Below, in pieces: positions 1-59,408 of a stretch of DNA of 59,408 nucleotides. The DNA is from Actinomycetes bacterium. GTDB lineage: Bacteria > Actinomycetota > Acidimicrobiia > Acidimicrobiales > CADCSY01. The DNA is taken from positions 1 through 59,408 of the forward strand of contig JANNNX010000078.1 in NCBI GenBank assembly GCA_031398745.1, in the 5' to 3' direction. The translations under genes and the position numbers were made by a program. Under the pieces are notes generated by a model. That model had not been told where the DNA came from. It did not search any database and saw nothing but the letters and a program-made list of their open reading frames with translations. Each line of letters opens with the position of its first letter. Within the stretch, counting starts at the first letter, position 1.

Positions 1-966
1 GAAATCCGCGGTCGACAGCGAGGTGAGGGCGACCTCGTCGTAGCCGGTGCGCCGGAGCCCGTCGCGCACCATCGTGCGGACCTGGTCGGCCGGCCGCTCC
101 CGCACCGGACGGGTGATCATCCCGGCCTGGCAGAACCGGCAGCCCCGGGTGCAGCCCCGGAAGACCTCGACGTTGAGCCGGTCGTGGACGACCTCGGTCA
201 AGGGCACGAGCTGGTTCTTCGGATAGGGCCACTGACCCAGGTCAGCGATGGTGCGCTTCTCGATGCGGGCAGGGGCCTCCGCCACCAGGGGGTCGAGGCC
301 GGCAGCCCGGGGGCCGTCGAAGCGGGGCTGGTAGAGCGAGGGCACGTAGACGCCCTCGACCTGGGCCAGCTCCCGGAGCACGTCGGCCCGCCACGAGGCG
401 GTGCGGGGCCGGGGCTTGGCCCGAGCCAGCACCTCGGTGATCTCGCCCACGACCTCCTCGCCATCGCCCAGGACCACGAAGTCGAGGAAGTCGGCCAGCG
501 GCTCGGGGTTGTAGGTGCAGTGGCCCCCGGCCCCCACCAGCGGGTCGGTGGGGGCCCGGTCGGCGCTGCGTACCGGCATGCCGGCCAGGTCGATGCAGTT
601 CAGGACGTTGGTGTAGACGAGCTCGGCCGACAGGTTGAAGGCCAAGACGTCGAAGTCGCCGGCCGCCCGGTGAGTGTCGACCGAGAACAGCGGCAGGTCG
701 TGGGACCGCAGGAGGGCCTCGAGGTCGCGCCACGGCGCGTAGGTGCGCTCGGCCACGGCGTCGGATCGCTCGTTGAGGATCTCGTAGAGGATCTGGAGGC
801 CCTGGTTGGGCAGCCCGATCTCGTAGGTGTCGGGGTAGGCCAGCAGCCAGGCCACCTTGTCCGGCGAGTGCACCGGGCTCTGGGCTCCGTCCTCGCCGCC
901 GATGTACCGAGCCGGCTTCTGCACCCTGCCCAGGAGAGGCTCCAGCTGGGCCCACACGGAGGACAT
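1..966 (-). CDS. Radical SAM protein of the TIGR03960-like family, 3' end outside the window
   Basis: Reverse-strand reading from an ATG at about 964-966 gives MSSVWAQLEPLLGRVQKPARYIGGE. A CxxxCxxC motif (CTRGCRFC) lies at about 130-153 in the same frame. It sits downstream of rodA as in other actinobacteria. The ORF track omits it because it runs off the window edge. Confidence 0.6.
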   Translation of the reverse strand, partial: MSSVWAQLEPLLGRVQKPARYIGGEDGAQSPVHSPDKVAWLLAYPDTYEIGLPNQGLQILYEILNERSDAVAERTYAPWRDLEALLRSHDLPLFSVDTHRAAGDFDVLAFNLSAELVYTNVLNCIDLAGMPVRSADRAPTDPLVGAGGHCTYNPEPLADFLDFVVLGDGEEVVGEITEVLARAKPRPRTASWRADVLRELAQVEGVYVPSLYQPRFDGPRAAGLDPLVAEAPARIEKRTIADLGQWPYPKNQLVPLTEVVHDRLNVEVFRGCTRGCRFCQAGMITRPVRERPADQVRTMVRDGLRRTGYDEVALTSLSTADF

Positions 967-1017
967 GATCCTGACGAGACTACCGGTCGGGGCTCCGACC
1001 CCAGATCCTCACCCCGG

Positions 1018-2235
1018 CTAGGTGAAGCGGCGCATGTGGATGTTGAGCACTAGGCCGATGCCGATGAGGGTGGTCACCATGGACGAGCCGCCGTAGGACA
1101 CGAGCGGGAGGGGCAGGCCCGTCACCGGCATGATGCCCATGGTCATGCCGACGTTCTCGAAGACCTGGAACATGAGCATCGTCAGCACGCCGATGCAGAT
1201 CAGGGTGCCGAAGAGGTCACGAGCCAGGCGGGCGGCCCGCAGGATTCGCCAGGCCACCACGCCGTAGAGGAGGAGCAGTCCGGCCGATCCCACGAAGCCG
1301 AGCTCCTCGCCGACCACGGTGAAGATGAAGTCGGTGCGCTGCTCGGGCACGTAGCCGCCCTCGGTCTGGGTGCCGTTGAACAGGCCGGTCCCGGTCAGCC
1401 CGCCGGCGGCCACCGCGGTCTTGGACTGCGAGGTCTGGTACCGGATGCTCCCCAGTCCGTCGCCCTCGTCGACCTCGTCGTCGCCGGTGACGAAGGTGGT
1501 CAGGCGGTCCCGCTGGTACTGGCTGAGCACGTCCATCTGCAGCATGCCGACCACCCCGGCGACGCCGATCAGGGTGAGCACCAGGATGTGGCGGAGACGG
1601 GCGCCGGCGATCAGCAGCACCCCCATCAAGATGGCCACGAACACCAGTACCGAGCCCAGGTCGGGCTGCAAGTAGATGAGGCCGATCGGCACCGCCCCGA
1701 TACCCAGGCACACCGCCAGCCGACGCAGGTCGAGGTCGCCCTCGTGGGTCGAGGCGTAGGCCGCGACCATGACGATGACCGCCACCTTGGTGAACTCGGC
1801 GGGCTGGATCTGGAAGCCGCCGGGCAGCAGGAACCACGACTGGGCGAAGTTGACCGTCACCCCGAGGGGCGAGAGGACGAGGACGAGCGCCGCCACCGCC
1901 CCCAGGTAGATGACCGCGGCGTAGTGCTGGAAGATCCGGTGGTCGATGACCACGGTGACCACCGCCAGCCCGGTGCCGGCGACCAGGAACAGCAGCTGCT
2001 TGCGAACGTCGCTGAGCTGGCTCGCCCCTTGCGACGCCAAGCCACTGCGGGTGGCCGAGTAGATCATCACCAGCCCGACCAGGGCCAGCAGCCCGGTAGC
2101 CACGATGAGCACCACGTCGAGGTGCATCCAGGTGCGCTCCAGAGGCCGCCGGGTGTTGTCCAGCGGGGTGCGGCGCTCGAGGCGGCGGCCGACGGCGGTC
2201 ACGGTCGCCCGCTCACGGGATCGACGGCTCGACAC
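1018..2235 (-). CDS. rodA: SEDS-family peptidoglycan glycosyltransferase RodA/FtsW
   Basis: 405-aa polytopic membrane ORF with SEDS motifs (VMIYSAT...). It lies directly downstream of pbp2 in the mre cluster. Confidence 0.85.
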   Translation of the reverse strand: MSSRRSRERATVTAVGRRLERRTPLDNTRRPLERTWMHLDVVLIVATGLLALVGLVMIYSATRSGLASQGASQLSDVRKQLLFLVAGTGLAVVTVVIDHRIFQHYAAVIYLGAVAALVLVLSPLGVTVNFAQSWFLLPGGFQIQPAEFTKVAVIVMVAAYASTHEGDLDLRRLAVCLGIGAVPIGLIYLQPDLGSVLVFVAILMGVLLIAGARLRHILVLTLIGVAGVVGMLQMDVLSQYQRDRLTTFVTGDDEVDEGDGLGSIRYQTSQSKTAVAAGGLTGTGLFNGTQTEGGYVPEQRTDFIFTVVGEELGFVGSAGLLLLYGVVAWRILRAARLARDLFGTLICIGVLTMLMFQVFENVGMTMGIMPVTGLPLPLVSYGGSSMVTTLIGIGLVLNIHMRRFT

Positions 2236-4153
2236 CGGAGACCTGTCCCATGACCGCCCGAGCCACCGGCGCGGCCGCCGATGCCCCGCGCCCGGATTGC
2301 TCCATCACCACGGCCACGACGTACTTCGGGTCGTCCATGGGCCCCACCCCCACGAACAGCGACGTGTCCTGCTTGGTGCGGGTGCCGTCGGCCTGACGGT
2401 TTCCGGCCTCGGCCGTACCAGTCTTGCCACCGACCTCGTAGTCGGCCCGAGGCCAGCCGGCGAAGGCGCCCGCGCCTGTCCCCTGGCCGGTGGTGACCAG
2501 CGAGAGCCCGGTCATGATCGGATCCCGAACCTCGGCCGACAGCACCGTCTGGTTGGCCACCCGGGGGGCCACCGTCCGCACCGTCGGCCCCCCACCGGGC
2601 TCGCGCACCTCGAGGCCGACGTTGGGCGAGAAGCGGGTGCCTCCGTTGGCGACCGTGGCGTAGGCGTTGGCCAACTGCAGCGGCGTGACCACGAGGTCGC
2701 CCTGGCCGATGGCCAGGTTGACGTCGTCGCCGGGGTACCAGGCCCGGGTCGGGAACTTGTCGGGGTACTGGTCGTGCAGGGACCGCCGCTGCTCGGGGTT
2801 GGCCACTGACCCGGCGGCGTCACCCCCGATGTCGAGTCCGGGGCTCGCCCCGAAGCCGAGCTGTTCGGCGGTGTCGTCGAAGGCGTTGCCGCCGACTTCG
2901 TTGCGGTCCTCCGAGATGCTCTCCCGCTCCCGGTAGAACCTGTAGCCGAGGTCGTAGAAGAACACGTCGCTCGAGACCTGGAGGGCGGTCGAGACGTTGA
3001 CCCGGCCGCTCCCCACCCCGTCGATGTTCTGGAACTCGCACTGGGCTTCGCAATCGGGAATCTCGTAGGTGCCCCGGTCGTCGTAGGTGGAGGCGCCGGT
3101 GATGAGGCCCGACTGGAGGGCGGCGGTCGCCGTCACCAGCTTCCAGGTCGAGCCCGGGGCGTACCCGCCGGAGGTCGCCCGGTTGGTGAGCGGGGCCCCG
3201 TTGCCCTCATCGGTCAGCTCCTCGTAGCGGGCCTGGCTGATCCCGTCCACGAACTCGCCCGGGTCGTAGGTGGGCCAGGACGCCATGGCGATCACCTCGC
3301 CAGTGGTGTCATCGAGCACCACCACCGACCCGGCATCGGCCTTGTGGAGCCCGGTCTTGTCGTCGGTGGCGGTCGAGCGGCGCTCGATCAGCGTCGCCTC
3401 CAGTGACTGCTCGGCGACCTGCTGGACCTTGAGGTCGATGCTGAGCACGACGTCGTCACCGGGTACCGGAGCGGTCCGCTCCTTCACCCGCAGAGGGACG
3501 CCGTCGGCACCCACCTCGTAGACCGTGCGCCCCGGCGTGCCCCGCAGGTCGGCCTCGTAGGCCTGCTCGACGCCCGACTTGCCGACATGGTCGCCCGGGC
3601 GATACGTCTCGGGGTCAGCCGCCAGCTCGGTGTCGTTGATCTCCCCGACGTAGCCGAGGACGTGGGCCGCCAGGCTCCCGTAGGGGTACTCGCGGGTGGT
3701 GACGTCAAGCGTGACGACCCCCGGGTACTCGTCCTGGCGCTCGCCGATGTGGACGGCCTTCACCTCGTCGACCTCCTCGAGGACGGTGATGGCCGTGTAC
3801 GGCGTCGCCCGGGGGTCCTCCAGCCGGTCCTCGAGCACCGACTTCTCGACCCCGAAGAGGCTGGACAGGTTGTTGAGCGAGGTCTGGAGCTCGGCCGAGC
3901 TCACCTCGGCGGTGTCGATGGCGACCGACTGGCTCACCCGGTTGCGAACCAGCTCGACCGAGTTTCGGTCGAGGATGCGACCCCGCGGTGCCTCCTCGTA
4001 GACCACCCGCTCGGCGTTGGTGATGGCCGCCACCTGGAACTCTTCGGCCGAGAGCACCTGGAGGTACCACAGGCGGGCCAGCAGGGCGGCAAAGAGCGAC
4101 ACCACCACGACCCCGTACACGCCGATCCGCAGCCGGGGGCTGTCCACCGTCAT
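2213..4153 (-). CDS. mrdA: Penicillin-binding protein 2 (elongasome transpeptidase)
   Basis: PBP dimerisation and transpeptidase domains (..STWK.., KTGTAE). The likely start is MTVDSPRL, overlapping the mreD stop as ATGA. The longer 774-aa ORF in the track is an upstream over-extension. Confidence 0.85.
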   Translation of the reverse strand: MTVDSPRLRIGVYGVVVVSLFAALLARLWYLQVLSAEEFQVAAITNAERVVYEEAPRGRILDRNSVELVRNRVSQSVAIDTAEVSSAELQTSLNNLSSLFGVEKSVLEDRLEDPRATPYTAITVLEEVDEVKAVHIGERQDEYPGVVTLDVTTREYPYGSLAAHVLGYVGEINDTELAADPETYRPGDHVGKSGVEQAYEADLRGTPGRTVYEVGADGVPLRVKERTAPVPGDDVVLSIDLKVQQVAEQSLEATLIERRSTATDDKTGLHKADAGSVVVLDDTTGEVIAMASWPTYDPGEFVDGISQARYEELTDEGNGAPLTNRATSGGYAPGSTWKLVTATAALQSGLITGASTYDDRGTYEIPDCEAQCEFQNIDGVGSGRVNVSTALQVSSDVFFYDLGYRFYRERESISEDRNEVGGNAFDDTAEQLGFGASPGLDIGGDAAGSVANPEQRRSLHDQYPDKFPTRAWYPGDDVNLAIGQGDLVVTPLQLANAYATVANGGTRFSPNVGLEVREPGGGPTVRTVAPRVANQTVLSAEVRDPIMTGLSLVTTGQGTGAGAFAGWPRADYEVGGKTGTAEAGNRQADGTRTKQDTSLFVGVGPMDDPKYVVAVVMEQSGRGASAAAPVARAVMGQVSGVEPSIP

Positions 4154-4659
4154 CGCACCACCATCGCGGCATCGTCGGGCTCGGCCAGCCCGAAGCGCAC
4201 GAGGCCTATCACCATCGGGGCCAGGAGTCCGTTCAGCACGGCCACCACCGCCACCACCAGCGGCACCCGGCGGCTCCAGAGCTCGGATTGCCCGAGCACC
4301 ACTCCGGCCAGCACGAAGAGGGTCTCCCCCATGGCACTGGCCACCGCGGCGGTGGCCACCACGATCCAGCGGGCCCGGTGGAGCACGGTCTCGTGGAACG
4401 CCCCGACCCCGTAGGCGGTGACCGAGAACGACAACGCCGAGAGCCCAAAGGGCGAGGCCAGGAAGCAGTCCGCCAACAGCCCGAGGGCGAAGCCGATGGC
4501 CCCGGCTCGAGAGGGCCCCACGACGATGCCGGTGCACACTGCCACCAGCAGGAGGAAGTCGACCGCGATCCCCTCGACGCGCAGGTTGGGGAACACCGCG
4601 GCGTGGAGAACCACCGAGGTCACCACCAGCAGGGGGAGGCGGACGAGGGCCGTACTCAC
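4150..4659 (-). CDS. mreD: Rod shape-determining protein MreD
   Basis: 169-aa hydrophobic protein between mreC and pbp2. It overlaps both neighbours by 4 nt. Confidence 0.75.
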   Translation of the reverse strand: MSTALVRLPLLVVTSVVLHAAVFPNLRVEGIAVDFLLLVAVCTGIVVGPSRAGAIGFALGLLADCFLASPFGLSALSFSVTAYGVGAFHETVLHRARWIVVATAAVASAMGETLFVLAGVVLGQSELWSRRVPLVVAVVAVLNGLLAPMVIGLVRFGLAEPDDAAMVVR

Positions 4660-5501
4660 GGGCCGGGCTGGGGCAGCCAGCTGATCACGGCCACGTGATC
4701 GACGTGGTCGATGTCGGCCACGGGGGTCAGCTCGACCGACGTGCTCACCTCGCCAGGGCCCCGGGTGGCGCTCGTGATGCGGCCCACCGGGATGTCGGCC
4801 GGGAACAAGCTGTCCTCCTGGCCGCTCGTGTAGACCAGCGGCTCGTCGCGGATCTCGGCCGGGGACTTGTGGATCCCGTCGACCGAGAGGGGTCGTTCCG
4901 CCCCCTGGCCCTGGGCCAGGCCCAGCTCGTCGACCGTGGGGAAGCGGACTCCGACCCCTGAGCTCGGGCTGGTGATCAACCTGACCTGGGCCCGGTCCGC
5001 GGAGACCGACACCACCCGGCCGACCAGGCCCGCGGCGGTGACCACCGGGTTGCCCACCGCCACGCCCTTGTCGCTCCCCCGGTCGATCTCCACCGTGTCC
5101 TCGAAGTTCGCCACCCCGCCCCCCTTCACCCGGGCCGCCACCGTCGGCAAGTCACCGACGAAGTCGATGTCCAGCAGGCTCCGCAGCGCCTCCAGCTCGT
5201 CCAGCAGGGCTTCGCTCTGGGCGGCGCTGCTCTCGAGATCGGCGTTGCGCTCCCTCAGCTCCTGGTTCTCGGCTCGCAGGTCGCGGTCGTTTCCCACCGA
5301 GGAGACGGCGTCGCCCACCGGGCTGACGATCGCGGCCACCGCGTCCCGCACCGGGGCCACGGTGTCGGCCACCGTCCCCCGCACCGCGCCCAGGGCGCCG
5401 GTGTCACCACCCCAGAGGTCGACGCTGACCACCGTCAGGGACAGGAGCACGAGCAGCACCAGCGTCGAGCGACGGCGCCCGGATCGCCGGGAGAGAACCA
5501 C
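4656..5501 (-). CDS. mreC: Rod shape-determining protein MreC
   Basis: 281 aa with an N-terminal TM segment, a coiled-coil (LRAENQELRERNADLESS) and a beta-rich C-terminal domain. Position matches the mreBCD order. Confidence 0.8.
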   Translation of the reverse strand: MVLSRRSGRRRSTLVLLVLLSLTVVSVDLWGGDTGALGAVRGTVADTVAPVRDAVAAIVSPVGDAVSSVGNDRDLRAENQELRERNADLESSAAQSEALLDELEALRSLLDIDFVGDLPTVAARVKGGGVANFEDTVEIDRGSDKGVAVGNPVVTAAGLVGRVVSVSADRAQVRLITSPSSGVGVRFPTVDELGLAQGQGAERPLSVDGIHKSPAEIRDEPLVYTSGQEDSLFPADIPVGRITSATRGPGEVSTSVELTPVADIDHVDHVAVISWLPQPGP

Positions 5502-5510
5502 AGCCTGCGG

Positions 5511-6539
<1,029 letters not shown>

Positions 6540-6643
6540 GCTTTCGGGCATGCGGGCACTCCTCCGGGATGACGGCTGGCGAGCCCGCGACACGCTACGG
6601 GCACCCCCCTGACCCGACAAGCGCGGCCCCGATCCGAGGGGGT

Positions 6644-7048
6644 TCACTCGCCGAAGAAGAGGGCGATCTCGCGGGATGCCGACTCCGGCCCGTCGGAACC
6701 GTGCACCAGGTTCTCGGTCAACAGCACGCCGAGATCGCCACGGATGGTGCCCGGGGCGGCGTCGCGGGGGTTGGTCGAGCCCATGAGGGTGCGAACGACC
6801 TTCCAGGTGTCTTCGGGTCCTTCGACGACCAGCAGCAGGCTCGGGCCGCGGGTGATGAAGGAAACGAGGTCGGCGAAGAACGACTTGCCGTCGTGCTCGG
6901 CGTAGTGACGCCGGGCAGTGTCCTCGTCGATGGTGCGGAGCTCGGCGGCCACCAGGCGCAGCCCCTTGCGCTCCAGTCGGCCGACGATCTCTCCGGCCAG
7001 GCCACGCTCGACGGCATCGGGCTTGCAGATCACGAAGGTGCGGTCCAT
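6644..7048 (-). CDS. ndk: Nucleoside diphosphate kinase
   Basis: 134 aa beginning MDRTFVICKPDAVERGLAGEIVGRLERKGL, with an NDK active-site His context (NLVHGSD). Confidence 0.9.
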   Translation of the reverse strand: MDRTFVICKPDAVERGLAGEIVGRLERKGLRLVAAELRTIDEDTARRHYAEHDGKSFFADLVSFITRGPSLLLVVEGPEDTWKVVRTLMGSTNPRDAAPGTIRGDLGVLLTENLVHGSDGPESASREIALFFGE

Positions 7049-7135
7049 ATCGCCGAGCAGGGTACGGCCGATCGGGTGTCCGGTCGCGATCCGCCGAGCT
7101 CGGCTTGCGGTAGCCCGCCCGGGGCCGGCTCCGGG

Positions 7136-8443
7136 TCAGTCCGAGCTGCGAGACGCGACCGTGGCTCGGGCCGCGCCGACGACGTAGAGCGATCCGGTCA
7201 CGAGGACCAGGTCATCCTCGGCGGCGAAGGCCACCGCCTTGGTGACCGCTTCCGCCACGTCGGGCACCACCACCGCCTCCACGCCCGCCCGGCGAGCGGC
7301 CGCCGCCACCTCGTCGGCCGGCATGGCCCGGATCCACTCCGCCGCGGTGGCGACCACCAGGCGGGCCCGGGTGACCTCGAGGGCAGCCAGCATCTCGTCG
7401 GCGTCTCGCTCCTGGTTCATGCCGACCACCAGGATCCGCTTGCCGCCCACCGCGAAGTCGTCGACCGTGCGCGCCGCAGCGCGAGCCCCGTCGGGTTTGT
7501 GGGCCCCGTCGAGCACCATGAGCGGCCGGCGGCCGACGACCTCGAAGCGACCGGGGACCTCGACCGAGCCGAATCCCTCGTCGAGCACCTGGCGATCCAC
7601 AGGCCGATCGAAGAACGCCTCGGTGGCCGCCAGCGCCACCGAGGCGTTGTCGCCCTGGTGGGCTCCGTGGAGGGGCAGGTGGACGTGCTGGTAGGCCGCC
7701 TCGGGGGTGCGGAGGTCGAGGACGCGGCCGCCGATGGCCAGCTGGTTGGCGTCGCAGCCGAAGTCGCGACCGGCGAGCCACAGCCGTTCGGGTCCCGCCT
7801 CTTCGAAGATCGGCCGGAGCTCGGGGGCGATCTCCCCCAGCACCAGGGTGGCGCCCGGCTTGACGATGCCGGCCTTCTCGGAGGCCACGTGGGCGGTGGT
7901 CGGCCCGAAGTAGTCGGTGTGGTCGAGGCCTACGTTGGTCACCACCGCCACGATGCCGTCGGCCACGTTGGTCGAATCCCACCGGCCGCCGAGGCCGACC
8001 TCCACGACGGCCACGTCGACCGCCTGCTCGGCAAACCAGGCAAAGGCGGCCAGGGTGAGCACGTCGAAGTGCCCGGGACGGACCCCCGACAGGCGCTCGA
8101 CGACCTCTACAGCCTCGATCGATCGAGCCAAGCCCTCGTCGTCGATGGATTCGGCGTTGCGGCTTATGCGCTCGTTGATCCGCTCGAGATCGGGGCTCGT
8201 GTAGGTGCCGACCGACAGGCCGTGGGCCGCGAGGAGCGCGCTGATCAGCCGCGAGGTCGAGCCCTTCCCGTTGGTGCCGGTGACGTGGATGACCGGCTGG
8301 GCGTGCTGGGGGTCTCCCAGCTGGCCGGCCAAGGTCCGCATCGGGTCGAGGCTGGGTGCCACTCCCCGGCTGCCGGCGGCCGTGGCCTCGAGGTTGGTGT
8401 GGGCGTCGAGGTAGCCGAGGGCTCGGTCGAGATCCCAGGCCAC
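7136..8443 (-). CDS. folC: Folylpolyglutamate synthase / dihydrofolate synthase
   Basis: P-loop HVTGTNGKGST and Mur-ligase family motifs. Start is placed at a GTG just after the clpX stop, because the 525-aa track ORF over-extends into clpX. Confidence 0.8.
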   Translation of the reverse strand: MAWDLDRALGYLDAHTNLEATAAGSRGVAPSLDPMRTLAGQLGDPQHAQPVIHVTGTNGKGSTSRLISALLAAHGLSVGTYTSPDLERINERISRNAESIDDEGLARSIEAVEVVERLSGVRPGHFDVLTLAAFAWFAEQAVDVAVVEVGLGGRWDSTNVADGIVAVVTNVGLDHTDYFGPTTAHVASEKAGIVKPGATLVLGEIAPELRPIFEEAGPERLWLAGRDFGCDANQLAIGGRVLDLRTPEAAYQHVHLPLHGAHQGDNASVALAATEAFFDRPVDRQVLDEGFGSVEVPGRFEVVGRRPLMVLDGAHKPDGARAAARTVDDFAVGGKRILVVGMNQERDADEMLAALEVTRARLVVATAAEWIRAMPADEVAAAARRAGVEAVVVPDVAEAVTKAVAFAAEDDLVLVTGSLYVVGAARATVASRSSD

Positions 8444-8459
8444 GAGGTCGGGGGCCGGT

Positions 8460-9737
<1,278 letters not shown>

Positions 9738-9770
9738 GGTCGGGTTCCCCTCCTCGGATCGGCTGGTGAA

Positions 9771-10445
9771 TCAGTCGCGGGCCAGGCCAGCTTGCGCTGC
9801 CTGGCGAACCGAGATGACCTCGTCGAGGATGCCGTAGGTCTTGGCCTCGTCGGCCGACATCACGAAGTCTCGATCGGTGTCGCGGTGGATCCGCTCGATC
9901 GGCTGGCCGGTGTGGTTGGACAGGATCTCCTCGAGCAACGTCCGCATCCGCTCGATCTCCTTGGCCACCAGCTCGATGTCGGCCGCCTGACCCATGGCCT
10001 GGGCGTAGGGCTGGTGGAGCAGGATCCGTGCGTGGGGCAGGGCCAGCCGCTTGCCCTTGGTGCCGGCGGCCAGGAGCACGGCGGCCGCCGAGGCGGCCTG
10101 GCCGAAGCAGATCGTCGAGATGTTCGGGCGAACGAAGGACATCGTGTCGTAGATGGCGAACAGGGCGGTGATGTCGCCGCCCGGGCTGTTCACGTAGATG
10201 TGGATGTCCTTGTCGGCGCTCTCGGACTCGAGGTGGAGGAGCTGGGCGCACACGAGGTTGGCGATCGTGTCGTCGATCGGGGTGCCCAGGAAGATGATGT
10301 TGTCCTTCAGCAGCCGGGAGTACAGGTCGAAGGCTCGCTCGCCCCGGTTGGTCTGCTCGATGACAGTGGGCACCAGGTAGTTGAACGCCCGGAGACGATC
10401 GGGCCCCCCGGCCATCCGCTCACGGTCACGCTCGTCCAACGTCAT
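9771..10445 (-). CDS. clpP: ATP-dependent Clp protease proteolytic subunit (paralog A)
   Basis: 224 aa with the ClpP fold (YVNSPGG, catalytic Ser/His context). It lies between tig and clpX. Confidence 0.9.
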
Positions 10446-11824
10446 GCCGGCTGCTCCTCGCTCGCTGCGATCTCGGTGTCGGTGTCGGTGTCGGTGTCCG
10501 GCTCGTCCTCGACCTCGAGGTCGCCGCGGTCGACCGGGCTTCCCTCGCCGTCGACCAACTGTGCGTGCTCGACGAGGAACGTGAGTGCCTTGGTGCGCTG
10601 GACGGTCGAGCGTAGCGACTCGACCTGCCCGGCTTGTTCGAGCTGGCGTCGGGCCTCGTCGACCTCGAGCTCGGCGCTGGTCGCCAGGCGGGCGATCTCG
10701 GCCTCGAGCTCGTCGTCGTCGACCTCGAGCGCCTCGGCGTCGATCACCGCTCGCAGCGCCAGATCGGCCTTGACCGAGGCTCGGGCCTGCGCCCGGAACT
10801 CATCGGTGATGCCCTCGCCGGTCCGGCCCACGGCCGCCAGGTACTCGGCCACCCCGATCCCCTGGTTCTGGAGCGTCTGGACGAAGTCGCTGAGGCGGTG
10901 CTCGAGCTCGTGCGCCAGCAGCGGCTCGGGGACGATCTCGTCGTCGACCAGCTCGACCAGGGCCGCCACCACCGCGTCCTGAACGGCCATGCTGGCCTGC
11001 ATCCGCTTGATCGAACCGAGGCGCCGGCGGTAGTCCGCCCGCAGTTCGTCGAGCGACTCGAACTCGGAGGCCTCGGCGGCGAACTCGTCATCGAGGTCCG
11101 GCAGGTGACGGACCTTCACCTCCTTGACCAGTACCCGGAACTCCACCGTCGAGTCGTCGTCGGGATCGGGGTGCCCGGCCGAGAAGATGACGATGTCGCC
11201 GACGTTGCGGCCGGTCAGCTGCTCGTCGAGCTCGGGCACCACCGAAGCACTGCCCAGCTCGTAGAGGTAGTCGTCGGCGCTGAGGCCCGAGACCGGCTCA
11301 CCGCCGCTCGAGCCGGCCACGTCGATGGTGACGAAATCGCCGGCCTGCGCCGGCCGGGCCACGACCTCGAGCGCGCCGTGTTGGGTCCGCAACTGGCCGA
11401 TCTGGGCCTCGATCTCGTCCTCGGTGACGAGCGGGCTGGGGATGGTGGCCGTCAGGGCGTCGTACCCCTCGAGCGTGATACGGGGCCTGATCTCGACCAC
11501 CGCCTCGAAGGCCAGTGGTCCCTCGTCGCTGCCGGCGGTGATGTCGATCTCGGGGGAGTCGATGACGTCGACCGAGTGCTCGACCACCGCCTTCGCGTAG
11601 TAGTCGCCCAGGCTGTCCTTGATGGCTTCCGCTCGGGCGTAGTCGCGCCCGATCCGAGCCTCCAGCACCTTGCGAGGGACCTTCCCCTTGCGGAAGCCGG
11701 GGATGTTGACCTGACCGGCGAGCTTGCGGAAGGCAGCCGCTACCGCCTCCTCCAGCTCGTCCTCGGGCACCTCGACGGACACCTTGACCTTGTTGCCCTC
11801 GAGGGCCTCGATCGAGCTCTGCAC
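10442..11824 (-). CDS. tig: Trigger factor (ribosome-associated PPIase chaperone)
   Basis: [17 protein letters not shown] and an FKBP-like middle domain. The start is a GTG ([10 protein letters not shown]...). The 664-aa track ORF is an upstream over-extension. The acidic C-terminus ends in a (DT)n repeat. Confidence 0.88.
10474..10499. repeat. (CGGTGT)4-5 hexanucleotide microsatellite inside the tig 3' end, encoding a (Asp-Thr)n tail
   Basis: Directly visible tandem cggtgtcggtgtcggtgtcggtgt. It translates on the minus strand as TDTDTDTDT. Confidence 0.8.
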
Positions 11825-11910
11825 AGGGGGCGCAGTGTACGGGTCGCGCTCCGGGCCCCGAACCTCCTCGCGACCCGGAGCGTCGAGGGCCCCGTCACCA
11901 CCGGCCCCGC

Positions 11911-12129
11911 TCAGTCCTCGAGGCGGAAGCCCACCTTCATCGTCACCTGGAAGTAGTCGGGGCGGCCGCCGGCGCCGAGATAGCCCCGCACCTGGGTCAC
12001 CTCGAACCAATCCAGGTGCCGCAACGTCTCGCCGGCGCGGGCCAGCCCGTTGCGGATGGCGGCGTCGGCGCCGTCGGGCGACGTGCCGACGATCTCGGTG
12101 ACCTTGTAGGTGGCGTCGTGGTCGGGCAT
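11911..12129 (-). CDS. Dodecin-family flavin-binding protein
   Basis: MPDHDATYKVTEIVGTSPDGADAAIRNGLARAGETLRHLDWFEVTQVRG...QVTMKVGFRLED is the typical dodecin signature. The start is at an internal Met. Confidence 0.8.
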   Translation of the reverse strand: MPDHDATYKVTEIVGTSPDGADAAIRNGLARAGETLRHLDWFEVTQVRGYLGAGGRPDYFQVTMKVGFRLED

Positions 12130-12278
12130 CGGACCCCCAGGCTCGTCGTGCCGACGCGGTGCCGGCAACAGCAATCGGACCGTGAGTTCCCCTCAACCGC
12201 CGTGGCGATACGCCCCTAGGGTCCAGCGGATGTTCGCCCCCGGCGCCGCCGCCCTGCCGTCGGCCACGGGGTGGCGTC

Positions 12279-13082
12279 GTGGCCGCTGACTTGGGCCTGG
12301 CCGAATCCGCCGCAGTGCTGGCTGCCGGCCTCGGCGCCGGCTTCATCAACACCATCGCGGGATCCGGGTCGTTGTTGACCTTCCCGACGCTGCTGGCGCT
12401 CGGCATCCCGGCCCGGACCGCCAACATGTCCAACACCGTCGGGTTGGTGCCCGGCTCTCTCAGTGGAGTGGTCGGCTATCGACGGGAGCTGGTCGGCCAG
12501 GGACGGCGGCTGGCCGTGCTGGCGCCGGCCGCGGCCGTCGGCGGCATCGTCGGCGGGCTCCTGCTGCTGGTGCTCCCGGCCAGCGCCTTCGAGGTCGTGG
12601 TTCCGTTCCTGGTGGCTCTGTCGGTCGCCCTGCTGGCGGCCCAGCCCCGCTTGCAGCGCTGGCTCCTCGAGCGCCGCGGGGCCGCCGGCCAAACCAGCGA
12701 CGGCACGGCTGCCGACCAGCACCACGGCGCGCTGCTGGTCGGGTCGATCGGACTGGTGGCGGTGTACGGCGGCTACTTCGGCGCCGCCCAAGGGGTGATC
12801 TTCGTTGCCGTCCTCGGAGTTTTCCTGGTCGATTCGCTCCAGCGGATCAACGCCACCAAGAACCTCCTGGCGCTCATCGCCAACCTGGTGGCTGCGCTCC
12901 TCTTCGTCACCCGCGGGGGGATCGCCTGGGAGGTCTCGGGGCTGATCGCCATCGGATCGATCGCCGGCGGCCAACTCGGTGCCCACTTCGGGCGCCGCAT
13001 CCCGGCCGACACCCTCCGTCTCCTGATCATGGCCGTCGGCACGGCGGCGGCCGCCCGGCTCCTCTGGGGCCTGGCCGACTGA
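12279..13082 (+). CDS. TauE/SafE (DUF81) family sulfite/anion exporter
   Basis: 267-aa polytopic membrane protein with the two-repeat TauE architecture. GTG start. Confidence 0.7.
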   Translation: MAADLGLAESAAVLAAGLGAGFINTIAGSGSLLTFPTLLALGIPARTANMSNTVGLVPGSLSGVVGYRRELVGQGRRLAVLAPAAAVGGIVGGLLLLVLPASAFEVVVPFLVALSVALLAAQPRLQRWLLERRGAAGQTSDGTAADQHHGALLVGSIGLVAVYGGYFGAAQGVIFVAVLGVFLVDSLQRINATKNLLALIANLVAALLFVTRGGIAWEVSGLIAIGSIAGGQLGAHFGRRIPADTLRLLIMAVGTAAAARLLWGLAD

Positions 13083-13127
13083 GCGAGGGCCGTCGGGCGC
13101 CGGTCGGGCCCCTACGCTCGGCCCGAC

Positions 13128-13200
13128 CGGGGAGTAGCGCAGTTGGTAGCGCACCTGCTTTGGGAGCAGGAGGTCGGCGGTTCGAGTCCGCTCTCCCCGA
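13128..13200 (+). tRNA. tRNA-Pro (anticodon TGG)
   Basis: CGGGGAGTAGCGCAGTTGGTAGCGCACCTGCTTTGGGAGCAGGAGGTCGGCGGTTCGAGTCCGCTCTCCCCGA folds as a cloverleaf with a TTCGAGT T-loop. Confidence 0.85.
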
Positions 13201-13218
13201 CCGACCCTCCGGGGTCCC

Positions 13219-13290
13219 GCGGGTGTAGCTCAATGGCAGAGTCCCAGCCTTCCAAGCTGGTCATGCGGGTTCGATCCCCGTCACCCGCTC
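13219..13290 (+). tRNA. tRNA-Gly (anticodon TCC)
   Basis: GCGGGTGTAGCTCAATGGCAGAGTCCCAGCCTTCCAAGCTGGTCATGCGGGTTCGATCCCCGTCACCCGCT with a CTTCCAA anticodon loop. Confidence 0.85.
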
Positions 13291-13306
13291 TCACTGCTTG
13301 CGCAGG

Positions 13307-13810
13307 TCAGGCGCCGGCCGAGTCGGTGGACCCGGCCGGCGGTGGACCGGGAGACGGGCCACCGATCCCGGCCAGCCGGAACATCTCGGCGTTGGCCGGG
13401 TCGGCCCACACCCCGCTGAGCTGGATGCGGGTGAGGCGCCAACCGGCCTCCGTGCGGAGCACCCCGAACTGGTACACACCACCCTGAGGTGCCAGGAAGG
13501 TCGACCCGTCGGGTCGGGTGACCACGTGCTGCACCCACAGGTAGGCCGAGCAGCTGCCGGTGCCCGAGCCCGGGTCGATCTCGATCTCGTGATTGGTCAC
13601 GTAGTGCTGGGCGACCCGGGCGGACTCGATGCCGGCGAAGAAGTCGAGGATCGCCTGCCGGCCGGCGACCTCCCGACCGCCGAATACCCCCACGGCTTCG
13701 TCAGCCAGGACCGAGGCCATCAGCTCCCCGTCGGAGAAGTCGATGGCCCGGCAGTAGCCGTGGGTCAGTGTGGTGATGGCCAGCCAGTCCTCGAACAAGT
13801 CGTTGCTCAT
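13307..13810 (-). CDS. SnoaL-like / NTF2-fold protein
   Basis: The 167-aa core MSNDLFEDWLAITTLTHGYCRAIDF... has the NTF2-like pattern. The upstream extension in the track is likely spurious. Confidence 0.55.
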   Translation of the reverse strand: MSNDLFEDWLAITTLTHGYCRAIDFSDGELMASVLADEAVGVFGGREVAGRQAILDFFAGIESARVAQHYVTNHEIEIDPGSGTGSCSAYLWVQHVVTRPDGSTFLAPQGGVYQFGVLRTEAGWRLTRIQLSGVWADPANAEMFRLAGIGGPSPGPPPAGSTDSAGA

Positions 13811-13841
13811 GACAACCGAGTCGAGCACATCGTCGACTGGC

Positions 13842-14297
13842 TCAGTCGTGCTCGTGCCACGGTGGCGGACCGGTGTTGACGACGTGCTCCCGGTCGGCCG
13901 CGGTGATGGCCACGCCGAAGAAGATGGCCGATCGCTCGGGGTTGGGGTTGACGGCCCGGTGGATCTGGCCGATCGGCTCGGTATAGGCCTGTCCCGCCCG
14001 GTAGTGCTCGGTGCCATGGGCGTAGTGCAGCTCGACCTCGCCCTGCACGACCACGAAGAAAACCGAGCCGTTGTGGACGTGCCAGCCCACCTTCTTTCCG
14101 GCCAGCAGCTCCGAGGTGTAGAGCCCGACCCGGACCTCGGCGTCGCGGGGCAGTCGGTCGTAGATCTCGTTGTAGATCATGTGGCGCACGTGGGGCTGGC
14201 CCGGCGGGACCAGTCCCTCGAGACGAAGGCGCATGGCGTCCTTCTCGTCGATCCGCCACCACTCGCTGTCTGATCCATCACCCGGGATGCCGGTCAT
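13842..14297 (-). CDS. Cupin-domain protein
   Basis: The 151-aa core ...GWHVHNGSVFFVVVQGEVELHY... is a cupin beta-barrel motif. Confidence 0.55.
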   Translation of the reverse strand: MTGIPGDGSDSEWWRIDEKDAMRLRLEGLVPPGQPHVRHMIYNEIYDRLPRDAEVRVGLYTSELLAGKKVGWHVHNGSVFFVVVQGEVELHYAHGTEHYRAGQAYTEPIGQIHRAVNPNPERSAIFFGVAITAADREHVVNTGPPPWHEHD

Positions 14298-14390
14298 CCA
14301 CTCCCCTCTCGTCGCCGAGACATTCGACCACAGCGGCGCGCCCGTTACTGTCGCCGCGCTGCAATCGGAGCGCATCGACGATGGGAGGCC

Positions 14391-15305
14391 TTGGCGGTGG
14401 AGCTCGGATGGGTCGGTCTCGGGGTCATGGGCGGCCGAGCCGCCAAGCGGTTGCTCGATGCCGGGCACCAGGTGGCCGGCTACAACCGCACCGCGTCGAA
14501 GGCCGACTGGCTCGTCGAGCAGGGGCTCACGCTCAAGGCCAGCCCCCGCGAGGTGGCCGCCGCGGCCGACGTGGTCTTCACCATGGTCACCAACTCGGCC
14601 AGCCTCGAGCAGGTGCTGCAGGGGCCTGACGGGGTCTTCGCCGGCCTGCGACCGGGCGCCGTGGTGGTGGACTTCTCCACCGTCAGCCCCCGGGTGTCGA
14701 CCCGGTTGGCGGCCGAGGCCGATGCTCTGGGGGCTCGCATGATCGAGTCGCCGGTGTCGGGCAGCCACATCACCCTCGAGGCCGGCGAGCTCTCGGTCAT
14801 GACCGCCGGCGACGAGGCGACCTGTCGCCAGGTCGAGCCGATCCTCCTCGACATCGGTCGCAAGGTCACCTACATGGGCGACCACGGCCAGGCCCTGCTG
14901 ATGAAGATCGCCATCAACCTCCAGCTGCTGGTGCAGTTCACCGCCTACGCCGAGGGGCTGTTGCTGGCCGAGAAGGGCGGCATCCCCCGGGCTACCGCAG
15001 TCGAGGCGATGTTCAACTCGGTCATCGCCTCCCCGCTCATCAAGTACCGGGGCCCCAACGTCCTGCCCGGACAGCTCCCCCAGCCGGCGTGGTTCGACAT
15101 GCAGATGATGCAGAAGGACATGCTGTTGGCCCTCGAGCTGGGCCGCGAGCTGGACGTGCCGATGCCCACGACCGCCGCCACCAACGAACTGCTCACCGCG
15201 GCGCGGGGCATGGGCCTGGGTGACGACGACTTCTCGGCCGTGTTCTACGTCCTCGGCCAGATGGCCGGGCTGGCGGGGCCCGGCGAGGAGCGCCGCCAGG
15301 GCTGA
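14391..15305 (+). CDS. NAD(P)-dependent beta-hydroxyacid dehydrogenase of the 3-hydroxyisobutyrate/tartronate-semialdehyde/sulfolactaldehyde reductase family
   Basis: Rossmann motif GWVGLGVMG at the N-terminus and a conserved catalytic Lys region (LLMKIAINL). Confidence 0.75.
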   Translation: MAVELGWVGLGVMGGRAAKRLLDAGHQVAGYNRTASKADWLVEQGLTLKASPREVAAAADVVFTMVTNSASLEQVLQGPDGVFAGLRPGAVVVDFSTVSPRVSTRLAAEADALGARMIESPVSGSHITLEAGELSVMTAGDEATCRQVEPILLDIGRKVTYMGDHGQALLMKIAINLQLLVQFTAYAEGLLLAEKGGIPRATAVEAMFNSVIASPLIKYRGPNVLPGQLPQPAWFDMQMMQKDMLLALELGRELDVPMPTTAATNELLTAARGMGLGDDDFSAVFYVLGQMAGLAGPGEERRQG

Positions 15306-15316
15306 GTCCAGCCGCC

Positions 15317-15880
15317 TCAGCTCGTCGGGGCAGCCAGGAAGGCCCGGAACCGGGCGCCCAGGACCGCCGGGTCGTCGAGCAACCAGTCCACGCCGGCGGT
15401 GTTGCCCCCCTCGATGGTCACCACCAGGACAGTCAGCTCGCGGTTGTCGCGGGCCGTCACCAGGGCCTGGCGCAGACCGTCGGGCTCGTCGACCTCGACG
15501 GTCGTCAGGCCCAGCCCGCGGCAGGCGCCGGCCAGCGAGACCGACTCGGCCTGGCTGGGCATCAAGTCGGCCGACGCGTGCTGGTGGTTGTCGAGGATCA
15601 CGAGGGTGAGGTTGCCGGGACCCGCCGAGCGGATGGTGGCCAACATCTGGAACCCCATGAGCACGGCGCCGTCGCCCTCGACCACCCCGACCGGTCGGTC
15701 GGTGGCCAGGGCCACGCCGAGCCCCACCGGGCCCGCCAGGCCCATGGAGTCGAGGAGCGGGAGGTGCGAGTCGCGGCGCACGAGGGAGGCCAGCTCCCGG
15801 GCCGACGCACCGCAGGTGACGACCAGAGGGAGTCCTTCGAACACCTCCTCGATGACGGCCAGGGCCTCGATGCGCTTCAT
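15317..15880 (-). CDS. TPP-dependent decarboxylase beta subunit (ComE-like, sulfopyruvate/phosphonopyruvate decarboxylase family)
   Basis: TPP-binding C-terminal-type domain (GDGAVLMG....LTLVILDN). Its start overlaps the stop of the alpha-subunit gene. Confidence 0.7.
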   Translation of the reverse strand: MKRIEALAVIEEVFEGLPLVVTCGASARELASLVRRDSHLPLLDSMGLAGPVGLGVALATDRPVGVVEGDGAVLMGFQMLATIRSAGPGNLTLVILDNHQHASADLMPSQAESVSLAGACRGLGLTTVEVDEPDGLRQALVTARDNRELTVLVVTIEGGNTAGVDWLLDDPAVLGARFRAFLAAPTS

Positions 15881-16431
15881 TACCTCGCCTCCAAGCCGGG
15901 ATGGAGCAGGTCGAGGAGGGTGACCACCGGCCGATGGGTCATCACGGCCAGGGACGCCGCGGCCGACACCGTCGAGCGCCACAGCGGCACCGGATCGGCC
16001 GGGCCGAGGTGCTCGACACGGATGTCGACGGCGTGGAGGAGCGCCGGCACGTGCTCGGAGAAGACGTGGATCATGGCGTTGTACTCCCCCAACCCACCCC
16101 GGGTGTTGGCCACGATCGGCAGGCCCACGTGGTAGGCGGCGGTGAAGGTCGTCATCGCGGTGAGGGCGTTGCCGAAGCCGTTGTCCTGCATGACCACGGC
16201 AACCTTGACGCCGGCCAGCGCGAGCCCGCCGGCGATGCCCACCGCTTCCTCCTCGCGGTTGGCGAGGATGTCCCGCACGCCCCGTTCGGTCAGGAGTCGG
16301 ACGAGCGGGGCGTTGTGCGAGGAGGGGACGTGGACGAAGGTCTCGATGCCCCAATCGCCGAGGCCGTCGGCCGCGGCGTCGATGAAGGCGTTCGACGGCT
16401 TTGGCACTGGAACGACGTTACTCGCGGCCAC
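15880..16431 (-). CDS. TPP-dependent decarboxylase alpha subunit (ComD-like)
   Basis: 183-aa TPP-enzyme N-terminal pyrimidine-binding domain, adjacent to and translationally coupled with the beta subunit. Confidence 0.7.
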   Translation of the reverse strand: MAASNVVPVPKPSNAFIDAAADGLGDWGIETFVHVPSSHNAPLVRLLTERGVRDILANREEEAVGIAGGLALAGVKVAVVMQDNGFGNALTAMTTFTAAYHVGLPIVANTRGGLGEYNAMIHVFSEHVPALLHAVDIRVEHLGPADPVPLWRSTVSAAASLAVMTHRPVVTLLDLLHPGLEAR

Positions 16432-16954
16432 CCAGGCCCCCGGGGGGCATCACGGGAGGGGGCCCGGACAGGACGATGCGGCTCGGGCGGATGTAGAAGG
16501 CGACCCGCTTCTCGACCTTGGCCGGCACCATGTACCGGTCGATGCCGACGTAGCGGCGAGCCATGTCGTCGATCGTCTCGCGGGCCAGGTGGCCCTTGAT
16601 CGGGTCGGTCTCCTCGGCCACCTCGTCGACCTGGCCGTAGACGGTGACCCAGCGCATCGACATCTCGGGGTCGATGACCTGGATCGACACCTTGGGCGAG
16701 CCGCGCAGCGTGCGGTCCTTCACCCGGCCTATGGCGGTGTTGACGACGAAGTGGGTGTCGTCGTGGCCCCACCACACCGGCGTCGAGTGGAGCCCGCCGT
16801 TCGAGGTCACCGCGGTGACGGTGACGACGATGGGCCGGTCGATCAGGTCGCGGCTGTGCTCGGGAATCTCGGCCAGGGACTCGGCCAGGACCCGTTCGCC
16901 CACGGCCATCGAGCCTCCCGACGGGGGGGCGAGGACAGCGATCTCGAAGGTCAT
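16418..16954 (-). CDS. PPOX-class (pyridoxamine 5'-phosphate oxidase-like) F420/FMN-dependent protein
   Basis: Split-barrel pattern (...HSTPVWWGHDDTHFVVNT...RVAFYIRP). The track ORF extends over tRNA-Arg, so an internal start is used. Confidence 0.55.
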   Translation of the reverse strand: MTFEIAVLAPPSGGSMAVGERVLAESLAEIPEHSRDLIDRPIVVTVTAVTSNGGLHSTPVWWGHDDTHFVVNTAIGRVKDRTLRGSPKVSIQVIDPEMSMRWVTVYGQVDEVAEETDPIKGHLARETIDDMARRYVGIDRYMVPAKVEKRVAFYIRPSRIVLSGPPPVMPPGGLGGRE

Positions 16955-16998
16955 CGGCGCAGTCTGGCCGGCCGGCGGCCCCGGCGACGAACAACCGG

Positions 16999-17072
16999 CG
17001 CCCCCGGCAGGACTCGAACCTGCAACCACCCGCTTAGAAGGCGGGCGCTCTATCCAGTTGAGCTACAGGGGC
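16999..17072 (-). tRNA. tRNA-Arg (anticodon TCT)
   Basis: The reverse complement GCCCCTGTAGCTCAACTGGATAGAGCGCCCGCCTTCTAAGCGGGTGGTTGCAGGTTCGAGTCCTGCCGGGGGCG is a cloverleaf. Confidence 0.8.
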
Positions 17073-17145
17073 TCGGCCCCGAACATCGTGCCAGAGATGG
17101 CCTGACCGGCTGCCCGAGCCGGTGTGCCAAGATTGCCGTCCCCAT

Positions 17146-17223
17146 GGTGGCCGTAGCTCAGTCGGTTAGAGCGCCAGGTTGTGGCCCTGGAGGTCGGGGG
17201 TTCAATTCCCCTCGGTCACCCCA
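17146..17223 (+). tRNA. tRNA-His (anticodon GTG), with G-1 and an encoded CCA
   Basis: gGTGGCCGTAGCTCAGTCGGTTAGAGCGCCAGGTTGTGGCCCTGGAGGTCGGGGGTTCAATTCCCCTCGGTCACCCCA. Confidence 0.85.
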
Positions 17224-17256
17224 CCAGGGGCTCGGTGCAGTTGCCGGCCCCCACGC

Positions 17257-17331
17257 GCGCCTCTAGCTCAACGGCAGAGCAACGGACTCTTAATCCGCAG
17301 GTTCTGGGTTCGAATCCCAGGGGGCGCACCA
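17257..17331 (+). tRNA. tRNA-Lys (anticodon CTT)
   Basis: GCGCCTCTAGCTCAACGGCAGAGCAACGGACTCTTAATCCGCAGGTTCTGGGTTCGAATCCCAGGGGGCGCACCA. Confidence 0.85.
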
Positions 17332-17384
17332 CCACTGGACGACCACTCGAGGGCCGCGATCGGAAAGCTGGTGTGCCTCAGCGG

Positions 17385-19265
17385 TCAGATCTCGACGTGG
17401 GCACCGACCTCGAAGATGCTGTCGGCTGGGAGGTTGAAGAAGCGGGCAGCGCTGTCGGCGCCACGGTGGAGGAGGCTGTAGAGGTGCTCGAGCGGTAGGG
17501 GCATCCCCTCGAGACGGGTGGCCAGTACCGACTCGCGTCCGACGAAGTAGCTCGTCGTCTTCGGGTCGATGACGAGTTCGTCGCTGCTCAGCGTCGCGAG
17601 CGCAGCGGGCACATCAGGCTCTTCCATGAAGCCGTAGTGGATGACGATGGAGAACAGGCCGTTGGCGACTCGGTCGACATAGGCACGCTCACCGTCGTCG
17701 ACGCGGGGAACCTGATCGGTCACGACGGCCGCAACGATCGTCGTCTCGTGGAGAACCTTGTTGTGGCGGAGGTTGTTCACCAGCGCAGGCGGCACCATGC
17801 CGGGATCCTTGAAGAGGAACACCGCAGTCCCGGGCACGCGAGCCACCCCGTCGAGCTCGTCTGGCAACGAGTCGAGCCGCTGTTCGCCACGGCGAACCCG
17901 ATCGGCGACGAGCTGCCGCCCGCGCCGCCACACCGCCATCTGGAGGAGCAGGCCGACCGCGATGATCAGGGGGAGCCAACCACCGTCAGGAATCTTTGGG
18001 ATGTTGGCCGCCAGGAAGGCAACGTCGACGGCGAGCAGCGGCGCGACGACCAAGACGGCCTTGGCCGTCGACCACTGCCATCGATGGCGGACGACGACGT
18101 AGAAGATGACGGAGGTGATCACCATCGTGGCCGTGACCGCGATCCCGTACGCGGCCGCGAGATTGCTCGAGGACTGGAAGCCCAGTACGAGCCCGAGCGT
18201 GCCGATCATCAGAAGCCAGTTCACGAGGGGCACGTACACCTGCCCGTGATGCTCGCCGGAGGTGTGGCGGATGCGAACGCGCGGCAGGTAGTCGAGCTGC
18301 ACCGCTTGGACCGTGAGGGAGAACGCACCCGAGATGAGGGCCTGCGAGGCGATGACCGACGCCATGGTGGCGAGCACCGCGAGCGGGGTGATGGCCCACG
18401 TCGGTGCCATCGCGTAGAGGGGGCTCTCCACGGCCTCGGCATCGCCCAGAAGCAGGGCAGCCTGACCGAAGTAGTTGAGGACGAGCGCCGGAAGGACGAG
18501 TCCGTACCAAGCCAACGCGATCGGCCGGCGGCCGAAGTGTCCCATGTCGGCATAGAGGGCTTCGCCGCCGGTGACGACGAGGAAGATGCTGCCGAGCGCG
18601 AGGAACGCCTTACCCGGCTCCGCCTGGAAGAAGTAGAGGATGTTGATCGGGTTGAACGCCGCGAGGACAGAAGGATGTTCGATGATCTGTAGGAGCCCGA
18701 GGATGCCGAGAACGGCGAACCACACGACCATGACGGGACCGAAGACCTTCCCGACGGCGCCGGTACCGCGGCTTTGGGCGGCGAACAACCCAACGAGGAT
18801 CACGCAGGCGAGGGGCAGCACCCAGGCCTCGAACGCTGACGACGCCACCTCGAAGCCTTCGACGGCGCTGAGAACCGAGATGGCCGGCGTGATGAGCCCG
18901 TCGCCGTAGAGCAACGCAGTTCCGAACACGCCGAGAAGGACGATGCCTCCCGTCCGGCGGCGCCGGTCGCTGGGCATGACCAGCGCGGTCAAGGCGAGGA
19001 TGCCGCCTTCCCCGTGGTTGTCGGCACGCATGACCAACGCCAGGTACTTCACCGAGATGATGATCACCAGTGCCCAGAACGCGATGGAGGCGACTCCGAA
19101 CGCGTTCGTCGTGGACACGGCGAGGTCCTGATGCTCGAACGCCTCCCTGAAGGCGTACAGGGGACTGGTGCCGATGTCACCGAACACCACGCCGAGGGCA
19201 CCGAGGGCGAGCGTGACCGAAGAAATGCTGGCGCTGCGAGAGGTGGCATGCGCCATCGTCGACAT
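17385..19265 (-). CDS. kup: KUP/HAK/KT family potassium transporter
   Basis: LGALGVVFGDIGTSPLYAFREAF at the N-terminus with 12 TM segments. The likely start is MSTMAHATS, since the 668-aa track ORF over-extends. Confidence 0.88.
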   Translation of the reverse strand: MSTMAHATSRSASISSVTLALGALGVVFGDIGTSPLYAFREAFEHQDLAVSTTNAFGVASIAFWALVIIISVKYLALVMRADNHGEGGILALTALVMPSDRRRRTGGIVLLGVFGTALLYGDGLITPAISVLSAVEGFEVASSAFEAWVLPLACVILVGLFAAQSRGTGAVGKVFGPVMVVWFAVLGILGLLQIIEHPSVLAAFNPINILYFFQAEPGKAFLALGSIFLVVTGGEALYADMGHFGRRPIALAWYGLVLPALVLNYFGQAALLLGDAEAVESPLYAMAPTWAITPLAVLATMASVIASQALISGAFSLTVQAVQLDYLPRVRIRHTSGEHHGQVYVPLVNWLLMIGTLGLVLGFQSSSNLAAAYGIAVTATMVITSVIFYVVVRHRWQWSTAKAVLVVAPLLAVDVAFLAANIPKIPDGGWLPLIIAVGLLLQMAVWRRGRQLVADRVRRGEQRLDSLPDELDGVARVPGTAVFLFKDPGMVPPALVNNLRHNKVLHETTIVAAVVTDQVPRVDDGERAYVDRVANGLFSIVIHYGFMEEPDVPAALATLSSDELVIDPKTTSYFVGRESVLATRLEGMPLPLEHLYSLLHRGADSAARFFNLPADSIFEVGAHVEI

Positions 19266-19689
19266 GGGGGCGTCAACGTAGCGGTGCCCGTACGCGCCTC
19301 GTGCCGGCGTTCTCGGTCCGCAAGGTTCTGGCATCTCCAGCGTTGGCGTCGGGGTCGGCGGCGGGTGGGCGGTACGATCGCCGGCGATCACCGTGCCAAG
19401 AGACGATCACCCATCTCCTCGCTTCGCGGCCTTGCTGTTCGCAGCGGTGGCGGCGTTCGCTCTTCTCGTGAGCGGTTCGGGCGCGTCACTCGCCCCGGCC
19501 ACCGTGGCAGGCGCCGCACGTGAGGCTGTCCCGGACGATCTGGCACCCGGCAAGGTGACCTCCGAGCGCCGATCCGCTCGCGCCATCGGACGACTCTGGC
19601 CAGCGTCGTCCTTACGCCGGCCTCGTCGGTTGCCGCTCCGAGGCGGCGTCCCACATCGGCTGACACCCCTCGTCGCGATCTGGCGTAGC

Positions 19690-19931
19690 ACTCCCTTGCG
19701 CGGGCCGCCGCGCCTCGCGAGCACCTGAACCACCCCGAGGGCTCGTAACGACGGTCGCCGGCCTCCTCGACCGGCTAGGGCGACTCCCGGACGCGCCGGG
19801 CGACCACGTCACCGTCGGTGACTGGCACTTCACCATCACGCGCCTCGACGGCCACGCCCTCACCGAGGTCCGTATCAGCCGGTCGGACCCTCGGGACCTT
19901 CGGCCGTACGAACGCACGTCCTCATCGACCT
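19690..19931 (+). pseudogene. Remnant of a CorC_HlyC (transporter-associated) domain gene
   Basis: An open frame with no ATG translates as ...PRGLVTTVAGLLDRLGRLPDAPGDHVTVGDWHFTITRLDGHALTEVRISR... This is the characteristic C-terminal CorC/HlyC motif with no upstream CBS/DUF21 part. Confidence 0.4.
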
Positions 19932-19944
19932 GAACTGGAGACCC

Positions 19945-21078
19945 ATGCACTCCGTCTTGACCGCACCCGTCCTCGTCGCTGCAGGCGACACGGCTGAGAA
20001 CTTCGCCAGCTTCGACGTCCCCCCGTGGGCGTGGGCGGCGCTCGTCACCGCCATCATCGTGATGCTCGTGGTGGACCTGCTGCTCGTGCACCGCACCGCG
20101 CATGTCATCAGCATCAAGGAAGCAACCATCGAGTCCGCCATCTGGATCTCGATCGGTCTCGCCTTCGGCGTCGTACTCCTCGTCTGGCAGGGAGGTCAGG
20201 CCGGAAGCGAGTACTACGCAGGATTCCTGATCGAGAAGAGCCTGTCGATCGACAACGTGTTCGTCTGGGCCGTCATCTTCTCGTTCTTCGCCGTCCCCCG
20301 CGAGTACCAGTTCCGGGTCCTCTTCTGGGGCATCTTCGGGGCGCTCGTCCTGCGCGGCGTGTTCATCTTCGCCGGCGTGTCGCTCATCGAACGCTTCGAA
20401 TGGATCCTGTACATCTTCGGCGCCTTCCTTCTCTACACGGCCTGGAAGATCGCCCACCACGACGAATCCGAACAGGTTGACTACAACGCCAACATCGCCA
20501 TGCGCCTCGTACGGCGAGTCTTTCCCACCACCGACCGGTACGACGGACAGAAGCTGTTCACCAAGCAGAACGGCAAGCGGTTCGCCACACCCCTGTTCGC
20601 CGTGCTCGTCCTCATCGAAGCGACCGACGTGGTGTTCGCCGTCGACTCCGTGCCCGCCATCCTCGCGGTCAGCCGCGAACCGTTCATCGTCTTCGCTGCC
20701 AACGCCTTCGCCATCCTCGGCCTGCGCTCCCTCTACTTCCTGCTCGGCGGCATGCAAGGCAAGTTCCGCTACCTCAACGTCGGACTCGGCGTCATCCTCA
20801 CCTTCGTCGGCATCAAGATGCTCCTCATCGGCGAGCCCTTCGAGGTCCACCTGCCGACCTACGTCTCGCTCAGTGTCATCGCCGCCGTGATCGCCATCTC
20901 GGTCATCGCATCCCTGCGCGCCGACGCTCAAGACCGGCGAAACGGCGTGGACGTCCCGGCCGGGCCTCCGGTACACGACACCGTCGGCGCCGAAGAGCCC
21001 GGAGGAATGGATCCGTCCCGTGACGAAGGCCCCGGCCACGACGAGCCCAGTGCCGACAGAGAGGTCCACCGGCGATGA
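19945..21078 (+). CDS. terC: TerC-family integral membrane protein
   Basis: 377 aa with conserved TerC motifs (LIEKSLSIDNVFVWAVIF, DSVPAILAV). Confidence 0.85.
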   Translation: MHSVLTAPVLVAAGDTAENFASFDVPPWAWAALVTAIIVMLVVDLLLVHRTAHVISIKEATIESAIWISIGLAFGVVLLVWQGGQAGSEYYAGFLIEKSLSIDNVFVWAVIFSFFAVPREYQFRVLFWGIFGALVLRGVFIFAGVSLIERFEWILYIFGAFLLYTAWKIAHHDESEQVDYNANIAMRLVRRVFPTTDRYDGQKLFTKQNGKRFATPLFAVLVLIEATDVVFAVDSVPAILAVSREPFIVFAANAFAILGLRSLYFLLGGMQGKFRYLNVGLGVILTFVGIKMLLIGEPFEVHLPTYVSLSVIAAVIAISVIASLRADAQDRRNGVDVPAGPPVHDTVGAEEPGGMDPSRDEGPGHDEPSADREVHRR

Positions 21079-21296
21079 CAAGGGAGCTCCTGGGGCGTGG
21101 TAGTTGACCAGCACGTTTGTGGCACGGAGGTCATCGCTCTGCGACGTCATCGACCCACGCGGGTGACGATCTCGCTGCGGTCGCTGCCTCCCCGCGTCGT
21201 CACGCGGACGTAACAGACCGGACCACGAACCGACACGGTCCTTACCTACGTTCCGCCGCTCGTACACATCCGTACGGGATCGAAAAGGGAGCGTAA

Positions 21297-22562
21297 ATGT
21301 CCATGAAGGCCCTGTTCCGACCACTCCTGGTCGTCCTCGCTGTGCTGTCGCTGGTCGCGGCAGCGTGCGGCTCGGACGCAGACTCATCCAGCGGCGGCGA
21401 CTCCGGGAGTGATGACCAGGCAGCCTCCTCGGGCACCTGCGTCGAGGGTGACACCGTCAAGCTCGGCTTCTTGAACTCCACGTCGGGGGCGATGGCCATC
21501 AGCGAGCAGACCGTTCGTGACGCGCTCATCCTCGCCGCCGAGGAGATCAACGCCGACGGTGGGATCCTCGGCAAGCAGATCGAGTACATCGAAGAGGACG
21601 GCCAGAGCGAGCCCACGGTCTTCGCCGAGAAGATCAACAAGCTCCTGACCGAGGACGAGGTTGCAGCCGTGTTCGGCGGTTGGACCTCTGCCTCCCGCAA
21701 GGCGATGCTGCCGGTCGTCGAGGGCGCCAACGGGCTCCTCTTCTACCCCGTCCAGTACGAGGGCCTCGAGGCGTCGGAGAACATCTACTACACCGGCGCG
21801 ACGACCAACCAGCAGATCATCCCGGCAATGGACTACCTCGCCTCCGAGGGTGTCGAGACGCTGTTCCTCGCCGGTTCCGACTACGTCTTCCCACGGACTG
21901 CGAACAAGATCATCAAGCAGTACGCCGAGGTGCTCGGCATCGAGATCGTGGGTGAGGAGTACGTCCCGCTCGACAGCGACGACTGGACGACTCAGGTCGC
22001 CAAGATCGCCGCCGCCGAACCCGACTTCGTGTTCAACACGATCAACGGGTCGTCGAACGTGGGCTTCATCAAGGCGTACGACGAGGCCGGCCTTGGCGCC
22101 GACAAGTCGCCGATCATCTCGGTGTCGATTGCCGAGGAGGAGGCCCCCGCCATGGGCGTGGACCTCACCGGGCAGTACGCAGCCTGGAACTACTTCCAGA
22201 GCGTCGACAGCCCGACCAACACCGCCTTCATCGAGGCCTTCCAGGCCGAGTACGGCTCGGACCGCCCGACGTCGGACCCGATGGAAGCGGCCTACACCTC
22301 GCTGTACCTCTACAAGGGAATGGTCGAGAAGGCCGAGTCCTTCTGCGTCGACGCGGTGAACGAGGCATCCGATGGTGTGACCTTCGAGGCCCCGGAGGGC
22401 ACGGTCACGGTCAACGGCGAGAACCACCACATCGCCAAGACCGGACTGATCGGTCAGATCAACGCGGACAACCAGTTCGACATCGTCTGGAGCTCCGAGG
22501 AGCCGATCGAGCCCGATCCCTTCCTCGATGGCTACGACTGGTGGGACGAGAACAAGGAGTGA
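21297..22562 (+). CDS. urtA: Urea ABC transporter substrate-binding lipoprotein
   Basis: Lipoprotein signal (LVAAAC) and a type-I periplasmic binding fold of UrtA/amide-binding type. It is followed by the urtBCDE gene order. Confidence 0.8.
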   Translation: MSMKALFRPLLVVLAVLSLVAAACGSDADSSSGGDSGSDDQAASSGTCVEGDTVKLGFLNSTSGAMAISEQTVRDALILAAEEINADGGILGKQIEYIEEDGQSEPTVFAEKINKLLTEDEVAAVFGGWTSASRKAMLPVVEGANGLLFYPVQYEGLEASENIYYTGATTNQQIIPAMDYLASEGVETLFLAGSDYVFPRTANKIIKQYAEVLGIEIVGEEYVPLDSDDWTTQVAKIAAAEPDFVFNTINGSSNVGFIKAYDEAGLGADKSPIISVSIAEEEAPAMGVDLTGQYAAWNYFQSVDSPTNTAFIEAFQAEYGSDRPTSDPMEAAYTSLYLYKGMVEKAESFCVDAVNEASDGVTFEAPEGTVTVNGENHHIAKTGLIGQINADNQFDIVWSSEEPIEPDPFLDGYDWWDENKE

Positions 22563-22688
22563 CGCCCGGGCTCGCCGCCGGTGAGCCCGAAGCCTCAGCC
22601 GCAGCCGGGGGTGTCGCGCCTGACAGCGCGGCACCCCCGCAGCGGGAGGGCAACCTCCGACCAGAAACCCACTCCTGAAAGCGTGGCG

Positions 22689-23573
22689 ATGGACGCACTC
22701 ACCACTCCCCTCCTCACCGGTACCGCCACCGGGGCGATCCTGTTTCTCGCCGCGCTCGGCCTGACGCTCACGTTCGGGCAGATGGGCGTGATCAACATGG
22801 CGAACGGCGAGTTCCTCATGGCCGGGGCCTACGCGACCTACGTCACCCAGCAGGTGATCAGCAGTACCGGCCTCTCGATCGTGGTCGCCATCCCGGTGGC
22901 CTTCGTGGCCGCCGGCCTCCTCGGGCTACTGCTCGAGTTCTCGATCATCCAGTGGATGTACCGCCGCCCCCTCGACACCCTGCTGGTGACCGTCGGAGTG
23001 GCCATGGTCCTCCAGCAGCTCGCCAAGGACATCTTCGGCGCCCAGGGCGACCCGGTGCGCCCGCCGAGCTGGATGCGCGGCAGCATCGACGTGTTCGGTT
23101 ACGCCTGGCCGCACCGCCAGCTCTTCACGATCGTGCTGGCGCTCGCGGCACTGAGTGCGCTCGGCGCAGTCTTGAAGTACAGCTCGTTCGGCCGGAGAAT
23201 CCGAGCGACGGTGCAGAACCGGGAGCTGGCCGAGACGATGGGCGTCTCGACCCGCAACGTGGACCGCATCACCTTCTTCCTCGGATCGGGCCTGGCCGGG
23301 GTGGGTGGTGTTGCCATCGCGCTGATCTCGGGCACCAACCCGACACTCGGCACCACCTACATCATCCCGGCGTTCCTCGTGGTCGTCGCCGGTGGTGTCG
23401 GTCAGCTCAAGGGCACCGTGATCGCGGCGTGGGCCGTCGGCGTGCTGACGGCATTCGTGACCGACTGGTCCAGCGGCAGCATGGCGCAGGTTCTCACCTT
23501 CGCGGTCGTGGTCGTCTTCCTCCAGATCCGCCCCCAAGGTCTCTTCACGGTCCGCACTAGGGGGTTGGCATGA
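22689..23573 (+). CDS. urtB: Urea ABC transporter permease UrtB
   Basis: LivH-like permease. The start is the internal Met MDALTTPLL. Confidence 0.75.
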   Translation: MDALTTPLLTGTATGAILFLAALGLTLTFGQMGVINMANGEFLMAGAYATYVTQQVISSTGLSIVVAIPVAFVAAGLLGLLLEFSIIQWMYRRPLDTLLVTVGVAMVLQQLAKDIFGAQGDPVRPPSWMRGSIDVFGYAWPHRQLFTIVLALAALSALGAVLKYSSFGRRIRATVQNRELAETMGVSTRNVDRITFFLGSGLAGVGGVAIALISGTNPTLGTTYIIPAFLVVVAGGVGQLKGTVIAAWAVGVLTAFVTDWSSGSMAQVLTFAVVVVFLQIRPQGLFTVRTRGLA

Positions 23574-24748
23574 CGACGACTGCCACCGACGCGCCCGAGG
23601 TCCCCGGCACCGAGCCGTCGGCCCCGACGCCGACCGTCACCTCCCCGAAGCGGTCCTCGCTCTCCGGGCTCGCCCGCACCTACGGCCCGTTGCTCGGCAT
23701 CGGCGTCGTGGCCTTGGTGTTACTCGTATGGGCGCCCAACTCGCTGTCCCCGTTCCGCCTCGGCAACCTCGGCAAGTACTGCTGCTGGGCCCTCGCGGCG
23801 GTCGGCATCGGCCTCGCCTGGGGCCGGGGCGGCATGCTCGTCATGGGCCAGGGCGTGTTCTTCGGGCTCGGCGGCTACGCCATGGCCATGCACATGAAGC
23901 TCGAGGCCGCCGGCCCGGGCAACGTGCCCGACTTCATGCAGCTCTACGGCGACGGGACGATGCCCGGGTGGTGGGAACCTTTCCGAAGCGGGGCCTTCAC
24001 GCTGTTCGCCATCGTCGCTCTGCCTGCGGTGGTGTCGTTCGTTCTCGGCTACGCAATCCTCAAGCGCCGGGTGAAGGGGGCGTACTTCGCCATCCTCACC
24101 CAAGCCCTGGCGGTGGCCTTCTCGACGCTGCTGATCGCCACGATCAAGCAGACCGGTGGGTTCAACGGACTGAACACCTTCACCACGTTCTTCGGCCAGA
24201 ACCTGTACGACCCGGCGGTCAAGAAGAACCTCTACCTGATCGTGGCCGGCCTGCTGATCGTCTCCCTGTTGATCGTCTGGCAGCTCTACCGGAGCCGCTA
24301 CGGCGAGCTGCTCGTCGCCACCCGCGACGCCGAGGAGCGCATCCGCTTCCTCGGCTACGACCCCGCCAACATCAAGCTGGTGGCGTTCGTGGTGGCGGCG
24401 ATCATGGCCAGCGTCGGCGGGGCGCTGTTCGTGCCGATCGCGGGGATCATCTCGCCCTCCAACGTCGACGCGACGGCCTCGATCATGATGATCGCGGGCG
24501 TCGCCCTGGGGGGGCGCACGTCGCTGCTCGGCCCCGCCTTGGGGGCGATCGCCGTCGGCTACGGGCAGTCCACGCTGTCGGAGCAGTTCCCGACCCAGTG
24601 GACCTACTTCCAGGGCGGGTTGTTCATCGTCGTCCTGCTGCTCCTCCCCTTCGGCATCGCCTCGTTGTGGCCCAAGCTGAAGGCGCTGGTGCCGTTGCGG
24701 GGGACCAGCTCGGCCGTCCCCTCGGGCGACCTGGAGCCGGTGGAATGA
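23570..24748 (+). CDS. urtC: Urea ABC transporter permease UrtC
   Basis: LivM-like permease. It overlaps its neighbours by 4 nt. Confidence 0.75.
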   Translation: MTTTATDAPEVPGTEPSAPTPTVTSPKRSSLSGLARTYGPLLGIGVVALVLLVWAPNSLSPFRLGNLGKYCCWALAAVGIGLAWGRGGMLVMGQGVFFGLGGYAMAMHMKLEAAGPGNVPDFMQLYGDGTMPGWWEPFRSGAFTLFAIVALPAVVSFVLGYAILKRRVKGAYFAILTQALAVAFSTLLIATIKQTGGFNGLNTFTTFFGQNLYDPAVKKNLYLIVAGLLIVSLLIVWQLYRSRYGELLVATRDAEERIRFLGYDPANIKLVAFVVAAIMASVGGALFVPIAGIISPSNVDATASIMMIAGVALGGRTSLLGPALGAIAVGYGQSTLSEQFPTQWTYFQGGLFIVVLLLLPFGIASLWPKLKALVPLRGTSSAVPSGDLEPVE

Positions 24749-25512
24749 CCGCCTCCTTCCTCGGCGAGGACTACCTCGAAGTCCGCGGGTTGACCGTCGA
24801 CTTCGACGGCTTCAAGGCGATCCAGGGAGTGGACGTCACCTTCGTGCAGGGGAGGCTGCACTTCCTCATCGGGCCGAACGGCGCCGGCAAGACCACCCTG
24901 GTCGACGCCCTCACCGGTCTGTCGCACGGGACCGGCGCGGCCGAGTTCCGTGGCCAGAACCTGCTCACCATGAAGTCGCACGAGATCGTCCACCTGGGGG
25001 TCGGCCGGACCTTCCAGACGGCCAGCGTGTTCGAACAGATCAGCGTCCTGCAGAACCTCGACATCGCAGCGGGTCTGCACCGCAAGGCGTGGGGCTTGGT
25101 GCGGTCGCGCCGCAAGGTGCCCGAGAGCGTCGAGCAGGCCCTGGAGACGATTGGCCTCTCCGCGCTGGCCCACCGCCAGGCCGGGATCCTCGCTCACGGA
25201 CAGAAGCAGTGGCTGGAGATCGGCATGTTGCTGGTGCAGGACGCCAAGGTGATGTTCCTCGACGAGACGGTCGCCGGCATGAGCACCAAGGAGCGCGACG
25301 AGACCGGCGAACTGCTGCAGCGGATCGTGGGTGACCGCACCATCGTCGTCATCGAGCACGACATGGACTTCATGCGCACCTACGCCGACTTCGTGACGGT
25401 CATGCACGCAGGCAAGGTGCTCGCCGAGGGGACGGTGTCCGAGATCCAGGCGGACCCTCGAGTCCAGGAGGTCTACCTGGGGACCGTGGCGGAGGTGGTG
25501 AGCAATGGCTGA
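24745..25512 (+). CDS. urtD: Urea ABC transporter ATP-binding protein UrtD
   Basis: Walker A GPNGAGKTT and a LivG-like sequence. ATGA overlap with urtC. Confidence 0.8.
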   Translation: MTASFLGEDYLEVRGLTVDFDGFKAIQGVDVTFVQGRLHFLIGPNGAGKTTLVDALTGLSHGTGAAEFRGQNLLTMKSHEIVHLGVGRTFQTASVFEQISVLQNLDIAAGLHRKAWGLVRSRRKVPESVEQALETIGLSALAHRQAGILAHGQKQWLEIGMLLVQDAKVMFLDETVAGMSTKERDETGELLQRIVGDRTIVVIEHDMDFMRTYADFVTVMHAGKVLAEGTVSEIQADPRVQEVYLGTVAEVVSNG

Positions 25513-26197
25513 CCCGATGCTCGAGATCGTCGGCGTCACCGCGGGATATGGGCGCTCGATGGTTCTCTTCGACGTCGACGTGTCGATTCCCGTGGGCGGA
25601 GCGGCGGCCGTCATGGGCCACAACGGCGCCGGCAAGACCACGTTGCTGCGGGTCGCGGTGGGACAGATTCCGGTGAGGTCGGGCAAGGTCCTGCTCGACG
25701 GCGAGGACGTCACCAAACTCGCCCCCAACCGGCGGGTCAAGCGTGGCCTCGGCTATGTCCCGCAGGGCCAGCTCTGCTTCCCCCAGATGACCACGCTGGA
25801 AAACCTCCAGCTGGTCTCGACCGCCACCAGCGAGATCGACGGGGTGCTCGACACCTTCCCCGCCCTGAGGGACCTGTTGGGCCGTCCCGCCGGCCTCCTG
25901 TCGGGCGGTCAGCGCCAACAGCTCGCCATCGCCCGGACGCTCTTGACCCAACCGCGGCTGCTGATCCTCGACGAGCCGACCGAGGGAATCCAGCCCAACG
26001 TGGTCGCCGAGATCGAACAGGTCATCGTGGACCTCACCCAGCGGGGCGACCTCACGGTGCTGCTGGTGGAGCAGCACGTCGGGTTCGCGCTGCGGTCGAC
26101 GGGCAGCTATTACGTCTTGGAGTCGGGCCGCATCACGGGCCGCGGCACCGGCGGCCCCGGCGCGCTCGACGAGGTCCGCGCCGCGCTGGCGGTCTGA
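25505..26197 (+). CDS. urtE: Urea ABC transporter ATP-binding protein UrtE
   Basis: Walker A GHNGAGKTT, signature LSGGQRQQ. LivF-like. Confidence 0.8.
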   Translation: MADPMLEIVGVTAGYGRSMVLFDVDVSIPVGGAAAVMGHNGAGKTTLLRVAVGQIPVRSGKVLLDGEDVTKLAPNRRVKRGLGYVPQGQLCFPQMTTLENLQLVSTATSEIDGVLDTFPALRDLLGRPAGLLSGGQRQQLAIARTLLTQPRLLILDEPTEGIQPNVVAEIEQVIVDLTQRGDLTVLLVEQHVGFALRSTGSYYVLESGRITGRGTGGPGALDEVRAALAV

Positions 26198-26289
26198 CCG
26201 ATGCGCCCGATGGCGGGCCCTCCCGTTACGGCCTGACACCCCCCGGTACCCGCCGTCTCGGATCGAGAACGTGAGGGTACGTTCCGCGC

Positions 26290-26670
26290 GTGGAGGCGCG
26301 CCGCCGGTTCGTCCAAGACCCCGCCAGCTCCCAGGACGCGCGCATCTTCGTCCACGACATCGTGGCCCCGCTCGACGACGACGAGCTGGTCGAGGTGGCC
26401 ACGCTGCTGGTGAGCGAGCTGGTGGCCAACGCGGTGACCCACGGAGATTCCGGCGGCGAGGTGGTCATCGAGATCACCGACACGGCGGTGCGGGTGACGG
26501 TCACCGACACCAGCCCTCGCCAGCCGATCGTCCGCCCGGTGGAACCGACGTCGTCCACCGGCCGCGGCGTCTGGCTCGTCGACCGGCTCGCCGCCCACTG
26601 GGGCGTGCGTCGCTCGACCCAGGAGGGCAAGGCTGTCTGGTTCGAGCTGGACCGGGTCGCCGGAGGCTGA
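26290..26670 (+). CDS. HATPase_c-like ATP-binding protein of the RsbW/anti-sigma regulatory-factor type
   Basis: LVSELVANAVTHG...GRGVWLV is the GHKL ATPase pattern. GTG start. Confidence 0.5.
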   Translation: MEARRRFVQDPASSQDARIFVHDIVAPLDDDELVEVATLLVSELVANAVTHGDSGGEVVIEITDTAVRVTVTDTSPRQPIVRPVEPTSSTGRGVWLVDRLAAHWGVRRSTQEGKAVWFELDRVAGG

Positions 26671-26723
26671 GGGGCCGTTCCCCACCTCGGCACGGGTAGG
26701 CACCGCCTGCGTACCCTCGGTCC

Positions 26724-28757
26724 ATGATCCAACTCATCGTCTTGGGGGTCGCCGGCTTCGTCGTGCTCCTCGTGCTCCTGCGATCGATCCACGCGATCGG
26801 TCCCACCGAGGTCGGCCTCGTCACCAAGGCGCTGGGACTGCGCAAGCTGGACAACGACAACCCGATCGCCTTTCGAGGTGAGGCCGGCTTCCAGGCCGAC
26901 CTCCTGATGCCGGGCCTCCGCTTCAAGCTGTGGCCGATCTTCTCGGTGCGCAAGCACCCGTGGGTGCAGGTCCCGGCGGGCGAGATCGGGGTGGTGATCG
27001 CCCAGGTCGGCGCACCCCTGCCGATCGGGGCGAAGAGCGGCCGCTACCGCCCGGAGTTCGCCAACTTCTCCAACGTCAAGACCTTCATCGACGGCGGCGG
27101 AGAGAAGGGCGTCCAGCGTCCCGTCCTCCCGCCCGGCACCTTGCTGCCGATCCACCCGGTGGCCTTCCTCATCATCACCGCCCGGGAGGTGTTCGGGCTC
27201 CCGGTCTCGCCCGACCTCGTCGTCCAGGCCCGGACCGGGGGCGGTGTACTCCGTCCTCCCTCCTTCGGGCTGACCCCCGAACAGCTCCGGGTGGTCGTGA
27301 TCGCCCCCGCCGGGCCCCGCGACACCGTCGGCATCGTCACGGCCCTCGAGGGCGAGCCCCTGGCCTCGGGCGACATCGCCAATCGCCTGGGCGGCTTCCG
27401 CGACCTCACCGCCATGGAGGAAGCCGGCGCGTCGGACTCCCAGGTCATCGAGGTGCTCCTGGGCAGCAAGAACACGCTGCACAACAACTACCAAGACTTC
27501 CAGTCGTTCCTCGACGCCGGGGGCAAGATCGGTCTCCAGCACGATCCGCTCCTCTACGGCGCCTACCTGCTGAACCCGTTCCTGGTCCAGGTCGAGATGG
27601 TGCCGATGCTGGTCGTGAACCAGGGCGAGGTGGCGGTGATCAAGGCCTACGTAGGTCTGCCCACGCTCGACCTCTCGGGCGTCGAGTTCAAGTTCGGCTC
27701 GATCGTGCGACCCGGCCACCGCGGCATCTGGCAGGAGCCGCTGCGCACCGGCAAGTACCCGATCAACCCGCGGTGCTACGCGGCCGAGATCGTGCCGACC
27801 TCGATCCTCACGTTGAACTGGGCCGACACCGTCAGCCAGGCCCACAGCCTCGATGCTCAGCTCCAGCCGATCGAGGGCAAGAGCCGCGAGGGCTTCGTCT
27901 TCCGCATCGAGCTGCAGGTGCAGATCCACGTGCCCGACACCCGGGCCCCGAAGGTGATCTCGATGGTCGGCACCATGCTCAACCTGGTCAACGAGGTGCT
28001 GCAGTCGGCCGTCGGCAACCACTTCCGCAACACCCTGCAGGATTCCGAAGCGGTGCGGTTCATCGAGACCCGCATGCTGGTCCAGCAGACTGCGCTCTCG
28101 GCCATCACCCAGTACCTCGAGCTCTACGAGGTGGAGACCAAGGGCGTCTACATCCAGGACGTGGTGTTCCCGCCCGAGCTGGTCGAGGTGCTGACCGAGC
28201 GGGAGATCGCCAACCAGGAGAAGGCCACCTACGCCGAGCAGGAGCAGGCCCAGTCGGCCCGGGTGGCGACCGAGCGAGCCCGGGGCACGGCCGACATGCA
28301 GGCCCAGCTGGCGGCCTCGCAGGTCTCGATCGAGATCAACCAGAACGCGGCCGAGGCCCGGGAAGCCGAAGCCCGAGGCGAGGCCGCCTACGTCGAGCTG
28401 ACCGGGCGGGCCGAGGCCAGCCGGACCGAGGCCATCGGCTTGGCCCAGGCCCGAGCCACCGAGGCCCTGGGGCTGGCCCAGGCCCAGGGGTTCGAAGCGC
28501 AGAAGCAGGCTCTGGGGGAGAGCGCCACGGCCATCGTGGCGGTGGCCAACGCGGTGTCCGAGGGCCACATCTCGGTGATGCCCGAGGTGCTGGTGACCGG
28601 CGGCGGGGCGTTCGAGGGTTTGGCCGCGAGCCTCATGCGACTGCTCAACCCCACCGGTGACCGCCCCGCCGTCGAGGGTGGCCCCGACGAGGACGACCGC
28701 CCCGTCGACCAACTCCCGCCGGCCCCCGCCGAGACCGCCGAGACCGCTACCACCTGA
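26724..28757 (+). CDS. Flotillin-like SPFH/Band-7 protein
   Basis: N-terminal TM segment and an SPFH domain. The C-terminus has a long Ala/Glu-rich coiled-coil (EQEQAQSARVATERARG...AEAREAEARGEAAY), typical of bacterial flotillins. Confidence 0.75.
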   Translation: MIQLIVLGVAGFVVLLVLLRSIHAIGPTEVGLVTKALGLRKLDNDNPIAFRGEAGFQADLLMPGLRFKLWPIFSVRKHPWVQVPAGEIGVVIAQVGAPLPIGAKSGRYRPEFANFSNVKTFIDGGGEKGVQRPVLPPGTLLPIHPVAFLIITAREVFGLPVSPDLVVQARTGGGVLRPPSFGLTPEQLRVVVIAPAGPRDTVGIVTALEGEPLASGDIANRLGGFRDLTAMEEAGASDSQVIEVLLGSKNTLHNNYQDFQSFLDAGGKIGLQHDPLLYGAYLLNPFLVQVEMVPMLVVNQGEVAVIKAYVGLPTLDLSGVEFKFGSIVRPGHRGIWQEPLRTGKYPINPRCYAAEIVPTSILTLNWADTVSQAHSLDAQLQPIEGKSREGFVFRIELQVQIHVPDTRAPKVISMVGTMLNLVNEVLQSAVGNHFRNTLQDSEAVRFIETRMLVQQTALSAITQYLELYEVETKGVYIQDVVFPPELVEVLTEREIANQEKATYAEQEQAQSARVATERARGTADMQAQLAASQVSIEINQNAAEAREAEARGEAAYVELTGRAEASRTEAIGLAQARATEALGLAQAQGFEAQKQALGESATAIVAVANAVSEGHISVMPEVLVTGGGAFEGLAASLMRLLNPTGDRPAVEGGPDEDDRPVDQLPPAPAETAETATT

Positions 28758-28795
28758 CGCGGTCCCGCCGCTCGGATCGATGGTGGATACCGAAC

Positions 28796-28828
28796 GTTCG
28801 ACTGACGTACATCGGCCGTTCACACGGC
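28796..28828 (+). promoter_or_regulatory. Candidate PHO box (three 11-nt direct repeat units) upstream of pstS
   Basis: GTTCGACTGAC GTACATCGGCC GTTCACACGGC. The periodicity is 11 nt, the GTTCAC core resembles the actinobacterial PhoP-binding consensus GTTCACC, and it sits about 40-70 nt upstream of the pstS start. Confidence 0.35.
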
Positions 28829-28865
28829 TCTCGCCGCCCAGCAACCCCCGGTTCCTACGGTCGCC

Positions 28866-29948
28866 ATGTCCCGTCGTCGCCCAAGGAGGGCTAATACCTT
28901 GCGAACCAACAACCGTCGCGTGAGCTGGCTCATCGCCGTGATCGCCGTCCTCGGTCTCGTGGCCGCTGCCTGCGGGAGTGACGAAGACAGCTCGTCGAGC
29001 GGTGATGGCGGCTCCAGCGACCTTTCGGGCTCCGTCGTCATCTCCGGCTCGTCCACCGTCGAGCCCATCTCCTCGGCTGTGGCCGAGACCTTCCAGGAGG
29101 AGAACAGCGGCGTCGAGATCTCCGTCGACGGCCCCGGTACCGGCGACGGCTTCGAGAAGTTCTGCGCCGGCGAGACCGACATCTCCGACGCCTCCCGTCC
29201 GATCAAGGAAGAGGAAGCGGCCGCCTGCGAGGAGGCCGGCATCGAGTTCATCGAGCTCAAGGTGGCCTTCGACGGCCTGTCGGTGATCACGCACCCCGAC
29301 ACCGAGATCGACTGCCTGACCTTCGAGGACCTCTACGCCCTCGTCGGCCCGGAGTCCCAGGGCTTCGACAACTGGTCCGACGCCCAGGCGCTGGCCACCG
29401 AGCTGGGCTCCTCCACCGAGCTGCCCGACCTCGACCTGTCGATCACCGCGCCGGGTGAGGAGTCGGGCACCTACGACTCGTTCGTCGAGCTCGTGCTGAC
29501 CGACATCGCCGAGGCCCGCGTCGAGGCCGGCGTGATCACCGAGGACGAGGCCGGGGCCACCCGAGCCGACTACCAGGGATCAGCCAACGACAACGTGATC
29601 CTCGAGGGTGTCGAGGGCACCGAGGGCTCGCTCGGCTGGGTCGGCCTGGCCTTCGCCGAGGAGGCCGGTGACCAGGTGAAGATCATCGACATCGACGCCG
29701 GTGACGGCTGCGTGGCGGCCGAGAGCGACTCGGTTGCCGACGGCAGCTACCCCATCTCCCGGTCGCTGTACATCTACGTCAAGGCCGAGTCGGCCGAGCG
29801 TGAGGAGGTCGCCGCCTACGTCGACTACTACCTCAACGACGGGATCTCCGCGGTCGAGGAGGTCGGCTACGTGACCCTTCCCGACGACCAGCTCGACGTG
29901 ACCCGCACGACGTGGGAAGACCGGACCACCGGCTCCACCGAGGGCTAG
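28866..29948 (+). CDS. pstS: Phosphate ABC transporter substrate-binding lipoprotein
   Basis: Lipobox LVAAAC and a PstS fold (SGSSTVEP). An RBS-preceded TTG at about 28899 is the more likely true start. Confidence 0.88.
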   Translation: MSRRRPRRANTLRTNNRRVSWLIAVIAVLGLVAAACGSDEDSSSSGDGGSSDLSGSVVISGSSTVEPISSAVAETFQEENSGVEISVDGPGTGDGFEKFCAGETDISDASRPIKEEEAAACEEAGIEFIELKVAFDGLSVITHPDTEIDCLTFEDLYALVGPESQGFDNWSDAQALATELGSSTELPDLDLSITAPGEESGTYDSFVELVLTDIAEARVEAGVITEDEAGATRADYQGSANDNVILEGVEGTEGSLGWVGLAFAEEAGDQVKIIDIDAGDGCVAAESDSVADGSYPISRSLYIYVKAESAEREEVAAYVDYYLNDGISAVEEVGYVTLPDDQLDVTRTTWEDRTTGSTEG

Positions 29949-30023
29949 AACGACACCCACGGGCGGGGGTCATGGGGCCACGGCCTCGGACCCCCGCCCG
30001 TCCGCTCCCCGAAAGGTGTCGAC

Positions 30024-30965
30024 TTGTCCTCCGTCGACCTGCACCACTCCCCCAGCCTGAGCCTCGGTGACCTCGCCGGTGATCGAGGCCGCACCCGCCG
30101 AGAGGCCCTCATGGGCCGCCTCTTCCAGGGGGCGGCTCTGGTCTCGGTCCTCATTTCGGTCCTGATCGTCTTCTCGCTCGTCCGCGAGGCGATCGAGTTC
30201 CTCACCTCGGTCGAGCTCGGCACGCTGTGGACCAGCGGCTGGTTCCCCCGCCGGGGCCTCTTCGACGTCAAGACCCTGATCTTCGGATCGCTGATCATCG
30301 CCGCGGTGGCCATGCTCATCGCCGTGCCGATCGGCCTGGCCTCGGCCGTCTACCTCTCCGAGTACGCCCGTCCCCGGGTGCGCCGGGTCGTGAAGCCCGC
30401 CCTCGAGGTGCTGGCCGGCATTCCCAGCGTGGTCCTCGGCGTCTTCGCCCTGCTGTGGCTGTCACCCCAGATCATGCAGCGGTTCTTCGACGCCCAGGTC
30501 TTCAGCCTGGGCGCGGCCGGCATCGGCGTCGGCATCCTCACCATCCCCCTGGTGGCCTCGGTCTCGGAGGATGCGCTTCGCGCCGTCCCCCAGTCGCTGC
30601 GAGAGGCCTCCTACGGCATGGGCGCCAAGAAGGTGACCACCGTGGTCCGGGTAGTCGTCCCGGCCGCCATCTCCGGCCTGGTGGCGGCGCTCATCCTGGC
30701 CGTCTCTCGGGCCATCGGCGAGACGATGGTGGTCGCCATCGCCGCGGGCGGCACCGGCGGCTCGCTCTTCACCCTCGATCCCAGCGGCCCGGGCCAAACC
30801 ATGACCGCGGCCATGGCCGCCCTGGCGTCGGGCACCGACCAGGTAGCCGGGCAGGGCAACGCTTACCAGAGCCTGTTCTTCGTCGGGTTCATGCTCTTCG
30901 CTTTCACCCTGGTGCTCAACGTCATCGCCGACCGAGTCGTTCGCCGCGTGCGCGAGCGGTACTGA
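30024..30965 (+). CDS. pstC: Phosphate ABC transporter permease PstC
   Basis: Six-TM permease carrying an EAA-type motif. Confidence 0.85.
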   Translation: MSSVDLHHSPSLSLGDLAGDRGRTRREALMGRLFQGAALVSVLISVLIVFSLVREAIEFLTSVELGTLWTSGWFPRRGLFDVKTLIFGSLIIAAVAMLIAVPIGLASAVYLSEYARPRVRRVVKPALEVLAGIPSVVLGVFALLWLSPQIMQRFFDAQVFSLGAAGIGVGILTIPLVASVSEDALRAVPQSLREASYGMGAKKVTTVVRVVVPAAISGLVAALILAVSRAIGETMVVAIAAGGTGGSLFTLDPSGPGQTMTAAMAALASGTDQVAGQGNAYQSLFFVGFMLFAFTLVLNVIADRVVRRVRERY

Positions 30966-30975
30966 GGAGCCCGCC

Positions 30976-31896
30976 ATGACCGTCGTCGCCCCCGAGCTCG
31001 ATCGGGTCCCCTCCGCCGCCGCCATCCGCCAACGTCGACTCGACGTCAGCGGCGCGGTGTTCAAGGGCGCCCTGCTGGCTGCCCTGGCCCTCACCGTCGC
31101 CCTGCTGGTGCTGCTCATCACCGACCAGATCGTCGACGGGTGGGACGTCCTGAGCACTCGCCTGGGCGACTTCCTGACCTCCAACGTGTCGTCCCGAGCC
31201 GGCAGCGCCGGGGTGATGCAGGGCATCATCGGCACCCTGACCATCGCGGTGATCGTGGCCGCGGTCGCCTTCCCGATCGGCGTGGGCGCGGCTCTCTACC
31301 TCGAGGAGTACGCCCAGCCGAGCCGCCTCACCCGGTTCATCGACATCAACATCCGCAACCTGTCGGGCGTGCCGTCGGTGGTCTACGGCATCCTCGGCTT
31401 CACCATCCTGGTCAAGGCGCTGGGCAGCTTTACGGGTGGTGCGAGCGTGCTGGCCGGCGGGCTCACCCTTGCCATCCTGGTCCTGCCGATCGTGATCATT
31501 GCCTCGGCCGAGGCCATCCGGGCGGTGCCCGGCGCCTTGAGGGAGGCCGGCTACGGCGTCGGCGGCACCCGCTGGGAGGTCACCCGCGGTCTCGTGCTCC
31601 CCAATGCCATGCCCGGCATCCTCACCGGCACCGTGCTGGCGCTGGCCCGAGCCATGGGCGAGGCCGCTCCCCTCATCTTGGTCGGGGCGCTGCAGGGCTT
31701 CTTCACCGGCGGGCAATGGGGCGACCTGACCGGACCGTTCACTGCCCTGCCCATCACCATCTTTCAATGGGCCAAGCAACCATCCGATGCCTGGCGGGTG
31801 AACACCTCCGCCGCCATCGTGGTCCTGTTGGTGATGGTCCTCCTGGTCAACACCACCGCCATCCTGCTGCGCAACCACTTCGAAAAGAGAAGGTGA
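30976..31896 (+). CDS. pstA: Phosphate ABC transporter permease PstA
   Basis: Second permease of the pst operon. Confidence 0.85.
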   Translation: MTVVAPELDRVPSAAAIRQRRLDVSGAVFKGALLAALALTVALLVLLITDQIVDGWDVLSTRLGDFLTSNVSSRAGSAGVMQGIIGTLTIAVIVAAVAFPIGVGAALYLEEYAQPSRLTRFIDINIRNLSGVPSVVYGILGFTILVKALGSFTGGASVLAGGLTLAILVLPIVIIASAEAIRAVPGALREAGYGVGGTRWEVTRGLVLPNAMPGILTGTVLALARAMGEAAPLILVGALQGFFTGGQWGDLTGPFTALPITIFQWAKQPSDAWRVNTSAAIVVLLVMVLLVNTTAILLRNHFEKRR

Positions 31897-31899
31897 CCC

Positions 31900-32769
31900 A
31901 TGTCCGCTGACCCGCAGCTGGATGGCCCCGTGACCATTGACGTTTCCGACGGCGCGTCGACGCCCCCGGCTCCGAGCGCCGATGGCACGGTGGTCTTCGA
32001 CGCCGACCAGCTCAGCGTGTTCTACGGCTCATTCCGGGCCGTGCGCGACGTCTCGCTGCAGATCAAGCAGCACGAGATCACCGCCTTCATCGGCCCGTCG
32101 GGCTGCGGCAAGACGACGGTCCTGCGTTGCTTCAATCGGATGAACGACCTGATCGAGACGGCCCGGGTGGACGGTCAGCTCACCTACCACGGCGTCGACC
32201 TGTATGACCCGGCGGTCAACCCGGTGGAGGTCCGGCGCCGGATCGGCATGGTCTTCCAGAAGCCGAACCCCTTCCCCAAGTCGATCTTCGACAACGTCGC
32301 CTACGGACCTCGGCTGGCCGGCACCAAGAAGAAGTCCGACCTCGAGGACGTCGTCGAGTCGTCGCTGCGCCGGGCCGCCCTGTGGGACGAGGTCAAGGAC
32401 CGGCTGAGCTCGTCGGCCATGGGCATGTCCGGCGGCCAGCAGCAGCGCCTCTGCATCGCCCGGGCGCTCGCCACCAACCCCGAAGTGGTGCTCATGGACG
32501 AGCCCTGCTCGGCCCTCGACCCGATCGCCACCGGACGCATCGAGGACCTGATGGCCGAGATCAAGACCGACTACACGATCGTGATTGTGACCCACAACAT
32601 GCAGCAGGCGGCTCGGGTGTCGGATCGCTGCGCCTTCTTCACCACCGAGGTCAACGAGGAGAGCGACGTCCGCACGGGCACCCTCGTCGAGTACGACCGA
32701 ACCGACAAGATCTTCTCCAACCCGGGCGACCAGCGCACCGAGAACTACGTGACCGGCCGCTTCGGGTGA
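31900..32769 (+). CDS. pstB: Phosphate ABC transporter ATP-binding protein PstB
   Basis: Walker [10 protein letters not shown], signature [14 protein letters not shown]. Confidence 0.9.
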
Positions 32770-33458
32770 GCGCCGAGCCGACGCCGTCGGCCCGGCCCCT
32801 GCGGGTCGGTTTCGCCGCCGAGCTCGAGCAGCTTCGGCTCCAGGTCGAGCTCATGGCGATCCGGGTGGACCAGAACCTCGAGCGCATGCGGGCGGTGCTG
32901 GAGGATGGCGAGATCGAGGTGGTGGCGGTCTCGCTGCGCACCGACGACGACATCGACGCCATGAACGTGTCGCTCACCGAACGCTGCTACGACCTGCTGC
33001 GCCGGGAGTCTCCGGTGGCCTCCGACCTCCGCTTCATCGTCTCGGTGCTCCGGGTCCTTTCCGAGCTCGAGCGCATCGGCGACCTGGCGCTGCGGGTGAT
33101 CAAGCTCGCCCCCGAGCACCCGCTCCTGGCGTCACACCCCCCGACCTACGGGATCCTGCTGGACATGGCCCACCACGTGATCGCCCAGTACCGCGAGGCA
33201 CTGCGGGCCTGGGCCACCCTCGATCTGGGCCTCGCCACCGAGCTGGCCACTCGCTCGCCGTCGATGGACCTGTACTACGAGCGGTTGACGGCTGAACTGA
33301 TGCGCCTCGAGGGCCCCGACGCCGTCCGTCTGGGCATCGACACCTTCGCTGCCGGCCGCTCGATCGAGCGGATCGGTGACCACGCCGCGATCATCGGAGC
33401 CCGACTGCGGTACCTGCTGACCGGCGACCCGGACCACCTCATCGCCGAGGTGCGCTAG
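32767..33458 (+). CDS. phoU: Phosphate signalling complex protein PhoU
   Basis: Two PhoU repeats (ERIGDLALR / ERIGDHAAI). GTG start overlapping the pstB stop. Confidence 0.85.
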
Positions 33459-33961
33459 GGCGAGAGCGCCGTCCGTCGACCGGCCGCGACCAGCGTGGCT
33501 CGGGTGACGACCGCAGCCAGCAGGCCGACTCCGATCGACGCCGCGGCGACAACGGCGGGCGGCCCGGTCCACCCCGCCAGCTCGTCGATCGACGCCTCCC
33601 CCGGACCGGTGCAGGCCAGCACCACACCCAGGCCAGCGAGCAGGGCGGGGTACTCGAAGCCGCCCCGGAGGTTCCAGAAGCCGTTGGGGGCCTTGACCGA
33701 GGTGGCCACCGACATCACCCCGATGACCATCGCCGCGGCCAGGGGCGTGGCCAGGCCGAACACCAGCAGCGCGCCCCCGACGACCTGGGTGAGCCCGGCC
33801 ATCCAGGCGCCCGCGGCACCGCCGCCGAAACCGTCGTCGCGCTGGTCGGTGATGGTGCCGGCGATGCCGGGGCCACCGAATCGGGTGGTCAGCTTCTGGG
33901 TGCCGTGCGCCACCAGCACGACGGCCACCAGCACCCGCAGGACGAGCAGACCCCCAGCCAC
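33455..33961 (-). CDS. DoxX-family membrane protein
   Basis: LVLRVLVAVVLVAHGTQKL is the DoxX N-terminal signature, with 4 TM segments. Confidence 0.65.
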   Translation of the reverse strand: MAGGLLVLRVLVAVVLVAHGTQKLTTRFGGPGIAGTITDQRDDGFGGGAAGAWMAGLTQVVGGALLVFGLATPLAAAMVIGVMSVATSVKAPNGFWNLRGGFEYPALLAGLGVVLACTGPGEASIDELAGWTGPPAVVAAASIGVGLLAAVVTRATLVAAGRRTALSP

Positions 33962-33995
33962 CGGGTCATCGTGACACGCCCGCTACCGTCCCGAC

Positions 33996-35114
33996 GTGGA
34001 CGACGCCAGCCTCGACATCGCCGTTCGGGTGCTGTCGGGGGTGGCGGGGGTGGCCCTCATCGCCCTGGTGGTCGACTCGGCGGTCCGCACCTTCGTCGTG
34101 CCCCGGGGGGTGACGTCGCGCTTCACCCGGGCGGTGTCCCTGGGCATGCGACGGGGCTTCGACCTGCTCACCGCCCGACTCCAGACCTACGAGTCCCGCG
34201 ACCGGGTGATGGCCCTCTACTCCCCGGTCACCCTCGTCGTCCTGCCCGGGGTGTGGCTGGCCACGCTGCTGGTCGCCTTTGCCGGCGTCCTGGTGGCGGT
34301 CGACGGCCGCGGCTGGAGCGACGCCCTGCACCTGAGCGGCTCGTCGCTGCTGACCCTCGGCTTCGACCGGCCGACCGGCGGCCTGACCGTCGCCGTGTGC
34401 TTCATCGAGGCGGCCACTGGCCTGGCCCTGCTGGCATTGCTCATCGCCTACCTGCCCACGATCTACGGCGCCTTCTCCCGCCGGGAGGCATCGGTGACCC
34501 AGCTGTCGGTCCGCGCCGGTACCCCACCGTCGCCGTCCAACCTGTTGATCCGGGCCCATCTGACGGGATTTCTCACCGATCTCGACGAGACCTGGAGCAG
34601 CTGGGAGCGTTGGTTCGTCGAGCTGGAGGAGACCCACACGTCCTTCCCGGCGCTGTCGTTCTTCCGTTCGCCCAACCCGCAGCGCTCGTGGGTGACGGCG
34701 GCCGGCACGGTGCTCGACACCGCCTCGCTGTACCTCGCCGCGGTCGACGTGGCCTGGGCCCCCCGGGCCGCCACCTGCATCCGGGCCGGATTCCTTTCGT
34801 TGCGGGCCGTCGGCGACGTGTTCGACATCGACCACCCGGCCGACCCCGCCCCCGACGACCCGATCAGCGTCGGGCGCGACGAGTTCGACGCCGTGTGCGA
34901 CGAACTGGCCGACGCCGGAGTCCCGATCAAGGCCGACCGCGACCAGGCCTGGCGCGACTTCGCCGGATGGCGGGTCAACTACGACCGGGTGCTGGTGGTG
35001 CTGGCCGGCCTGGTCATGGCCCCCGACTCGACCTGGTCGTCGGACCGCAGCGCGGCCCGGCACCGACCGCCGCTGCGGTGGCGGAGGCGGGTCCGTCCCG
35101 AGACCGGGCGGTAG
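33996..35114 (+). CDS. Uncharacterised membrane protein with 2TM ion-channel-like topology (TM1, a pore-helix-like SLLTLGFDRPTG segment, TM2) and a cytoplasmic C-terminal domain
   Basis: This is read from the hydrophobicity pattern only. I recognised no confident family. Confidence 0.4.
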   Translation: MDDASLDIAVRVLSGVAGVALIALVVDSAVRTFVVPRGVTSRFTRAVSLGMRRGFDLLTARLQTYESRDRVMALYSPVTLVVLPGVWLATLLVAFAGVLVAVDGRGWSDALHLSGSSLLTLGFDRPTGGLTVAVCFIEAATGLALLALLIAYLPTIYGAFSRREASVTQLSVRAGTPPSPSNLLIRAHLTGFLTDLDETWSSWERWFVELEETHTSFPALSFFRSPNPQRSWVTAAGTVLDTASLYLAAVDVAWAPRAATCIRAGFLSLRAVGDVFDIDHPADPAPDDPISVGRDEFDAVCDELADAGVPIKADRDQAWRDFAGWRVNYDRVLVVLAGLVMAPDSTWSSDRSAARHRPPLRWRRRVRPETGR

Positions 35115-35152
35115 GGTCGCCGGGCCCCCGCCCGACCCGACGAGGACCCGCC

Positions 35153-36505
35153 GTGCCTGCTGACCGAGTGCCCCCGACCGACCAGCCCGACACCACCACC
35201 GACCCGGCGTTGCGGTCGTGGGTCGAGGTCCCCCAGGGCTCCGACTTCCCGATCCAGAACCTCCCCTACGGCGTGTTCTCCCGGTCCGGCGACCGACCCC
35301 GGGTGGGCGTCGCCATCGGCGACCAGGTGCTCGATCTGGCCGCGGTGGCCGAGGCCGGAGTCTTCGACGGGGTGGTCGAGGGCGCGTCGGCGCTCTTCGC
35401 CGCGCCGGCCCTCAACCCCTTCCTGGCCGCCGGCCCGACGGTGTGGGCCGCGGCCCGGTCCCGCATCTCGCAGGTACTGACCGAGGGAGACCGCACCCTG
35501 CTCGACGCCGACGGACTGGTCGAGCGAGCGCTGGTCGCCCAGGCCGACGTCGAGCTGTCACTCCCCTTCGAGGTCGCCGACTACGTCGACTTCTACAGCT
35601 CGATCGAGCACGCCTCGAACCTCGGACGGATCCTCCGCCCCAACCAGGAGCCGCTCCTCCCCAACTGGCGCCACCTCCCCATTGGCTATCACGGGCGGGC
35701 GGGCACCATCGTCGGCTCCGGCACGCCGGTGGTGCGGCCGCTCGGGCAACGCAAGGGCGCCGACGACCCGGCTCCGGTGTTCGGCCCCAGCATCCGCCTC
35801 GACATCGAGACCGAGATCGGCTTCGTGACCGGTCCGCCGAGTGCCCACGGCGCCCCGGTGTCGACCGCCGCCGCCGCGGGCCACATCTTCGGGCTGGTGC
35901 TGGTCAACGACTGGAGCGCCCGCGACATCCAGGCCTGGGAGTACCAGCCCCTCGGCCCGTTCCTGTCGAAGTCGTTCGCCACCTCGATCTCGCCCTGGGT
36001 CGTGCCGCTGGCCGCGCTCGCTCCCTATCGGATCGCCGGCCCGGTACAGGACCCCACCCCGCTGCCGTACCTGCACTTCGAGGGTGACTGGAACTACGAC
36101 CTCTCGCTGGAGGTCCAGCTCTCCACCGAGGCCATGCGGTCCCGGGGCGACGAGCCCTTCGTGGTGTCCCGGCCCTACTACGGCCTCATGTACTGGAACA
36201 TGCTCCAGCAGCTGGCGCACGCCACCGTGAACGGCGCCTCGGTGCGCACCGGCGACCTGTTCGCCTCGGGCACGATCTCCGGGCCCGAGCGCGAGGCGGT
36301 CGGGAGCTTCATCGAGCGGACCTGGAACGGCACCGAGCCCCTTGCCCTGCCCGACGGCACCGAGCGTCGCTTCCTCGAGGACGGCGACGAGATCACCCTC
36401 ACGGGGTGGTGCGGCGGCGGCGACGACGGGCGCCCCCGGATCGGCTTCGGCGAGGTGAGGGGCCGGATCCTGCCAGCACCGACGCTCGAGGCGCCGCCGG
36501 CCTGA
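35153..36505 (+). CDS. fahA: Fumarylacetoacetase (FAH)
   Basis: N-terminal FAH_N (IQNLPYGVF) and a C-terminal FAH fold domain (HIFGLVLVNDWSARDIQ). GTG start. The 866-aa track ORF over-extends upstream. Confidence 0.85.
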   Translation: MPADRVPPTDQPDTTTDPALRSWVEVPQGSDFPIQNLPYGVFSRSGDRPRVGVAIGDQVLDLAAVAEAGVFDGVVEGASALFAAPALNPFLAAGPTVWAAARSRISQVLTEGDRTLLDADGLVERALVAQADVELSLPFEVADYVDFYSSIEHASNLGRILRPNQEPLLPNWRHLPIGYHGRAGTIVGSGTPVVRPLGQRKGADDPAPVFGPSIRLDIETEIGFVTGPPSAHGAPVSTAAAAGHIFGLVLVNDWSARDIQAWEYQPLGPFLSKSFATSISPWVVPLAALAPYRIAGPVQDPTPLPYLHFEGDWNYDLSLEVQLSTEAMRSRGDEPFVVSRPYYGLMYWNMLQQLAHATVNGASVRTGDLFASGTISGPEREAVGSFIERTWNGTEPLALPDGTERRFLEDGDEITLTGWCGGGDDGRPRIGFGEVRGRILPAPTLEAPPA

Positions 36506-36508
36506 GTC

Positions 36509-37278
36509 AGCTCGAGAGGGAGCCGGTGGCCACCGGCTCCTGGATCGACACCACCACTCCACCCGCCACCTCGTCGGTGACGGCCAGCGCCTGCACGGCC
36601 CCCGACGTCTCGAAGGGCACCACGTCGGGGGTCGGCGCCGAGGATGCCGAGCGACACCAGCCGGCCGTCGACGTCGCCCCAGAGCTGGTAGGTCCGGTCG
36701 TCGGCCAGCGCCGGCAGGTCGGAGGCCACGACGTAGTCGGGTCCGTCGGGGCGCACCACCACCCGCATCCCGACCGAGCCGTCGGCCGCCGCCAGGTCGA
36801 CCACGTCCGCCTGGGGATCGGCCAGCGCCTGCTTGACGGCCAGGTCGACGCCGTCGATGCGGTCGATCTGGTCGTCGAGATCCCGTACCCGCACGGCCAG
36901 CACGCCGATCAGCACCGCAGCGACAGCCAGCGCGGCCCCACCCGCTCGCAGCGCCCAGGTCGACCACCGGCCCGGCCCGCCGGCCCCGCCCTCGACGGTC
37001 GCCAGGCGGCGTCCGACCCGGGCCCGATCCAACGACAACGCCGGGGGGGTGTCGGACAGAGTGCCGGCGATGCGGTCCCACACCCCTTCAGGGGCAGTGA
37101 CGCCGGTGTGGGCCAGCATGGCCGCAACCTCCCGGTGCTCGACCACCTCGGCCGCGCAGCGAGGGCAGGACTCGAGGTGGCTCTCGATGATCGCCGCCTC
37201 GTCGGCCTCGACCGCGTCGAGGGCGTACGCGCCCAGCAGCTCCTCGATCTCGGCGTGGGAAAGCGATTCGATGCTCAT
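36509..37278 (-). CDS. Zinc-binding anti-sigma factor, RskA-like, with an apparent frameshift in the C-terminal domain
   Basis: HxxxCxxC (HLESCPRCA) N-terminal domain. Its start overlaps the sigma-factor stop as ATGA. It has a TM segment. The canonical C-terminus (…ADPDVVPFETSGAVQALAVTDEVAGGVVVSIQEPVATGSLSS*) is only reached after a 1-nt shift at a G5/C5 run at about 36627-36631. The uninterrupted track frame instead reads through the fah 3' end. Confidence 0.6.
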
Positions 37279-37886
37279 GACGATGCCCCACCCACGCCCG
37301 ACGCGCTCAGCGGGCCCCGCATCCGCTTGAGCCCGGCCCGGATACGGCTCTTCACAGTGCCCTCCGGCTCCCCCAACATGTCCGCCACCTCTCTGTACGT
37401 GTGCCCCCCGAGGTAGGCCAGCTCGATGGCCCGCCGCTCGGTCTCGGGTAAGCGGCCCAGGGCGTCGCGCACCTGCTCGGCCATGGCCAGGTCGAAGACC
37501 TCGTGCTCGAGGTCGTAGCCGGCCTCGGCCCGGGCTCGGTGCTCCCGGTCCTCGCGGGCCCGGCGGGACTCCTCCGAACGGATGACGTCGACGCTGCGCC
37601 CGTGGGCCTGGGCCAGCAGGAACGACCGGAGGCTCCCCCGCTCGGGGTCGAAGCGGTCGGGAGAATCCCACAGGCGCAGGAACACCTCCTGGACGATCTC
37701 CTCGGCCAGGGTCCGGTCATGCAGCAGTCTCTGGGACAGCGCGAACACGGCACCGGCGTGGCGCCGGTAGGCCTCGGCCAGCGCGTCCTCGCGCCAACGA
37801 CCGATCGCCACCACCAGGGCGGCGTCAGAAGCGGTGGAGAGGTCGAGCGGGCGCGCCATGCCTTCACCATCCGGAGCCGTCCCCAC
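37275..37886 (-). CDS. ECF (sigma-70 family) RNA polymerase sigma factor
   Basis: Region 2 (EIVQEVFLRLW) and region 4 (TYREVADMLGEPEGTVKSRIRAG) motifs. Confidence 0.85.
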   Translation of the reverse strand: MGTAPDGEGMARPLDLSTASDAALVVAIGRWREDALAEAYRRHAGAVFALSQRLLHDRTLAEEIVQEVFLRLWDSPDRFDPERGSLRSFLLAQAHGRSVDVIRSEESRRAREDREHRARAEAGYDLEHEVFDLAMAEQVRDALGRLPETERRAIELAYLGGHTYREVADMLGEPEGTVKSRIRAGLKRMRGPLSASGVGGASS

Positions 37887-37943
37887 GGGCGGATGACCGT
37901 AGCCGGCAGGCCCAGCCGCGCTCGGCGCCTACGCTCGGCGGTG

Positions 37944-38636
37944 ATGCCGGGCCCCGTCGAGATCGTCCCCTCCGTGTTGCCGGCCGACTTCTCGCGCCTG
38001 GGCGACGAGGTGGTGGCCCTGGCCGACGCCGGGGTCGACCGCATCCAGTGGGATGTGATGGACGGCCGGTTCGTGCCCAACCTGACCTTCGGCCCCGACG
38101 TCGTCGCCTCGGTCCGCGACCTGGTCGCGGTGCCCTTCGAGGCCCACCTCATGATCGAGGAGCCCGACCTGCTGGCCCCCCGCTTCGTCGAGGCCGGTTG
38201 CCAGTGGCTCATCGTCCACGCCGAATCGACCCGTCACCTGCACCGCAGCCTCGACCTGGTCCGCTCGCTCGGCGCACGAGCGGCGGTGGCCCTGAACCCG
38301 GCGACGCCGGCGGTGGTGGTCGAGCCCGTGCTCGACCTGGTCGACATGGTGCTGGTGATGACCGTGAACCCGGGCTTCGGGGGCCAGGCCTACCTGGGCT
38401 CCATGGAGGCCAAGGTGCGCGAGGTGGCCACCCTGGTGGCGGCGTCGGGCCGCTCGATCGACATCGAGGTCGACGGCGGCATCGCCCCGGGCACGGTGGG
38501 CGGGGCCGCCGCCGCCGGGGCCAACGTGCTGGTGGCCGGCACCGCCCTCTACCGCGACCCCGAGGGGCTGGCCCACGCGGTCGCCGATCTCCGCCACCGG
38601 GCCGAGGGGGCGTCCGCCGCTCACGCCGAGGTCTGA
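37944..38636 (+). CDS. rpe: Ribulose-phosphate 3-epimerase
   Basis: PSVLPADFSRLGDEV...DVMDGRFVPNLTFG...HLMIE...VMTVNPGFGGQ are canonical Rpe motifs. Confidence 0.9.
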   Translation: MPGPVEIVPSVLPADFSRLGDEVVALADAGVDRIQWDVMDGRFVPNLTFGPDVVASVRDLVAVPFEAHLMIEEPDLLAPRFVEAGCQWLIVHAESTRHLHRSLDLVRSLGARAAVALNPATPAVVVEPVLDLVDMVLVMTVNPGFGGQAYLGSMEAKVREVATLVAASGRSIDIEVDGGIAPGTVGGAAAAGANVLVAGTALYRDPEGLAHAVADLRHRAEGASAAHAEV

Positions 38637-41600
38637 GCCGCCTCGGCCACCTCCACCAGCCGGCACAGGGCGTTGACCAGGGGCACCTGCCTGGCCGACG
38701 AGCACCGGGTGGCCAGCAGGGCCGGGCTGGCCACCACCACGGCCAGGGCCTGGGCCCGGGACACGGCCACGTTCAGGCGGTGGCGGTCGAGGAGGAACGA
38801 GGGGCCCCGGGGGGCGTCGGCCGCCGAGGAGGCGGCCAGCGAGCAGACCACGACCGGGGCCTCCTGGCCCTGGAAACGGTCGACGGTGCCCACCCGGGCC
38901 CCGGCCGGCAGGGCCTCGGTGAGCCGGTTGACCTGGGCGTTGTAGGGAGCCACGACCAGGACGTCGTCGAGGGTGAGGAATCGCTCCTGGCCGTGGCGGT
39001 CGACGAAGGTGGCACCCAGCAGGTCGGCCACCAGGTCGACCACCACCGCCACCTCCTCGTCGCTGCGGGTGCGGTTGCCGACGTGGTCGACCGGCACCCA
39101 GCGCACCCCCGTGCCGTTCAGCGTGCCCGACGCCTCCAGGTCGATACCGGCGCAGGCGTCGACCGAGCGCAGGCGGCCGTCGTAGGCCAGTTCGGACACG
39201 AACGAACACACGTCGGGGTGCATCCGGTAGGAGCGGTCGAGGAAGACGCCGAGGTCGGACCGCAACGTGGCCTGGTCGCCCAATAGGTGGCTGAGGGCCG
39301 AGGCGTCGCTGCCCAGCGGGTGGGTGCCCTTGCCCGGCTGGCGCAACTGCTGGGGGTCGCCCAAGAGGACGAGGTTGTGGGCCGCGGCCCCGGCGGCGAC
39401 GGCGTTGGCGAGCGGGAGCTGGCCGGCCTCGTCGATCACCAGGGTGTGGAGGGCACCGACCAGCGCCGGGCGGCTGAAGAGCCAGGTGGTCCCGGTGACG
39501 ATGTCGACCCTCGGGCCGGCGGCGGCCCCGGCATCCTCGGCCAACGCCGCCTCGACGACGTCGTTGGTGGCCAGCTCGACGAAGCGGTGCTCGACCTGGT
39601 CGGCCTCGTCGGCCTTCTGGAGGCAGCGCAGCGGTCGACCCCCGTCGTCGTCGGCCCGGTGGCACACCGCCTCCAGCAGGTTGGCGATGGCCTTGTGGCT
39701 GGGCCCGCTGATGCCCACGGTGTGGCCGGCCCGCACCAGGGCCACGATCAGCTCGGCGCCGGTATGGGTCTTGCCCGCCCCTGGCGGGCCCTGGACCGCC
39801 AGGCAGCCGTCGTCGAGGGCGAGGGCGAGGGCGACGGCCCTCGACGCCGGGTCGGCCTCGGGGTCGGTGGCCGGGTGCCCCCGGCCCGCGGCCGACGGCA
39901 CGAGCCGGGGCGGCCGGGCCAGGAGCAGGTCGCGCACCGCCCGGAACGGGCCGGGCTGGTCGATGCCGTGCTCCGCCACCCACTCCGCCACCCTCCCGAC
40001 CGACCGAGGCAGCTCGCCGGGGCTGATCGGAGGCCTGGGCACCACCGAGCGGGGGGCGTCGACCCGACCCTGGCGCTTCAGGTCGAGCACGCCCCCGACA
40101 CTGTCGATGGCGTGGACGGTCCCGATAGTCGCCTCGGTGGCTGGGTCGACCAACGTGTCGCCCACCCGCACCTTGTGCTCCTGGGCCGGGTCGAAGTGGT
40201 AGCGATGGATCTGCGACTGCTTCACCTGGCCGACCACGCCCTCGTATGCCAGCTCGCCGATGGCCTCGCTGTCGTCGACCAGCTGGGCGTCGGTGCGGGT
40301 CAGGCGGTCGAAGTGGGCCCACCACTCGGGCTTCTGCTCGCGGCGGTGGAAGCCGACCAGCTGGGCCAGCAGCCAGGTGGCGTGCTGGGCGGCGTCGTGG
40401 GTGGCGGGGTCGGCGGGCAGGCCGGTGCCGAGCCGGGCCGCCAACTCGGCCTCGAAGGCGTCGGCCTCGGTGACGGCCGCCGACGGGGTGCCGTCGACCG
40501 GTCCGGGCCGACCCAGCTCGGTGCCGGCCATGGCCGCCACCTCCACCCGCCGCGCCTCGAGCCAGTTCCGCAGGCCGAGCGTCGAACGGCAGTCGACGGC
40601 GTTGTAGGCCTCGATGTCGTCGAGGAGCTGCTGGTTGCCGGTTTCGAGCCACTCCTCGTAGACGACGATGCTCGACCCGCCGTCGCTCACCGTGCCGTCG
40701 CGGCCGTCGAGGTAGAAGGCCTCGAGCTTCTTGAGGCCGTAGCCCTCGAGCGAGGTCCGAAGGCCGTGGCGGACGACGGCGTAGAGGTCGACGAAGGTGC
40801 GACTGCGGAGCAGCACGTCGAGCTCGGCCTGGCGGGACGCGTAACGCCCGGCCAGGCGCTTGCACGCGGTGAGCTCGTAGGGGGCGTAGTGGTACACGTG
40901 GAGGTCGGGCCAGCGGCGACGCCGCTCGACCAGCAGGTCGATCACCGCCTCGAAGGCGGTCCGCTCGGCCACCGGGTCGTGGCCCCAGTAGGCGTGGTAG
41001 GTGGGTTCGCCGGTGTCGACGGTGACCAGGCCCCAGAGGTACTCCAGCCCGCCCTCGACGGCCCATGGGTCGCCCTCCAGGTCGAGGAAGACGTCGCCCG
41101 GCGAGGGCGCCGGCAGCCCGGCCAGGCCCAGACCCGGTCGGGGGGGAGGGAGGAGGGCGTAGCGGTCGGTTCCGTCGGCCGCGGCCCGGCGCTGGAGGCG
41201 GGCCTGGTGGCGGAGGCGGGCCAGGAAGGCGTCGCCGACCCGGGACACACGCTCGCCGTCGCCGGTCGTGGCGGCCAGGGCGGCGGCGGTGTCGATGCCG
41301 GCGGCGGCCAGATGGGCGGCGGTCGGGCCGCGCATGCCGGCCACCAGCGAGAGGTGGTCGTCGGCCCGGCGGCGCGCCTCGCAGGCCGGCGCCCACGGAC
41401 AGACCGCGCAGTGCGAGACGGGGTCGGGGTAGGTGTCGTCGGCCGGGGGCCGGTCGAGCACCGCCTCGAAGCGGTGGCGGACCGACCGGTGGTAGGCGGC
41501 GAGCTCGGCGGTGGGGTGGCGAGAGCGCTCGCCGTCGCCGGTGACCACCTCGACGTGGGTGGGGGCGACGCCCTGGATGCGCTCGACCTGCTCGGCGTAG

Positions 41601-42067
41601 GCGGTCAGCTGGAGCAGGGCCGCGGGCTTGGCCCGCCGGGCCAGCTTGGTGTCGGCCACGTCGTAGCGCCAGGGGCCGAGGGTGGAGGGCTCGTCGACCC
41701 GGAGCAGGAAGTCGGCATGGGCCCGCACCCGACCGTCGAAGAACGAGGCCTGGAAGATCACGTCCACCCCGGCGGCCATGGCCGCCACCGTCTCGGCCTC
41801 GGCGGCGGCCAGGGCGGTCGGCGAGGCGTCGAGGGGGCGAGCGATCTCCACCACCGAGTGGCCCTCGGCCCGGAGACGCTCGAGCTCGCGCCGCTCGTGC
41901 TCATCACCCCGGCGGCGCAGGACGGCCAGCTCGGGGTCGTCTTCGGGTGGGGGCTCGAGAAGACCCAGGGCCACCTGCCGATCGAGGGCGCTGCGGTGAC
42001 GGCACTCGACGAAGGCCACCAGGTCGCTGGGCGAGGTGATCAGGCGGTCGTCGGCAGTCCGGTACAT
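38621..42067 (-). CDS. Fusion of a TM0106-family RecB-like (PD-(D/E)xK) nuclease and an SF1B Upf1/DNA2-like helicase
   Basis: N-terminus has FQASFFDG...DFLL...YDVADTKLARRAKPAALLQLTAYAEQ and a C-terminal Cys cluster (CAVCPWAPAC). The C-terminal helicase carries Walker A GPPGAGKTHT, VIDEAGQ and FQGQEAPVVV motifs. 1148 aa. Confidence 0.8.
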   Translation of the reverse strand: MYRTADDRLITSPSDLVAFVECRHRSALDRQVALGLLEPPPEDDPELAVLRRRGDEHERRELERLRAEGHSVVEIARPLDASPTALAAAEAETVAAMAAGVDVIFQASFFDGRVRAHADFLLRVDEPSTLGPWRYDVADTKLARRAKPAALLQLTAYAEQVERIQGVAPTHVEVVTGDGERSRHPTAELAAYHRSVRHRFEAVLDRPPADDTYPDPVSHCAVCPWAPACEARRRADDHLSLVAGMRGPTAAHLAAAGIDTAAALAATTGDGERVSRVGDAFLARLRHQARLQRRAAADGTDRYALLPPPRPGLGLAGLPAPSPGDVFLDLEGDPWAVEGGLEYLWGLVTVDTGEPTYHAYWGHDPVAERTAFEAVIDLLVERRRRWPDLHVYHYAPYELTACKRLAGRYASRQAELDVLLRSRTFVDLYAVVRHGLRTSLEGYGLKKLEAFYLDGRDGTVSDGGSSIVVYEEWLETGNQQLLDDIEAYNAVDCRSTLGLRNWLEARRVEVAAMAGTELGRPGPVDGTPSAAVTEADAFEAELAARLGTGLPADPATHDAAQHATWLLAQLVGFHRREQKPEWWAHFDRLTRTDAQLVDDSEAIGELAYEGVVGQVKQSQIHRYHFDPAQEHKVRVGDTLVDPATEATIGTVHAIDSVGGVLDLKRQGRVDAPRSVVPRPPISPGELPRSVGRVAEWVAEHGIDQPGPFRAVRDLLLARPPRLVPSAAGRGHPATDPEADPASRAVALALALDDGCLAVQGPPGAGKTHTGAELIVALVRAGHTVGISGPSHKAIANLLEAVCHRADDDGGRPLRCLQKADEADQVEHRFVELATNDVVEAALAEDAGAAAGPRVDIVTGTTWLFSRPALVGALHTLVIDEAGQLPLANAVAAGAAAHNLVLLGDPQQLRQPGKGTHPLGSDASALSHLLGDQATLRSDLGVFLDRSYRMHPDVCSFVSELAYDGRLRSVDACAGIDLEASGTLNGTGVRWVPVDHVGNRTRSDEEVAVVVDLVADLLGATFVDRHGQERFLTLDDVLVVAPYNAQVNRLTEALPAGARVGTVDRFQGQEAPVVVCSLAASSAADAPRGPSFLLDRHRLNVAVSRAQALAVVVASPALLATRCSSARQVPLVNALCRLVEVAEAAQTSA

Positions 42068-42167
42068 GGCCTGCCCAGCATGACAGCGCCCTCTGACATC
42101 GACCCGTGGAACCGCTTAGGCCCGGGCCTGCCGACGTGTGGCCTACTCACCACGGCCAGGGCGACAT

Positions 42168-42205
42168 GGGGACCCGACGTCCTGCATGGGGTGACGTGGC
42201 GTCCC
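42168..42205. other. Imperfect 13-bp inverted repeat (GGGACCCGACGTC ... GACGTGGCGTCCC)
   Basis: Seen directly in the intergenic region between the imm-like gene 2 and the nuclease-helicase start. It could be a hairpin or terminator, or an operator. Confidence 0.3.
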
Positions 42206-42239
42206 CACATCGGGTGGGTCGGGACCTGAGTCACCCTCG

Positions 42240-42660
42240 GGCATCACTCGTCACTCCGTTCGCACCGCCGTCGCTGGGAACGGACCGACCGTGGCCAGTC
42301 GATGGTCCCGGTGTCGGACGAAGCCGCCGTCGCGGGTGACGTCGAACTCGACCACCTCGACGGCAGCCGACTCGCCAACTGCCCGGAGGGCACCGAGATC
42401 GATCCCGAAGCGACGACCATCCTGAGCGTCGTCACGTCGGAACACGGCGAGGTTCCTCTCGGTCGGAAAGCCATCCCCCAAGACGAGCCCCGTCTCGGTC
42501 CACAGCCCTTCGCTCTCCACCCCCTCGAACCAGCCGTCACTGCGCACTGCGGCCAGGGCCACCTGGATCAGACCCGCCGTCGGCTGCCCCCACCCCGCCG
42601 GCATCACATCCTCCGGGCGATTCGCCACCCGCACGACATCGCACTTGATCGCAGCCACCC
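42240..42660. repeat. Direct repeat copy A (about 420 bp, about 95% identical to 45703..46123)
   Basis: Near-identical DNA covers the 3' halves of both imm-like genes plus about 10 nt downstream (cactcgtcactccgttcgcaccgccgtcgctgggaacggaccgac...). The 5' halves are much more diverged. Confidence 0.75.
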
Positions 42661-42919
42661 AGGCCACATATCCATCGGCCTTGGTCACGATCGCCCCCGT
42701 CTGATCGACCACTAGCTCAGTAAGCCCGCTCAGCGTGGGGGTGCCGACGCTTCGCAAAACACCAAGGTTCAAAGAGAACGCTCGGTGGGCCTCCGCCAAC
42801 CCGAATACTGGCGCCACATCGTCTTTCCCAAACGAGATGTAACCCAGTTCGGGACGCTCCGTGAGGAACATCATCGAAGGCGAGGCATCGAACCACCCAT
42901 CGCCCACGTCTTGGATCAT
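42251..42919 (-). CDS. Putative immunity-like protein, paralog 2 (family unrecognised)
   Basis: About 85% aa identity to the gene at 45712..46395, and the C-terminal about 100 aa are nearly identical. The start is placed at MIQDVGDGWFD. The 290-aa track ORF over-extends. Confidence 0.55.
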   Translation of the reverse strand: MIQDVGDGWFDASPSMMFLTERPELGYISFGKDDVAPVFGLAEAHRAFSLNLGVLRSVGTPTLSGLTELVVDQTGAIVTKADGYVAWVAAIKCDVVRVANRPEDVMPAGWGQPTAGLIQVALAAVRSDGWFEGVESEGLWTETGLVLGDGFPTERNLAVFRRDDAQDGRRFGIDLGALRAVGESAAVEVVEFDVTRDGGFVRHRDHRLATVGPFPATAVRTE

Positions 42920-43227
42920 GATTTCCAACACTAGAACCTCACAGTCGAGGGCTGACAGCGCGAGAAGAGCAAGCTGTAGCGGCTGGCGCCGGCGAGCACC
43001 TGATGGATTCGCCGACGTTGCTTCACTTGACAAGAAGCACGACGAACCAGACGAGCATCCCGGCCATGCCCATCCCCACGAGCCATTGCGCCGTGCGGCT
43101 CGGGTGCCGCTGCGGGCCGCCACCTGCGAGCCAAAGGGCCAAGCCCACGGTGGTCAACGCGAGTGGGAAGGTTGGGGACGCCGCTCCCATCCTGTCGATC
43201 CATTCGACACTCGGCTTCCTCGGTGCG

Positions 43228-44394
43228 TCAGTTCGGCGGGTCGCTCTCTTCGGGGAACACCCGGGCCAGGCTGGGGACCATGCGCCGGACCGTCTGGCAC
43301 CACTTCTTCGTCCGCCTCGCAAGGAGGAGATCGCCGAGCGCCTCCCGGGCCCGGGTCCGGGCCCGGGCATTGAGCAGCGCCCCCAAAGAGATCTCGTAGG
43401 ACGACACGTCGGGCCACCACTCCTGCACCTCGCCCACCGTCAGCTCGGCTCCACCCGACGCCAGTGGCACTGCACCCTCCGGCCACCGGCCGCCGAGTAC
43501 CTCGAAGTGCCCCGGTCCGAGGCGCTGCCAGAAGAAGCCATCCAAGGCCTGGAACCACATCATCGGCCCGTGCTGGTGATAAGGCGATCGTCCGTCCGGG
43601 TTCATCGGTTTGTTGTGCCAGGCGGAGCACTTCGGCTGGGTGGCCACCACCGCATACGCCACCTCCCCGAGCTCCCGGCCGAGCTCGACCAACCGCTCGA
43701 CGTGCTCGACGAAGTTGGTCTCCGTCAGCCCGGGCCCGGCCACCATCGCCGTGAAACATGCCCATTCCGGCTCGGCGTTCACCGCCACGCCTCGCAACAG
43801 CTCATCCAGCTCGCCAGCGACAAAGTCAGCCGACGACCCCGCCGCCACCACCGACGAGGCCCGACGTCCCGCGGTGGCGAGATCAACCTGGCCGGCGTAC
43901 ACCTCAGCCAATCTGCAACGCACCAAGCCCTCGGCCTGCGACTCCAGCCACTCCACCCCCGCCGCCAACCAACCATCGACGATCGATGCCCGATCGGGCG
44001 AATCCGGATGCGGATACACGGCCAACACCACCGTCGGTCCCGTGATGAACAGCAACGAGAAGAACTCGGTGGTCGGTGGCACCGACACCACCGCATCGCT
44101 CACCCCCACCTCGACCAGATAGCCGACCAACACCTCGGCCATCTCCGCCCGCTGACCCCCCGACAGGTCCTCCGCCCCGAACAGGCCGACCACCCCCATC
44201 GGCAGCACCGTCGGACCCACCAACCTGTCGAACAACGGTTCGGTGAACCCGCCCTCGACATGGACGAAGTGGTGGAACAACCGATCGAAGGCCACCGCCA
44301 CCTGCTCGAGGGTCGCCGCCCCGCTCACGCACAGCACGACGTCCTCCTGCGCCCGAAGTGCGCTCGTCGTCCCCCGACCCACCACCACCGGCAT
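43228..44394 (-). CDS. Uncharacterised 388-aa protein (paralog of 44454..45629)
   Basis: Shares blocks with its neighbour (LGEVAYAVVATQP / GGRWPEGA / EWWPD). No signal peptide or recognisable domain. Confidence 0.5.
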   Translation of the reverse strand: MPVVVGRGTTSALRAQEDVVLCVSGAATLEQVAVAFDRLFHHFVHVEGGFTEPLFDRLVGPTVLPMGVVGLFGAEDLSGGQRAEMAEVLVGYLVEVGVSDAVVSVPPTTEFFSLLFITGPTVVLAVYPHPDSPDRASIVDGWLAAGVEWLESQAEGLVRCRLAEVYAGQVDLATAGRRASSVVAAGSSADFVAGELDELLRGVAVNAEPEWACFTAMVAGPGLTETNFVEHVERLVELGRELGEVAYAVVATQPKCSAWHNKPMNPDGRSPYHQHGPMMWFQALDGFFWQRLGPGHFEVLGGRWPEGAVPLASGGAELTVGEVQEWWPDVSSYEISLGALLNARARTRAREALGDLLLARRTKKWCQTVRRMVPSLARVFPEESDPPN

Positions 44395-44453
44395 CTCGCT
44401 ACACCCGGCCCGTCATGGCCGAGACAGCGCGGTCGCGACAGCCACGGACCCGG

Positions 44454-45629
44454 TCACGACGGGTCATCGAGACCCAAGATGCGCTGGCGGCGCTCGAATC
44501 GCCGCCGTGAGATATCCGAGCGCCGATCGGTGTAGGGATAGGCCAGCAACCGTGCCAGCAGCGCACGAGCCCGGGCCCGCACCGCGGCGTTGGACGTCGC
44601 CTGGCCGGATTGGTAGGTCGCCATGTTCCCGGTCATCCACTCCGCCATCTGGGCCGGCGAGTACCCCTGAAGCCAGATCTGGTCCGGCCACCACTCCTCG
44701 GGCTCACCCACCCGCACCTCGGCCCGACCCGGACCGACCACCTCAGCACCCTCGGGCCACACGCCGCCCAACTCCTCGAGGTGTCTCGCCGACAGCAACT
44801 GCCACCAATGGGCATCTGGCACCACCTGGTTGCACATTCCCATCGTGCTGTTGGTTGCCTTCGCAGCCAGCTCGTCGGCATCACCGGGCTCCAAGTAGAT
44901 GGCGGCGTGCCAGTCGGGCTCGGTCACGACCACTGCGTAGGAGACCTCCCCCAAGGAGCGTGCCAGGTCGACCAACGACTCCGCGTGCGCCACCGCCGTC
45001 GTGGGGGTGAGCGACATGCCTCCCAGAGCGACACTCAACACCGGCTCATGTGATGATCCCACGCCGACAACACCGACCTGCTCAGGCATGCGGCCGGCGA
45101 CCACCTGAGCGCTCATGCCCTGCGCGTGCGTGCCCTCCAACACCATCCGTACGTCAGCCAGCGGCAAGGTCGACTCCACCCCCGACCCGATCGTGATCTC
45201 GGCATCGCCCCCGACGAAGGGCTGCGCCTCCAGGAAGTCGCAGGCCGCCTCGAGCCAACCCGGCGGCACACGACCGACGTCGGTCAACCACAACCCAACG
45301 GGCACGGCCGGCGCGACCAACAACGCCACCGACATACCCCACTGCCGATACCGATACGGGTCCCGCTCCGCCGGACACACCACCACCGCATCGGACGCTC
45401 CCTGCTCGTCCAACAACGCCACCAGCCGGTCCGGCAACTCCCCCCACGCTCGACGACCTAGCGAATGCGCATCGATGATCACGAACGGGCCCTCCGGGGA
45501 TCGAACCGGCCCGATCACCAGGTTCACCGACTCCTCCAGATCGGCCTCCAGATCCGCCAGCAGCTCTCCGGCCAACACCGATAAGGCCCGAACGGCGGCC
45601 TCGACATCGACCGCGCCCTGCACCACCAA
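44454..45629 (-). CDS. Uncharacterised 391-aa protein (paralog of 43228..44394)
   Basis: About 35-40% identity to its neighbour (LGEVSYAVVVTEP / GGVWPEGA / EWWPD). Confidence 0.5.
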   Translation of the reverse strand: MVVQGAVDVEAAVRALSVLAGELLADLEADLEESVNLVIGPVRSPEGPFVIIDAHSLGRRAWGELPDRLVALLDEQGASDAVVVCPAERDPYRYRQWGMSVALLVAPAVPVGLWLTDVGRVPPGWLEAACDFLEAQPFVGGDAEITIGSGVESTLPLADVRMVLEGTHAQGMSAQVVAGRMPEQVGVVGVGSSHEPVLSVALGGMSLTPTTAVAHAESLVDLARSLGEVSYAVVVTEPDWHAAIYLEPGDADELAAKATNSTMGMCNQVVPDAHWWQLLSARHLEELGGVWPEGAEVVGPGRAEVRVGEPEEWWPDQIWLQGYSPAQMAEWMTGNMATYQSGQATSNAAVRARARALLARLLAYPYTDRRSDISRRRFERRQRILGLDDPS

Positions 45630-45702
45630 AGTGAACCCACCCGCGTCCCGACGGATCCTCGAGCGAACCCCCGCGCTAGGCGAGCCATGCGTTATCCCCG
45701 AT

Positions 45703-46123
45703 CAACACTCGTCACTCCGTTCGCACCGCCGTCGCTGGGAACGGACCGACAGTGGCCAGTCGATGGTCCCGGTGTCGGACGAAGCCGCCGTCGCGGGTGA
45801 CGTCGAACTCGACCACTTCCACGGCAGCCGACTCGCCCACCGCCCGGAGGGCACCGAGATCGATCCCGAAGCGACGACCGTCCTGAGCACCATCTCGCCG
45901 GAACACGGCGAGGTCCCGCTTGGTCGGAAAGCCATCCCCCAAGACGAGCCCCGTCTCGGTCCACAGCCCTTCGCCTTCCACCCCCTCGAACCAGCCGTCA
46001 CTGCGCACTGCAGCCAGGGCCACCTGGATCAGACCCGCCGTCGGCTGCCCCCACCCCGCCGGCATCGCATCCTCCGGACGATTCGCCACCCGCACGACTT
46101 CGCACTTGATCGCAGCCACCCAG
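45703..46123. repeat. Direct repeat copy B (partner of 42240..42660)
   Basis: See copy A. Confidence 0.75.
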
Positions 46124-46395
46124 GACGCGGACCCATCAGCCCCGGTGACGATCGCTCCCGCCTGATCTACCACCAGGTCGGTCACGCCGCTCAGCGTGGG
46201 GGTGCCGACGCTTCGCAACGAGCCAAGCCTCAACGAATAGGCCGCGCGCCCACCCTCCAACGCGAATACGGGGCGACCGGGACTGCCCTCTCCAAACGAG
46301 ACGTAACCCAGTTCAGGGCGCTCCGTGAGGAACATCATTGATGGCGAGGCGTCGAACCACCCATCGCCCACGTCGCGCAGAATTACCTCAAGCAT
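45712..46395 (-). CDS. Putative cognate immunity protein of the RHS toxin (paralog 1)
   Basis: 227-aa ORF starting 10 nt after the RHS stop on the same strand. It is duplicated at 42251..42919. Confidence 0.55.
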   Translation of the reverse strand: MLEVILRDVGDGWFDASPSMMFLTERPELGYVSFGEGSPGRPVFALEGGRAAYSLRLGSLRSVGTPTLSGVTDLVVDQAGAIVTGADGSASWVAAIKCEVVRVANRPEDAMPAGWGQPTAGLIQVALAAVRSDGWFEGVEGEGLWTETGLVLGDGFPTKRDLAVFRRDGAQDGRRFGIDLGALRAVGESAAVEVVEFDVTRDGGFVRHRDHRLATVGPFPATAVRTE

Positions 46396-46405
46396 ATCTC
46401 GTTCC

Positions 46406-49400
46406 TTATATTGGCGGATTCATCCGCTGTGTAGAGCACGCAGTTACACTCGAGTTCTTGCAGCCACTAGGGATAAAGATTTCAGGAAGCCCACCGCTGG
46501 TATCTTTGAATCCTGGGTAGATCTTGGTCTCAAGAGGGACCGCTGGCAGAACTTTGCCAATCGTTCGAACGTCGACGAGCAGACCGGTCGTAAGGCGATC
46601 ACCTGCGTTTTTCGGAGGATCAGGCAGCCCGGCGTAGAATCGAAAGGAACGATATCCAAACTGTCTGTCCCATGCGATCGGGTCAACGAAGGTCCAAGAC
46701 CTACCGTCACGCTGTGCCTCTCCACCGTGTGCTCGATAGATAACGAGCCCATAGTTGCCATCGCTGTCCTCGCCTGCCACACACCATGAACGGTATCGAC
46801 GGCACTCCGTCTGCAGCGCCTCCAGCTTGTCTTGGTCCTCTCGGCGATTGTCCTCTTCGGCACGGCAAGCGAAGACGCAAAGTTTAGGTAGATCGGGCAG
46901 GTCGGGCAGATCGGGCAGTCGGCCAGGAAGGTCAGGGAGATTTGGCAGGTTCGGTAGGTCAACCCCGATGGTCGCTGCCAGATACGCCAGTGCCGCCACC
47001 CCCACGGCGACAACGACAACGGCGCCGATGACCGCGCCGACTACCGCACCGCCCGCTGCGACCGCCCCACCAAGGGCAGCTGCCGCAGGGGGGACACCGA
47101 CGAATGCAGGGCTGAACACTCCGTCGCTCATCGAGTACATGCCGGTGGGGTCTGCGCGGTCGATCGGGTCGTTATCGGCGTAGTGGTAGCGGTAGGCCAC
47201 CGTGGGTGTGCCCGACACCCCACCGAGAGGGTCGGTGGTGGTGAACGCGGCCGTGGTCGGCTGGTAGTCACGGGCCCGCAGGTGGATCAGGTCGTCGACC
47301 ACCACCTCCCCCCGGTAGCCCAACTGCGGGGCGTAGGTCGAGGTCCCCGAGGCCTTGCCCCACATGTCATAGGACGTGGCCCGGGCCACCGACGCCGTGG
47401 CTGAGGTCGACAGGACCGACCCGTACACGTCGGTCGCCAGCGCCGAGGTGGTCGAGCCCTTACGCATGGCTACCCACCCCATGGTTCCCCCGACTAGATC
47501 GGTGATGGCCGACCCCGTGGTCATGCCGGTGAGCTGGGCCACACCGCCGGCGGTGTCCCAATCCAAGGTCGTCGAGGTCACCGAGGCCCCGGTGCTGGCC
47601 ACGCCCACCAGGTTGCCAGCCGGATCGTAGCTGCGGGTCTCGGTGGTCGAGCCCGACGACGACACCTCCGTCAGCGACGACAACCGGCCGGCCTCGTCAT
47701 ACACGTAGCTGGTGGCGTTCGACCCGGCCGACTCCGACACCCGTCGACCGGCCTCGTCATAGGCGTAGCTCGTCGTCACCGATCCCGCGGTCGAGGACGT
47801 GAGCTGCCCGGCCGCGTCATAGGCCCAGGTGGCGGTCACCGAGTTGCCCTTCTTCTCCTGCACCCGCCGCCCGAGCGCGTCGTAGCTCCAGCGCTGGGCG
47901 CTGCCCGACGACGGCTGGCGCACGGTGATCTGGCCCGCCAGGTCGTGGGTGTAGGTGGTGGTGGCCCCGGCGGTGGTCTCGGTGGCCACCCGCCCCGCGC
48001 TGTCGTAGCCCAGGGTGGTGGAGCGGTTGGCGCCGGCCAGCACCTGGTCGAAGCCGGTCACCCGCCCGCCGGTGTACGTCCACGTCCGGCTGCCGCCGAC
48101 CACCGCCTCACCGGTGACCCGACCGTCGGCGTCATAGGTGTATGTCGCCAACGCCGCCGTCGGCGAGGTCAGGTTGCTGAACGACACGTCGTCCACGGCG
48201 ACCTGGTGCGCCCCGCCGCTGACCCGTACGTAGGAGACCTTGGTGGCGCCAGGGTCGACCACCGCGGTGTCGGTCACCTCCGTCGACCACGCCACCGGCT
48301 CTCCGGCGGCTACGTCCCACGACTTGACTCGCACCGTGGTGCCCTCGACCCGAAAGCGCAGGCCCCGCTCACTCAGGCCCGTGGCGACGGTGAAGGTGCC
48401 GATCTGGGTGGTCGTCGTGCCGACCTTCCGATAGAGCGAGCCGGTGCTGGAGCTGTTGGCCACCTCGACCCAGTAAGAACCAGTCGACGATGACCGGCCG
48501 TACACCCGGAACTTTGCCGACGACGATGCGTCCTCGAACCGGTAGGTCAGTGCCACCTCCGAATCGGTGGTGGTCGTGCCCTTGGCGCTGATCGTCGCCG
48601 TGCTCGACCCAGTTGACCCGGTGGACAAGATGGCCTCGTTGTCCTCGATCGTCACCGAGGCCCCGGTGCCAGCGCTCACACCCCACTTGTTCGTGTCGGG
48701 GGCGGAGCCGTCGCTGCCGGTGAAGGCGTCGGCCATGGTCTCGGCCGCCGTGATGGTCGAGAGCCGCCCGGCAGCGTCGTACTGGTAGCGCTCGATCGAG
48801 CCGTCGGGGCTGCGCATCGAGGTCCGGCGACCGGCGACGTCGTAGGTGTAGCTGGTGGTCCGTCCCCCGGGGGTCACCTGCTGCGTCTGGGCCCCGCCAG
48901 CGTCGTAGGCGTAGGTGGTCGTGCCCGAGGCATCGGTGATGCTCGTCACCCAACCGGCGGCGTCGTGGGTGTAGTCGACCTGGCTGCCGTCGTCGTAGGT
49001 GCGCGTCGTCAGCTGGCCGGCGGCGTCGAAGGTGTCGGTGGTCGACCGACCCGACGGGTCGACGGTGGTGCTGAGGCGACCGGCGTCGTCGAAGCCCGTC
49101 GTAGTAACCCGTCCCAGCGGGTCGGTGGTCTCGGTCTGCTGGCCGGCCGCGTCATAGCCGTAGCTGGTCACGCCGCCCAGGGCGTCGACCATCGAGGTGC
49201 GCCGACTGCGGCTGTCGTAGCCGTAGGTCGTCAGCTTGCCCAGCGCGTCGGTGGCGGCGGTCTGGCGACCATCGGCGTCGAAGGTGTACGTCGTCGTCCC
49301 CGCGCCGGTCTTGGTCACCGATACGAGCTGGCCCTTGGCGTCGTAGCCGTTGGTGGTGACCACCCCGGCGGAGTCGGTCATCGTGGCCACCCGCCCGGCG

Positions 49401-49798
49401 GAGTCGTAGGTGCTGGCGGTGACCAGGCCCGACGGTGACGTCACCGACAGCTGGTTGCCGTCAGCGTCGTGGACATAGGTCGTCGTGCCCGAAGCCGTGG
49501 TCACCGCCACCAACCGGCCGGCGGTGTCGTAGGCATTGGTCGAGGTGTTCCCGGCCGCATCGGTGGTCGTCGCCACCCGTCCGGCCGGGGTGTAGGTGGT
49601 GGTGGCCACGCCACCGCGGGCGTCGGTCTCGCCGACCACCCGGCCGAGGGCGTCGTAGCTGGTCGACACGACGTGGCCGGCTGGGTCCGTGACCGACGAC
49701 TGGCGTCCGGCGGCGTCATAGGCCGTGGTCGTCGTGCGACCGAGCCCATCGGTGGTGGTGACCTCGCGTCCGGCGGCGTCGTAGCCGGTGGTCGTCAC
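46406..49798 (-). CDS. RHS/YD-repeat polymorphic toxin, C-terminal portion: YD-repeat shell, RHS core end motif and a variable C-terminal toxin domain
   Basis: Dozens of YDxxGR repeats. RHS boundary motif YRYHYADNDPIDRADPTGMYS. Then a Gly/Ala/Val-rich hydrophobic segment, an (LPD/LPN)n linker and a final domain of about 170 aa with lower-GC DNA. It is contiguous with 49716..52064 through a 1-nt frame change. Confidence 0.85.
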   Translation of the reverse strand: MTTTGYDAAGREVTTTDGLGRTTTTAYDAAGRQSSVTDPAGHVVSTSYDALGRVVGETDARGGVATTTYTPAGRVATTTDAAGNTSTNAYDTAGRLVAVTTASGTTTYVHDADGNQLSVTSPSGLVTASTYDSAGRVATMTDSAGVVTTNGYDAKGQLVSVTKTGAGTTTYTFDADGRQTAATDALGKLTTYGYDSRSRRTSMVDALGGVTSYGYDAAGQQTETTDPLGRVTTTGFDDAGRLSTTVDPSGRSTTDTFDAAGQLTTRTYDDGSQVDYTHDAAGWVTSITDASGTTTYAYDAGGAQTQQVTPGGRTTSYTYDVAGRRTSMRSPDGSIERYQYDAAGRLSTITAAETMADAFTGSDGSAPDTNKWGVSAGTGASVTIEDNEAILSTGSTGSSTATISAKGTTTTDSEVALTYRFEDASSSAKFRVYGRSSSTGSYWVEVANSSSTGSLYRKVGTTTTQIGTFTVATGLSERGLRFRVEGTTVRVKSWDVAAGEPVAWSTEVTDTAVVDPGATKVSYVRVSGGAHQVAVDDVSFSNLTSPTAALATYTYDADGRVTGEAVVGGSRTWTYTGGRVTGFDQVLAGANRSTTLGYDSAGRVATETTAGATTTYTHDLAGQITVRQPSSGSAQRWSYDALGRRVQEKKGNSVTATWAYDAAGQLTSSTAGSVTTSYAYDEAGRRVSESAGSNATSYVYDEAGRLSSLTEVSSSGSTTETRSYDPAGNLVGVASTGASVTSTTLDWDTAGGVAQLTGMTTGSAITDLVGGTMGWVAMRKGSTTSALATDVYGSVLSTSATASVARATSYDMWGKASGTSTYAPQLGYRGEVVVDDLIHLRARDYQPTTAAFTTTDPLGGVSGTPTVAYRYHYADNDPIDRADPTGMYSMSDGVFSPAFVGVPPAAAALGGAVAAGGAVVGAVIGAVVVVAVGVAALAYLAATIGVDLPNLPNLPDLPGRLPDLPDLPDLPKLCVFACRAEEDNRREDQDKLEALQTECRRYRSWCVAGEDSDGNYGLVIYRAHGGEAQRDGRSWTFVDPIAWDRQFGYRSFRFYAGLPDPPKNAGDRLTTGLLVDVRTIGKVLPAVPLETKIYPGFKDTSGGLPEIFIPSGCKNSSVTACSTQRMNPPI
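46886..46960. repeat. Imperfect 6/12-nt tandem repeat encoding a DLPNLPNLPDLPGRLPDLPDLPDLPKL linker
   Basis: gatcgggcaggtcgggcagatcgggcagtcggccaggaaggtcagggagatttggcaggttcgg, coding on the minus strand. Confidence 0.7.
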
Positions 49799-52064
49799 CT
49801 CGCCCCAGCGGGTTGGTCACCGACGTCTGGTTGCCGTCGGCGTCGTATGCGTAGGTCGTCTCTCGACCCAGCTCGTCGGTCGAGCGCAGCAAGCGCCCGA
49901 GGACGCCCCAGGTGTTGGTGGTCGTCGTCCCGTCAGGGTTGGTGGTGGTCACCAGCTGACCCCGGGAGTCGTACTCATAGCTGGTCACATGGCCCAAAGG
50001 GGTACTGGTGGAGGCGGTACGGCCGTGGGCGTCGTAGATGTTGGTGGTCACGCCACCCGAGGGGTCGGTCGTGGTCACGAGACGACCGACGGCGTCGTAG
50101 GCGTAGGCGGTGGTCTGGCCCGCGGGGTCAGTCGTGGTCAGCACCCGACCACCCCCGTCGAAGGTCCAGGTGGTGACACGACCGGCTGCCGTCGTCTGCT
50201 GAGTCCGGTTACCGGCGGCGTCGTATTGGTAGGTGGTGGTCCCGGCCGCAGTCGTCGAGCTGGTCATCCGTCGGGATGCGTCGTAGGAGTAGGTCGTGGT
50301 CACGCCGTCGGCATCGGTCGACGAGGTCACCAGCCCGTCGGAGCTGACGTAGCTGGTCGTCTGCCCGACGTGGTCGGTGACCGACGTCGGTACCCGGCTC
50401 GATCCGTCGTACGTGTAGGTCGTCGTCCCCGACGCCGGCGACGACGTCGAGGTGACCCGATCGAGGGCGTCGTAGGTGGCGGTCGAGGTGATGCCAGCCT
50501 CGTCGGTGGCGGTGACCACGTTGCCGTGCGCGTCGTAGGTCTGGGCCACGGCCTGGTCGAGCCGACCCACGGCGGCCACGACGTTGCCCGACGCGTCATA
50601 GGTCCGACTGAGGACACCGCCAACGGGGTCGGTGGCCTGCGTGACCCGAGCATTGACGTCGTGCTGGTAGGTGACGACCTCGCTCGATGCCGACTCGGTC
50701 ACCGTGGTGGTGCCGGTGTCGTCGTCGTACTCGAACGTCGTGGTCGAGGTCCCCGGACCGGCGTGCTGGGCAAGGACCCGCCCCCGGGAGTCGTAGGTGT
50801 TGACGGCGACGACCCTGCCCGTGGCGTCGGTGATCGACGCAATACGTCCTGCGGCATCGAGAGAATATGCGGTGGCTCCGGCGCTGGGCGTGGTCACCGA
50901 CACGAGGCGGTCCGACGAGTCATACGCATAGGTGGCGTTTCGACCGTCCGACGATTCGACATTGGCCAACCTCGCAGAGGCGGTGTAGGTGAACGCCAGA
51001 GATCCACCGGATGAAGAACTGACCTCGGTCACCAGACCGTCGACATCTCTTGCGATGGTGATCGATTCGCCCTCGGCATCACTCTGGGCAACCAGCAAGC
51101 CCTGGTCGTCGTAGGTCCACACCTCGCCGGAATACCAGGTGAGCGTCCAGGTAAGCGTCCAGCTGCTGTCACGGTGCTGGGCCAGCTCGCCGTACTGGTC
51201 ACCCGGGCGAACGAAGACGGTGCCGTCCGTCTCGTAGGTCACCTCTCGGCCATCGGGGAGTACCAGCGCGGCGGAGCCGCCGGTCTGCAACGCCACCGTC
51301 GAGTCGTAGGCGCCCCGCCAGCCGACCCCCATCGCCCCCGAGGTGAGATCGCGCGAGTTGTAGGTGGTCGTCCAGGCCAGGCCGAAGGCATCGGATGCCC
51401 CCGCCAGATCGGTGCTCGACAGCACGAAGTTCCCGGACGCGGTGTCCACCGGGTCCGACGCCGTCATCTGACCCGATCGATAGCCCAGCGTCGAGCGCAC
51501 CGGCACCGTGGTGGCGCAGGTTTCCGTCGGGAGACCCGCGAACGCTCCGGTCGGCGAGGCCACCTCGAGTCGCACGGTGTCGCACGCGTAGTTGTCGGAG
51601 TCGAAGAGTCCGATTCTCGGAGCGTCGTCCCGCAACCCCGACGACAGCTGCGTCGCGTACCGGGACAGACCGGAGAAGCGGACCTCCCGCTCCACGCCCT
51701 CGATGACGACGTGACCGGGAGTGGTGAGCACGTCGATCAGCAAGGACTCGTCGGCGGATCCATATCCCGAGCTGCTCACAAGGAACCCGTCGAGACAGGA
51801 GGCGTCCACGTCGATGCGGAACGCACTGGCTGTACTCGCGTCGGCGAGCACCGCCGTGCACGACGTGGTGCCCGTCGGCGTCACCGAGGCCTCGTAGGAG
51901 AAGTACTGATCGACCTCCCCCGTGGTCAGGTTCAGGCTCACGATGGGATCAGCAGCTGCCGGCACCGTCGCTAGGGGCTGGATCACGGCCAAGGCGGACG
52001 ACAGCGCGGACAGAGAAACCCCGACCCCAACCCCCATGCGATGCATGGATCCGACCATAGACAC
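49716..52064 (-). CDS. RHS/YD-repeat polymorphic toxin, N-terminal portion: Sec signal peptide, N-terminal domain and the start of the YD-repeat shell
   Basis: Signal peptide MHRMGVGVGVSLSALSSALAVIQPLATVPAAA. RHS shell-opening motif DPVDTASGNFVLSSTDLAG. YD repeats (TYDASGNVV, TYDAHGNVV, YAYDADGNQ). After ...SVTNPLGR the frame decays to junk, while the +1 frame continues as TTTGYDAAGR. Confidence 0.85.
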   Translation of the reverse strand: MSMVGSMHRMGVGVGVSLSALSSALAVIQPLATVPAAADPIVSLNLTTGEVDQYFSYEASVTPTGTTSCTAVLADASTASAFRIDVDASCLDGFLVSSSGYGSADESLLIDVLTTPGHVVIEGVEREVRFSGLSRYATQLSSGLRDDAPRIGLFDSDNYACDTVRLEVASPTGAFAGLPTETCATTVPVRSTLGYRSGQMTASDPVDTASGNFVLSSTDLAGASDAFGLAWTTTYNSRDLTSGAMGVGWRGAYDSTVALQTGGSAALVLPDGREVTYETDGTVFVRPGDQYGELAQHRDSSWTLTWTLTWYSGEVWTYDDQGLLVAQSDAEGESITIARDVDGLVTEVSSSSGGSLAFTYTASARLANVESSDGRNATYAYDSSDRLVSVTTPSAGATAYSLDAAGRIASITDATGRVVAVNTYDSRGRVLAQHAGPGTSTTTFEYDDDTGTTTVTESASSEVVTYQHDVNARVTQATDPVGGVLSRTYDASGNVVAAVGRLDQAVAQTYDAHGNVVTATDEAGITSTATYDALDRVTSTSSPASGTTTYTYDGSSRVPTSVTDHVGQTTSYVSSDGLVTSSTDADGVTTTYSYDASRRMTSSTTAAGTTTYQYDAAGNRTQQTTAAGRVTTWTFDGGGRVLTTTDPAGQTTAYAYDAVGRLVTTTDPSGGVTTNIYDAHGRTASTSTPLGHVTSYEYDSRGQLVTTTNPDGTTTTNTWGVLGRLLRSTDELGRETTYAYDADGNQTSVTNPLGRGDDHRLRRRRTRGHHHRWARSHDDHGL

Positions 52065-52088
52065 CGCGCGGGTACAAACTCAAGGACC

Positions 52089-52814
52089 ATGAAGGTCTCG
52101 ATCATCATGACCAGTTGGAACACGGCCGAATACATCGATCAAGCGGTCCTGTCAATCCTCCATTCGACCTATTCCGAACTGGAACTCGTGATCGTCGACG
52201 ACGGCTCGACCGACGACACACCCCTGCGCCTGGCGTCGCTGGCCAGTCAAGACCCTCGGATCGTGGTCGAACTCGGGCCCCACGTCGGGCGCCGGCGAGC
52301 GCTGGAACAGGCGCACAGCCTGGCCACCGGAGACGTGCTGGCCTGGGTCGACTCCGACGACGTGCTCCACCCCCGGGCCCTCGAACGCTGCACGCCAGTC
52401 ATCCGCAGCGGTGCGGACCTCGTGTACACCCACCGGCGGTTGCTGGATGCCGCAGGCAACGACCGGGGGCCGCACGCCAAGAACGTGACCCCCTACGACC
52501 CGCTCCAGCTGCTCGTCTCGAACATGATCTTCCACCTCCGGCTCTACCGGCGCGACCTCTTCGAGCGTGCCGGCGGCGTCGGCGACCTCGAGTCGGCCAT
52601 CGACTGGGACCTCAACCTGCGGATGACCGAGCTCGCCGACCCGGTCTGCATCCCCGAGGAGCTCTACTGGTACCGGGTCCGGCCCGGACGCATGAGCGGT
52701 ACGACGGCACAGGCCAGCAACGGCCGGTTGGCGGTGTTGCGCGCCATCCGGCGCCGGGGGCTCGATGTCGAACTCGTCATCGACGACCGGGGCTGGCACC
52801 TTCGCCGGCGCTGA
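52089..52814 (+). CDS. Family 2 glycosyltransferase
   Basis: MKVSIIMTSWNTAEYIDQAVLSILHSTYSELELVIVDDGSTDDT is the GT-A fold DxD context. The internal Met is used as the start. Confidence 0.75.
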   Translation: MKVSIIMTSWNTAEYIDQAVLSILHSTYSELELVIVDDGSTDDTPLRLASLASQDPRIVVELGPHVGRRRALEQAHSLATGDVLAWVDSDDVLHPRALERCTPVIRSGADLVYTHRRLLDAAGNDRGPHAKNVTPYDPLQLLVSNMIFHLRLYRRDLFERAGGVGDLESAIDWDLNLRMTELADPVCIPEELYWYRVRPGRMSGTTAQASNGRLAVLRAIRRRGLDVELVIDDRGWHLRRR

Positions 52815-52817
52815 CCG

Positions 52818-54902
52818 TCACCGAGGGCGTTGCCAGTCCTCGGGTCGGGCCACCGAGGCACCCACCACCGCCAGCGCGAGGCCGCCGACCAGGGCGAGGC
52901 CCACCCCAGCGGTGGGGAAGGCAACCGAGCCGGCGATGTCGATCCACCGCCAGGCCGCAAAGACGCCCGCCATCGCGGCCGGACCCACCACGGCGACGTA
53001 CACGGTGAGGAACTCGAGGCGGATCAGCCGGCCGACCCGTCGCCGGGAGAGCCCGAGCGCCGCCAGCAGGCGACCGAGACCACGGTCGGCCACCGAGCGA
53101 TCGAGCAGGGTCAGACCCATGGCCACCGTCGACAGCCCCGCGGCCAGGCCCAGACCACCGAGGATCCAGGCCACGATCGGCGACTCCCTCCTGACGTTGT
53201 CGGCCGCGCTACGGAGTGACAGCGGGCGATCCAAGCTGGCCACTAGGGCCCGCAACCGGCTCTCTGCCGCCGCCCCGCTGGGGACCACGACGTAGCCGGC
53301 ACCGGCCGAGGCCACATCGGTCGACCGGCTCAGTGCGACCCCCCCGGGGACGCCGAAGATCCGGGCCAGGCGCTCTTCGGCCGCGGGCGACAACTGACCC
53401 TCGATGCACGCCGGCGCGTTCACCAGCCGCTCGACCGCCCCGCAGGTCGACGCCAGCACCAGGACCGGTGCCTGGTTGGGGTCTGCCATCTGCAGGGCGG
53501 CAGTCACCACCTCGACGTCAGACCACGCCTCGGTCAGGCGGGCCGCCTCGTCGGCACGAAGCCCGGGCTGGACCTCGACGGCCAGCCACCCCGCGTCGAG
53601 CCGAGGAGGCGGATCCGATTGACGAGCGATGGTCAGCCAGCTGAGGACCACCGGCGTCACCAGGATCGCCACCGCGACGCCGATCAGCGGTCGGCTCGCA
53701 CCCAACGGGTCGCCCTCCAACCGGCGACCACCGAGCAGGAGGAGCACCCGGCCGGTCGACGCCAGGCGAACCCCGACCGCCCTGACCACCATCGGCACGA
53801 GGAAGGGCAGGCCGATGATCACGGAGACGAAACCGGCCAGTGCCACCGTCGAGGCCCGCCGACCGTCGAGGAACGGTGTCCCGGCCAACAGGAGCACGCC
53901 CACCGCGCCGGGGGCCCACCGCCAGCGGGAGAGCCGGGACCGGACGACCACCAGGCGCGGCCCTCGGTCGGCACCCGACCGGCGCGCGGTGAGCACCGCG
54001 GCCCCCGCACCGGGCAGGGCCGCCGCCAACACCGCGGCCACCAGCCACGCGGCCGGGAGGGCGAGGTCGTCGTGGGCCACGGCTCGACCCACGAAGGGCA
54101 GGACATCGAGACGACCGGCGCCGAGGACCCAGGCGGCGAGACCGATCGCCATCCCGGGCGAAGCGCCCAGGAGCACCTCGAGCACTACCAGCACCCGTCG
54201 GTGCCGGCGCCGCAGCCCCAAGGCCTCCAGGAGTTGGAGCCGAGCATCGCGACGCTGGGTGCCGAACGAGGCCGCGGCGGCCCAGAGCAGGCCCACCGGG
54301 ACGCCGACCAGGCCGAGCGCGGCCAACGCGATGGGCAGCGCCTCGGTCTCCACCGGGTCGCCGACCTCCCAGGTGAGGTGCCCAGCCCGGTGGCCGAAGC
54401 CCACGGCGTCGAGCACCTGCCACTCCAGCGGCTGGTCGTCGACCGCTCGCCGATAGACCAGCAGCTCGTCCGGGTTGCGGACGCCCTCGTCGCTCAGCAC
54501 CGACGAGCACTCGAACCGGGCCCGGAGGTCGTCGTGGTCGGCCATCAACTCGGCCATCCCGGGCGACACCGCCCAGCAACCGGGGGCCGGCAGCGCGGCC
54601 ATTCCCGGGGGCAACGGAGAGTCTTGGGTCAGGGGTTGCAGCCAGATCTCGCTGTACTGGCGTCCTCGCCACGAGTTGTAGAGCATGCTCACCCGCAGGA
54701 GCGGGGTCTCGCCGCTCTGGGCGACGACCACTCCCCGGCCCGCCATCCGATCGTTCTCGGCGCCGAGCATCTGGAGCGCGCCGGCCACACCGAGAGCCAC
54801 CACCACGCTCAGGCAGCCGGCGACCCCGAGGGCCAGTCGGCGGAGGCGCTGGGCCCGATCGCGGCTCGAGCTCAGCGCCCAGGCCACCCGGAGCAGGATC
54901 AC
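52818..54902 (-). CDS. FtsX-like ABC transporter permease with large extracytoplasmic domains
   Basis: About 694 aa with two 4-TM FtsX-type bundles separated by long loops. The GTG start overlaps the ATPase stop. The 804-aa track ORF over-extends. Confidence 0.65.
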   Translation of the reverse strand: MILLRVAWALSSSRDRAQRLRRLALGVAGCLSVVVALGVAGALQMLGAENDRMAGRGVVVAQSGETPLLRVSMLYNSWRGRQYSEIWLQPLTQDSPLPPGMAALPAPGCWAVSPGMAELMADHDDLRARFECSSVLSDEGVRNPDELLVYRRAVDDQPLEWQVLDAVGFGHRAGHLTWEVGDPVETEALPIALAALGLVGVPVGLLWAAAASFGTQRRDARLQLLEALGLRRRHRRVLVVLEVLLGASPGMAIGLAAWVLGAGRLDVLPFVGRAVAHDDLALPAAWLVAAVLAAALPGAGAAVLTARRSGADRGPRLVVVRSRLSRWRWAPGAVGVLLLAGTPFLDGRRASTVALAGFVSVIIGLPFLVPMVVRAVGVRLASTGRVLLLLGGRRLEGDPLGASRPLIGVAVAILVTPVVLSWLTIARQSDPPPRLDAGWLAVEVQPGLRADEAARLTEAWSDVEVVTAALQMADPNQAPVLVLASTCGAVERLVNAPACIEGQLSPAAEERLARIFGVPGGVALSRSTDVASAGAGYVVVPSGAAAESRLRALVASLDRPLSLRSAADNVRRESPIVAWILGGLGLAAGLSTVAMGLTLLDRSVADRGLGRLLAALGLSRRRVGRLIRLEFLTVYVAVVGPAAMAGVFAAWRWIDIAGSVAFPTAGVGLALVGGLALAVVGASVARPEDWQRPR

Positions 54903-55585
54903 GCCGAGGGGACCAGACGCTCCACCACGCGCCCCCGTTGGAGCGCGAGCTGGTGATCGGCCCGCGCCGCCACCGACTCGTCGTGGGTGGCCAGCACCAG
55001 GGCGGCCCCCGAGGCTCGGCAGGTGTCGACCAGCAGCTCGGCAATCTCCACCGCGGTGTCGGCGTCGAGCGACCCGGTGGGCTCGTCGGCCAGCACCAGC
55101 GCGGGCTCGCCGACCAACGCTCGGGCCACGCCCACCCGCTGGACCTCCCCGCCCGACAGCGCCGCCGGGCGGTCCGCACCCCGACCACCGAGGCCCACCC
55201 GGTCGAGCCCCCGCTCGGCGGTGGTGGCCCACCCGCGTTGGCCCCGGAGGAGCAAGGGCAGGCCGACGTTCTCGGCCACGGTGAGCTCGGCCAGTAGCTC
55301 ACCGAACTGGAACACGATCCCGATGCCCCGTTGCCGCAGGGCGGCGGCTGCCCGCTCGTGGCTCTGGTCGAGCCGCGTGCCCAGGACCCAGACCTCGCCG
55401 CCATCGACCCGCCGCAGCCCGGCCAGGCAGTGCAGCAGCGTGGTCTTGCCCGACCCCGACGGGCCCATCAGCGAGACCACCTCGCCCTCGGCCAGCGAGA
55501 GGCTGGCCCCATCGAGGATGACCCGGTCGGGCGCCCGGACCACCACGTCGCGAGCGACGGCGACCGGCCCACCCAGGGTCACCAC
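54899..55585 (-). CDS. ABC transporter ATP-binding protein (FtsE/LolD/MacB-type)
   Basis: Walker A GPSGSGKTT, signature LSGGEVQRVGVARA, Walker B LVLADEPTGSLD. Confidence 0.88.
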   Translation of the reverse strand: MVTLGGPVAVARDVVVRAPDRVILDGASLSLAEGEVVSLMGPSGSGKTTLLHCLAGLRRVDGGEVWVLGTRLDQSHERAAAALRQRGIGIVFQFGELLAELTVAENVGLPLLLRGQRGWATTAERGLDRVGLGGRGADRPAALSGGEVQRVGVARALVGEPALVLADEPTGSLDADTAVEIAELLVDTCRASGAALVLATHDESVAARADHQLALQRGRVVERLVPSA

Positions 55586-55661
55586 TTCCCGGCTCCAACC
55601 ATCGGCGCTCCCCCGGAAGATCCGTTACCTCTGGGGAGGTTACCTCAGGTAGGAGGGCGGA

Positions 55662-56294
55662 TCAGCTGCCGGCCTCGCCCCGCTTCGAGATCACGTGGTC
55701 GATCATCCCGTAGTCGGCGGCCTCGAGGGCGGTGAACCAGCGGTCGCGGTCGGAGTCGGCCTCGATCTGCTCCGGGGACTTGCCGGTGTGGAAGGCGATG
55801 CGCTCAGCCATCGTCCGCTTCACGTAGGCCATCTGCTCGGCCTGGATGGCGATGTCGGCCGCTTGGCCCTGCACCCCCCCGGAGGGCTGGTGCATCATGA
55901 TCCGGGAGTGGGGCAGGGCGAAGCGCTTGCCCGCCGCGCCGGCGCACAGCAGGAACTGGCCCATCGAGGCGGCCAGGCCCATGCAGATGGTGGCCACGTC
56001 GGGCTTGATGAATTGAATCGTGTCGTAGATGGCCATCCCCGAGGTGACCACACCGCCGGGGCTGTTGATGTAGAGCCAGATGTCGCGGGTGTCGTCCTGG
56101 CTCTCGAGGAACAGCAGCTGGGCGATGATCAGGTTGGCCACCGTGTCCTCGACCTCGCTGCCGAGCACCACGATCCGGTCGGTGAGCAGGCGGTTGAAGA
56201 CGTCGAACTGACCGCCGGGAAAGGAGTCGCGAGCGGTCGGGCCGAGCGCGTCGAGGAGGGGTTGGTCCATGGGGCGGCAGGCTAGCGGGACCAC
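55662..56294 (-). CDS. clpP: ATP-dependent Clp protease proteolytic subunit (paralog B)
   Basis: 210 aa with [18 protein letters not shown] and a ClpP catalytic-triad context. It is unlinked from the tig-clpP-clpX locus. Confidence 0.9.
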
Positions 56295-56320
56295 CCGACG
56301 TACCCTCTGCGTCGTCGACC

Positions 56321-56403
56321 GGCGGGCGTGGCGGAATCGGCAGACGCGCCAGGTTTAGGTCCTGGTCTCTTCGGAGGTGGAGGTTCGAGTCCTCTCGCCC
56401 GCA
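56321..56403 (+). tRNA. tRNA-Leu (anticodon TAG) with a long variable arm
   Basis: GCGGGCGTGGCGGAATCGGCAGACGCGCCAGGTTTAGGTCCTGGTCTCTTCGGAGGTGGAGGTTCGAGTCCTCTCGCCCGCA. Confidence 0.8.
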
Positions 56404-56408
56404 CGCAG

Positions 56409-57134
56409 TCAGCTCGGCGCCGGGAACGGCAACGGGGGCAGGTTGACCACCCGCGCCGGCTCGGCCGCCTCCGGCACCGCCGCCGGCGACCCGCCGACGA
56501 CCTGGTAGCGCACGTCGAGCAGCCGGCGCCAGGATCCGGCGGCCAGGGCCGGCACCAGCAGGCGGGCGGCCCGTCCCCGGCGGGCTCGGGCCTCGGCCCG
56601 GAAGGCGATGGCCGACGAGCGCGACAGCGCCCGCTCGACCCGGCGCTGGCGGCGCCACAGGGGATGACGCACCAACCGGCGCTGGGTGTCGGCGCCGGCC
56701 CGGGTCAGCACCGCGACGTCGGAGTCGCCGGCGAGCACGGCCGCCGCCACCCGGCGGAGCTGGCTCGGGGGGTCGGCCAGGTCGGGGGCGACGACCATCA
56801 CCACCCGGCCGCTGGCCAGTTCGGCGGCATCGACCAACGCCGCCCCGGCCTCGACCGCCGGTCGGCCGGCATCGACCAGGCGGTGCCGCTCGGGTGTCGA
56901 CCAGGGCGCCCACCACAGGCGCAGCGCCCGGTGCCGGGCCCCGGCATCGACGAATACGACCTCCGAGCCGTCGGCTGCCGCGCCCAGGGCCACGTGGAGG
57001 TCGGCCAGCAGACTCCGGGCCCGATCGTCGGGCGGACCGGGGACGACGATCGTCAACGGCCGAACCAGATCGACGGGTGCCTGGGCGTCACGAAGGGCAG
57101 CGGGACCACGCCGGGGGCGTCGAGCGAAGGGCAT
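56409..57134 (-). CDS. Hypothetical protein (possibly glycosyltransferase-like)
   Basis: The 241-aa internal-Met reading MPFARRP...LTIVVPGPPDD... has a GC3-rich coding-like frame. The longer 512-aa ORF overlaps the opposite-strand LLM gene and is rejected. Confidence 0.3.
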   Translation of the reverse strand: MPFARRPRRGPAALRDAQAPVDLVRPLTIVVPGPPDDRARSLLADLHVALGAAADGSEVVFVDAGARHRALRLWWAPWSTPERHRLVDAGRPAVEAGAALVDAAELASGRVVMVVAPDLADPPSQLRRVAAAVLAGDSDVAVLTRAGADTQRRLVRHPLWRRQRRVERALSRSSAIAFRAEARARRGRAARLLVPALAAGSWRRLLDVRYQVVGGSPAAVPEAAEPARVVNLPPLPFPAPS

Positions 57135-57252
57135 TGCGGGCTCCGGGAAGCAGGGCGACTCGGGAAGCCGGCCATGCTCGCAGAGGCTCCGAAGACTGTC
57201 GAGATGCCACGAGACGTCAGCAGGGTGAACAAATGGGGCCTGAGCGCGTGGA

Positions 57253-58158
57253 GTGGCGTGGCCGACGCGAGCGGCGACCGGGTGGCCCGGCGAGGGCATG
57301 ATCGCCCGGGTTACGGTCGAGGAGGTGGACCCGGATCCGGGCACCGCCGAACCCGCGACGCGATCTCCCCGGGGCACCGCGCCACCGCCCGGGCGCCTGG
57401 TGCGCCTCGGGGTGGTCGTGCCGGCCGACACCCCATCCGAGCAACTGGGTCTCCTCGCCGGGGTGGCAGCCGCGGCCGGTGTCGGAGTGATCTGGGTCGA
57501 CGCCCGCGACGGCACCGACCCGTGGACGGCCCTGGCCGTCCTCGCCGCCCGCGGCACCGACGTCGGTCTCGGTGTCCACCTCTGGCTGGCACCGGGCCAC
57601 TCGCCGGTCTCGCCACCCGAGGGGTTCCCGGCCGGGCTCGACGTGTCCGCGCTCGGCCGCCCGCTCGAGCTGTCGATCCTGGGAGACGACCAGGCTCGCG
57701 TTATCGATGCGACGCACGACCTCCGCCGCGAGATCGGCCCCCGGTGGGTGATCGGCCGGGAGTGGCGCCCGTCCGGCCACGCCGCCGACGGCCCGGCGAC
57801 CGACGGCGACGACCTGGTGGTAGTCGCGGGCGAGGATCGACCGTTGGGCGACACCCTCGCCCGGCTCGGCCGCCACCTGGACGACGGGGCCCCACTCGAG
57901 CGGCCCGGCGTCGCGGTGCTGGCTGCGGCGTCGATCGGCCGCACCACGGCCGAGGCCGAGGCCCGGGCATCGCTCGCCCGCGACCACCCCTACGGCCACC
58001 CGAAGGACGTCGGGCTGTTCGGCACCCTCGAACAGGTCCACGCCGCGGTGGTGGCCCTGGCCCGTGCCGGGGTCACCGACCTCCGCTGCACCCTGCCGAC
58101 CCTCGCGGACGTGGCCGACGCCGTCGGCCAGTTGACGGCGGCCACCCGGCGGCCCTGA
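57253..58158 (+). CDS. Luciferase-like monooxygenase (LLM) class, probably an F420-dependent oxidoreductase
   Basis: The C-terminus ...GLFGTLEQVHAAVVALARAGVTDLRC has the LLM pattern. The true start is uncertain and may lie at about 57298. Confidence 0.5.
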   Translation: MAWPTRAATGWPGEGMIARVTVEEVDPDPGTAEPATRSPRGTAPPPGRLVRLGVVVPADTPSEQLGLLAGVAAAAGVGVIWVDARDGTDPWTALAVLAARGTDVGLGVHLWLAPGHSPVSPPEGFPAGLDVSALGRPLELSILGDDQARVIDATHDLRREIGPRWVIGREWRPSGHAADGPATDGDDLVVVAGEDRPLGDTLARLGRHLDDGAPLERPGVAVLAAASIGRTTAEAEARASLARDHPYGHPKDVGLFGTLEQVHAAVVALARAGVTDLRCTLPTLADVADAVGQLTAATRRP

Positions 58159-58326
58159 CCGCCCGAAAAGACGGCCCTTGACATCGTCACGCGCCGTCTT
58201 GATACTGCTTCAGAAGACGGACAGGTTCGCTCTGCGAAACCGCCCCGGCGGCGACGAGAGCGAGCGAGTACCGACCCAAAAGTCCCGCCTCCCAGGTGGG
58301 CGCGATCGCACGGGGGGTGCGGCGCA

Positions 58327-58821
58327 ATGGCCTACGAGACCCGTTTCGGCTCCCTCGATGAGCACGATCAGGGCGGCGTCGAAGTGATCGACGACGACCC
58401 GCGCCACTACGTGTTCTCCAACATGTTCGACGTCGCCCGCCGCTCCGAACCGTGGGAGCAGGTGGCGGTGGGCAAGAACCAGGAGTACGTGCTCGAGGTG
58501 GTGCGGGCCGAGGGCGAGTCGATGTGGCGGACGGCCGCTCACGACCAGTTCGCGCTGGTGATGGACGGAGCGGTCGAGATCGAGCTGTGCCGCCCCGAGC
58601 ACGACCTGGTGGCGCACGACGCCCAGGGATCGATCGGGCTGCCGGCCGCGCCCGAGGGTCAGACCATGGGCCGGGTCCGCGCCGGCAAGGGTCACATGAC
58701 CCTGCTCCCGGGCGGCGCCGCCTACCGGTGCCGGGCCGACCGACCCAGCGTGTTGCTCATCCAGACCATCGAAGGCCCCGACACCCGCTACCGGTGGAGC
58801 CAGATCTGCCAGACGTACTGA
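58327..58821 (+). CDS. Hypothetical cupin-like protein
   Basis: 164 aa with strong GC3 bias. Beta-barrel-like pattern (EYVLEVV...FALVMDGAVEIEL...GHMTLLPGGAAYRC). Confidence 0.45.
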   Translation: MAYETRFGSLDEHDQGGVEVIDDDPRHYVFSNMFDVARRSEPWEQVAVGKNQEYVLEVVRAEGESMWRTAAHDQFALVMDGAVEIELCRPEHDLVAHDAQGSIGLPAAPEGQTMGRVRAGKGHMTLLPGGAAYRCRADRPSVLLIQTIEGPDTRYRWSQICQTY

Positions 58822-58864
58822 TCCCCGAGACCTCGGGGCTCGCACCCGCATCCAGGAGGGCACC

Positions 58865-59408
58865 ATGACCGTGACCGACGAGATCGTCGTCGAGGCGTCC
58901 GAGCCCGACGAGCACGGCTACCGCACCTACACGCTGGGCGAGTTCGCCTTCCGCCGCGACGAGTACTTCGTCCACGTCGCCTGGCCCACCGGCTCCCACC
59001 TGATCTCGGCCGACGCCTTCCTCCGGGCCATCCAGCGCGACGTGGCCTGGGACTTCTTCTACGGGACGGTGAACTTCGACGGGGTGGTCGGCACCGTAAA
59101 CCACTACGGCGACGTCGATCTGTTCGCGGGTCGCTACAACGACGCCTACCGCAAGGCCGAGCTCGACCACGTCGAGAACTTCCCGGCGCCCCAGATCCGA
59201 GCGACCTTCGAGGCGATCCTGGCCGACTGGACCAACGACGGCTTCGACCCGTTCGCCAGCCCGGCCGAGACCGGCAGCGCCTTCGGCGACAAGCACGGCG
59301 ACAACCTGGCCGCGGGGGCCCCGCGCCCGGGGGCCGCCGCCCCCCGGGGGGGGGTGGCCCGCGCCGCGGTGTCCCCCCGCCCGCGCCCGGGCGTTGCGGG
59401 CAAACCGG
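58865..59408 (+). CDS. Hypothetical protein, 3' end outside the window
   Basis: An ATG preceded by ggaggg. It translates as MTVTDEIVVEASEPDEHGYRTYTLGEFAFRRDEYFVHVAWPTGSHL... with coding-like GC3. It is not in the ORF track because it runs off the edge. Confidence 0.4.
   Translation, partial: MTVTDEIVVEASEPDEHGYRTYTLGEFAFRRDEYFVHVAWPTGSHLISADAFLRAIQRDVAWDFFYGTVNFDGVVGTVNHYGDVDLFAGRYNDAYRKAELDHVENFPAPQIRATFEAILADWTNDGFDPFASPAETGSAFGDKHGDNLAAGAPRPGAAAPRGGVARAAVSPRPRPGVAGKP

Follow-up and report, generated by a model that had tools for sequence, protein, structure and literature searches.

The 3′ end of an RHS gene and the genes that follow it in a contig of 59,408 nt from a high-GC actinobacterium (the window, here the whole stretch of DNA analysed) are probably (about 60%) the 3′-terminal part of an RHS polymorphic-toxin locus that was acquired horizontally and is continued by an array made of immunity genes only, in which the Y genes would protect against the RHS toxin and the X genes would be orphans. 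It would include a new toxin/immunity family pair within a well-known kind of system. According to this reading, the RHS protein, with its signal-peptide-like N-terminus, YD-repeat shell and cleavable C-terminal toxin, would deliver a domain of about 155 aa belonging to no named family. The product of Y1, translationally coupled to the toxin gene, would bind and neutralise this toxin in the cytoplasm of the producer, and Y2 would be an additional allele of that immunity gene, plausibly covering the variant toxin of relatives. In the history that we infer behind the Y-X-X-Y order, the 3′ two-thirds of Y2 would have been homogenised with Y1 through gene conversion. X1 and X2 would represent a separate, nameless actinobacterial immunity family whose cognate toxin would be a domain called here T, nuclease-like by eye; as orphans, they would protect the cell from T-type toxins of competitors.

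The genes are arranged on the minus strand in the order RHS, Y1, X1, X2, a small ORF and Y2 (Table 1). An earlier note on this DNA had described an array of four same-strand genes; these are all present and correctly placed, but a fifth, small ORF lies between X2 and Y2. Hydropathy analysis predicts soluble Y and X proteins, while the 19-residue hydropathy of the small ORF product peaks at 2.29. The GC content at third codon positions is 0.73–0.86 in the genes of the locus versus 0.90–0.95 in the flanking genes. We detected no match to residues 700–1130 of the RHS protein below E = 2 in the array (42000–46400, tblastn), no DNA repeat in it other than that of the Y genes (blastn) and no recombinase adjoining it.

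Table 1. Features of the RHS locus and downstream array (positions in the window).
Feature	Position	Strand	Description
RHS gene, N-terminal part	49716–52064	−	DUF6531 and YD/RHS repeats; ends in a frameshift
RHS gene, C-terminal part	46406–49798	−	YD repeats, Rhs_assc_core, variable C-terminal region
Y1	45712–46395	−	227 aa, soluble by hydropathy; presumed to confer immunity to the RHS C-terminal toxin
X1	44454–45629	−	391 aa; X-family HMM E = 2.5e-98 over 44484–45674; orphan immunity candidate
X2	43228–44394	−	388 aa; X-family HMM E = 1.6e-81; orphan immunity candidate
Small ORF	43023–43190	−	55 aa, two hydrophobic (putative transmembrane) helices, between X2 and Y2; also called on the Logan contig
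Y2	42251–42931	−	226 aa; 5′ third diverged, 3′ part probably homogenised
Direct DNA repeat, copy 1	45703–46374		Y1 codon 8 to 9 nt beyond the stop; partner 42242–42910
Direct DNA repeat, copy 2 (Y2)	42242–42910		88.7% identity over 675 nt (blastn)

The RHS gene exhibits the YD shell, the core and the variable C-terminus of Rhs/YD-repeat polymorphic toxins. Its N-terminal part matches the Pfam families DUF6531 (2.3e-16) and RHS_repeat (4.2e-79) and begins with a hydrophobic segment that resembles a signal peptide by eye; its C-terminal part matches RHS_repeat (2.2e-91) and TIGR03696 (Rhs_assc_core, aa 810–887; 3.7e-12), and TIGR01643 matches are found in both ORFs. After the core match comes the sequence DPIDRADPTGM, which includes a DPxG-type motif, and then 243 aa without RHS similarity. 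This variable region (about 46406–47137) contains a hydrophobic stretch rich in Gly and Ala, a linker of (D/N)LP repeats and the putative toxin domain. The latter matches no Pfam or NCBIfam family; a search of PLSDB recovered the C-terminal domain of an orphan RHS cassette encoded by an Aliiroseovarius plasmid (31% identity, pairwise E = 5e-8), in which the next gene encodes an unrelated protein of 118 aa. The RHS gene is not a single intact frame, an extra G at about position 49800 producing a +1 frameshift that leaves two ORFs, one of 782 aa and one of 1130 aa; this frameshift could be either genuine or a sequencing error.

The ATG of Y1 is located 10 nt past the RHS stop codon and is preceded by the Shine-Dalgarno-like sequence GGAACGAG; Y1 is therefore presumed to be the cognate immunity gene of the RHS toxin. 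The assignment is made on position only, since no homologues of Y1 and Y2 other than each other were found among 1.84 billion representative proteins, nor any match in Pfam, NCBIfam, PADLOC or PDB sequences. Nor was Y seen beside the homologue of the toxin domain found in PLSDB, the Aliiroseovarius neighbour gene being unrelated. The predicted structure of Y1 (pLDDT 29) gives no fold-level support. The GTG start retained for Y2 yields an N-terminus that matches that of Y1 (MLEIMIQ versus MLEVILR); the ATG at 42919 would give a protein of 222 aa.

The Y1 and Y2 proteins are 86% identical, close to the 85% proposed previously, and comparison of the array with itself, a check suggested at the same time, revealed their genes as the only repeat. 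Their last 420 nt (45703–46122) are identical at 399 positions (95.0%), including 9 nt beyond the stop codon, after which the similarity is abruptly lost; the previous estimates of about 95% and 10 nt were thus accurate. In a sliding window, identity is about 89% over the first 90 nt, falls to 53–68% at 46290–46200, reaches about 80% up to 46110 and is 93–98% 3′ of this position, except for a dip to 85–88% at 45930–45841. The N-terminal third of Y2 differs from that of Y1, with a hypervariable patch at residues 33–60. Synonymous divergence amounts to 0.61 in codons 1–100 versus 0.15 in codons 101–227 (Fisher p = 4e-5). The dN/dS ratio of Y1 versus Y2 is 0.28, and the values range over 0.12–0.38, indicating that both copies are constrained coding genes. 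Synonymous divergence four-fold lower in the last 127 codons is hard to explain by constraint at the protein level and supports partial gene conversion or recombination in the 3′ part, in line with the recent duplication or conversion first suggested. A short inverted repeat is present at the 3′ end of both Y copies.

X1 and X2 share 32% identity over 324 aa (BLASTP, E = 1e-32; 33–34% in a MAFFT alignment), slightly less than the 35–40% reported initially, and form deep sister branches in the X-family tree, which agrees with their description as older paralogs. The sequence blocks LGEV[AS]YAVV, GG[VR]WPEGA and EWWPD, already noticed in both proteins, are present. The ATG of X2 at 44394 fits the N-terminal consensus of the family. 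The X family comprises about 105 representative clusters, actinobacterial wherever the source organism is named. As anticipated for both X and Y, no known family was recognised: the X proteins have no match in Pfam, NCBIfam, PADLOC or PDB sequences, and comparison of 56 members with Pfam revealed no consistent family, only scattered single matches with E values of at least 0.03. The predicted structure of X1 (pLDDT 45) likewise gives no fold-level support. At about 390 aa, X exceeds the usual size of immunity proteins. The family also has one His that never varies and several Asp, Glu and Arg positions that hardly vary, a pattern less typical of a pure binder than of an enzyme or a protein binding a ligand. 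An ortholog of X1 (P0004) is 75% identical, with a dN/dS of 0.22, and the X1 ortholog of locus L001 adjoins a remnant of an RHS core. Tandem and fused X copies occur in three loci (L003, L004 and L018), such copies being common among immunity families. One X domain forms part of a STAND NTPase fusion, and some X proteins are extended at the C-terminus by about 470 aa.

The association of X with a second putative toxin domain is best read, from sequence and gene neighbourhood, as that of an immunity family with its toxin. This domain T, whose family has no name, is characterised by the motif WEV..WRVDI..EV[KR]RW and adjoins X in six divergent loci (L002, L012, L013, L014, L017 and L025), in which the X proteins fall into distinct 50% clusters and identity among the T domains is 26–50%; X overlaps or abuts the T genes in both gene orders. 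In Streptomyces sp. BHT-5-2 (L025), T corresponds to the C-terminus of a full-length RHS protein of 1558 aa (DUF6531 and 26 RHS repeats) and X follows 45 nt later. The T match of L014, a locus left out of model building, has an E value of 6.5e-23. The T proteins of L012, L013 and L014 have hydrophobic, signal-peptide-like N-termini by eye. No match to T was found in Pfam, NCBIfam or PDB sequences; by eye, its invariant WEV, RxD and EV[KR]RW elements fit the E...D...ExK pattern of PD-(D/E)xK nucleases, two members having R for K. The recurrent adjacency, together with the RHS-borne T followed by X in Streptomyces, suggests that X is the immunity family of T, and since the T-domain HMM detects nothing in the window, nor in L001 (E > 0.5), X1 and X2 would be orphan immunity genes. 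The earlier idea of an orphan-immunity-like array with X as a possible second immunity family is thus strengthened by the RHS-X adjacency in Streptomyces and by five further loci with T next to X, and its alternative, in which X would be a non-secreted effector or an antitoxin, is not favoured. The context of the homologues, proposed as a check, gave a positive answer for X, which lies next to RHS in Streptomyces sp. BHT-5-2. Most X loci, though, have no toxin nearby, and many homologues are found beside IS elements, toxin-antitoxin modules or housekeeping genes, including conserved neighbourhoods with mazG/mfd (L005 and L011) and leuC (L007). Such copies have the look of orphan immunity genes, yet leave room for other roles.

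Orphan immunity genes are established in Rhs and T6SS loci (PMC10539506, PMC3150448, PMC12247911). Rhs/YD-repeat loci with cognate RhsI and orphan immunity genes, such as those of Serratia, Salmonella and Dickeya (PMC10539506, PMC3967940, PMC3150448), resemble ours by their YD shell, Rhs core and variable C-terminal toxin, with a tightly coupled downstream gene and extra immunity-type genes lacking a local cognate toxin; ours differs by its actinobacterial host and by a signal-peptide-like N-terminus instead of a T6SS PAAR/VgrG context. The poly-immunity or acquired interbacterial defence (AID) clusters known from Bacteroidales and further T6SS hosts (PMC12247911, PMC10470768) are also toxin-less arrays of orphan immunity genes with tandem paralogs, rapid divergence and association with mobile DNA, but they are carried by mobile elements of Gram-negatives and encode known Imm families, whereas here only two families (X and Y) stand beside a resident RHS gene. 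In classical orphan rhs-CT/rhsI cassettes, of which the Aliiroseovarius array is an example, each downstream module retains a piece of the rhs core and a C-terminal domain 5′ of its immunity gene; the present array contains no remnants of either. A further difference from known Rhs loci is that no named family covers the toxin domain, Y or X. The Pfam immunity families of polymorphic toxins (Imm1–Imm74, SUKH/SMI1-KNR4) are reported to form tandem arrays and multi-domain fusions (Zhang et al. 2012). X behaves likewise, with tandem copies, two to three domains fused in one protein, orphans and a neighbouring toxin domain borne by different delivery scaffolds; it differs by the lack of a Pfam or NCBIfam match, by its much larger size and by its conserved polar residues.

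These last two features, the STAND NTPase fusion, the long C-terminal extensions and the stable housekeeping contexts in some Acidimicrobiales would also suit an X protein linked to T without conferring immunity, i.e., an accessory factor (chaperone, maturation factor or regulator) or an enzyme repairing the damage done by T, X1 and X2 then being leftover cargo. We consider this unlikely, since X stands immediately 3′ of an RHS gene, where immunity genes canonically lie, can precede or follow T genes, abutting or overlapping them, and forms tandem or fused arrays and T-less copies, as orphan immunity genes do. More speculatively, the X domain might be a toxin-recognition module reused beyond simple immunity. 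The chains of two to three X domains would then be multi-specific ‘poly-immunity’ proteins, the N-terminal X domain of the STAND/NB-ARC NTPase from a metagenomic actinobacterium (L010) would be a bait for incoming interbacterial toxins, making this fusion a bacterial NLR-like protein with an integrated immunity domain, and the X1-X2 pair of the window could act jointly as a hetero-oligomer. Y, for its part, might not be an immunity gene: the immunity position is held by X in Streptomyces, homologues of Y are lacking, and a gene unrelated to Y follows the homologous toxin in Aliiroseovarius. Y1 and Y2 could then be unrelated lineage-specific flankers, with the real protection provided by X1, by X2 or by the small membrane ORF, a membrane-located protector being conceivable given the hydrophobic segment in the RHS C-terminal region. 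This appears improbable, somewhat more so than an accessory role of X, because the gene coupled to the toxin stop, with its ribosome-binding site, is Y1, and the partner of X is a different domain, absent from the window. Moreover, homologous toxins commonly have non-homologous immunity proteins.

The mosaic of the Y pair could in principle result from stronger constraint on the 3′ part after a single old duplication, without gene conversion; dN/dS is indeed lowest there (0.12), and both copies end with the inverted repeat. Synonymous divergence itself is reduced in this part and the identity continues beyond the stop codon, making this a poor explanation compared with partial conversion. Most improbable of all is an assembly artefact, in this metagenome-derived contig, behind the Y duplication or the frameshifts. 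In its favour, the window corresponds to one NCBI contig, each of its proteins was seen on one contig, and two 1-nt indels in G-rich runs lie within 6 kb. The second of these indels appears to shift the frame of X1: the conserved 5′ extension of this gene, up to an ATG at 45692, contains a 1-nt deletion relative to L001; with the indel of the RHS gene, this deletion may indicate either that the locus is decaying or that the assembly contains homopolymer errors. Against an artefact, 11% of the positions differ between the two Y genes, whose flanks are not the same. In addition, 42728–45399 is matched at 100% identity by an independent Logan contig (SRR20217204), which has the same start called for X2 and confirms the junctions between X1, X2, the small ORF and Y2; this contig ends at 42728, inside the Y2 repeat, as expected of a true repeat.

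The X family, to which X1 and X2 belong, came to light when Y1, X1 and X2 were concatenated into one query for an exhaustive HMMER search. Word-indexed searches with Y1, X1 or a 56-sequence X alignment matched only the query itself, its ortholog and one fragment, their prefilter being swamped by high-GC, low-complexity candidates to the point of missing even X2. The family comprises about 105 representative clusters with a usual length of 360-420 aa, and its named source organisms are all Actinomycetota (Acidimicrobiales, Thermoleophilaceae, Solirubrobacteraceae and Streptomyces). In the 56-sequence alignment, the N-terminus follows the consensus M..(I/V).(V/A)RG...RIR..P.G..LQV, and the block DE.V.DAFPYQ.LGPGHL.RLGG.P.GA.PL..GRVEL..GEP..WLP is strongly conserved; a single His is invariant, and several Asp, Gln, Glu and Arg residues are nearly so. 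No consistent Pfam family was found among its members (scattered single matches, E 0.03 or weaker) and the X profile retrieved nothing from the PDB. About 20 independent X loci were retrieved; genome and metagenome scans yielded 7 and 9, respectively, mostly short.

In Streptomyces sp. BHT-5-2 (NZ_CP081497.1), a 1558-aa RHS protein containing a DUF6531 domain and 26 RHS repeats is followed 45 nt later by an X-family gene (E=3.9e-53 against an X HMM built without it); the next gene encodes an unrelated SRAP protein on the opposite strand. The C-terminal domain of this RHS protein, hereafter T, also adjoins X in the loci L002 (T then X, with a 77-nt gap), L012, L013 and L017 (X then T), and an HMM built from these five T sequences detected a sixth case, L014 (E=6.5e-23). 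The T gene as called in L013 overlaps the stop codon of X, and in L014 the open frame of T overlaps X at its end. T occurs as the C-terminal domain of an RHS protein or within proteins of about 300 aa whose N-termini are signal-peptide-like (hydrophobic, as judged by eye, in L012-L014), and an X-family gene is adjacent in all six loci. The T-linked X proteins fall into different 50% clusters, and identity among the T domains is 26-50%, indicating that the linkage between X and T is old and independent. Pfam, NCBIfam and the PDB gave no match to T, whose signature, WEV..WRVDI..EV[KR]RW..VWAD..GN[IV]Y[FY]A, includes the invariant motifs WEV, RxD and EV[KR]RW, which by eye resemble those of PD-(D/E)xK nucleases. 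The Streptomyces X and T sequences, queried against PLSDB, returned only their own record.

By the logic of RHS systems, T would be a delivered toxin, and the best reading of X is as the family that provides immunity to T, since T is an RHS C-terminal domain and X the gene next to it. What the earlier note observed is confirmed, and its interpretation is supported; its suggestion that X could be a second immunity family is now backed by independent genomic linkage. T and X form a candidate toxin/immunity pair without a Pfam or NCBIfam entry, with T mounted on at least two delivery scaffolds. Two other proteins may be further scaffolds, a RCC1-repeat protein of L009 (140-2965) with an unannotated C-terminal extension of about 170 aa that stops 6 nt before an X-family gene, and a beta-helix protein of L013 that stops 10 nt before X; no toxin domain was identified in either. 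Pfam did not confirm a suspected PIN-like domain at the C-terminus of the RCC1-repeat protein or a suspected CPCC-type immunity domain in L004.

The T HMM detected no T domain in the window or in L001, the locus of the X1 ortholog, making X1 and X2 orphans. Just downstream of X, L001 retains an RHS-core remnant of 60 nt, which matches the RHS gene of the window at 93% identity, and an IS fragment. Orphan immunity genes are described in PMC10539506 and PMC12247911. BLASTP aligns X1 and X2 at 32% identity (E=1e-32) and global alignments at 33-34%, slightly below the 35-40% first estimated; the sequence blocks quoted in support of their paralogy are real, and in a neighbour-joining tree X1 (with its ortholog P0004, 75% identical) and X2 are mutually nearest. 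They are products of an old local duplication. The dN/dS ratio between X1 and its ortholog is 0.22. The start of X2 is placed by the family consensus at the ATG at 44394 (the NCBI call is shorter). The conserved N-terminus of X1, VRSRIRRDAGGFTL, is in frame; a 1-nt deletion relative to the L001 ortholog, falling after codon 7, severs it from the ATG at 45692, leaving the TTG at 45629 as the earliest start that can be used. An AlphaFold2 model of X1 from a shallow alignment was unusable (pLDDT 45).

Coordinates of the features in the window and in the compared loci
Feature	Location	Strand	Description
RHS gene	46406-52064	minus	DUF6531, dozens of YD/RHS repeats, Rhs-associated core
Y1	45712-46395	minus	ATG 10 nt past the RHS stop codon, behind GGAACGAG
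X1	44454-45629	minus	X family
X2	43228-44394	minus	X family
55-aa ORF	43023-43190	minus	two hydrophobic helices, between X2 and Y2; small hydrophobic ORF
Y2	42251-42931	minus	second Y copy, last gene of the array
Nuclease-helicase, 1148 aa	38621-42067	minus	immediately downstream of the array, unrelated
RHS-T + X locus	L025 3144-8822 (Streptomyces sp. BHT-5-2, NZ_CP081497.1)		T as RHS C-terminal domain; T at 903668-904180 and X at 904226-905182 of the record
Orphan RHS cassette	L024 5326-6662 (Aliiroseovarius plasmid, NZ_CP080783.1)		C-terminal domain homologous to the window toxin
Multi-X fusions	L003 9995-12916; L004 1682-3691; L018 100-2207		later copies lack the first ~100-120 residues
X-STAND NTPase fusion P0023	L010 1081-3420		X N-terminal to NB-ARC/AAA_16 + HTH_77; one metagenomic contig
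Other small hydrophobic ORFs	L001 11503-11979; L004 ~3714-4211; L027 1196-1459		3' of X

Two or three X domains occur in single polypeptides in L003 (973 aa), L004 (669 aa) and L018, and many X copies lie among IS elements and toxin-antitoxin modules. Immunity families of polymorphic toxins typically show fusions and surroundings of this kind. Several observations nevertheless keep alive a rival reading in which X has an accessory or enzymatic role: most X loci contain no visible toxin, two Acidimicrobiales MAGs encode a long form of X (849-1024 aa) beside mazG and mfd, one X locus adjoins leuC, one X protein is fused to a STAND NTPase, and X itself is large, with conserved polar residues. A few kb from the X gene of L015 (7094-8901), the peptide FTTATAVVLVE is repeated several times in ORF translations, which suggests a CRISPR-like direct-repeat array.

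A single additional G at about 49800 (49790-49810), in CGAGGTGACG, splits the RHS gene of the window through a +1 frameshift, at which the frame switches from ...TNPLGR to VTTTGYDAAGR.... A 782-aa N-terminal part, whose N-terminus is hydrophobic and signal-peptide-like by eye, is thereby out of frame with a toxin-bearing part of 1130 aa; the gene is either a pseudogene or affected by a homopolymer sequencing error. The Rhs-associated core (aa 810-887 of the second ORF) is followed by a variable region of 243 aa composed of a Gly/Ala-rich hydrophobic stretch (hydropathy peak at about aa 918-928), a linker of (D/N)LP repeats and a domain of about 155 aa, at about aa 975-1130 of that ORF, that has no match in Pfam, NCBIfam or the PDB. 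A tblastn search against PLSDB detected one relative, the domain at the C-terminus of an orphan RHS cassette from a plasmid of Aliiroseovarius crassostreae (116 aa aligned at 31% identity, pairwise E=5e-8). The two domains have in common the motifs YR.(H/Y)GG...G.SW..VDP...GLP...GGLPE.(I/F)IP and are preceded by similar Gly/Ala-rich hydrophobic stretches. The toxin domain is common to an actinobacterial RHS protein and an alphaproteobacterial orphan cassette, and in the window it is paired with the immunity candidate Y. The plasmid region has the textbook layout of an orphan array, in which small genes follow each rhs-core fragment; it also contains a HYD1 ADP-ribosyltransferase cassette. The gene that follows the homologous cassette encodes a 118-aa protein unrelated to Y. 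Since homologous toxins are often accompanied by non-homologous immunity proteins, this argues neither for nor against Y as the immunity protein.

Searches of Pfam, NCBIfam, PADLOC and the PDB gave no match for Y1 or Y2, so that the first impression of two unrecognisable families holds for Y as it does for X. Neither the word-indexed search nor an exhaustive phmmer search of 1.84 billion representatives detected homologues of Y beyond these two copies; Y is an immunity candidate for which 15 billion proteins include no detectable relative. Hydropathy analysis detected no hydrophobic segment in either protein, and the AlphaFold2 model of Y1, also from a shallow alignment, was unusable (pLDDT 29). 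The case for Y as an immunity gene is therefore purely positional, namely its tight coupling to the toxin stop codon, and immunity is its most likely role on that ground.

The Y1 and Y2 proteins are 86% identical, and their genes form the sole DNA repeat in the array (45703-46374 versus 42242-42910, 88.7% over 675 nt). The final 420 nt of this repeat, including 9 nt past the stop codon, are 95.0% identical (399/420), after which similarity ends abruptly. Identity is mosaic along the gene, with a trough of 53-68% at 46290-46200 (residues ~33-60). The dS value (Nei-Gojobori) is 0.61 for codons 1-100 versus 0.15 for codons 101-227, with 31/75 versus 14/102 synonymous sites differing (Fisher p=4e-5). 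The 3' part of the pair is therefore younger, the signature of partial gene conversion or recombination, and the recent duplication or gene conversion proposed in the earlier note is supported. The dN/dS ratio of 0.12-0.38 over the whole gene indicates that both copies are selected coding genes. The pair would be a clean example of partial conversion between two immunity alleles in which a hypervariable patch has been spared, and this patch points naturally to where the specificity surface may lie. An inverted repeat, TCCGTTC ... GAACGGA (7-bp stem, loop of about 17 nt), is present in the last codons of both copies (42260-42300 and 45720-45760); lacking a T-tract, it is not a classical terminator.

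The RHS gene, Y1, X1, X2, the 55-aa ORF and Y2 succeed one another in this downstream order on the minus strand. Their GC3 of 0.73-0.86, versus 0.90-0.95 in flanking genes, makes the locus look acquired. The next gene encodes a protein with a TM0106-type RecB-like nuclease, RNase_H_2 and an AAA_11/AAA_12 SF1 helicase, whose best PADLOC match is MkoA of Mokosh (E=8e-42); its GC3 of 0.95 suggests that it is resident and lies outside the island. A Logan assembly of SRR20217204 reproduces 42728-45399 with zero mismatches and stops within the Y repeat, the behaviour to be expected where a repeat is genuine. No rhs-core or toxin remnant was detected in 42000-46400, indicating that the array was not built by classical rhs-CT/rhsI cassette displacement. 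Only the Y reading frame is duplicated; the copied unit runs from its start codon to 9 nt beyond the stop and has unrelated flanks. Y may have been copied or acquired twice around a pre-existing block of X1, X2 and the small ORF; later conversion would have homogenised the 3' 420 nt of Y and left the patch at residues 33-60 distinct. A tblastx self-comparison was too noisy in this high-GC DNA, and a promoter and terminator scan yielded nothing above background.

In kind, the locus is ordinary, a toxin/immunity locus of the RHS type that includes orphan immunity genes, but the families involved (its own toxin domain, X and Y, and the T domain of other loci) are unnamed. To our knowledge, little of the polymorphic-toxin biology of Actinomycetota has been charted outside Streptomyces. 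If confirmed, these results would add families to toxin/immunity catalogues, leaving the concepts unchanged. Finally, a small hydrophobic ORF with 2-4 transmembrane segments lies directly 3' of an X gene in four loci (the window, L001, L004 and L027); the four show no detectable homology to one another, and that of L027 overlaps the X stop codon.

Follow-up and report, generated by a model that had tools for sequence, protein, structure and literature searches.

An RHS/YD-repeat toxin gene with a C-terminal tip of an unnamed family and a candidate immunity gene directly downstream

Positions 46406-52064 on the minus strand of the window (the whole 59,408-nt stretch of DNA that was analysed) code for a 1885-aa RHS/YD-repeat protein once two ORFs are joined across a +1 insertion. 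Its sequence marks the locus as a polymorphic toxin gene of the RHS/YD kind, in which a core autoproteolysis motif is followed by a displaced C-terminal tip of foreign composition. Homology searches place the last ~115 aa of the cargo in an unnamed family of C-terminal toxin domains, and a confident structural model predicts for them an ADP-ribosyltransferase (ART)-type split beta-sheet, closest to the TNT-type NAD(P)+ glycohydrolases. The gene that follows the toxin gene, here called A1, probably encodes the cognate partner, and thus candidate immunity protein, of this tip. The best explanation of the locus overall, and one that we regard as likely, is a polymorphic RHS toxin cassette with an NAD(P)+-consuming tip and A1 as its antidote.

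Architecture of the RHS gene and its frameshift

A preliminary description of this DNA, made without database searches, had read the two adjacent minus-strand ORFs as encoding one RHS protein. The joined frame bears this out, and HMM searches of the kind it had called for agree on the RHS/YD identity: Pfam RHS_repeat (E 4e-79 and 2e-91, in 28 stretches), TIGR01643 (E 9e-123), DUF6531 and TIGR03696 all match, well beyond what chance would give. The parts of the gene are as follows.

49716-52064, minus strand: ORF of 782 aa, N-terminal part of the RHS gene
46406-49798, minus strand: ORF2 of 1130 aa, C-terminal part of the RHS gene
51951..52064, minus strand: signal-peptide-like N-terminus, aa 1-38 (sequence inspection and hydropathy)
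51456..51950, minus strand: N-terminal domain without family match, aa 39-203
51234..51455, minus strand: DUF6531 (RHS plug region), aa 204-277 (Pfam PF20148, E 2.3e-16)
47372..51233, minus strand: RHS/YD repeat shell, ~50 units of 21 aa (Pfam RHS_repeat, TIGR01643, 63-nt DNA lattice)
49798..49806, minus strand: +1 insertion site, GGGGCGAGG (sequence, joined translation, lattice break)
48146..48745, minus strand: non-repeat insert of 200 aa without RHS repeat, aa 1107-1306
47138..47371, minus strand: Rhs-associated core, aa 1565-1642 (NCBIfam TIGR03696, 48.3 bits, cut-off 32.5)
46958..47098, minus strand: Gly/Ala/Val-rich hydrophobic stretch of 47 aa, aa 1656-1702 (Kyte-Doolittle up to 2.84 over 19 aa)
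46883..46960, minus strand: (D/N)LP repeat linker, aa 1702-1727 (sequence)
46409..46882, minus strand: toxin tip of 158 aa, aa 1728-1885, modelled as two helices and an ART-fold core (46409-46750)

By eye, the N-terminus has the n-, h- and c-regions of a signal peptide (MHR, a 25-aa hydrophobic core and AAA|DP at residues 38/39), and its Kyte-Doolittle window stands at 1.87 over aa 10-28. Candidate start codons are a GTG at 52064 and an ATG at 52046 or 52037. Residues 39-203 matched nothing in Pfam at E<=10 or among PDB sequences, and no PAAR, VgrG, LXG, WXG or cell-wall-binding domain was found in them. In a comparison with genome contigs, all matches of the N-terminus of the protein were to distant RHS genes, from Myxococcales, Minicystis, Saccharimonadales and Phycisphaeraceae. 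The shell-opening motif DPVDTASGNF noticed earlier does open DUF6531, at aa 204. The more than 60 YDxxGR repeats counted at the same time were too many: 15 are strict YDxxGR, 27 are YDxxG and 43 fit a relaxed pattern, while the HMMs give 22-28 double units. The shell is broken up by the frameshift and by the 200-aa insert, which matched neither Pfam at E<=10 nor any PDB sequence.

The Rhs core terminates in DPIDRADPTGM, with YRYHYADNDPIDRADPTGMYS at aa 1624 and a predicted autoproteolysis site after aa 1642, in agreement with the core-end motif already recognised. The C-terminal region behind it had been put at ~170 aa, but 243 aa lie downstream of the motif: an 11-aa spacer, the hydrophobic stretch, the LP-repeat linker and the 158-aa tip. 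The hydrophobic stretch has the length of one or two membrane helices.

The two ORFs overlap by 83 nt in different frames, and deleting one G from GGGGCGAGG yields the single 1885-aa frame with no other stop. Across the junction its translation is NPLGRVTTTGYD, or PLGEV should the extra G belong to the G4 run. The 63-nt repeat lattice has spacings of 127 and 64 nt exclusively across the insertion site. As assembled, the gene is thus split by the insertion and does not have the intact ORF looked for in RHS toxins. Moreover, the exact sequences of both ORFs are absent from the protein collection searched, unlike the neighbouring genes of the contig, which are present there as NCBI entries. Because the gene is frameshifted and its ORFs are missing from the collection, it may be a pseudogene or may carry a sequencing error.

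If the frameshift is real, the RHS gene would be dead, no toxin would be exported (ORF2 would have no signal peptide) and the locus would be kept only as orphan immunity genes. We take this to be a serious possibility, if not the favoured one. The insertion is, after all, present in the assembled sequence, but it is the sole defect in 5.6 kb, GC3 is steady at 0.84-0.91, the 63-nt lattice is otherwise intact, and the insertion lies in or beside a G4 run, a typical spot for errors of sequencing or polishing. The contig also resembles a metagenome bin, since positions 42728-45399 are matched at 100% identity by a Logan contig of run SRR20217204, and this too speaks against a true pseudogene. Two other origins of the frameshift were considered. 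Programmed frameshifting was dropped, as there is only a G-run without a slippery heptamer, and misassembly by repeat collapse is unlikely because the repeat copies are just 60-84% identical.

The C-terminal tip and its predicted fold

Right after the Rhs core, GC3 falls from 0.91 to 0.55 in the tip. The tip had no match in Pfam, NCBIfam, PADLOC or PDB sequences, and a word-indexed protein search with it returned nothing, the query itself included. Relatives surfaced solely in an exhaustive HMMER search, which gave 39 remote homologues at E<=1e-3; these proteins of 100-5000 aa, RHS proteins among them, carry the domain at their very C-terminus. A profile search added 55 relatives, one of them with PT-HINT. 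The family thus assembled, ~90 fetched sequences from soils, sediments, gut and marine samples, sits on RHS, PT-HINT, PD40 and small secreted scaffolds; some members are placed in orphan toxin/immunity arrays behind RHS genes, and one, in Aliiroseovarius, is annotated in RefSeq. Given the drop in GC3 and the presence of the same domain on varied scaffolds, the tip has the marks of a variable, horizontally exchanged C-terminal toxin domain. The earlier statement that it fits no nameable toxin family is therefore correct as far as the domain and structure libraries go, but the tip does belong to a recognisable, if unnamed, family and is predicted to share the fold of ART/TNT-type NADases.

The AlphaFold2 model of the tip (pLDDT 88.2, pTM 0.84) has a strand order compatible with ART, and in it the tip appears to adopt the ART-like split beta-sheet 'palm' of TNT-type toxins. 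The residues conserved in the family are R1777, S1789-W-T, R1808 and E1861 (R50, S62-W63-T64, R81 and E134 in tip numbering). The strands at 44-53, 62-64 and 133-136 carry R50, S62-W-T and E134, respectively, and correspond to strands 1, 2 and 5. A Foldseek search of the model against the PDB returned nothing significant. With an ART/TNT-type NADase fold, the chemistry of the tip is likely to be a known one.

Work on the 6xtd-type Rhs1-CT has shown it to be an NADase, and TNT-type enzymes depend on an aromatic residue, an Arg and a Gln (PMC10539506). There is, however, no detectable sequence similarity between the tip and either Rhs1-CT of Serratia marcescens Db10 ('Tne3', 6xtd) or Tne2 of Pseudomonas protegens (6b12), and a search of PDB sequences with the tip family profile left 6b12, 6xtd, 4zv4 and 4qlp all unmatched. 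The conserved sets also differ, being R / SWT / R / E in the tip family and F / R / Q in Rhs1-CT and Tne2. As for the TNT family, which includes Tse6/Tne1 and AfNADase, its Pfam model (PF14021) matched neither the tip nor 31 relatives, and hhalign of the tip family profile against a TNT-family protein gave a probability of 0.85%. Where TNT-type NADases typically have their catalytic Gln, the tip family has a Glu (E134), along with W63 and R81.

In the ART toxins of the R-S-E clade (Tox-ART-RSE, Zhang et al. 2012; C3, Tre1), the layout is the same as in the tip, with an Arg on strand 1, Ser-x-Thr on strand 2 and a Glu on strand 5, and these domains also sit on RHS and other polymorphic toxin scaffolds. 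They nevertheless carry ExE or QxE on strand 5, whereas the tip reads GGLPE and so has no second acidic or amide residue at -2. With a Glu in place of the Gln and no ExE/QxE, the tip may have either NADase or transferase chemistry. It might be a true ADP-ribosyltransferase acting on protein, rRNA/tRNA or DNA, like Tre1, Tre23, TreTu, RhsP2 or DarT, rather than an NAD+ glycohydrolase; we think this possible but less likely.

The probable downstream partner gene

Downstream of the toxin gene, on the same strand, lie five genes.

45712..46395, minus strand: A1, candidate immunity protein of 227 aa with a GDGWF motif near the N-terminus
44454..45629, minus strand: B1, orphan protein of 391 aa (GC3 0.83), 32% identical to B2
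43228..44394, minus strand: B2, B1 paralogue of 388 aa, with the same sequence on Logan contig L013
43023..43190, minus strand: 55-aa ORF with two hydrophobic segments (GC3 0.82), also predicted as a gene of 55 residues on Logan contig L013
42251..42931, minus strand: A2, A1 paralogue of 226 aa (85% identity), candidate orphan or second immunity gene

A1 starts 10 nt past the TAA stop of the toxin gene, exactly as described before, and is preceded by an AAGGAA motif. It consists of two tandem ~113-aa repeats, the halves being 29% identical, and is acidic (pI 4.8, GRAVY 0.02), and its sequence shows neither a hydrophobic segment nor a signal peptide. None of A1, A2, B1, B2 and the 55-aa ORF had a match in Pfam (E<=10), NCBIfam, PADLOC, PDB sequences or profiles, plasmids or metagenome contigs. 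The suggestion that tip and immunity protein form an undescribed pair is upheld in that neither matches Pfam, NCBIfam, PADLOC or PDB sequences, but is tempered by the likelihood that the tip uses a known chemistry. The Ka/Ks ratio between A1 and A2 is 0.28, falling to 0.10 in the C-terminal half, and both genes are therefore under purifying selection.

The immunity role of A1 is supported by a motif, GDGW[FW] at residues 10-17, that A1 has in common with the gene immediately downstream of the toxin in each of L051, L052 and L053. These three loci hold the closest toxin relatives that could be checked, come from unrelated metagenomes and have their partner gene at -4 to +12 nt from the toxin gene. 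The motif occurred in none of 62 other downstream proteins and nowhere in ~134,000 aa of control sequence. The score of A1 against a profile of the L051 and L053 partners was reached by 5 of 3000 shuffles; the likeness of A1 to the other partners is limited to ~18-33 residues, with an hhalign probability of 8%.

The commonest partner of the tip family is a different protein of ~122 aa, 'ImmX', which is paired with most members. An ImmX HMM found nothing in the six frames of the whole window, and ImmX has no detectable kinship to A1 or to either of its halves (hhalign probability 0.1-0.5%, hmmsearch E>1). The absence of ImmX here is not unusual, because the tip family pairs with at least eight unrelated families of downstream genes. 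The L052 partner is collinear with the N-terminus of ImmX at an E of 0.038 only, and we claim no link between the two.

These observations also bear on whether A1 is an immunity protein at all. A1, B1, B2, the 55-aa ORF and A2 might instead be an unrelated cluster, the toxin either having no immunity gene here or being neutralised by B1 or B2. Such a reading would suit the finding that A2 is the sole homologue of A1 among 5.8 billion proteins, the lack of kinship to the usual partner of the tip family, the difference in composition between A1 and tip (GC3 0.76 and 0.55) and the failure of structure prediction for A1, whose model (from A1 and A2) had a pLDDT of 29 and was unusable. We nonetheless consider it unlikely, as the rare GDGW[FW] motif returns after the three closest checkable toxins, ImmX is not obligatory in a family with so many kinds of partner, and B-like genes were near none of the 40+ tip-family loci.

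Proposed mechanism, related systems and significance

If the cassette works as we propose, the RHS protein would be exported by Sec, its YD repeats would build a shell enclosing the cargo, and the core aspartyl protease would cleave after DPTGM. When a neighbouring cell is met, the Gly/Ala/Val-rich hydrophobic stretch and the LP linker might aid the passage of the tip across the target membrane; this entry role is purely inferred, and only 20 of 44 family members have such a stretch upstream of the toxin domain. In the cytoplasm, the tip would use up NAD(P)+, most likely by hydrolysis but possibly by ADP-ribosyl transfer, and growth would halt. In the producer, the acidic A1 would bind the tip in the cytoplasm and plug its cleft. 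A2 might be a diverged spare copy, and B1 and B2 additional orphan proteins of the same island. Should the frameshift be real, no toxin would be made and only the protective genes would be in use.

This arrangement differs from that of Rhs1-CT and Tne2, which are delivered by a T6SS via PAAR/prePAAR, in that the protein here has a signal-peptide-like N-terminus and no PAAR. Furthermore, its hydrophobic stretch follows the Rhs core, whereas that of the Serratia and Pseudomonas Rhs NADase effectors is N-terminal. None of the hallmarks of T6SS Rhs effectors (PAAR/prePAAR or a VgrG-binding N-terminus, and a nearby T6SS or Eag chaperone) was found, DUF6531 and RHS_repeat being the only Pfam domains found in the protein, and Pfam detected no T6SS or T7SS domain in the 36 larger ORFs of the window. 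The locus may be compared, as in the preliminary description, with WapA/WapI of Bacillus subtilis, the Sec-dependent RHS toxin system of a Gram-positive bacterium, in its (here putative) signal peptide, RHS repeats, polymorphic C-terminal toxin, gene in immunity position directly downstream and no dedicated secretion system nearby. WapA carries cell-wall-binding repeats and tRNase tips. No cell-wall-binding domain was found in the RHS protein studied here, either with Pfam or, for aa 39-203, among PDB sequences. That the protein is instead a TcC-like part of an insecticidal, anti-eukaryotic Tc toxin complex is very improbable: neither the protein nor the window contains any TcA or TcB (SpvB, beta-propeller) genes or domains, the RHS protein bears a DUF6531 plug and what reads as a signal peptide of its own, and a partner gene coupled so closely downstream is what interbacterial systems typically show.

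RHS toxins whose tips consume NAD+ are under active study, and Tne1 to Tne5 have each been described as a separate family. The locus points to one more family of NAD+-consuming fold, for which neither Pfam nor NCBIfam has a model and among whose partners at least two families can be recognised, the ~122-aa ImmX and the GDGWF proteins. It may give a case in which to study how unrelated immunity proteins neutralise one toxin fold, and naming these families would lead to better annotation of many proteins now labelled 'RHS repeat-associated core domain-containing' or hypothetical. Overall the system belongs to a well-known kind, so the gain is incremental, although it carries an unnamed toxin and candidate antidote. 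More speculatively, tip and GDGWF proteins could be a new NAD+-targeting toxin/immunity family (a 'Tne'-like or ART-like clade absent from domain libraries) spreading by way of RHS, PT-HINT and free secreted scaffolds, with the hydrophobic pre-toxin segment that many members have as a self-contained membrane-entry module. With such a module, an RHS protein exported by Sec alone would be able to intoxicate its neighbours and need no T6SS, T7SS or CDI machine, and the locus offers a test of whether a hydrophobic segment after the Rhs core aids cargo entry into target cells.

The rest of the window includes tig-clpP-clpX and mreBC-pbp2-rodA, and in a comparison with PDB sequences its ClpP was as close to that of E. 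coli as to that of Mycobacterium. No envelope marker genes were found in it, and an Rfam scan returned tRNAs only.

The RHS gene and the protein it encodes

The RHS gene is present as two open reading frames (ORFs):

49716-52064, minus strand: 782-aa ORF, N-terminal part of the RHS protein
46406-49798, minus strand: 1130-aa ORF, C-terminal part of the RHS protein

The two ORFs lie in different frames and overlap by 83 nt; on the minus strand the sequence reads ...CCG CTG GGG CGA G up to the junction and GTG ACG ACC ACC GGC TAC after it. One protein of 1885 aa with one stop results when a single G is deleted, whether from the G4 run (49803-49806) or from the GG (49798-49799); its joined junction is ...NPLG(R/E)VTTTGYDAAGR..., and the repeat register is preserved. 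DNA repeat families within the gene are spaced at multiples of 63 nt, except for distances of 127 and 64 nt across the insertion point. Because this spacing breaks at the ORF junction alone and removal of one G restores the frame, the ORFs are one gene with a +1 insertion, which could be real or could be a homopolymer error. The exact sequence of neither ORF occurs in the protein collection searched, where neighbouring genes of the same contig are present as NCBI entries; this absence would fit an NCBI record that treats the RHS gene as a pseudogene. The window is probably a contig of a metagenome bin, since a Logan contig of run SRR20217204 is 100% identical to positions 42728-45399.

Regions of the joined RHS protein, in order
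aa 1-38: putative Sec signal peptide by appearance (MHR, hydrophobic core, AAA before DP), read from the sequence
aa 39-203: no family match
aa 204-277: DUF6531, beginning DPVDTASGNF
aa 278-1564: RHS repeats (Pfam RHS_repeat, E 4e-79 and 2e-91, 28 stretches; TIGR01643, E 9e-123, 22 double units)
aa 1107-1306 (48146-48745, minus strand): 200-aa non-repeat insert inside the repeat region
aa 1565-1642: Rhs-associated core (TIGR03696, 48.3 bits, cut-off 32.5), ending DPIDRADPTGM
aa 1656-1702: Gly/Ala/Val-rich hydrophobic stretch (Kyte-Doolittle up to 2.84)
aa 1702-1727: (D/N)LP-repeat linker
aa 1728-1885: 158-aa tip, the C-terminal toxin domain

The DPVDTASGNF motif named in the preliminary description is thus present, and the HMM search it proposed recovered both repeats and core. 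Its figure of more than 60 YDxxGR repeats was too high: there are 15 strict matches and 27 to YDxxG, and the 63-nt lattice gives about 50 units. Every sequence feature of the RHS family that was looked for was found, save an unbroken reading frame. In GC3 the repeat body (0.91) and the core (0.92) stand well above the hydrophobic and linker part (0.64) and the tip (0.55), a drop that is classic for a displaced, foreign RHS tip. The 200-aa insert has no Pfam or PDB sequence match; it looks beta-rich and lectin-like by eye, and could be a surface or receptor-binding domain that sticks out of the RHS shell.

The tip domain and its likely chemistry

The tip had been described as fitting no nameable toxin family. 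It has no match in Pfam (E<=10), NCBIfam, PADLOC or PDB sequences, and a word-indexed search of 5.8 billion proteins found nothing, but it does belong to an unnamed family with a recognisable predicted fold. An exhaustive HMMER search of 1.84 billion representatives gave 39 homologues at E<=1e-3 (best 1.7e-11, 38% identity), always with the homology at the extreme C-terminus, in proteins of 100 to 5000 aa that include RHS proteins (P0008, P0013, P0040) and one PD40-propeller protein. A profile of 36 trimmed domains (alignment A2) found 55 further relatives, one with PT-HINT; in none of them does a Pfam domain cover the toxin part. Members occur in typical orphan toxin/immunity module arrays behind large RHS genes, and one annotated on an Aliiroseovarius crassostreae plasmid (RefSeq) bears only the PGAP name 'RHS repeat-associated core domain-containing protein'.

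The family consensus is VYRVxGGxAxxxGRSWTPVDP...YRxxAGLPNxNxG...RxALPLDGNxGGLPExxIP, and the conserved residues are R50, G53, S62, W63, T64, P68, R81, A84-G-L-P87, N92, G130-G131 and E134 (tip numbering). The tip falls in a subfamily marked by a GCxNxxxxxC tail at the C-terminus (alignment A8). Its coding segment (46409-46882, minus strand) specifies six cysteines, and conservation of the GCKNSSVTAC pair in the subfamily suggests a disulfide in the exported form. In five relatives of about 180 aa (P0046, P0047, P0048, P0059 and P0076) the toxin domain comes immediately after a segment resembling a signal peptide, so that, judged by these sequences, it occurs as a small, free-standing secreted toxin too. 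At one locus (L008:3326-4162) the downstream protein joins an N-terminus like that of the partner family ImmX (see below) to a degenerate toxin domain without the conserved Arg ('VYCVSSG'); this fusion could be a decoy, or else a module in decay.

We modelled the tip with AlphaFold2 from a 49-sequence alignment. The model is confident (pLDDT 88.2, pTM 0.84) and consists of two N-terminal helices and six strands in a predicted ADP-ribosyltransferase (ART)-type fold, with R50 at the end of strand 1, S62-W-T forming strand 2 and E134 within strand 5. Its best structural neighbours, with their values, are Tne2 (6b12; 8.2), Serratia Rhs1-CT (6xtd; 7.9), Tse6 (6.3), AfNADase and Fusarium NADase (5.4 each) and TNT (4.4). 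Below these NADases rank mostly members of the ART superfamily, such as TreTu, Tpt1/KptA, MbcT, OspC3/CopC, PARPs and diphtheria toxin, and also exotoxin A, RES/ParT, SPN, RhsP2, TreX, pertussis toxin, C3, Scabin, DarT and TccC3. Because Foldseek gave no significant match with the model and profile comparisons of the tip family with one TNT-family and one HYD1-ART protein were negative, the predicted assignment to the NADase/ART group is at the fold level only.

Given that the core is short and that every one of the best neighbours is an NADase, the model makes NAD(P)+ hydrolysis the most likely activity. The main alternative, ADP-ribosyl transfer, has in its favour the conserved residues R / S-x-T / E, a pattern that fits the R-S-E clade. 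Serratia Rhs1-CT acts as an NAD(P)+ glycohydrolase, and TNT-type NADases have in common an aromatic residue, Arg and Gln, required for toxicity, while their immunity proteins are mutually unrelated (PMC10539506). New ART-fold NADase families, for example Tne5, are still being defined (PMC13285283).

Probable partner genes downstream of the toxin

Downstream of the RHS gene lie the following:

45712-46395, minus strand: A1, 227 aa, starting 10 nt after the RHS TAA stop, behind AAGGAA
43228-45629, minus strand: B1 (391 aa) and B2 (388 aa, 32% identical to B1), between A1 and A2
43023-43190, minus strand: 55-aa ORF with two hydrophobic segments, between A1 and A2
42251-42931, minus strand: A2, 3.4 kb beyond A1

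A1 lies exactly where an immunity-like gene had been placed. The protein is acidic (pI 4.8), with no hydrophobic segment or signal peptide seen, and consists of two repeats of about 113 aa, 29% identical to each other. Its sole database homologue is A2 (85% identity), and the Ka/Ks of 0.28 between them indicates that both encode proteins. Ks is 0.52 in the N-terminal repeat and 0.16 in the C-terminal one, so the C-terminal halves are much younger, which suggests gene conversion or a mosaic history. The DNA likeness runs about 31 nt beyond the stop codon (42220-42250 and 45681-45711).

We looked up partner genes at four loci of the GCxNxxxxxC subfamily (L051 to L054). At three of these loci the gene that immediately follows the toxin begins with the A1/A2 motif; L054, an RHS gene, has a different partner of 256 aa.

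Partners opening with the GDGW[FW] motif
Window: A1, 227 aa; 10 nt after toxin stop; ILRDVGDGWFDASP
L051: 252 aa; overlaps toxin stop by 4 nt; LVADQGDGWFNDLP
L052: 125 aa; 12 nt after toxin stop; VQYDGDGWWDETP
L053: 267 aa (called gene extended upstream); 3 nt after toxin stop; VLCDQGDGWFSGFP

GDGW[FWY] is absent from 62 other downstream proteins, from the window ORFs in all six frames (102,831 aa) and from the proteins fetched (31,440 aa). Homology links the L051 partner to that of L053 (26% over 223 aa, E 1.9e-6). The A1 score against their profile was reached by 5 of 3000 shuffles, and hhalign gave E 0.0043 over only 18 columns. A1 is thus very probably a member of the partner family that goes with this tip subfamily, and the shared opening offers good comparative support for an immunity role. 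Position and motif agree with the proposed toxin/immunity pair; homology of A1 past the motif is not established.

Elsewhere in the family the toxin is also linked to conserved partners. In most loci with the tip domain the next gene belongs to a family of about 122 aa (ImmX; PDFYLASSEGY...ATRHxGDSLFPIxEWPVFVHV...IAWAELY), found in at least 16 loci from unrelated samples (L001, L006, L016, L017, L019, L022, L025, L028, L031, L034, L037, L041, L043, L044, L048 and L050), one being RefSeq plasmid NZ_CP080783.1 of A. crassostreae. At other loci the toxin is followed by a member of a 57-74-aa family or by one of six or more further partners. No ImmX is encoded in any frame of the window, and A1 has no detectable relationship to it. 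Pfam, NCBIfam and PADLOC hold no model for the tip domain, ImmX or the GDGWF partners, and we found no publication describing them, although text searches are blind to sequence and another name is possible.

B1 and B2 have good coding composition and share GGxWPEGA...VGExxEWWPD. Neither they nor the 55-aa ORF have a homologue in any library or collection searched, and no B-like gene was found at any tip-family locus examined. As a guess, they might serve as orphan immunity genes against other toxins.

Proposed mechanism and genomic setting

In known Tc and T6SS Rhs structures the cargo sits inside a closed shell built from the repeats, and the core domain cleaves the chain behind DPxG(L/M). 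By analogy, the repeats here would enclose the cargo and the core would cleave at the corresponding motif. Export of the joined protein would be by Sec and delivery contact-dependent, and the 47-aa hydrophobic stretch and linker might aid passage of the tip across the target membrane. Of 44 relatives, 20 have a comparable stretch ahead of the toxin domain, but several of these stretches are just the signal peptides of small free-standing toxins. In the producer A1 would block the active-site cleft of the tip, as known NADase immunity proteins do (PMC10539506).

The system would accordingly resemble known RHS NADase or ART effectors and, as had been proposed, Sec-dependent WapA. Unlike characterised Rhs NADases, however, the protein lacks PAAR/T6SS features; it also lacks the wall-binding repeats of WapA, and its tip shares only the fold of the TNT, Tne and ART Pfam families, not sequence membership. 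The predicted fold and likely chemistry are already familiar, toxin action is putative and the gene may be inactive.

Core chromosomal genes surround the island: tig-clpP-clpX, mreBC-pbp2-rodA, kup, terC, rpe and a second clpP, genes for urea/branched-chain and phosphate ABC transporters, for an ECF sigma factor, a nuclease-helicase, a GT2 protein and an FtsX/ABC pair, and a tRNA-Leu gene. A Pfam scan found no T6SS, T7SS, TPS or Tc component among the 36 larger window ORFs. The RHS start (GTG 52064, or ATG 52046 or 52037) and that of the divergent GT2 glycosyltransferase gene (ATG 52089) are only 24-51 nt apart (52037-52089), so that, as these starts are read, their promoters must overlap coding regions or the transcripts be leaderless. 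The nuclease-helicase (38621-42067, minus strand; 1148 aa), 183 nt downstream of A2 on the same strand, combines PD-(D/E)XK nuclease, RNase-H-like and SF1 helicase parts, and has a PADLOC MkoA-like match (8e-42) in the helicase part only. One clpP lies in the tig-clpP-clpX row (8460-12436, minus strand); the other is solitary (55662-56294, minus strand) and adjoins tRNA-Leu(tag) (56322-56404, plus strand), about 3.6 kb from the RHS gene start.

Follow-up and report, generated by a model that had tools for sequence, protein, structure and literature searches.

The RHS/YD-repeat toxin gene in this Acidimicrobiia-like actinobacterium cannot be read as a single open frame in the deposited sequence. 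A sequence-only reading of the locus proposed an indel error, a phase-variable or pseudogenised toxin or, less likely, programmed frameshifting. Is the surplus base, then, a property of the organism or of its consensus sequence? The window, which is the whole stretch of DNA analysed here, is a complete NCBI contig of 59,408 bp. The comparison used independent Logan contigs from run SRR20217204, whose source is nearly the same organism.

The frame break in the RHS gene

The RHS gene lies on the minus strand (52064→46406), an orientation left unstated in the sequence-only reading, and its 5659 nt correspond to 3n+1. Its parts are as follows.

49800..52064, minus strand: N-terminal part of the RHS gene in frame A, about 755 aa (translation, Pfam, NCBIfam)
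49716..52064, minus strand: frame A open reading frame of the RHS gene, 782 aa
49716..49799, minus strand: out-of-frame tail of frame A and its stop, noncoding in frame A; frame B gives a canonical YD-repeat here
46406..49798, minus strand: C-terminal part of the RHS gene in frame B, 1130 aa (translation, Pfam, NCBIfam)
49796..49811, minus strand: frame-break junction, ccg ctg ggg cga g/gtg acg acc, the surplus base being one G

Translations and a frame plot bear out the earlier claim of a frame break inside this gene, with one switch (...NPLGR/VTTTGYD) at about 49796-49806. Frame A translates to ...YAYDADGNQTSVTNPLGR and then to GDDHRLRRRRTRGHHHRWARSHDDHGL before a stop. Frame B, which runs without interruption between 49816 and its stop at 46406, reads ...VTTTGYDAAGREVTTTDGLGR..., with 1130 further codons. 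The two open frames overlap by 101 nt (49716-49816), and the frame change is physically possible anywhere in this interval; the repeat consensus places it at 49796-49806. A GC3 frame plot with Viterbi segmentation likewise puts the only phase switch at about 49802, and GC3 is ~0.9 on either side of it. Past the break, frame B stays open for 3.4 kb at a GC3 of about 0.9, with zero stops and no second frame change. The 5.66-kb gene has no second lesion, and its codon bias is fully kept.

Two G runs flank the junction, GGGG at 49803-49806 and GG at 49798-49799. Deletion of one G from either run produces a single 1885-aa ORF with zero other stops in the gene. Codon usage favours the GGGG run as the site of the surplus G by 6-24 fold. 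Contrary to codon usage, the protein's own repeat consensus favours Arg at the junction, which puts the surplus G in GG. Expression across the break would be predicted to yield frame B peptides such as VTTTGYDAAGR or a junction peptide NPLGEVTTTGYDAAGR. At the junction, no tandem repeat and no unusual RNA structure were found (local fold z = -0.78).

Domains and homologues of the RHS protein

Both halves of the protein are strong RHS matches, so the two coding frames are not due to chance. The N half matches PF05593 (RHS_repeat; E 4e-79, 11 stretches) and TIGR01643 (YD_repeat_2x; 9 stretches), and the C half matches the same families (E 2e-91 and 17 stretches for PF05593; 15 stretches for TIGR01643). 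The N-terminal part consists of a signal-peptide-like N-terminus, a unique region, DUF6531 (PF20148; aa 204-277, E 2e-16), and YD repeats. The C-terminal part continues with YD repeats, a non-YD insert of ~190 aa, YD repeats again, and Rhs_assc_core (TIGR03696; aa 810-887 of the C half, 46.6 bits against a cut-off of 32.5). The TIGR03696 match is followed by ...DPIDRADPTGMYS, and the core ends in DPIDRADPTGM; after the core come a hydrophobic stretch of Ala/Gly/Val, (D/N)LP repeats, and a C-terminal domain of ~190 aa. The YD repeats, the closing core with its DPxG(L/M)-type motif, and the N-terminal DUF6531 are those of an RHS / YD-repeat polymorphic toxin. The C-terminal 244 aa, including the ~190-aa domain, have zero family matches in Pfam or NCBIfam.

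The gene resembles the actinobacterial DUF6531-RHS/YD-repeat toxins, which share its DUF6531, YD-repeat shell, Rhs_assc_core, and variable C-terminus. Examples include P0001 (1941 aa, 41% identity) and database entries named 'DUF6531 domain-containing protein' from Cellulomonas sp. Y8 and from MAGs of Acidimicrobiales. These homologues also have the ~190-aa non-YD insert, and P0001 has the hydrophobic stretch and a DLPNLP linker. Unlike them, the deposited RHS sequence is interrupted, and its C-terminal ~190 aa and the downstream ORFs match no family. All good homologues are single ORFs of 1220-3288 aa. The same holds for the best 150 matches of an exhaustive phmmer search, in which a 709-aa junction-centred query was run against 1.84 billion representatives. 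Comparison with related RHS genes, which the sequence-only reading had proposed as a check, thus gave more distant homologues that are unbroken and in the same register. Removal of one base restores the repeat register exactly, in agreement with these homologues. The repaired spacer from 'YxYDxDGx' to the next 'YD' is 15 residues, the same as in P0001, P0002, P0006, and P0008.

No near-identical RHS fragment appears among the best 150 phmmer matches (best identity 46%), which are filled by long multi-repeat RHS proteins and could hide identical fragments shorter than about 300 aa. A 153-aa junction query, which covers fragments of about 90-268 aa, gave nothing above 55% identity. A junction-spanning DNA pattern that allows either G count had zero exact matches in JGI metagenomes. 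A scan of genome contigs with the repaired protein, by way of the common YAYDADGN pattern, gave only relatives of ≤ 41% identity among the matches listed. The best identity anywhere is 46%, which argues that the RHS gene is lineage-specific.

The array downstream of the RHS gene

Four ORFs follow the RHS gene on the same strand.

45712..46395, minus strand: ORF A1, 227 aa, 10 nt beyond the RHS stop; only its position makes it a candidate immunity gene
44454-45629, minus strand: ORF B1
43228-44394, minus strand: ORF B2, 32% identical to B1
42251-42964, minus strand: ORF A2, 85% identical to A1

A1, B1, B2, and A2 form a paralogous array with low GC3 (B1-A2 block, 42251..45629). The 10-nt gap, the shared strand, and the paralogous array fit a toxin/immunity pair by position only. 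The sequence-only reading spoke of an intact immunity gene. For A1 this role is a matter of position, since A1 has zero matches in Pfam and NCBIfam. The RHS gene and the A/B array lie in a low-GC3 region at 42-47 kb. At the corresponding locus of the nearest relative, the 5 kb past the helicase lack this region, and an accessory island is therefore suggested.

A second break and an independent assembly

A frame audit of the whole 59.4-kb window found two breaks only in about 52 genes, one in the RHS gene and one in an anti-sigma factor gene. Both are +1 nt at a G/C run. Suspected breaks at about 4155, 7136, 11913, and 54905 were rejected as ordinary gene boundaries (ATGA/GTGA overlaps; FolC then Ndk; dodecin then trigger factor; ABC ATPase then FtsX permease). 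On inspection, no frame breaks were seen in the 56.4-58.2 kb region or in the 42-46 kb block. Two genes differ from the Logan contigs.

36507..37278, minus strand: broken gene for an RskA-type anti-sigma factor, with one extra C in the run 36627-36631; in-window control for the RHS break
7136..8443, minus strand: FolC gene, which departs at two single bases from L080, an independent contig

The homopolymer shift reported earlier in the anti-sigma gene is present. The minus strand reads GAC CCC C GAC, with the surplus C at 36627-36631. Logan contig L081 aligns with window positions 37779-36181 (1598 bp) with 0 mismatches and 1 gap, located at 36627-36631, where the window has C5 and L081 has C4. 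L081 encodes an intact protein, P0231, and the repaired anti-sigma protein is 100% identical to it over 100% of its length. The broken anti-sigma product was not found in other assemblies. The Logan contigs resemble unitigs and are interrupted within genes; the ends of L081 and L083 are at homologous positions.

The Logan overlap with the window amounts to 3.76 kb (3758 bp) and contains 3 differing positions, each of which is anomalous on the window's side. At position 7496 in FolC, AAA (Lys) in the window stands against AAT (Asn) in Logan. This Asn316Lys difference gives a GAHKP motif in place of GAHNP, whose Asn is conserved in 3/3 aligned solved structures. At position 8165, Logan's ATC is replaced in the window by ATA, a near-forbidden codon used 2 times vs 525. 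A viable natural genome is unlikely to bear the FolC Lys, which favours errors as the source of the differences private to the window. Together, the differences between the window and Logan look like consensus error, not natural variation.

Most of the compared sequence agrees. For G/C runs ≥ 4 nt that can be compared with Logan, 39/40 agree, and the compared stretches include much longer runs (G7, C6) without error. Over 1577 bp, a sister MAG that derives from the same run shows 100% identity with its Logan contig, and thus the project's assemblies are not grossly indel-prone. Exact-protein matches were sought for ClpP (two starts), a GT2 gene (two starts), ORF A1, and three unambiguous-ATG genes, and none were found.

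Origin of the surplus base

A consensus error in the deposited sequence most likely accounts for the surplus G at 49798-49806, which is probably not a feature of the organism. None of the searches gave an independent contig or protein fragment across 49.8 kb, and the reading is therefore drawn by analogy from the absence of the anti-sigma break in the independent assembly and from the other implausible base calls in the contig. The cause at the RHS site would be the same as at the anti-sigma site. At a short G/C run, an over-call of one base would have added the G to the consensus, and the true RHS gene would be intact and normal, encoding a secreted YD-repeat polymorphic toxin of about 1885 aa.

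Several traits of an assembly homopolymer indel were found at this site. The change is of one base at a mononucleotide run, its removal restores a full-length ORF like those of the homologues, and a like break in the same contig is contradicted by independent sequence. The site also resembles the homopolymer-length consensus errors of MAGs and draft genomes (NCBI PGAP 'frameshifted' pseudogenes) in its single-base gain at a short G/C run and its intact, codon-biased downstream frame, again with a second break that the independent assembly contradicts. It differs from them in the low rate, with 2 breaks in 59 kb and much longer runs correct. Both broken proteins are absent from the NCBI-derived protein set searched, which fits annotation of both genes by NCBI as frameshifted pseudogenes. 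The earlier suggestion of systematic indel error is therefore best supported as to the indel error, but 'systematic' overstates a rate of 2 breaks/59.4 kb with agreement at 39/40 runs.

A genuine, very recent, strain-private +1 frameshift is unlikely, although several observations speak for it. The RHS gene would then be a newly formed pseudogene, cut short after about 755 aa and before its core and toxin domains, with the downstream immunity-like array intact. Short G/C runs are natural indel hotspots, and RHS genes and anti-sigma factors are dispensable, such that loss of function may be tolerated or even selected. Both breaks strike dispensable genes (toxin, anti-sigma) and not the window's housekeeping majority, whereas random errors would more often strike this larger fraction. 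The perfect match of the sister MAG with Logan indicates a pipeline that is not obviously poor; this match, the low number of breaks, and the agreement of the runs count against an artefact. Because the window also differs from Logan by substitutions, the two may be different samples or strains, in which case the differences could be private mutations. The location of the RHS gene and the A/B array in a suggested accessory island also speaks for this reading.

There is a precedent for such a mutation at the 36.6-kb site. The mucA22 allele of Pseudomonas aeruginosa is reportedly a real, selected frameshift in an anti-sigma factor, caused by the loss of one G from a G5 tract. The anti-sigma site is likewise a single-base homopolymer frameshift in an anti-sigma factor, and the precedent makes a real mutation there biologically reasonable. 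Unlike mucA22, however, the broken allele was found in a single contig, is absent from the independent assembly, and occurs alongside an implausible change in the FolC active site. Further evidence against a genuine frameshift is the RHS gene itself, which retains its codon bias and lacks any second lesion in 5.66 kb. In addition, the sole testable like break, that of the anti-sigma gene, is absent from an assembly that is otherwise identical over 1598 bp, the broken allele was found in no other assembly, and Lys in place of the conserved GAHNP Asn of FolC is improbable in a viable genome.

If the extra G were real and the gene expressed, the break might be bypassed or exploited, which is very improbable. 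Bypass would involve programmed +1 ribosomal frameshifting at CUG GGG CGA. CGA accounts for a minority of Arg codons genome-wide (8.7%), and read-through would need a +1 shift, as in prfB-type recoding. Unlike prfB-type sites, the RHS site has no in-frame stop, upstream SD-like stimulator, or structure. It also lacks a very rare codon, with CGA making up 8.7-14% of Arg codons and used 15 times in the RHS gene. The upstream sequence CAACCCGCUG contains no SD-like element, and the RNA structure is not significant (z = -0.78). Among the best 150 matches from 1.84 billion representatives, no relative exceeds 46% identity, and hence no orthologue shows conservation of the site. Programmed frameshifting, already considered less likely in the sequence-only reading, is thus left without its defining features.

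Exploitation of the break would instead involve re-initiation at GTG 49798, by which a secreted 782-aa N piece and a 1130-aa C piece would form a two-piece RHS cage like TcB/TcC. Tc toxins include split RHS cages, and frame B begins with a GTG right at the junction, preceded at 4 nt by GGGG. However, the homologues are all single ORFs in the same register, the C-terminal piece would have no signal peptide, the frames overlap by 101 nt, and the junction GTG is the sole start. As with recoding, the like break in the anti-sigma gene is absent from independent data. A TcB/TcC-like split cage is therefore very improbable.

A phase-variable (contingency) switch would turn toxin expression on and off through slipped-strand mispairing at the G run, and is scarcely credible. 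The break does coincide with a G run, but this run is only 4 nt (or 2 nt) long and the junction has no tandem repeat, whereas the contingency tracts known have about 7 nt or more. The window contains 614 G/C runs of ≥ 4 nt and 33 of 6-9 nt, and the RHS gene alone has 50 of ≥ 4 nt, so a 4-nt run is unremarkable. The phase-variable toxin of the earlier interpretation consequently lacks its defining features. Transcriptional slippage, recoding RNA structure, and tandem-repeat slippage were also rejected, based on the run counts, the tandem-repeat check, and the fold z.

Implications

The 59,408-bp public contig bears at least one demonstrable one-base consensus error and a probable FolC base-call error, which amounts to a quality flag. 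Owing to these errors, read support is needed before the RHS and anti-sigma 'pseudogenes' are taken as gene decay. A real break would add only one more young RHS pseudogene, a common finding. The RHS gene is mildly interesting, being ≤ 46% identical to anything public and having an uncharacterised C-terminal domain and a duplicated A/B array of candidate immunity genes.

Frame break in the RHS gene

The RHS/YD-repeat toxin gene is divided between two reading frames:

49716..52064, minus strand: RHS frame A ORF, 782 aa, with a signal-peptide-like N-terminus, DUF6531, and YD repeats (translation, Pfam)
49816 down to 46406, minus strand: RHS frame B, open for 1130 codons, continuing VTTTGYDAAGREVTTTDGLGR...

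Frame A reads ...YAYDADGNQTSVTNPLGR, followed by 27 Arg/His-rich junk codons and a stop. Frame B holds 17 RHS-repeat matches (Pfam) or 15 YD_repeat_2x stretches (NCBIfam); it also carries the RHS-associated core domain and extends further at the C-terminus. The sequence-only reading had proposed a one-nucleotide break after which the next frame carries on as YD-repeat sequence; it is borne out in every detail, the strand (minus) being left unstated. At the junction, which has no tandem repeat, the sequence runs ccg ctg ggg cga g|gtg acg, with GGGG at 49803-49806 and GG at 49798-49799. With its 5659 nt, the gene is one base over a multiple of three (3n+1), and removing one G from GGGG or GG yields a single 1885-aa ORF without any other stop. 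A GC3 frame plot and Viterbi segmentation agree on a single phase switch at ~49802, with GC3 of ~0.9 on both sides. Codon usage would put the surplus G within GGGG, since CTG-GGC-GAG-GTG is preferred 6-24 fold. Within the protein itself, the repeats favour Arg after 'PxG', at odds with that choice.

Strong RHS homologues are all single ORFs of 1220-3288 aa with a DUF6531, RHS repeat, and YD-shell layout. In the four best full-length homologues, the spacing from 'YxYDxDGx' to the next 'YD' is exactly 15 residues, and the repaired RHS protein (one base deleted) has the same 15-residue spacing, QTSVTNPLG[R/E]VTTTG. An exhaustive search covered 1.84 billion representatives; its best 150 matches are all single long proteins, each at most 46% identical, so the RHS gene is lineage-specific. 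No orthologue showing whether the break is conserved was found among these 150. No independent sequence spanning the RHS junction emerged: a DNA pattern allowing either G count did not find it in JGI metagenomes, junction-centred protein queries (153 and 709 aa) returned no near-identical fragment, and exact look-ups of the neighbouring genes gave no match.

A second break in the anti-sigma factor gene

A frame audit took in every same-strand frame change within the window (~52 genes). All are ATGA/GTGA overlaps or normal gene boundaries, except the RHS site and one in an anti-sigma gene:

36507-37278, minus strand: broken RskA-type anti-sigma factor gene, with one extra C in the run 36627-36631
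37275-37886: ECF sigma factor, upstream of the anti-sigma gene

Here the reading frame runs to ...LGILGADP and then into junk, the next frame continues DVVPFETSGAVQALAVTDEVAGGVVVSIQEPVATGSLSS*, and the junction is GAC CCC C GAC. The same kind of homopolymer shift claimed earlier for this gene is thus present. Each of the two breaks is +1 nt and sits in a short G/C run. Across the window, 614 G/C runs reach at least 4 nt and 33 at least 6 nt.

Comparison with Logan contigs

The window's Ndk protein has an exact copy on L080, a Logan contig from run SRR20217204 that shares 99.9% identity with the window across 2160 bp. Along its entire 256 aa, the repaired anti-sigma protein shows 100% identity to the Logan-only protein P0231. 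The broken 366-aa product is recorded nowhere else. The contig encoding P0231 (L081) matches window positions 37779-36181 with 0 mismatches and 1 gap, where Logan has CCCC and the window CCCCC.

In the 3758 bp spanned by the Logan-window comparison, the remaining differences are two transversions only, both in FolC (7136-8443, minus strand), a normally essential enzyme. At 8165, the window has ATA and Logan ATC, codons used 2 and 525 times, respectively, in the genome. At 7496 (residue 316), the window has AAA (Lys) and Logan AAT (Asn); this Asn belongs to the GAHNP motif conserved in three aligned solved FolC structures, which becomes GAHKP in the window. In the deposited contig, both differences resemble base-call errors. 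In each of the three differences from Logan, it is the window that has the damaging or anomalous version: a frameshift, a hit in a conserved active-site motif, and a near-forbidden codon. Natural differences between strains at 99.9% identity should mostly do no harm; the pattern here looks like that of consensus errors.

L081 and L083, two Logan contigs of run SRR20217204 that come from distinct organisms (76% nucleotide identity), start and end at homologous positions (compared with window 36181-37779). These shared ends probably reflect de Bruijn graph branching at common k-mers, which would explain the failure of most exact-protein look-ups for the window's genome. The window's own end (59300-59408) is extremely GC-rich and of low complexity (C6 G9 ... 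C6), and the last ORF becomes Pro/Arg/Gly-rich within it. This composition may be the reason for the assembly break there or mark a further problem region.

Cause of the RHS break

A one-base consensus error is the most likely cause of the RHS break and, on the combined analyses, a probable one; the gene itself is probably intact. A genuine, very recent, private frameshift is unlikely, given the anomalies on the window's side. It is nonetheless a serious rival because breaks are few (2 in 59 kb), 39 of the 40 G/C runs comparable between window and Logan agree, and both breaks hit dispensable genes, which tolerate real loss-of-function mutations. In addition, the anti-sigma gene of a relative (encoding P0232) occurs on both the NCBI MAG GCA_031399525.1 and a Logan contig from the same run, and this control pair agrees at every position (100% identity, 1577 bp). 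Assemblies from the project are thus not grossly indel-prone, and a different sample or technology may lie behind the window.

Two further explanations offered by the sequence-only reading are very unlikely. Programmed +1 frameshifting is a poor fit to the site, which has no stop or starved codon (CGA makes up 8.7-14% of Arg codons), no SD-like element upstream, and no stimulatory structure (z = -0.78). Phase variation requires long tracts, and the junction run has only 4 nt, in a gene with 50 runs of at least that length. Every homologue is a single ORF, which contradicts a split, TcB/TcC-like cage.

Architecture and neighbourhood of the repaired RHS gene

Assuming a consensus error, the repaired gene is predicted to encode a secreted DUF6531-RHS polymorphic toxin. 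A YD-repeat shell is followed by a non-YD insert, Rhs_assc_core to DPIDRADPTGM, and a C-terminal extension, with four ORFs downstream:

~48050-48620, minus strand: ~190-aa non-YD insert, aa ~1150-1340 after repair (approximate coordinates, converted from residue numbers)
46406-47140, minus strand: C-terminal ~244 aa after DPIDRADPTGM, with an Ala/Gly/Val-rich hydrophobic stretch, (D/N)LP repeats, and a ~190-aa domain
42251-46395, minus strand: A1-B1-B2-A2, four ORFs 3' of the RHS stop on the same strand, without family match

The insert (ADAFTGSDGSAPDTNKW...VDDVSFSN) splits the repeat shell and is conserved in four homologues (P0001, P0002, P0006, and P0008). Searched alone, it has no Pfam match; some homologues are annotated with Laminin_G_3. 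The (D/N)LP repeats correspond to a 9/18-nt tandem repeat (46890-46927), and the ~190-aa C-terminal domain has no family match. P0001, the closest homologue, shares the hydrophobic stretch and a DLPNLP linker but carries a different C-terminal domain. In the N-terminal region (51135-51162, minus strand; aa ~300), 2.3 tandem copies of a 12-nt unit encode WTLTWTLTW, a small in-frame tandem duplication.

A1 and A2 share 85% identity, and their C-terminal 47 aa are the same; B1 and B2 share 32%. The array lies in a low-GC3 block, below the rest of the window. It may be a duplicated immunity-gene array, a candidate role suggested by position only. In the nearest relative, contig JANNOZ010000023.1 (GCA_031399525.1) is syntenic with window 30-42 kb (FAH, anti-sigma, sigma, epimerase, and helicase; 75-78% nucleotide identity). 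Past the helicase it carries FMN reductase and other genes, and neither the RHS gene nor the A/B array is present in the 5 kb beyond, which points to an insertion or variable region at the RHS block. The RHS gene and A/B array are consistent with an accessory toxin/immunity island. The frame break in the RHS gene serves as a quality flag on the contig, of little biological interest.
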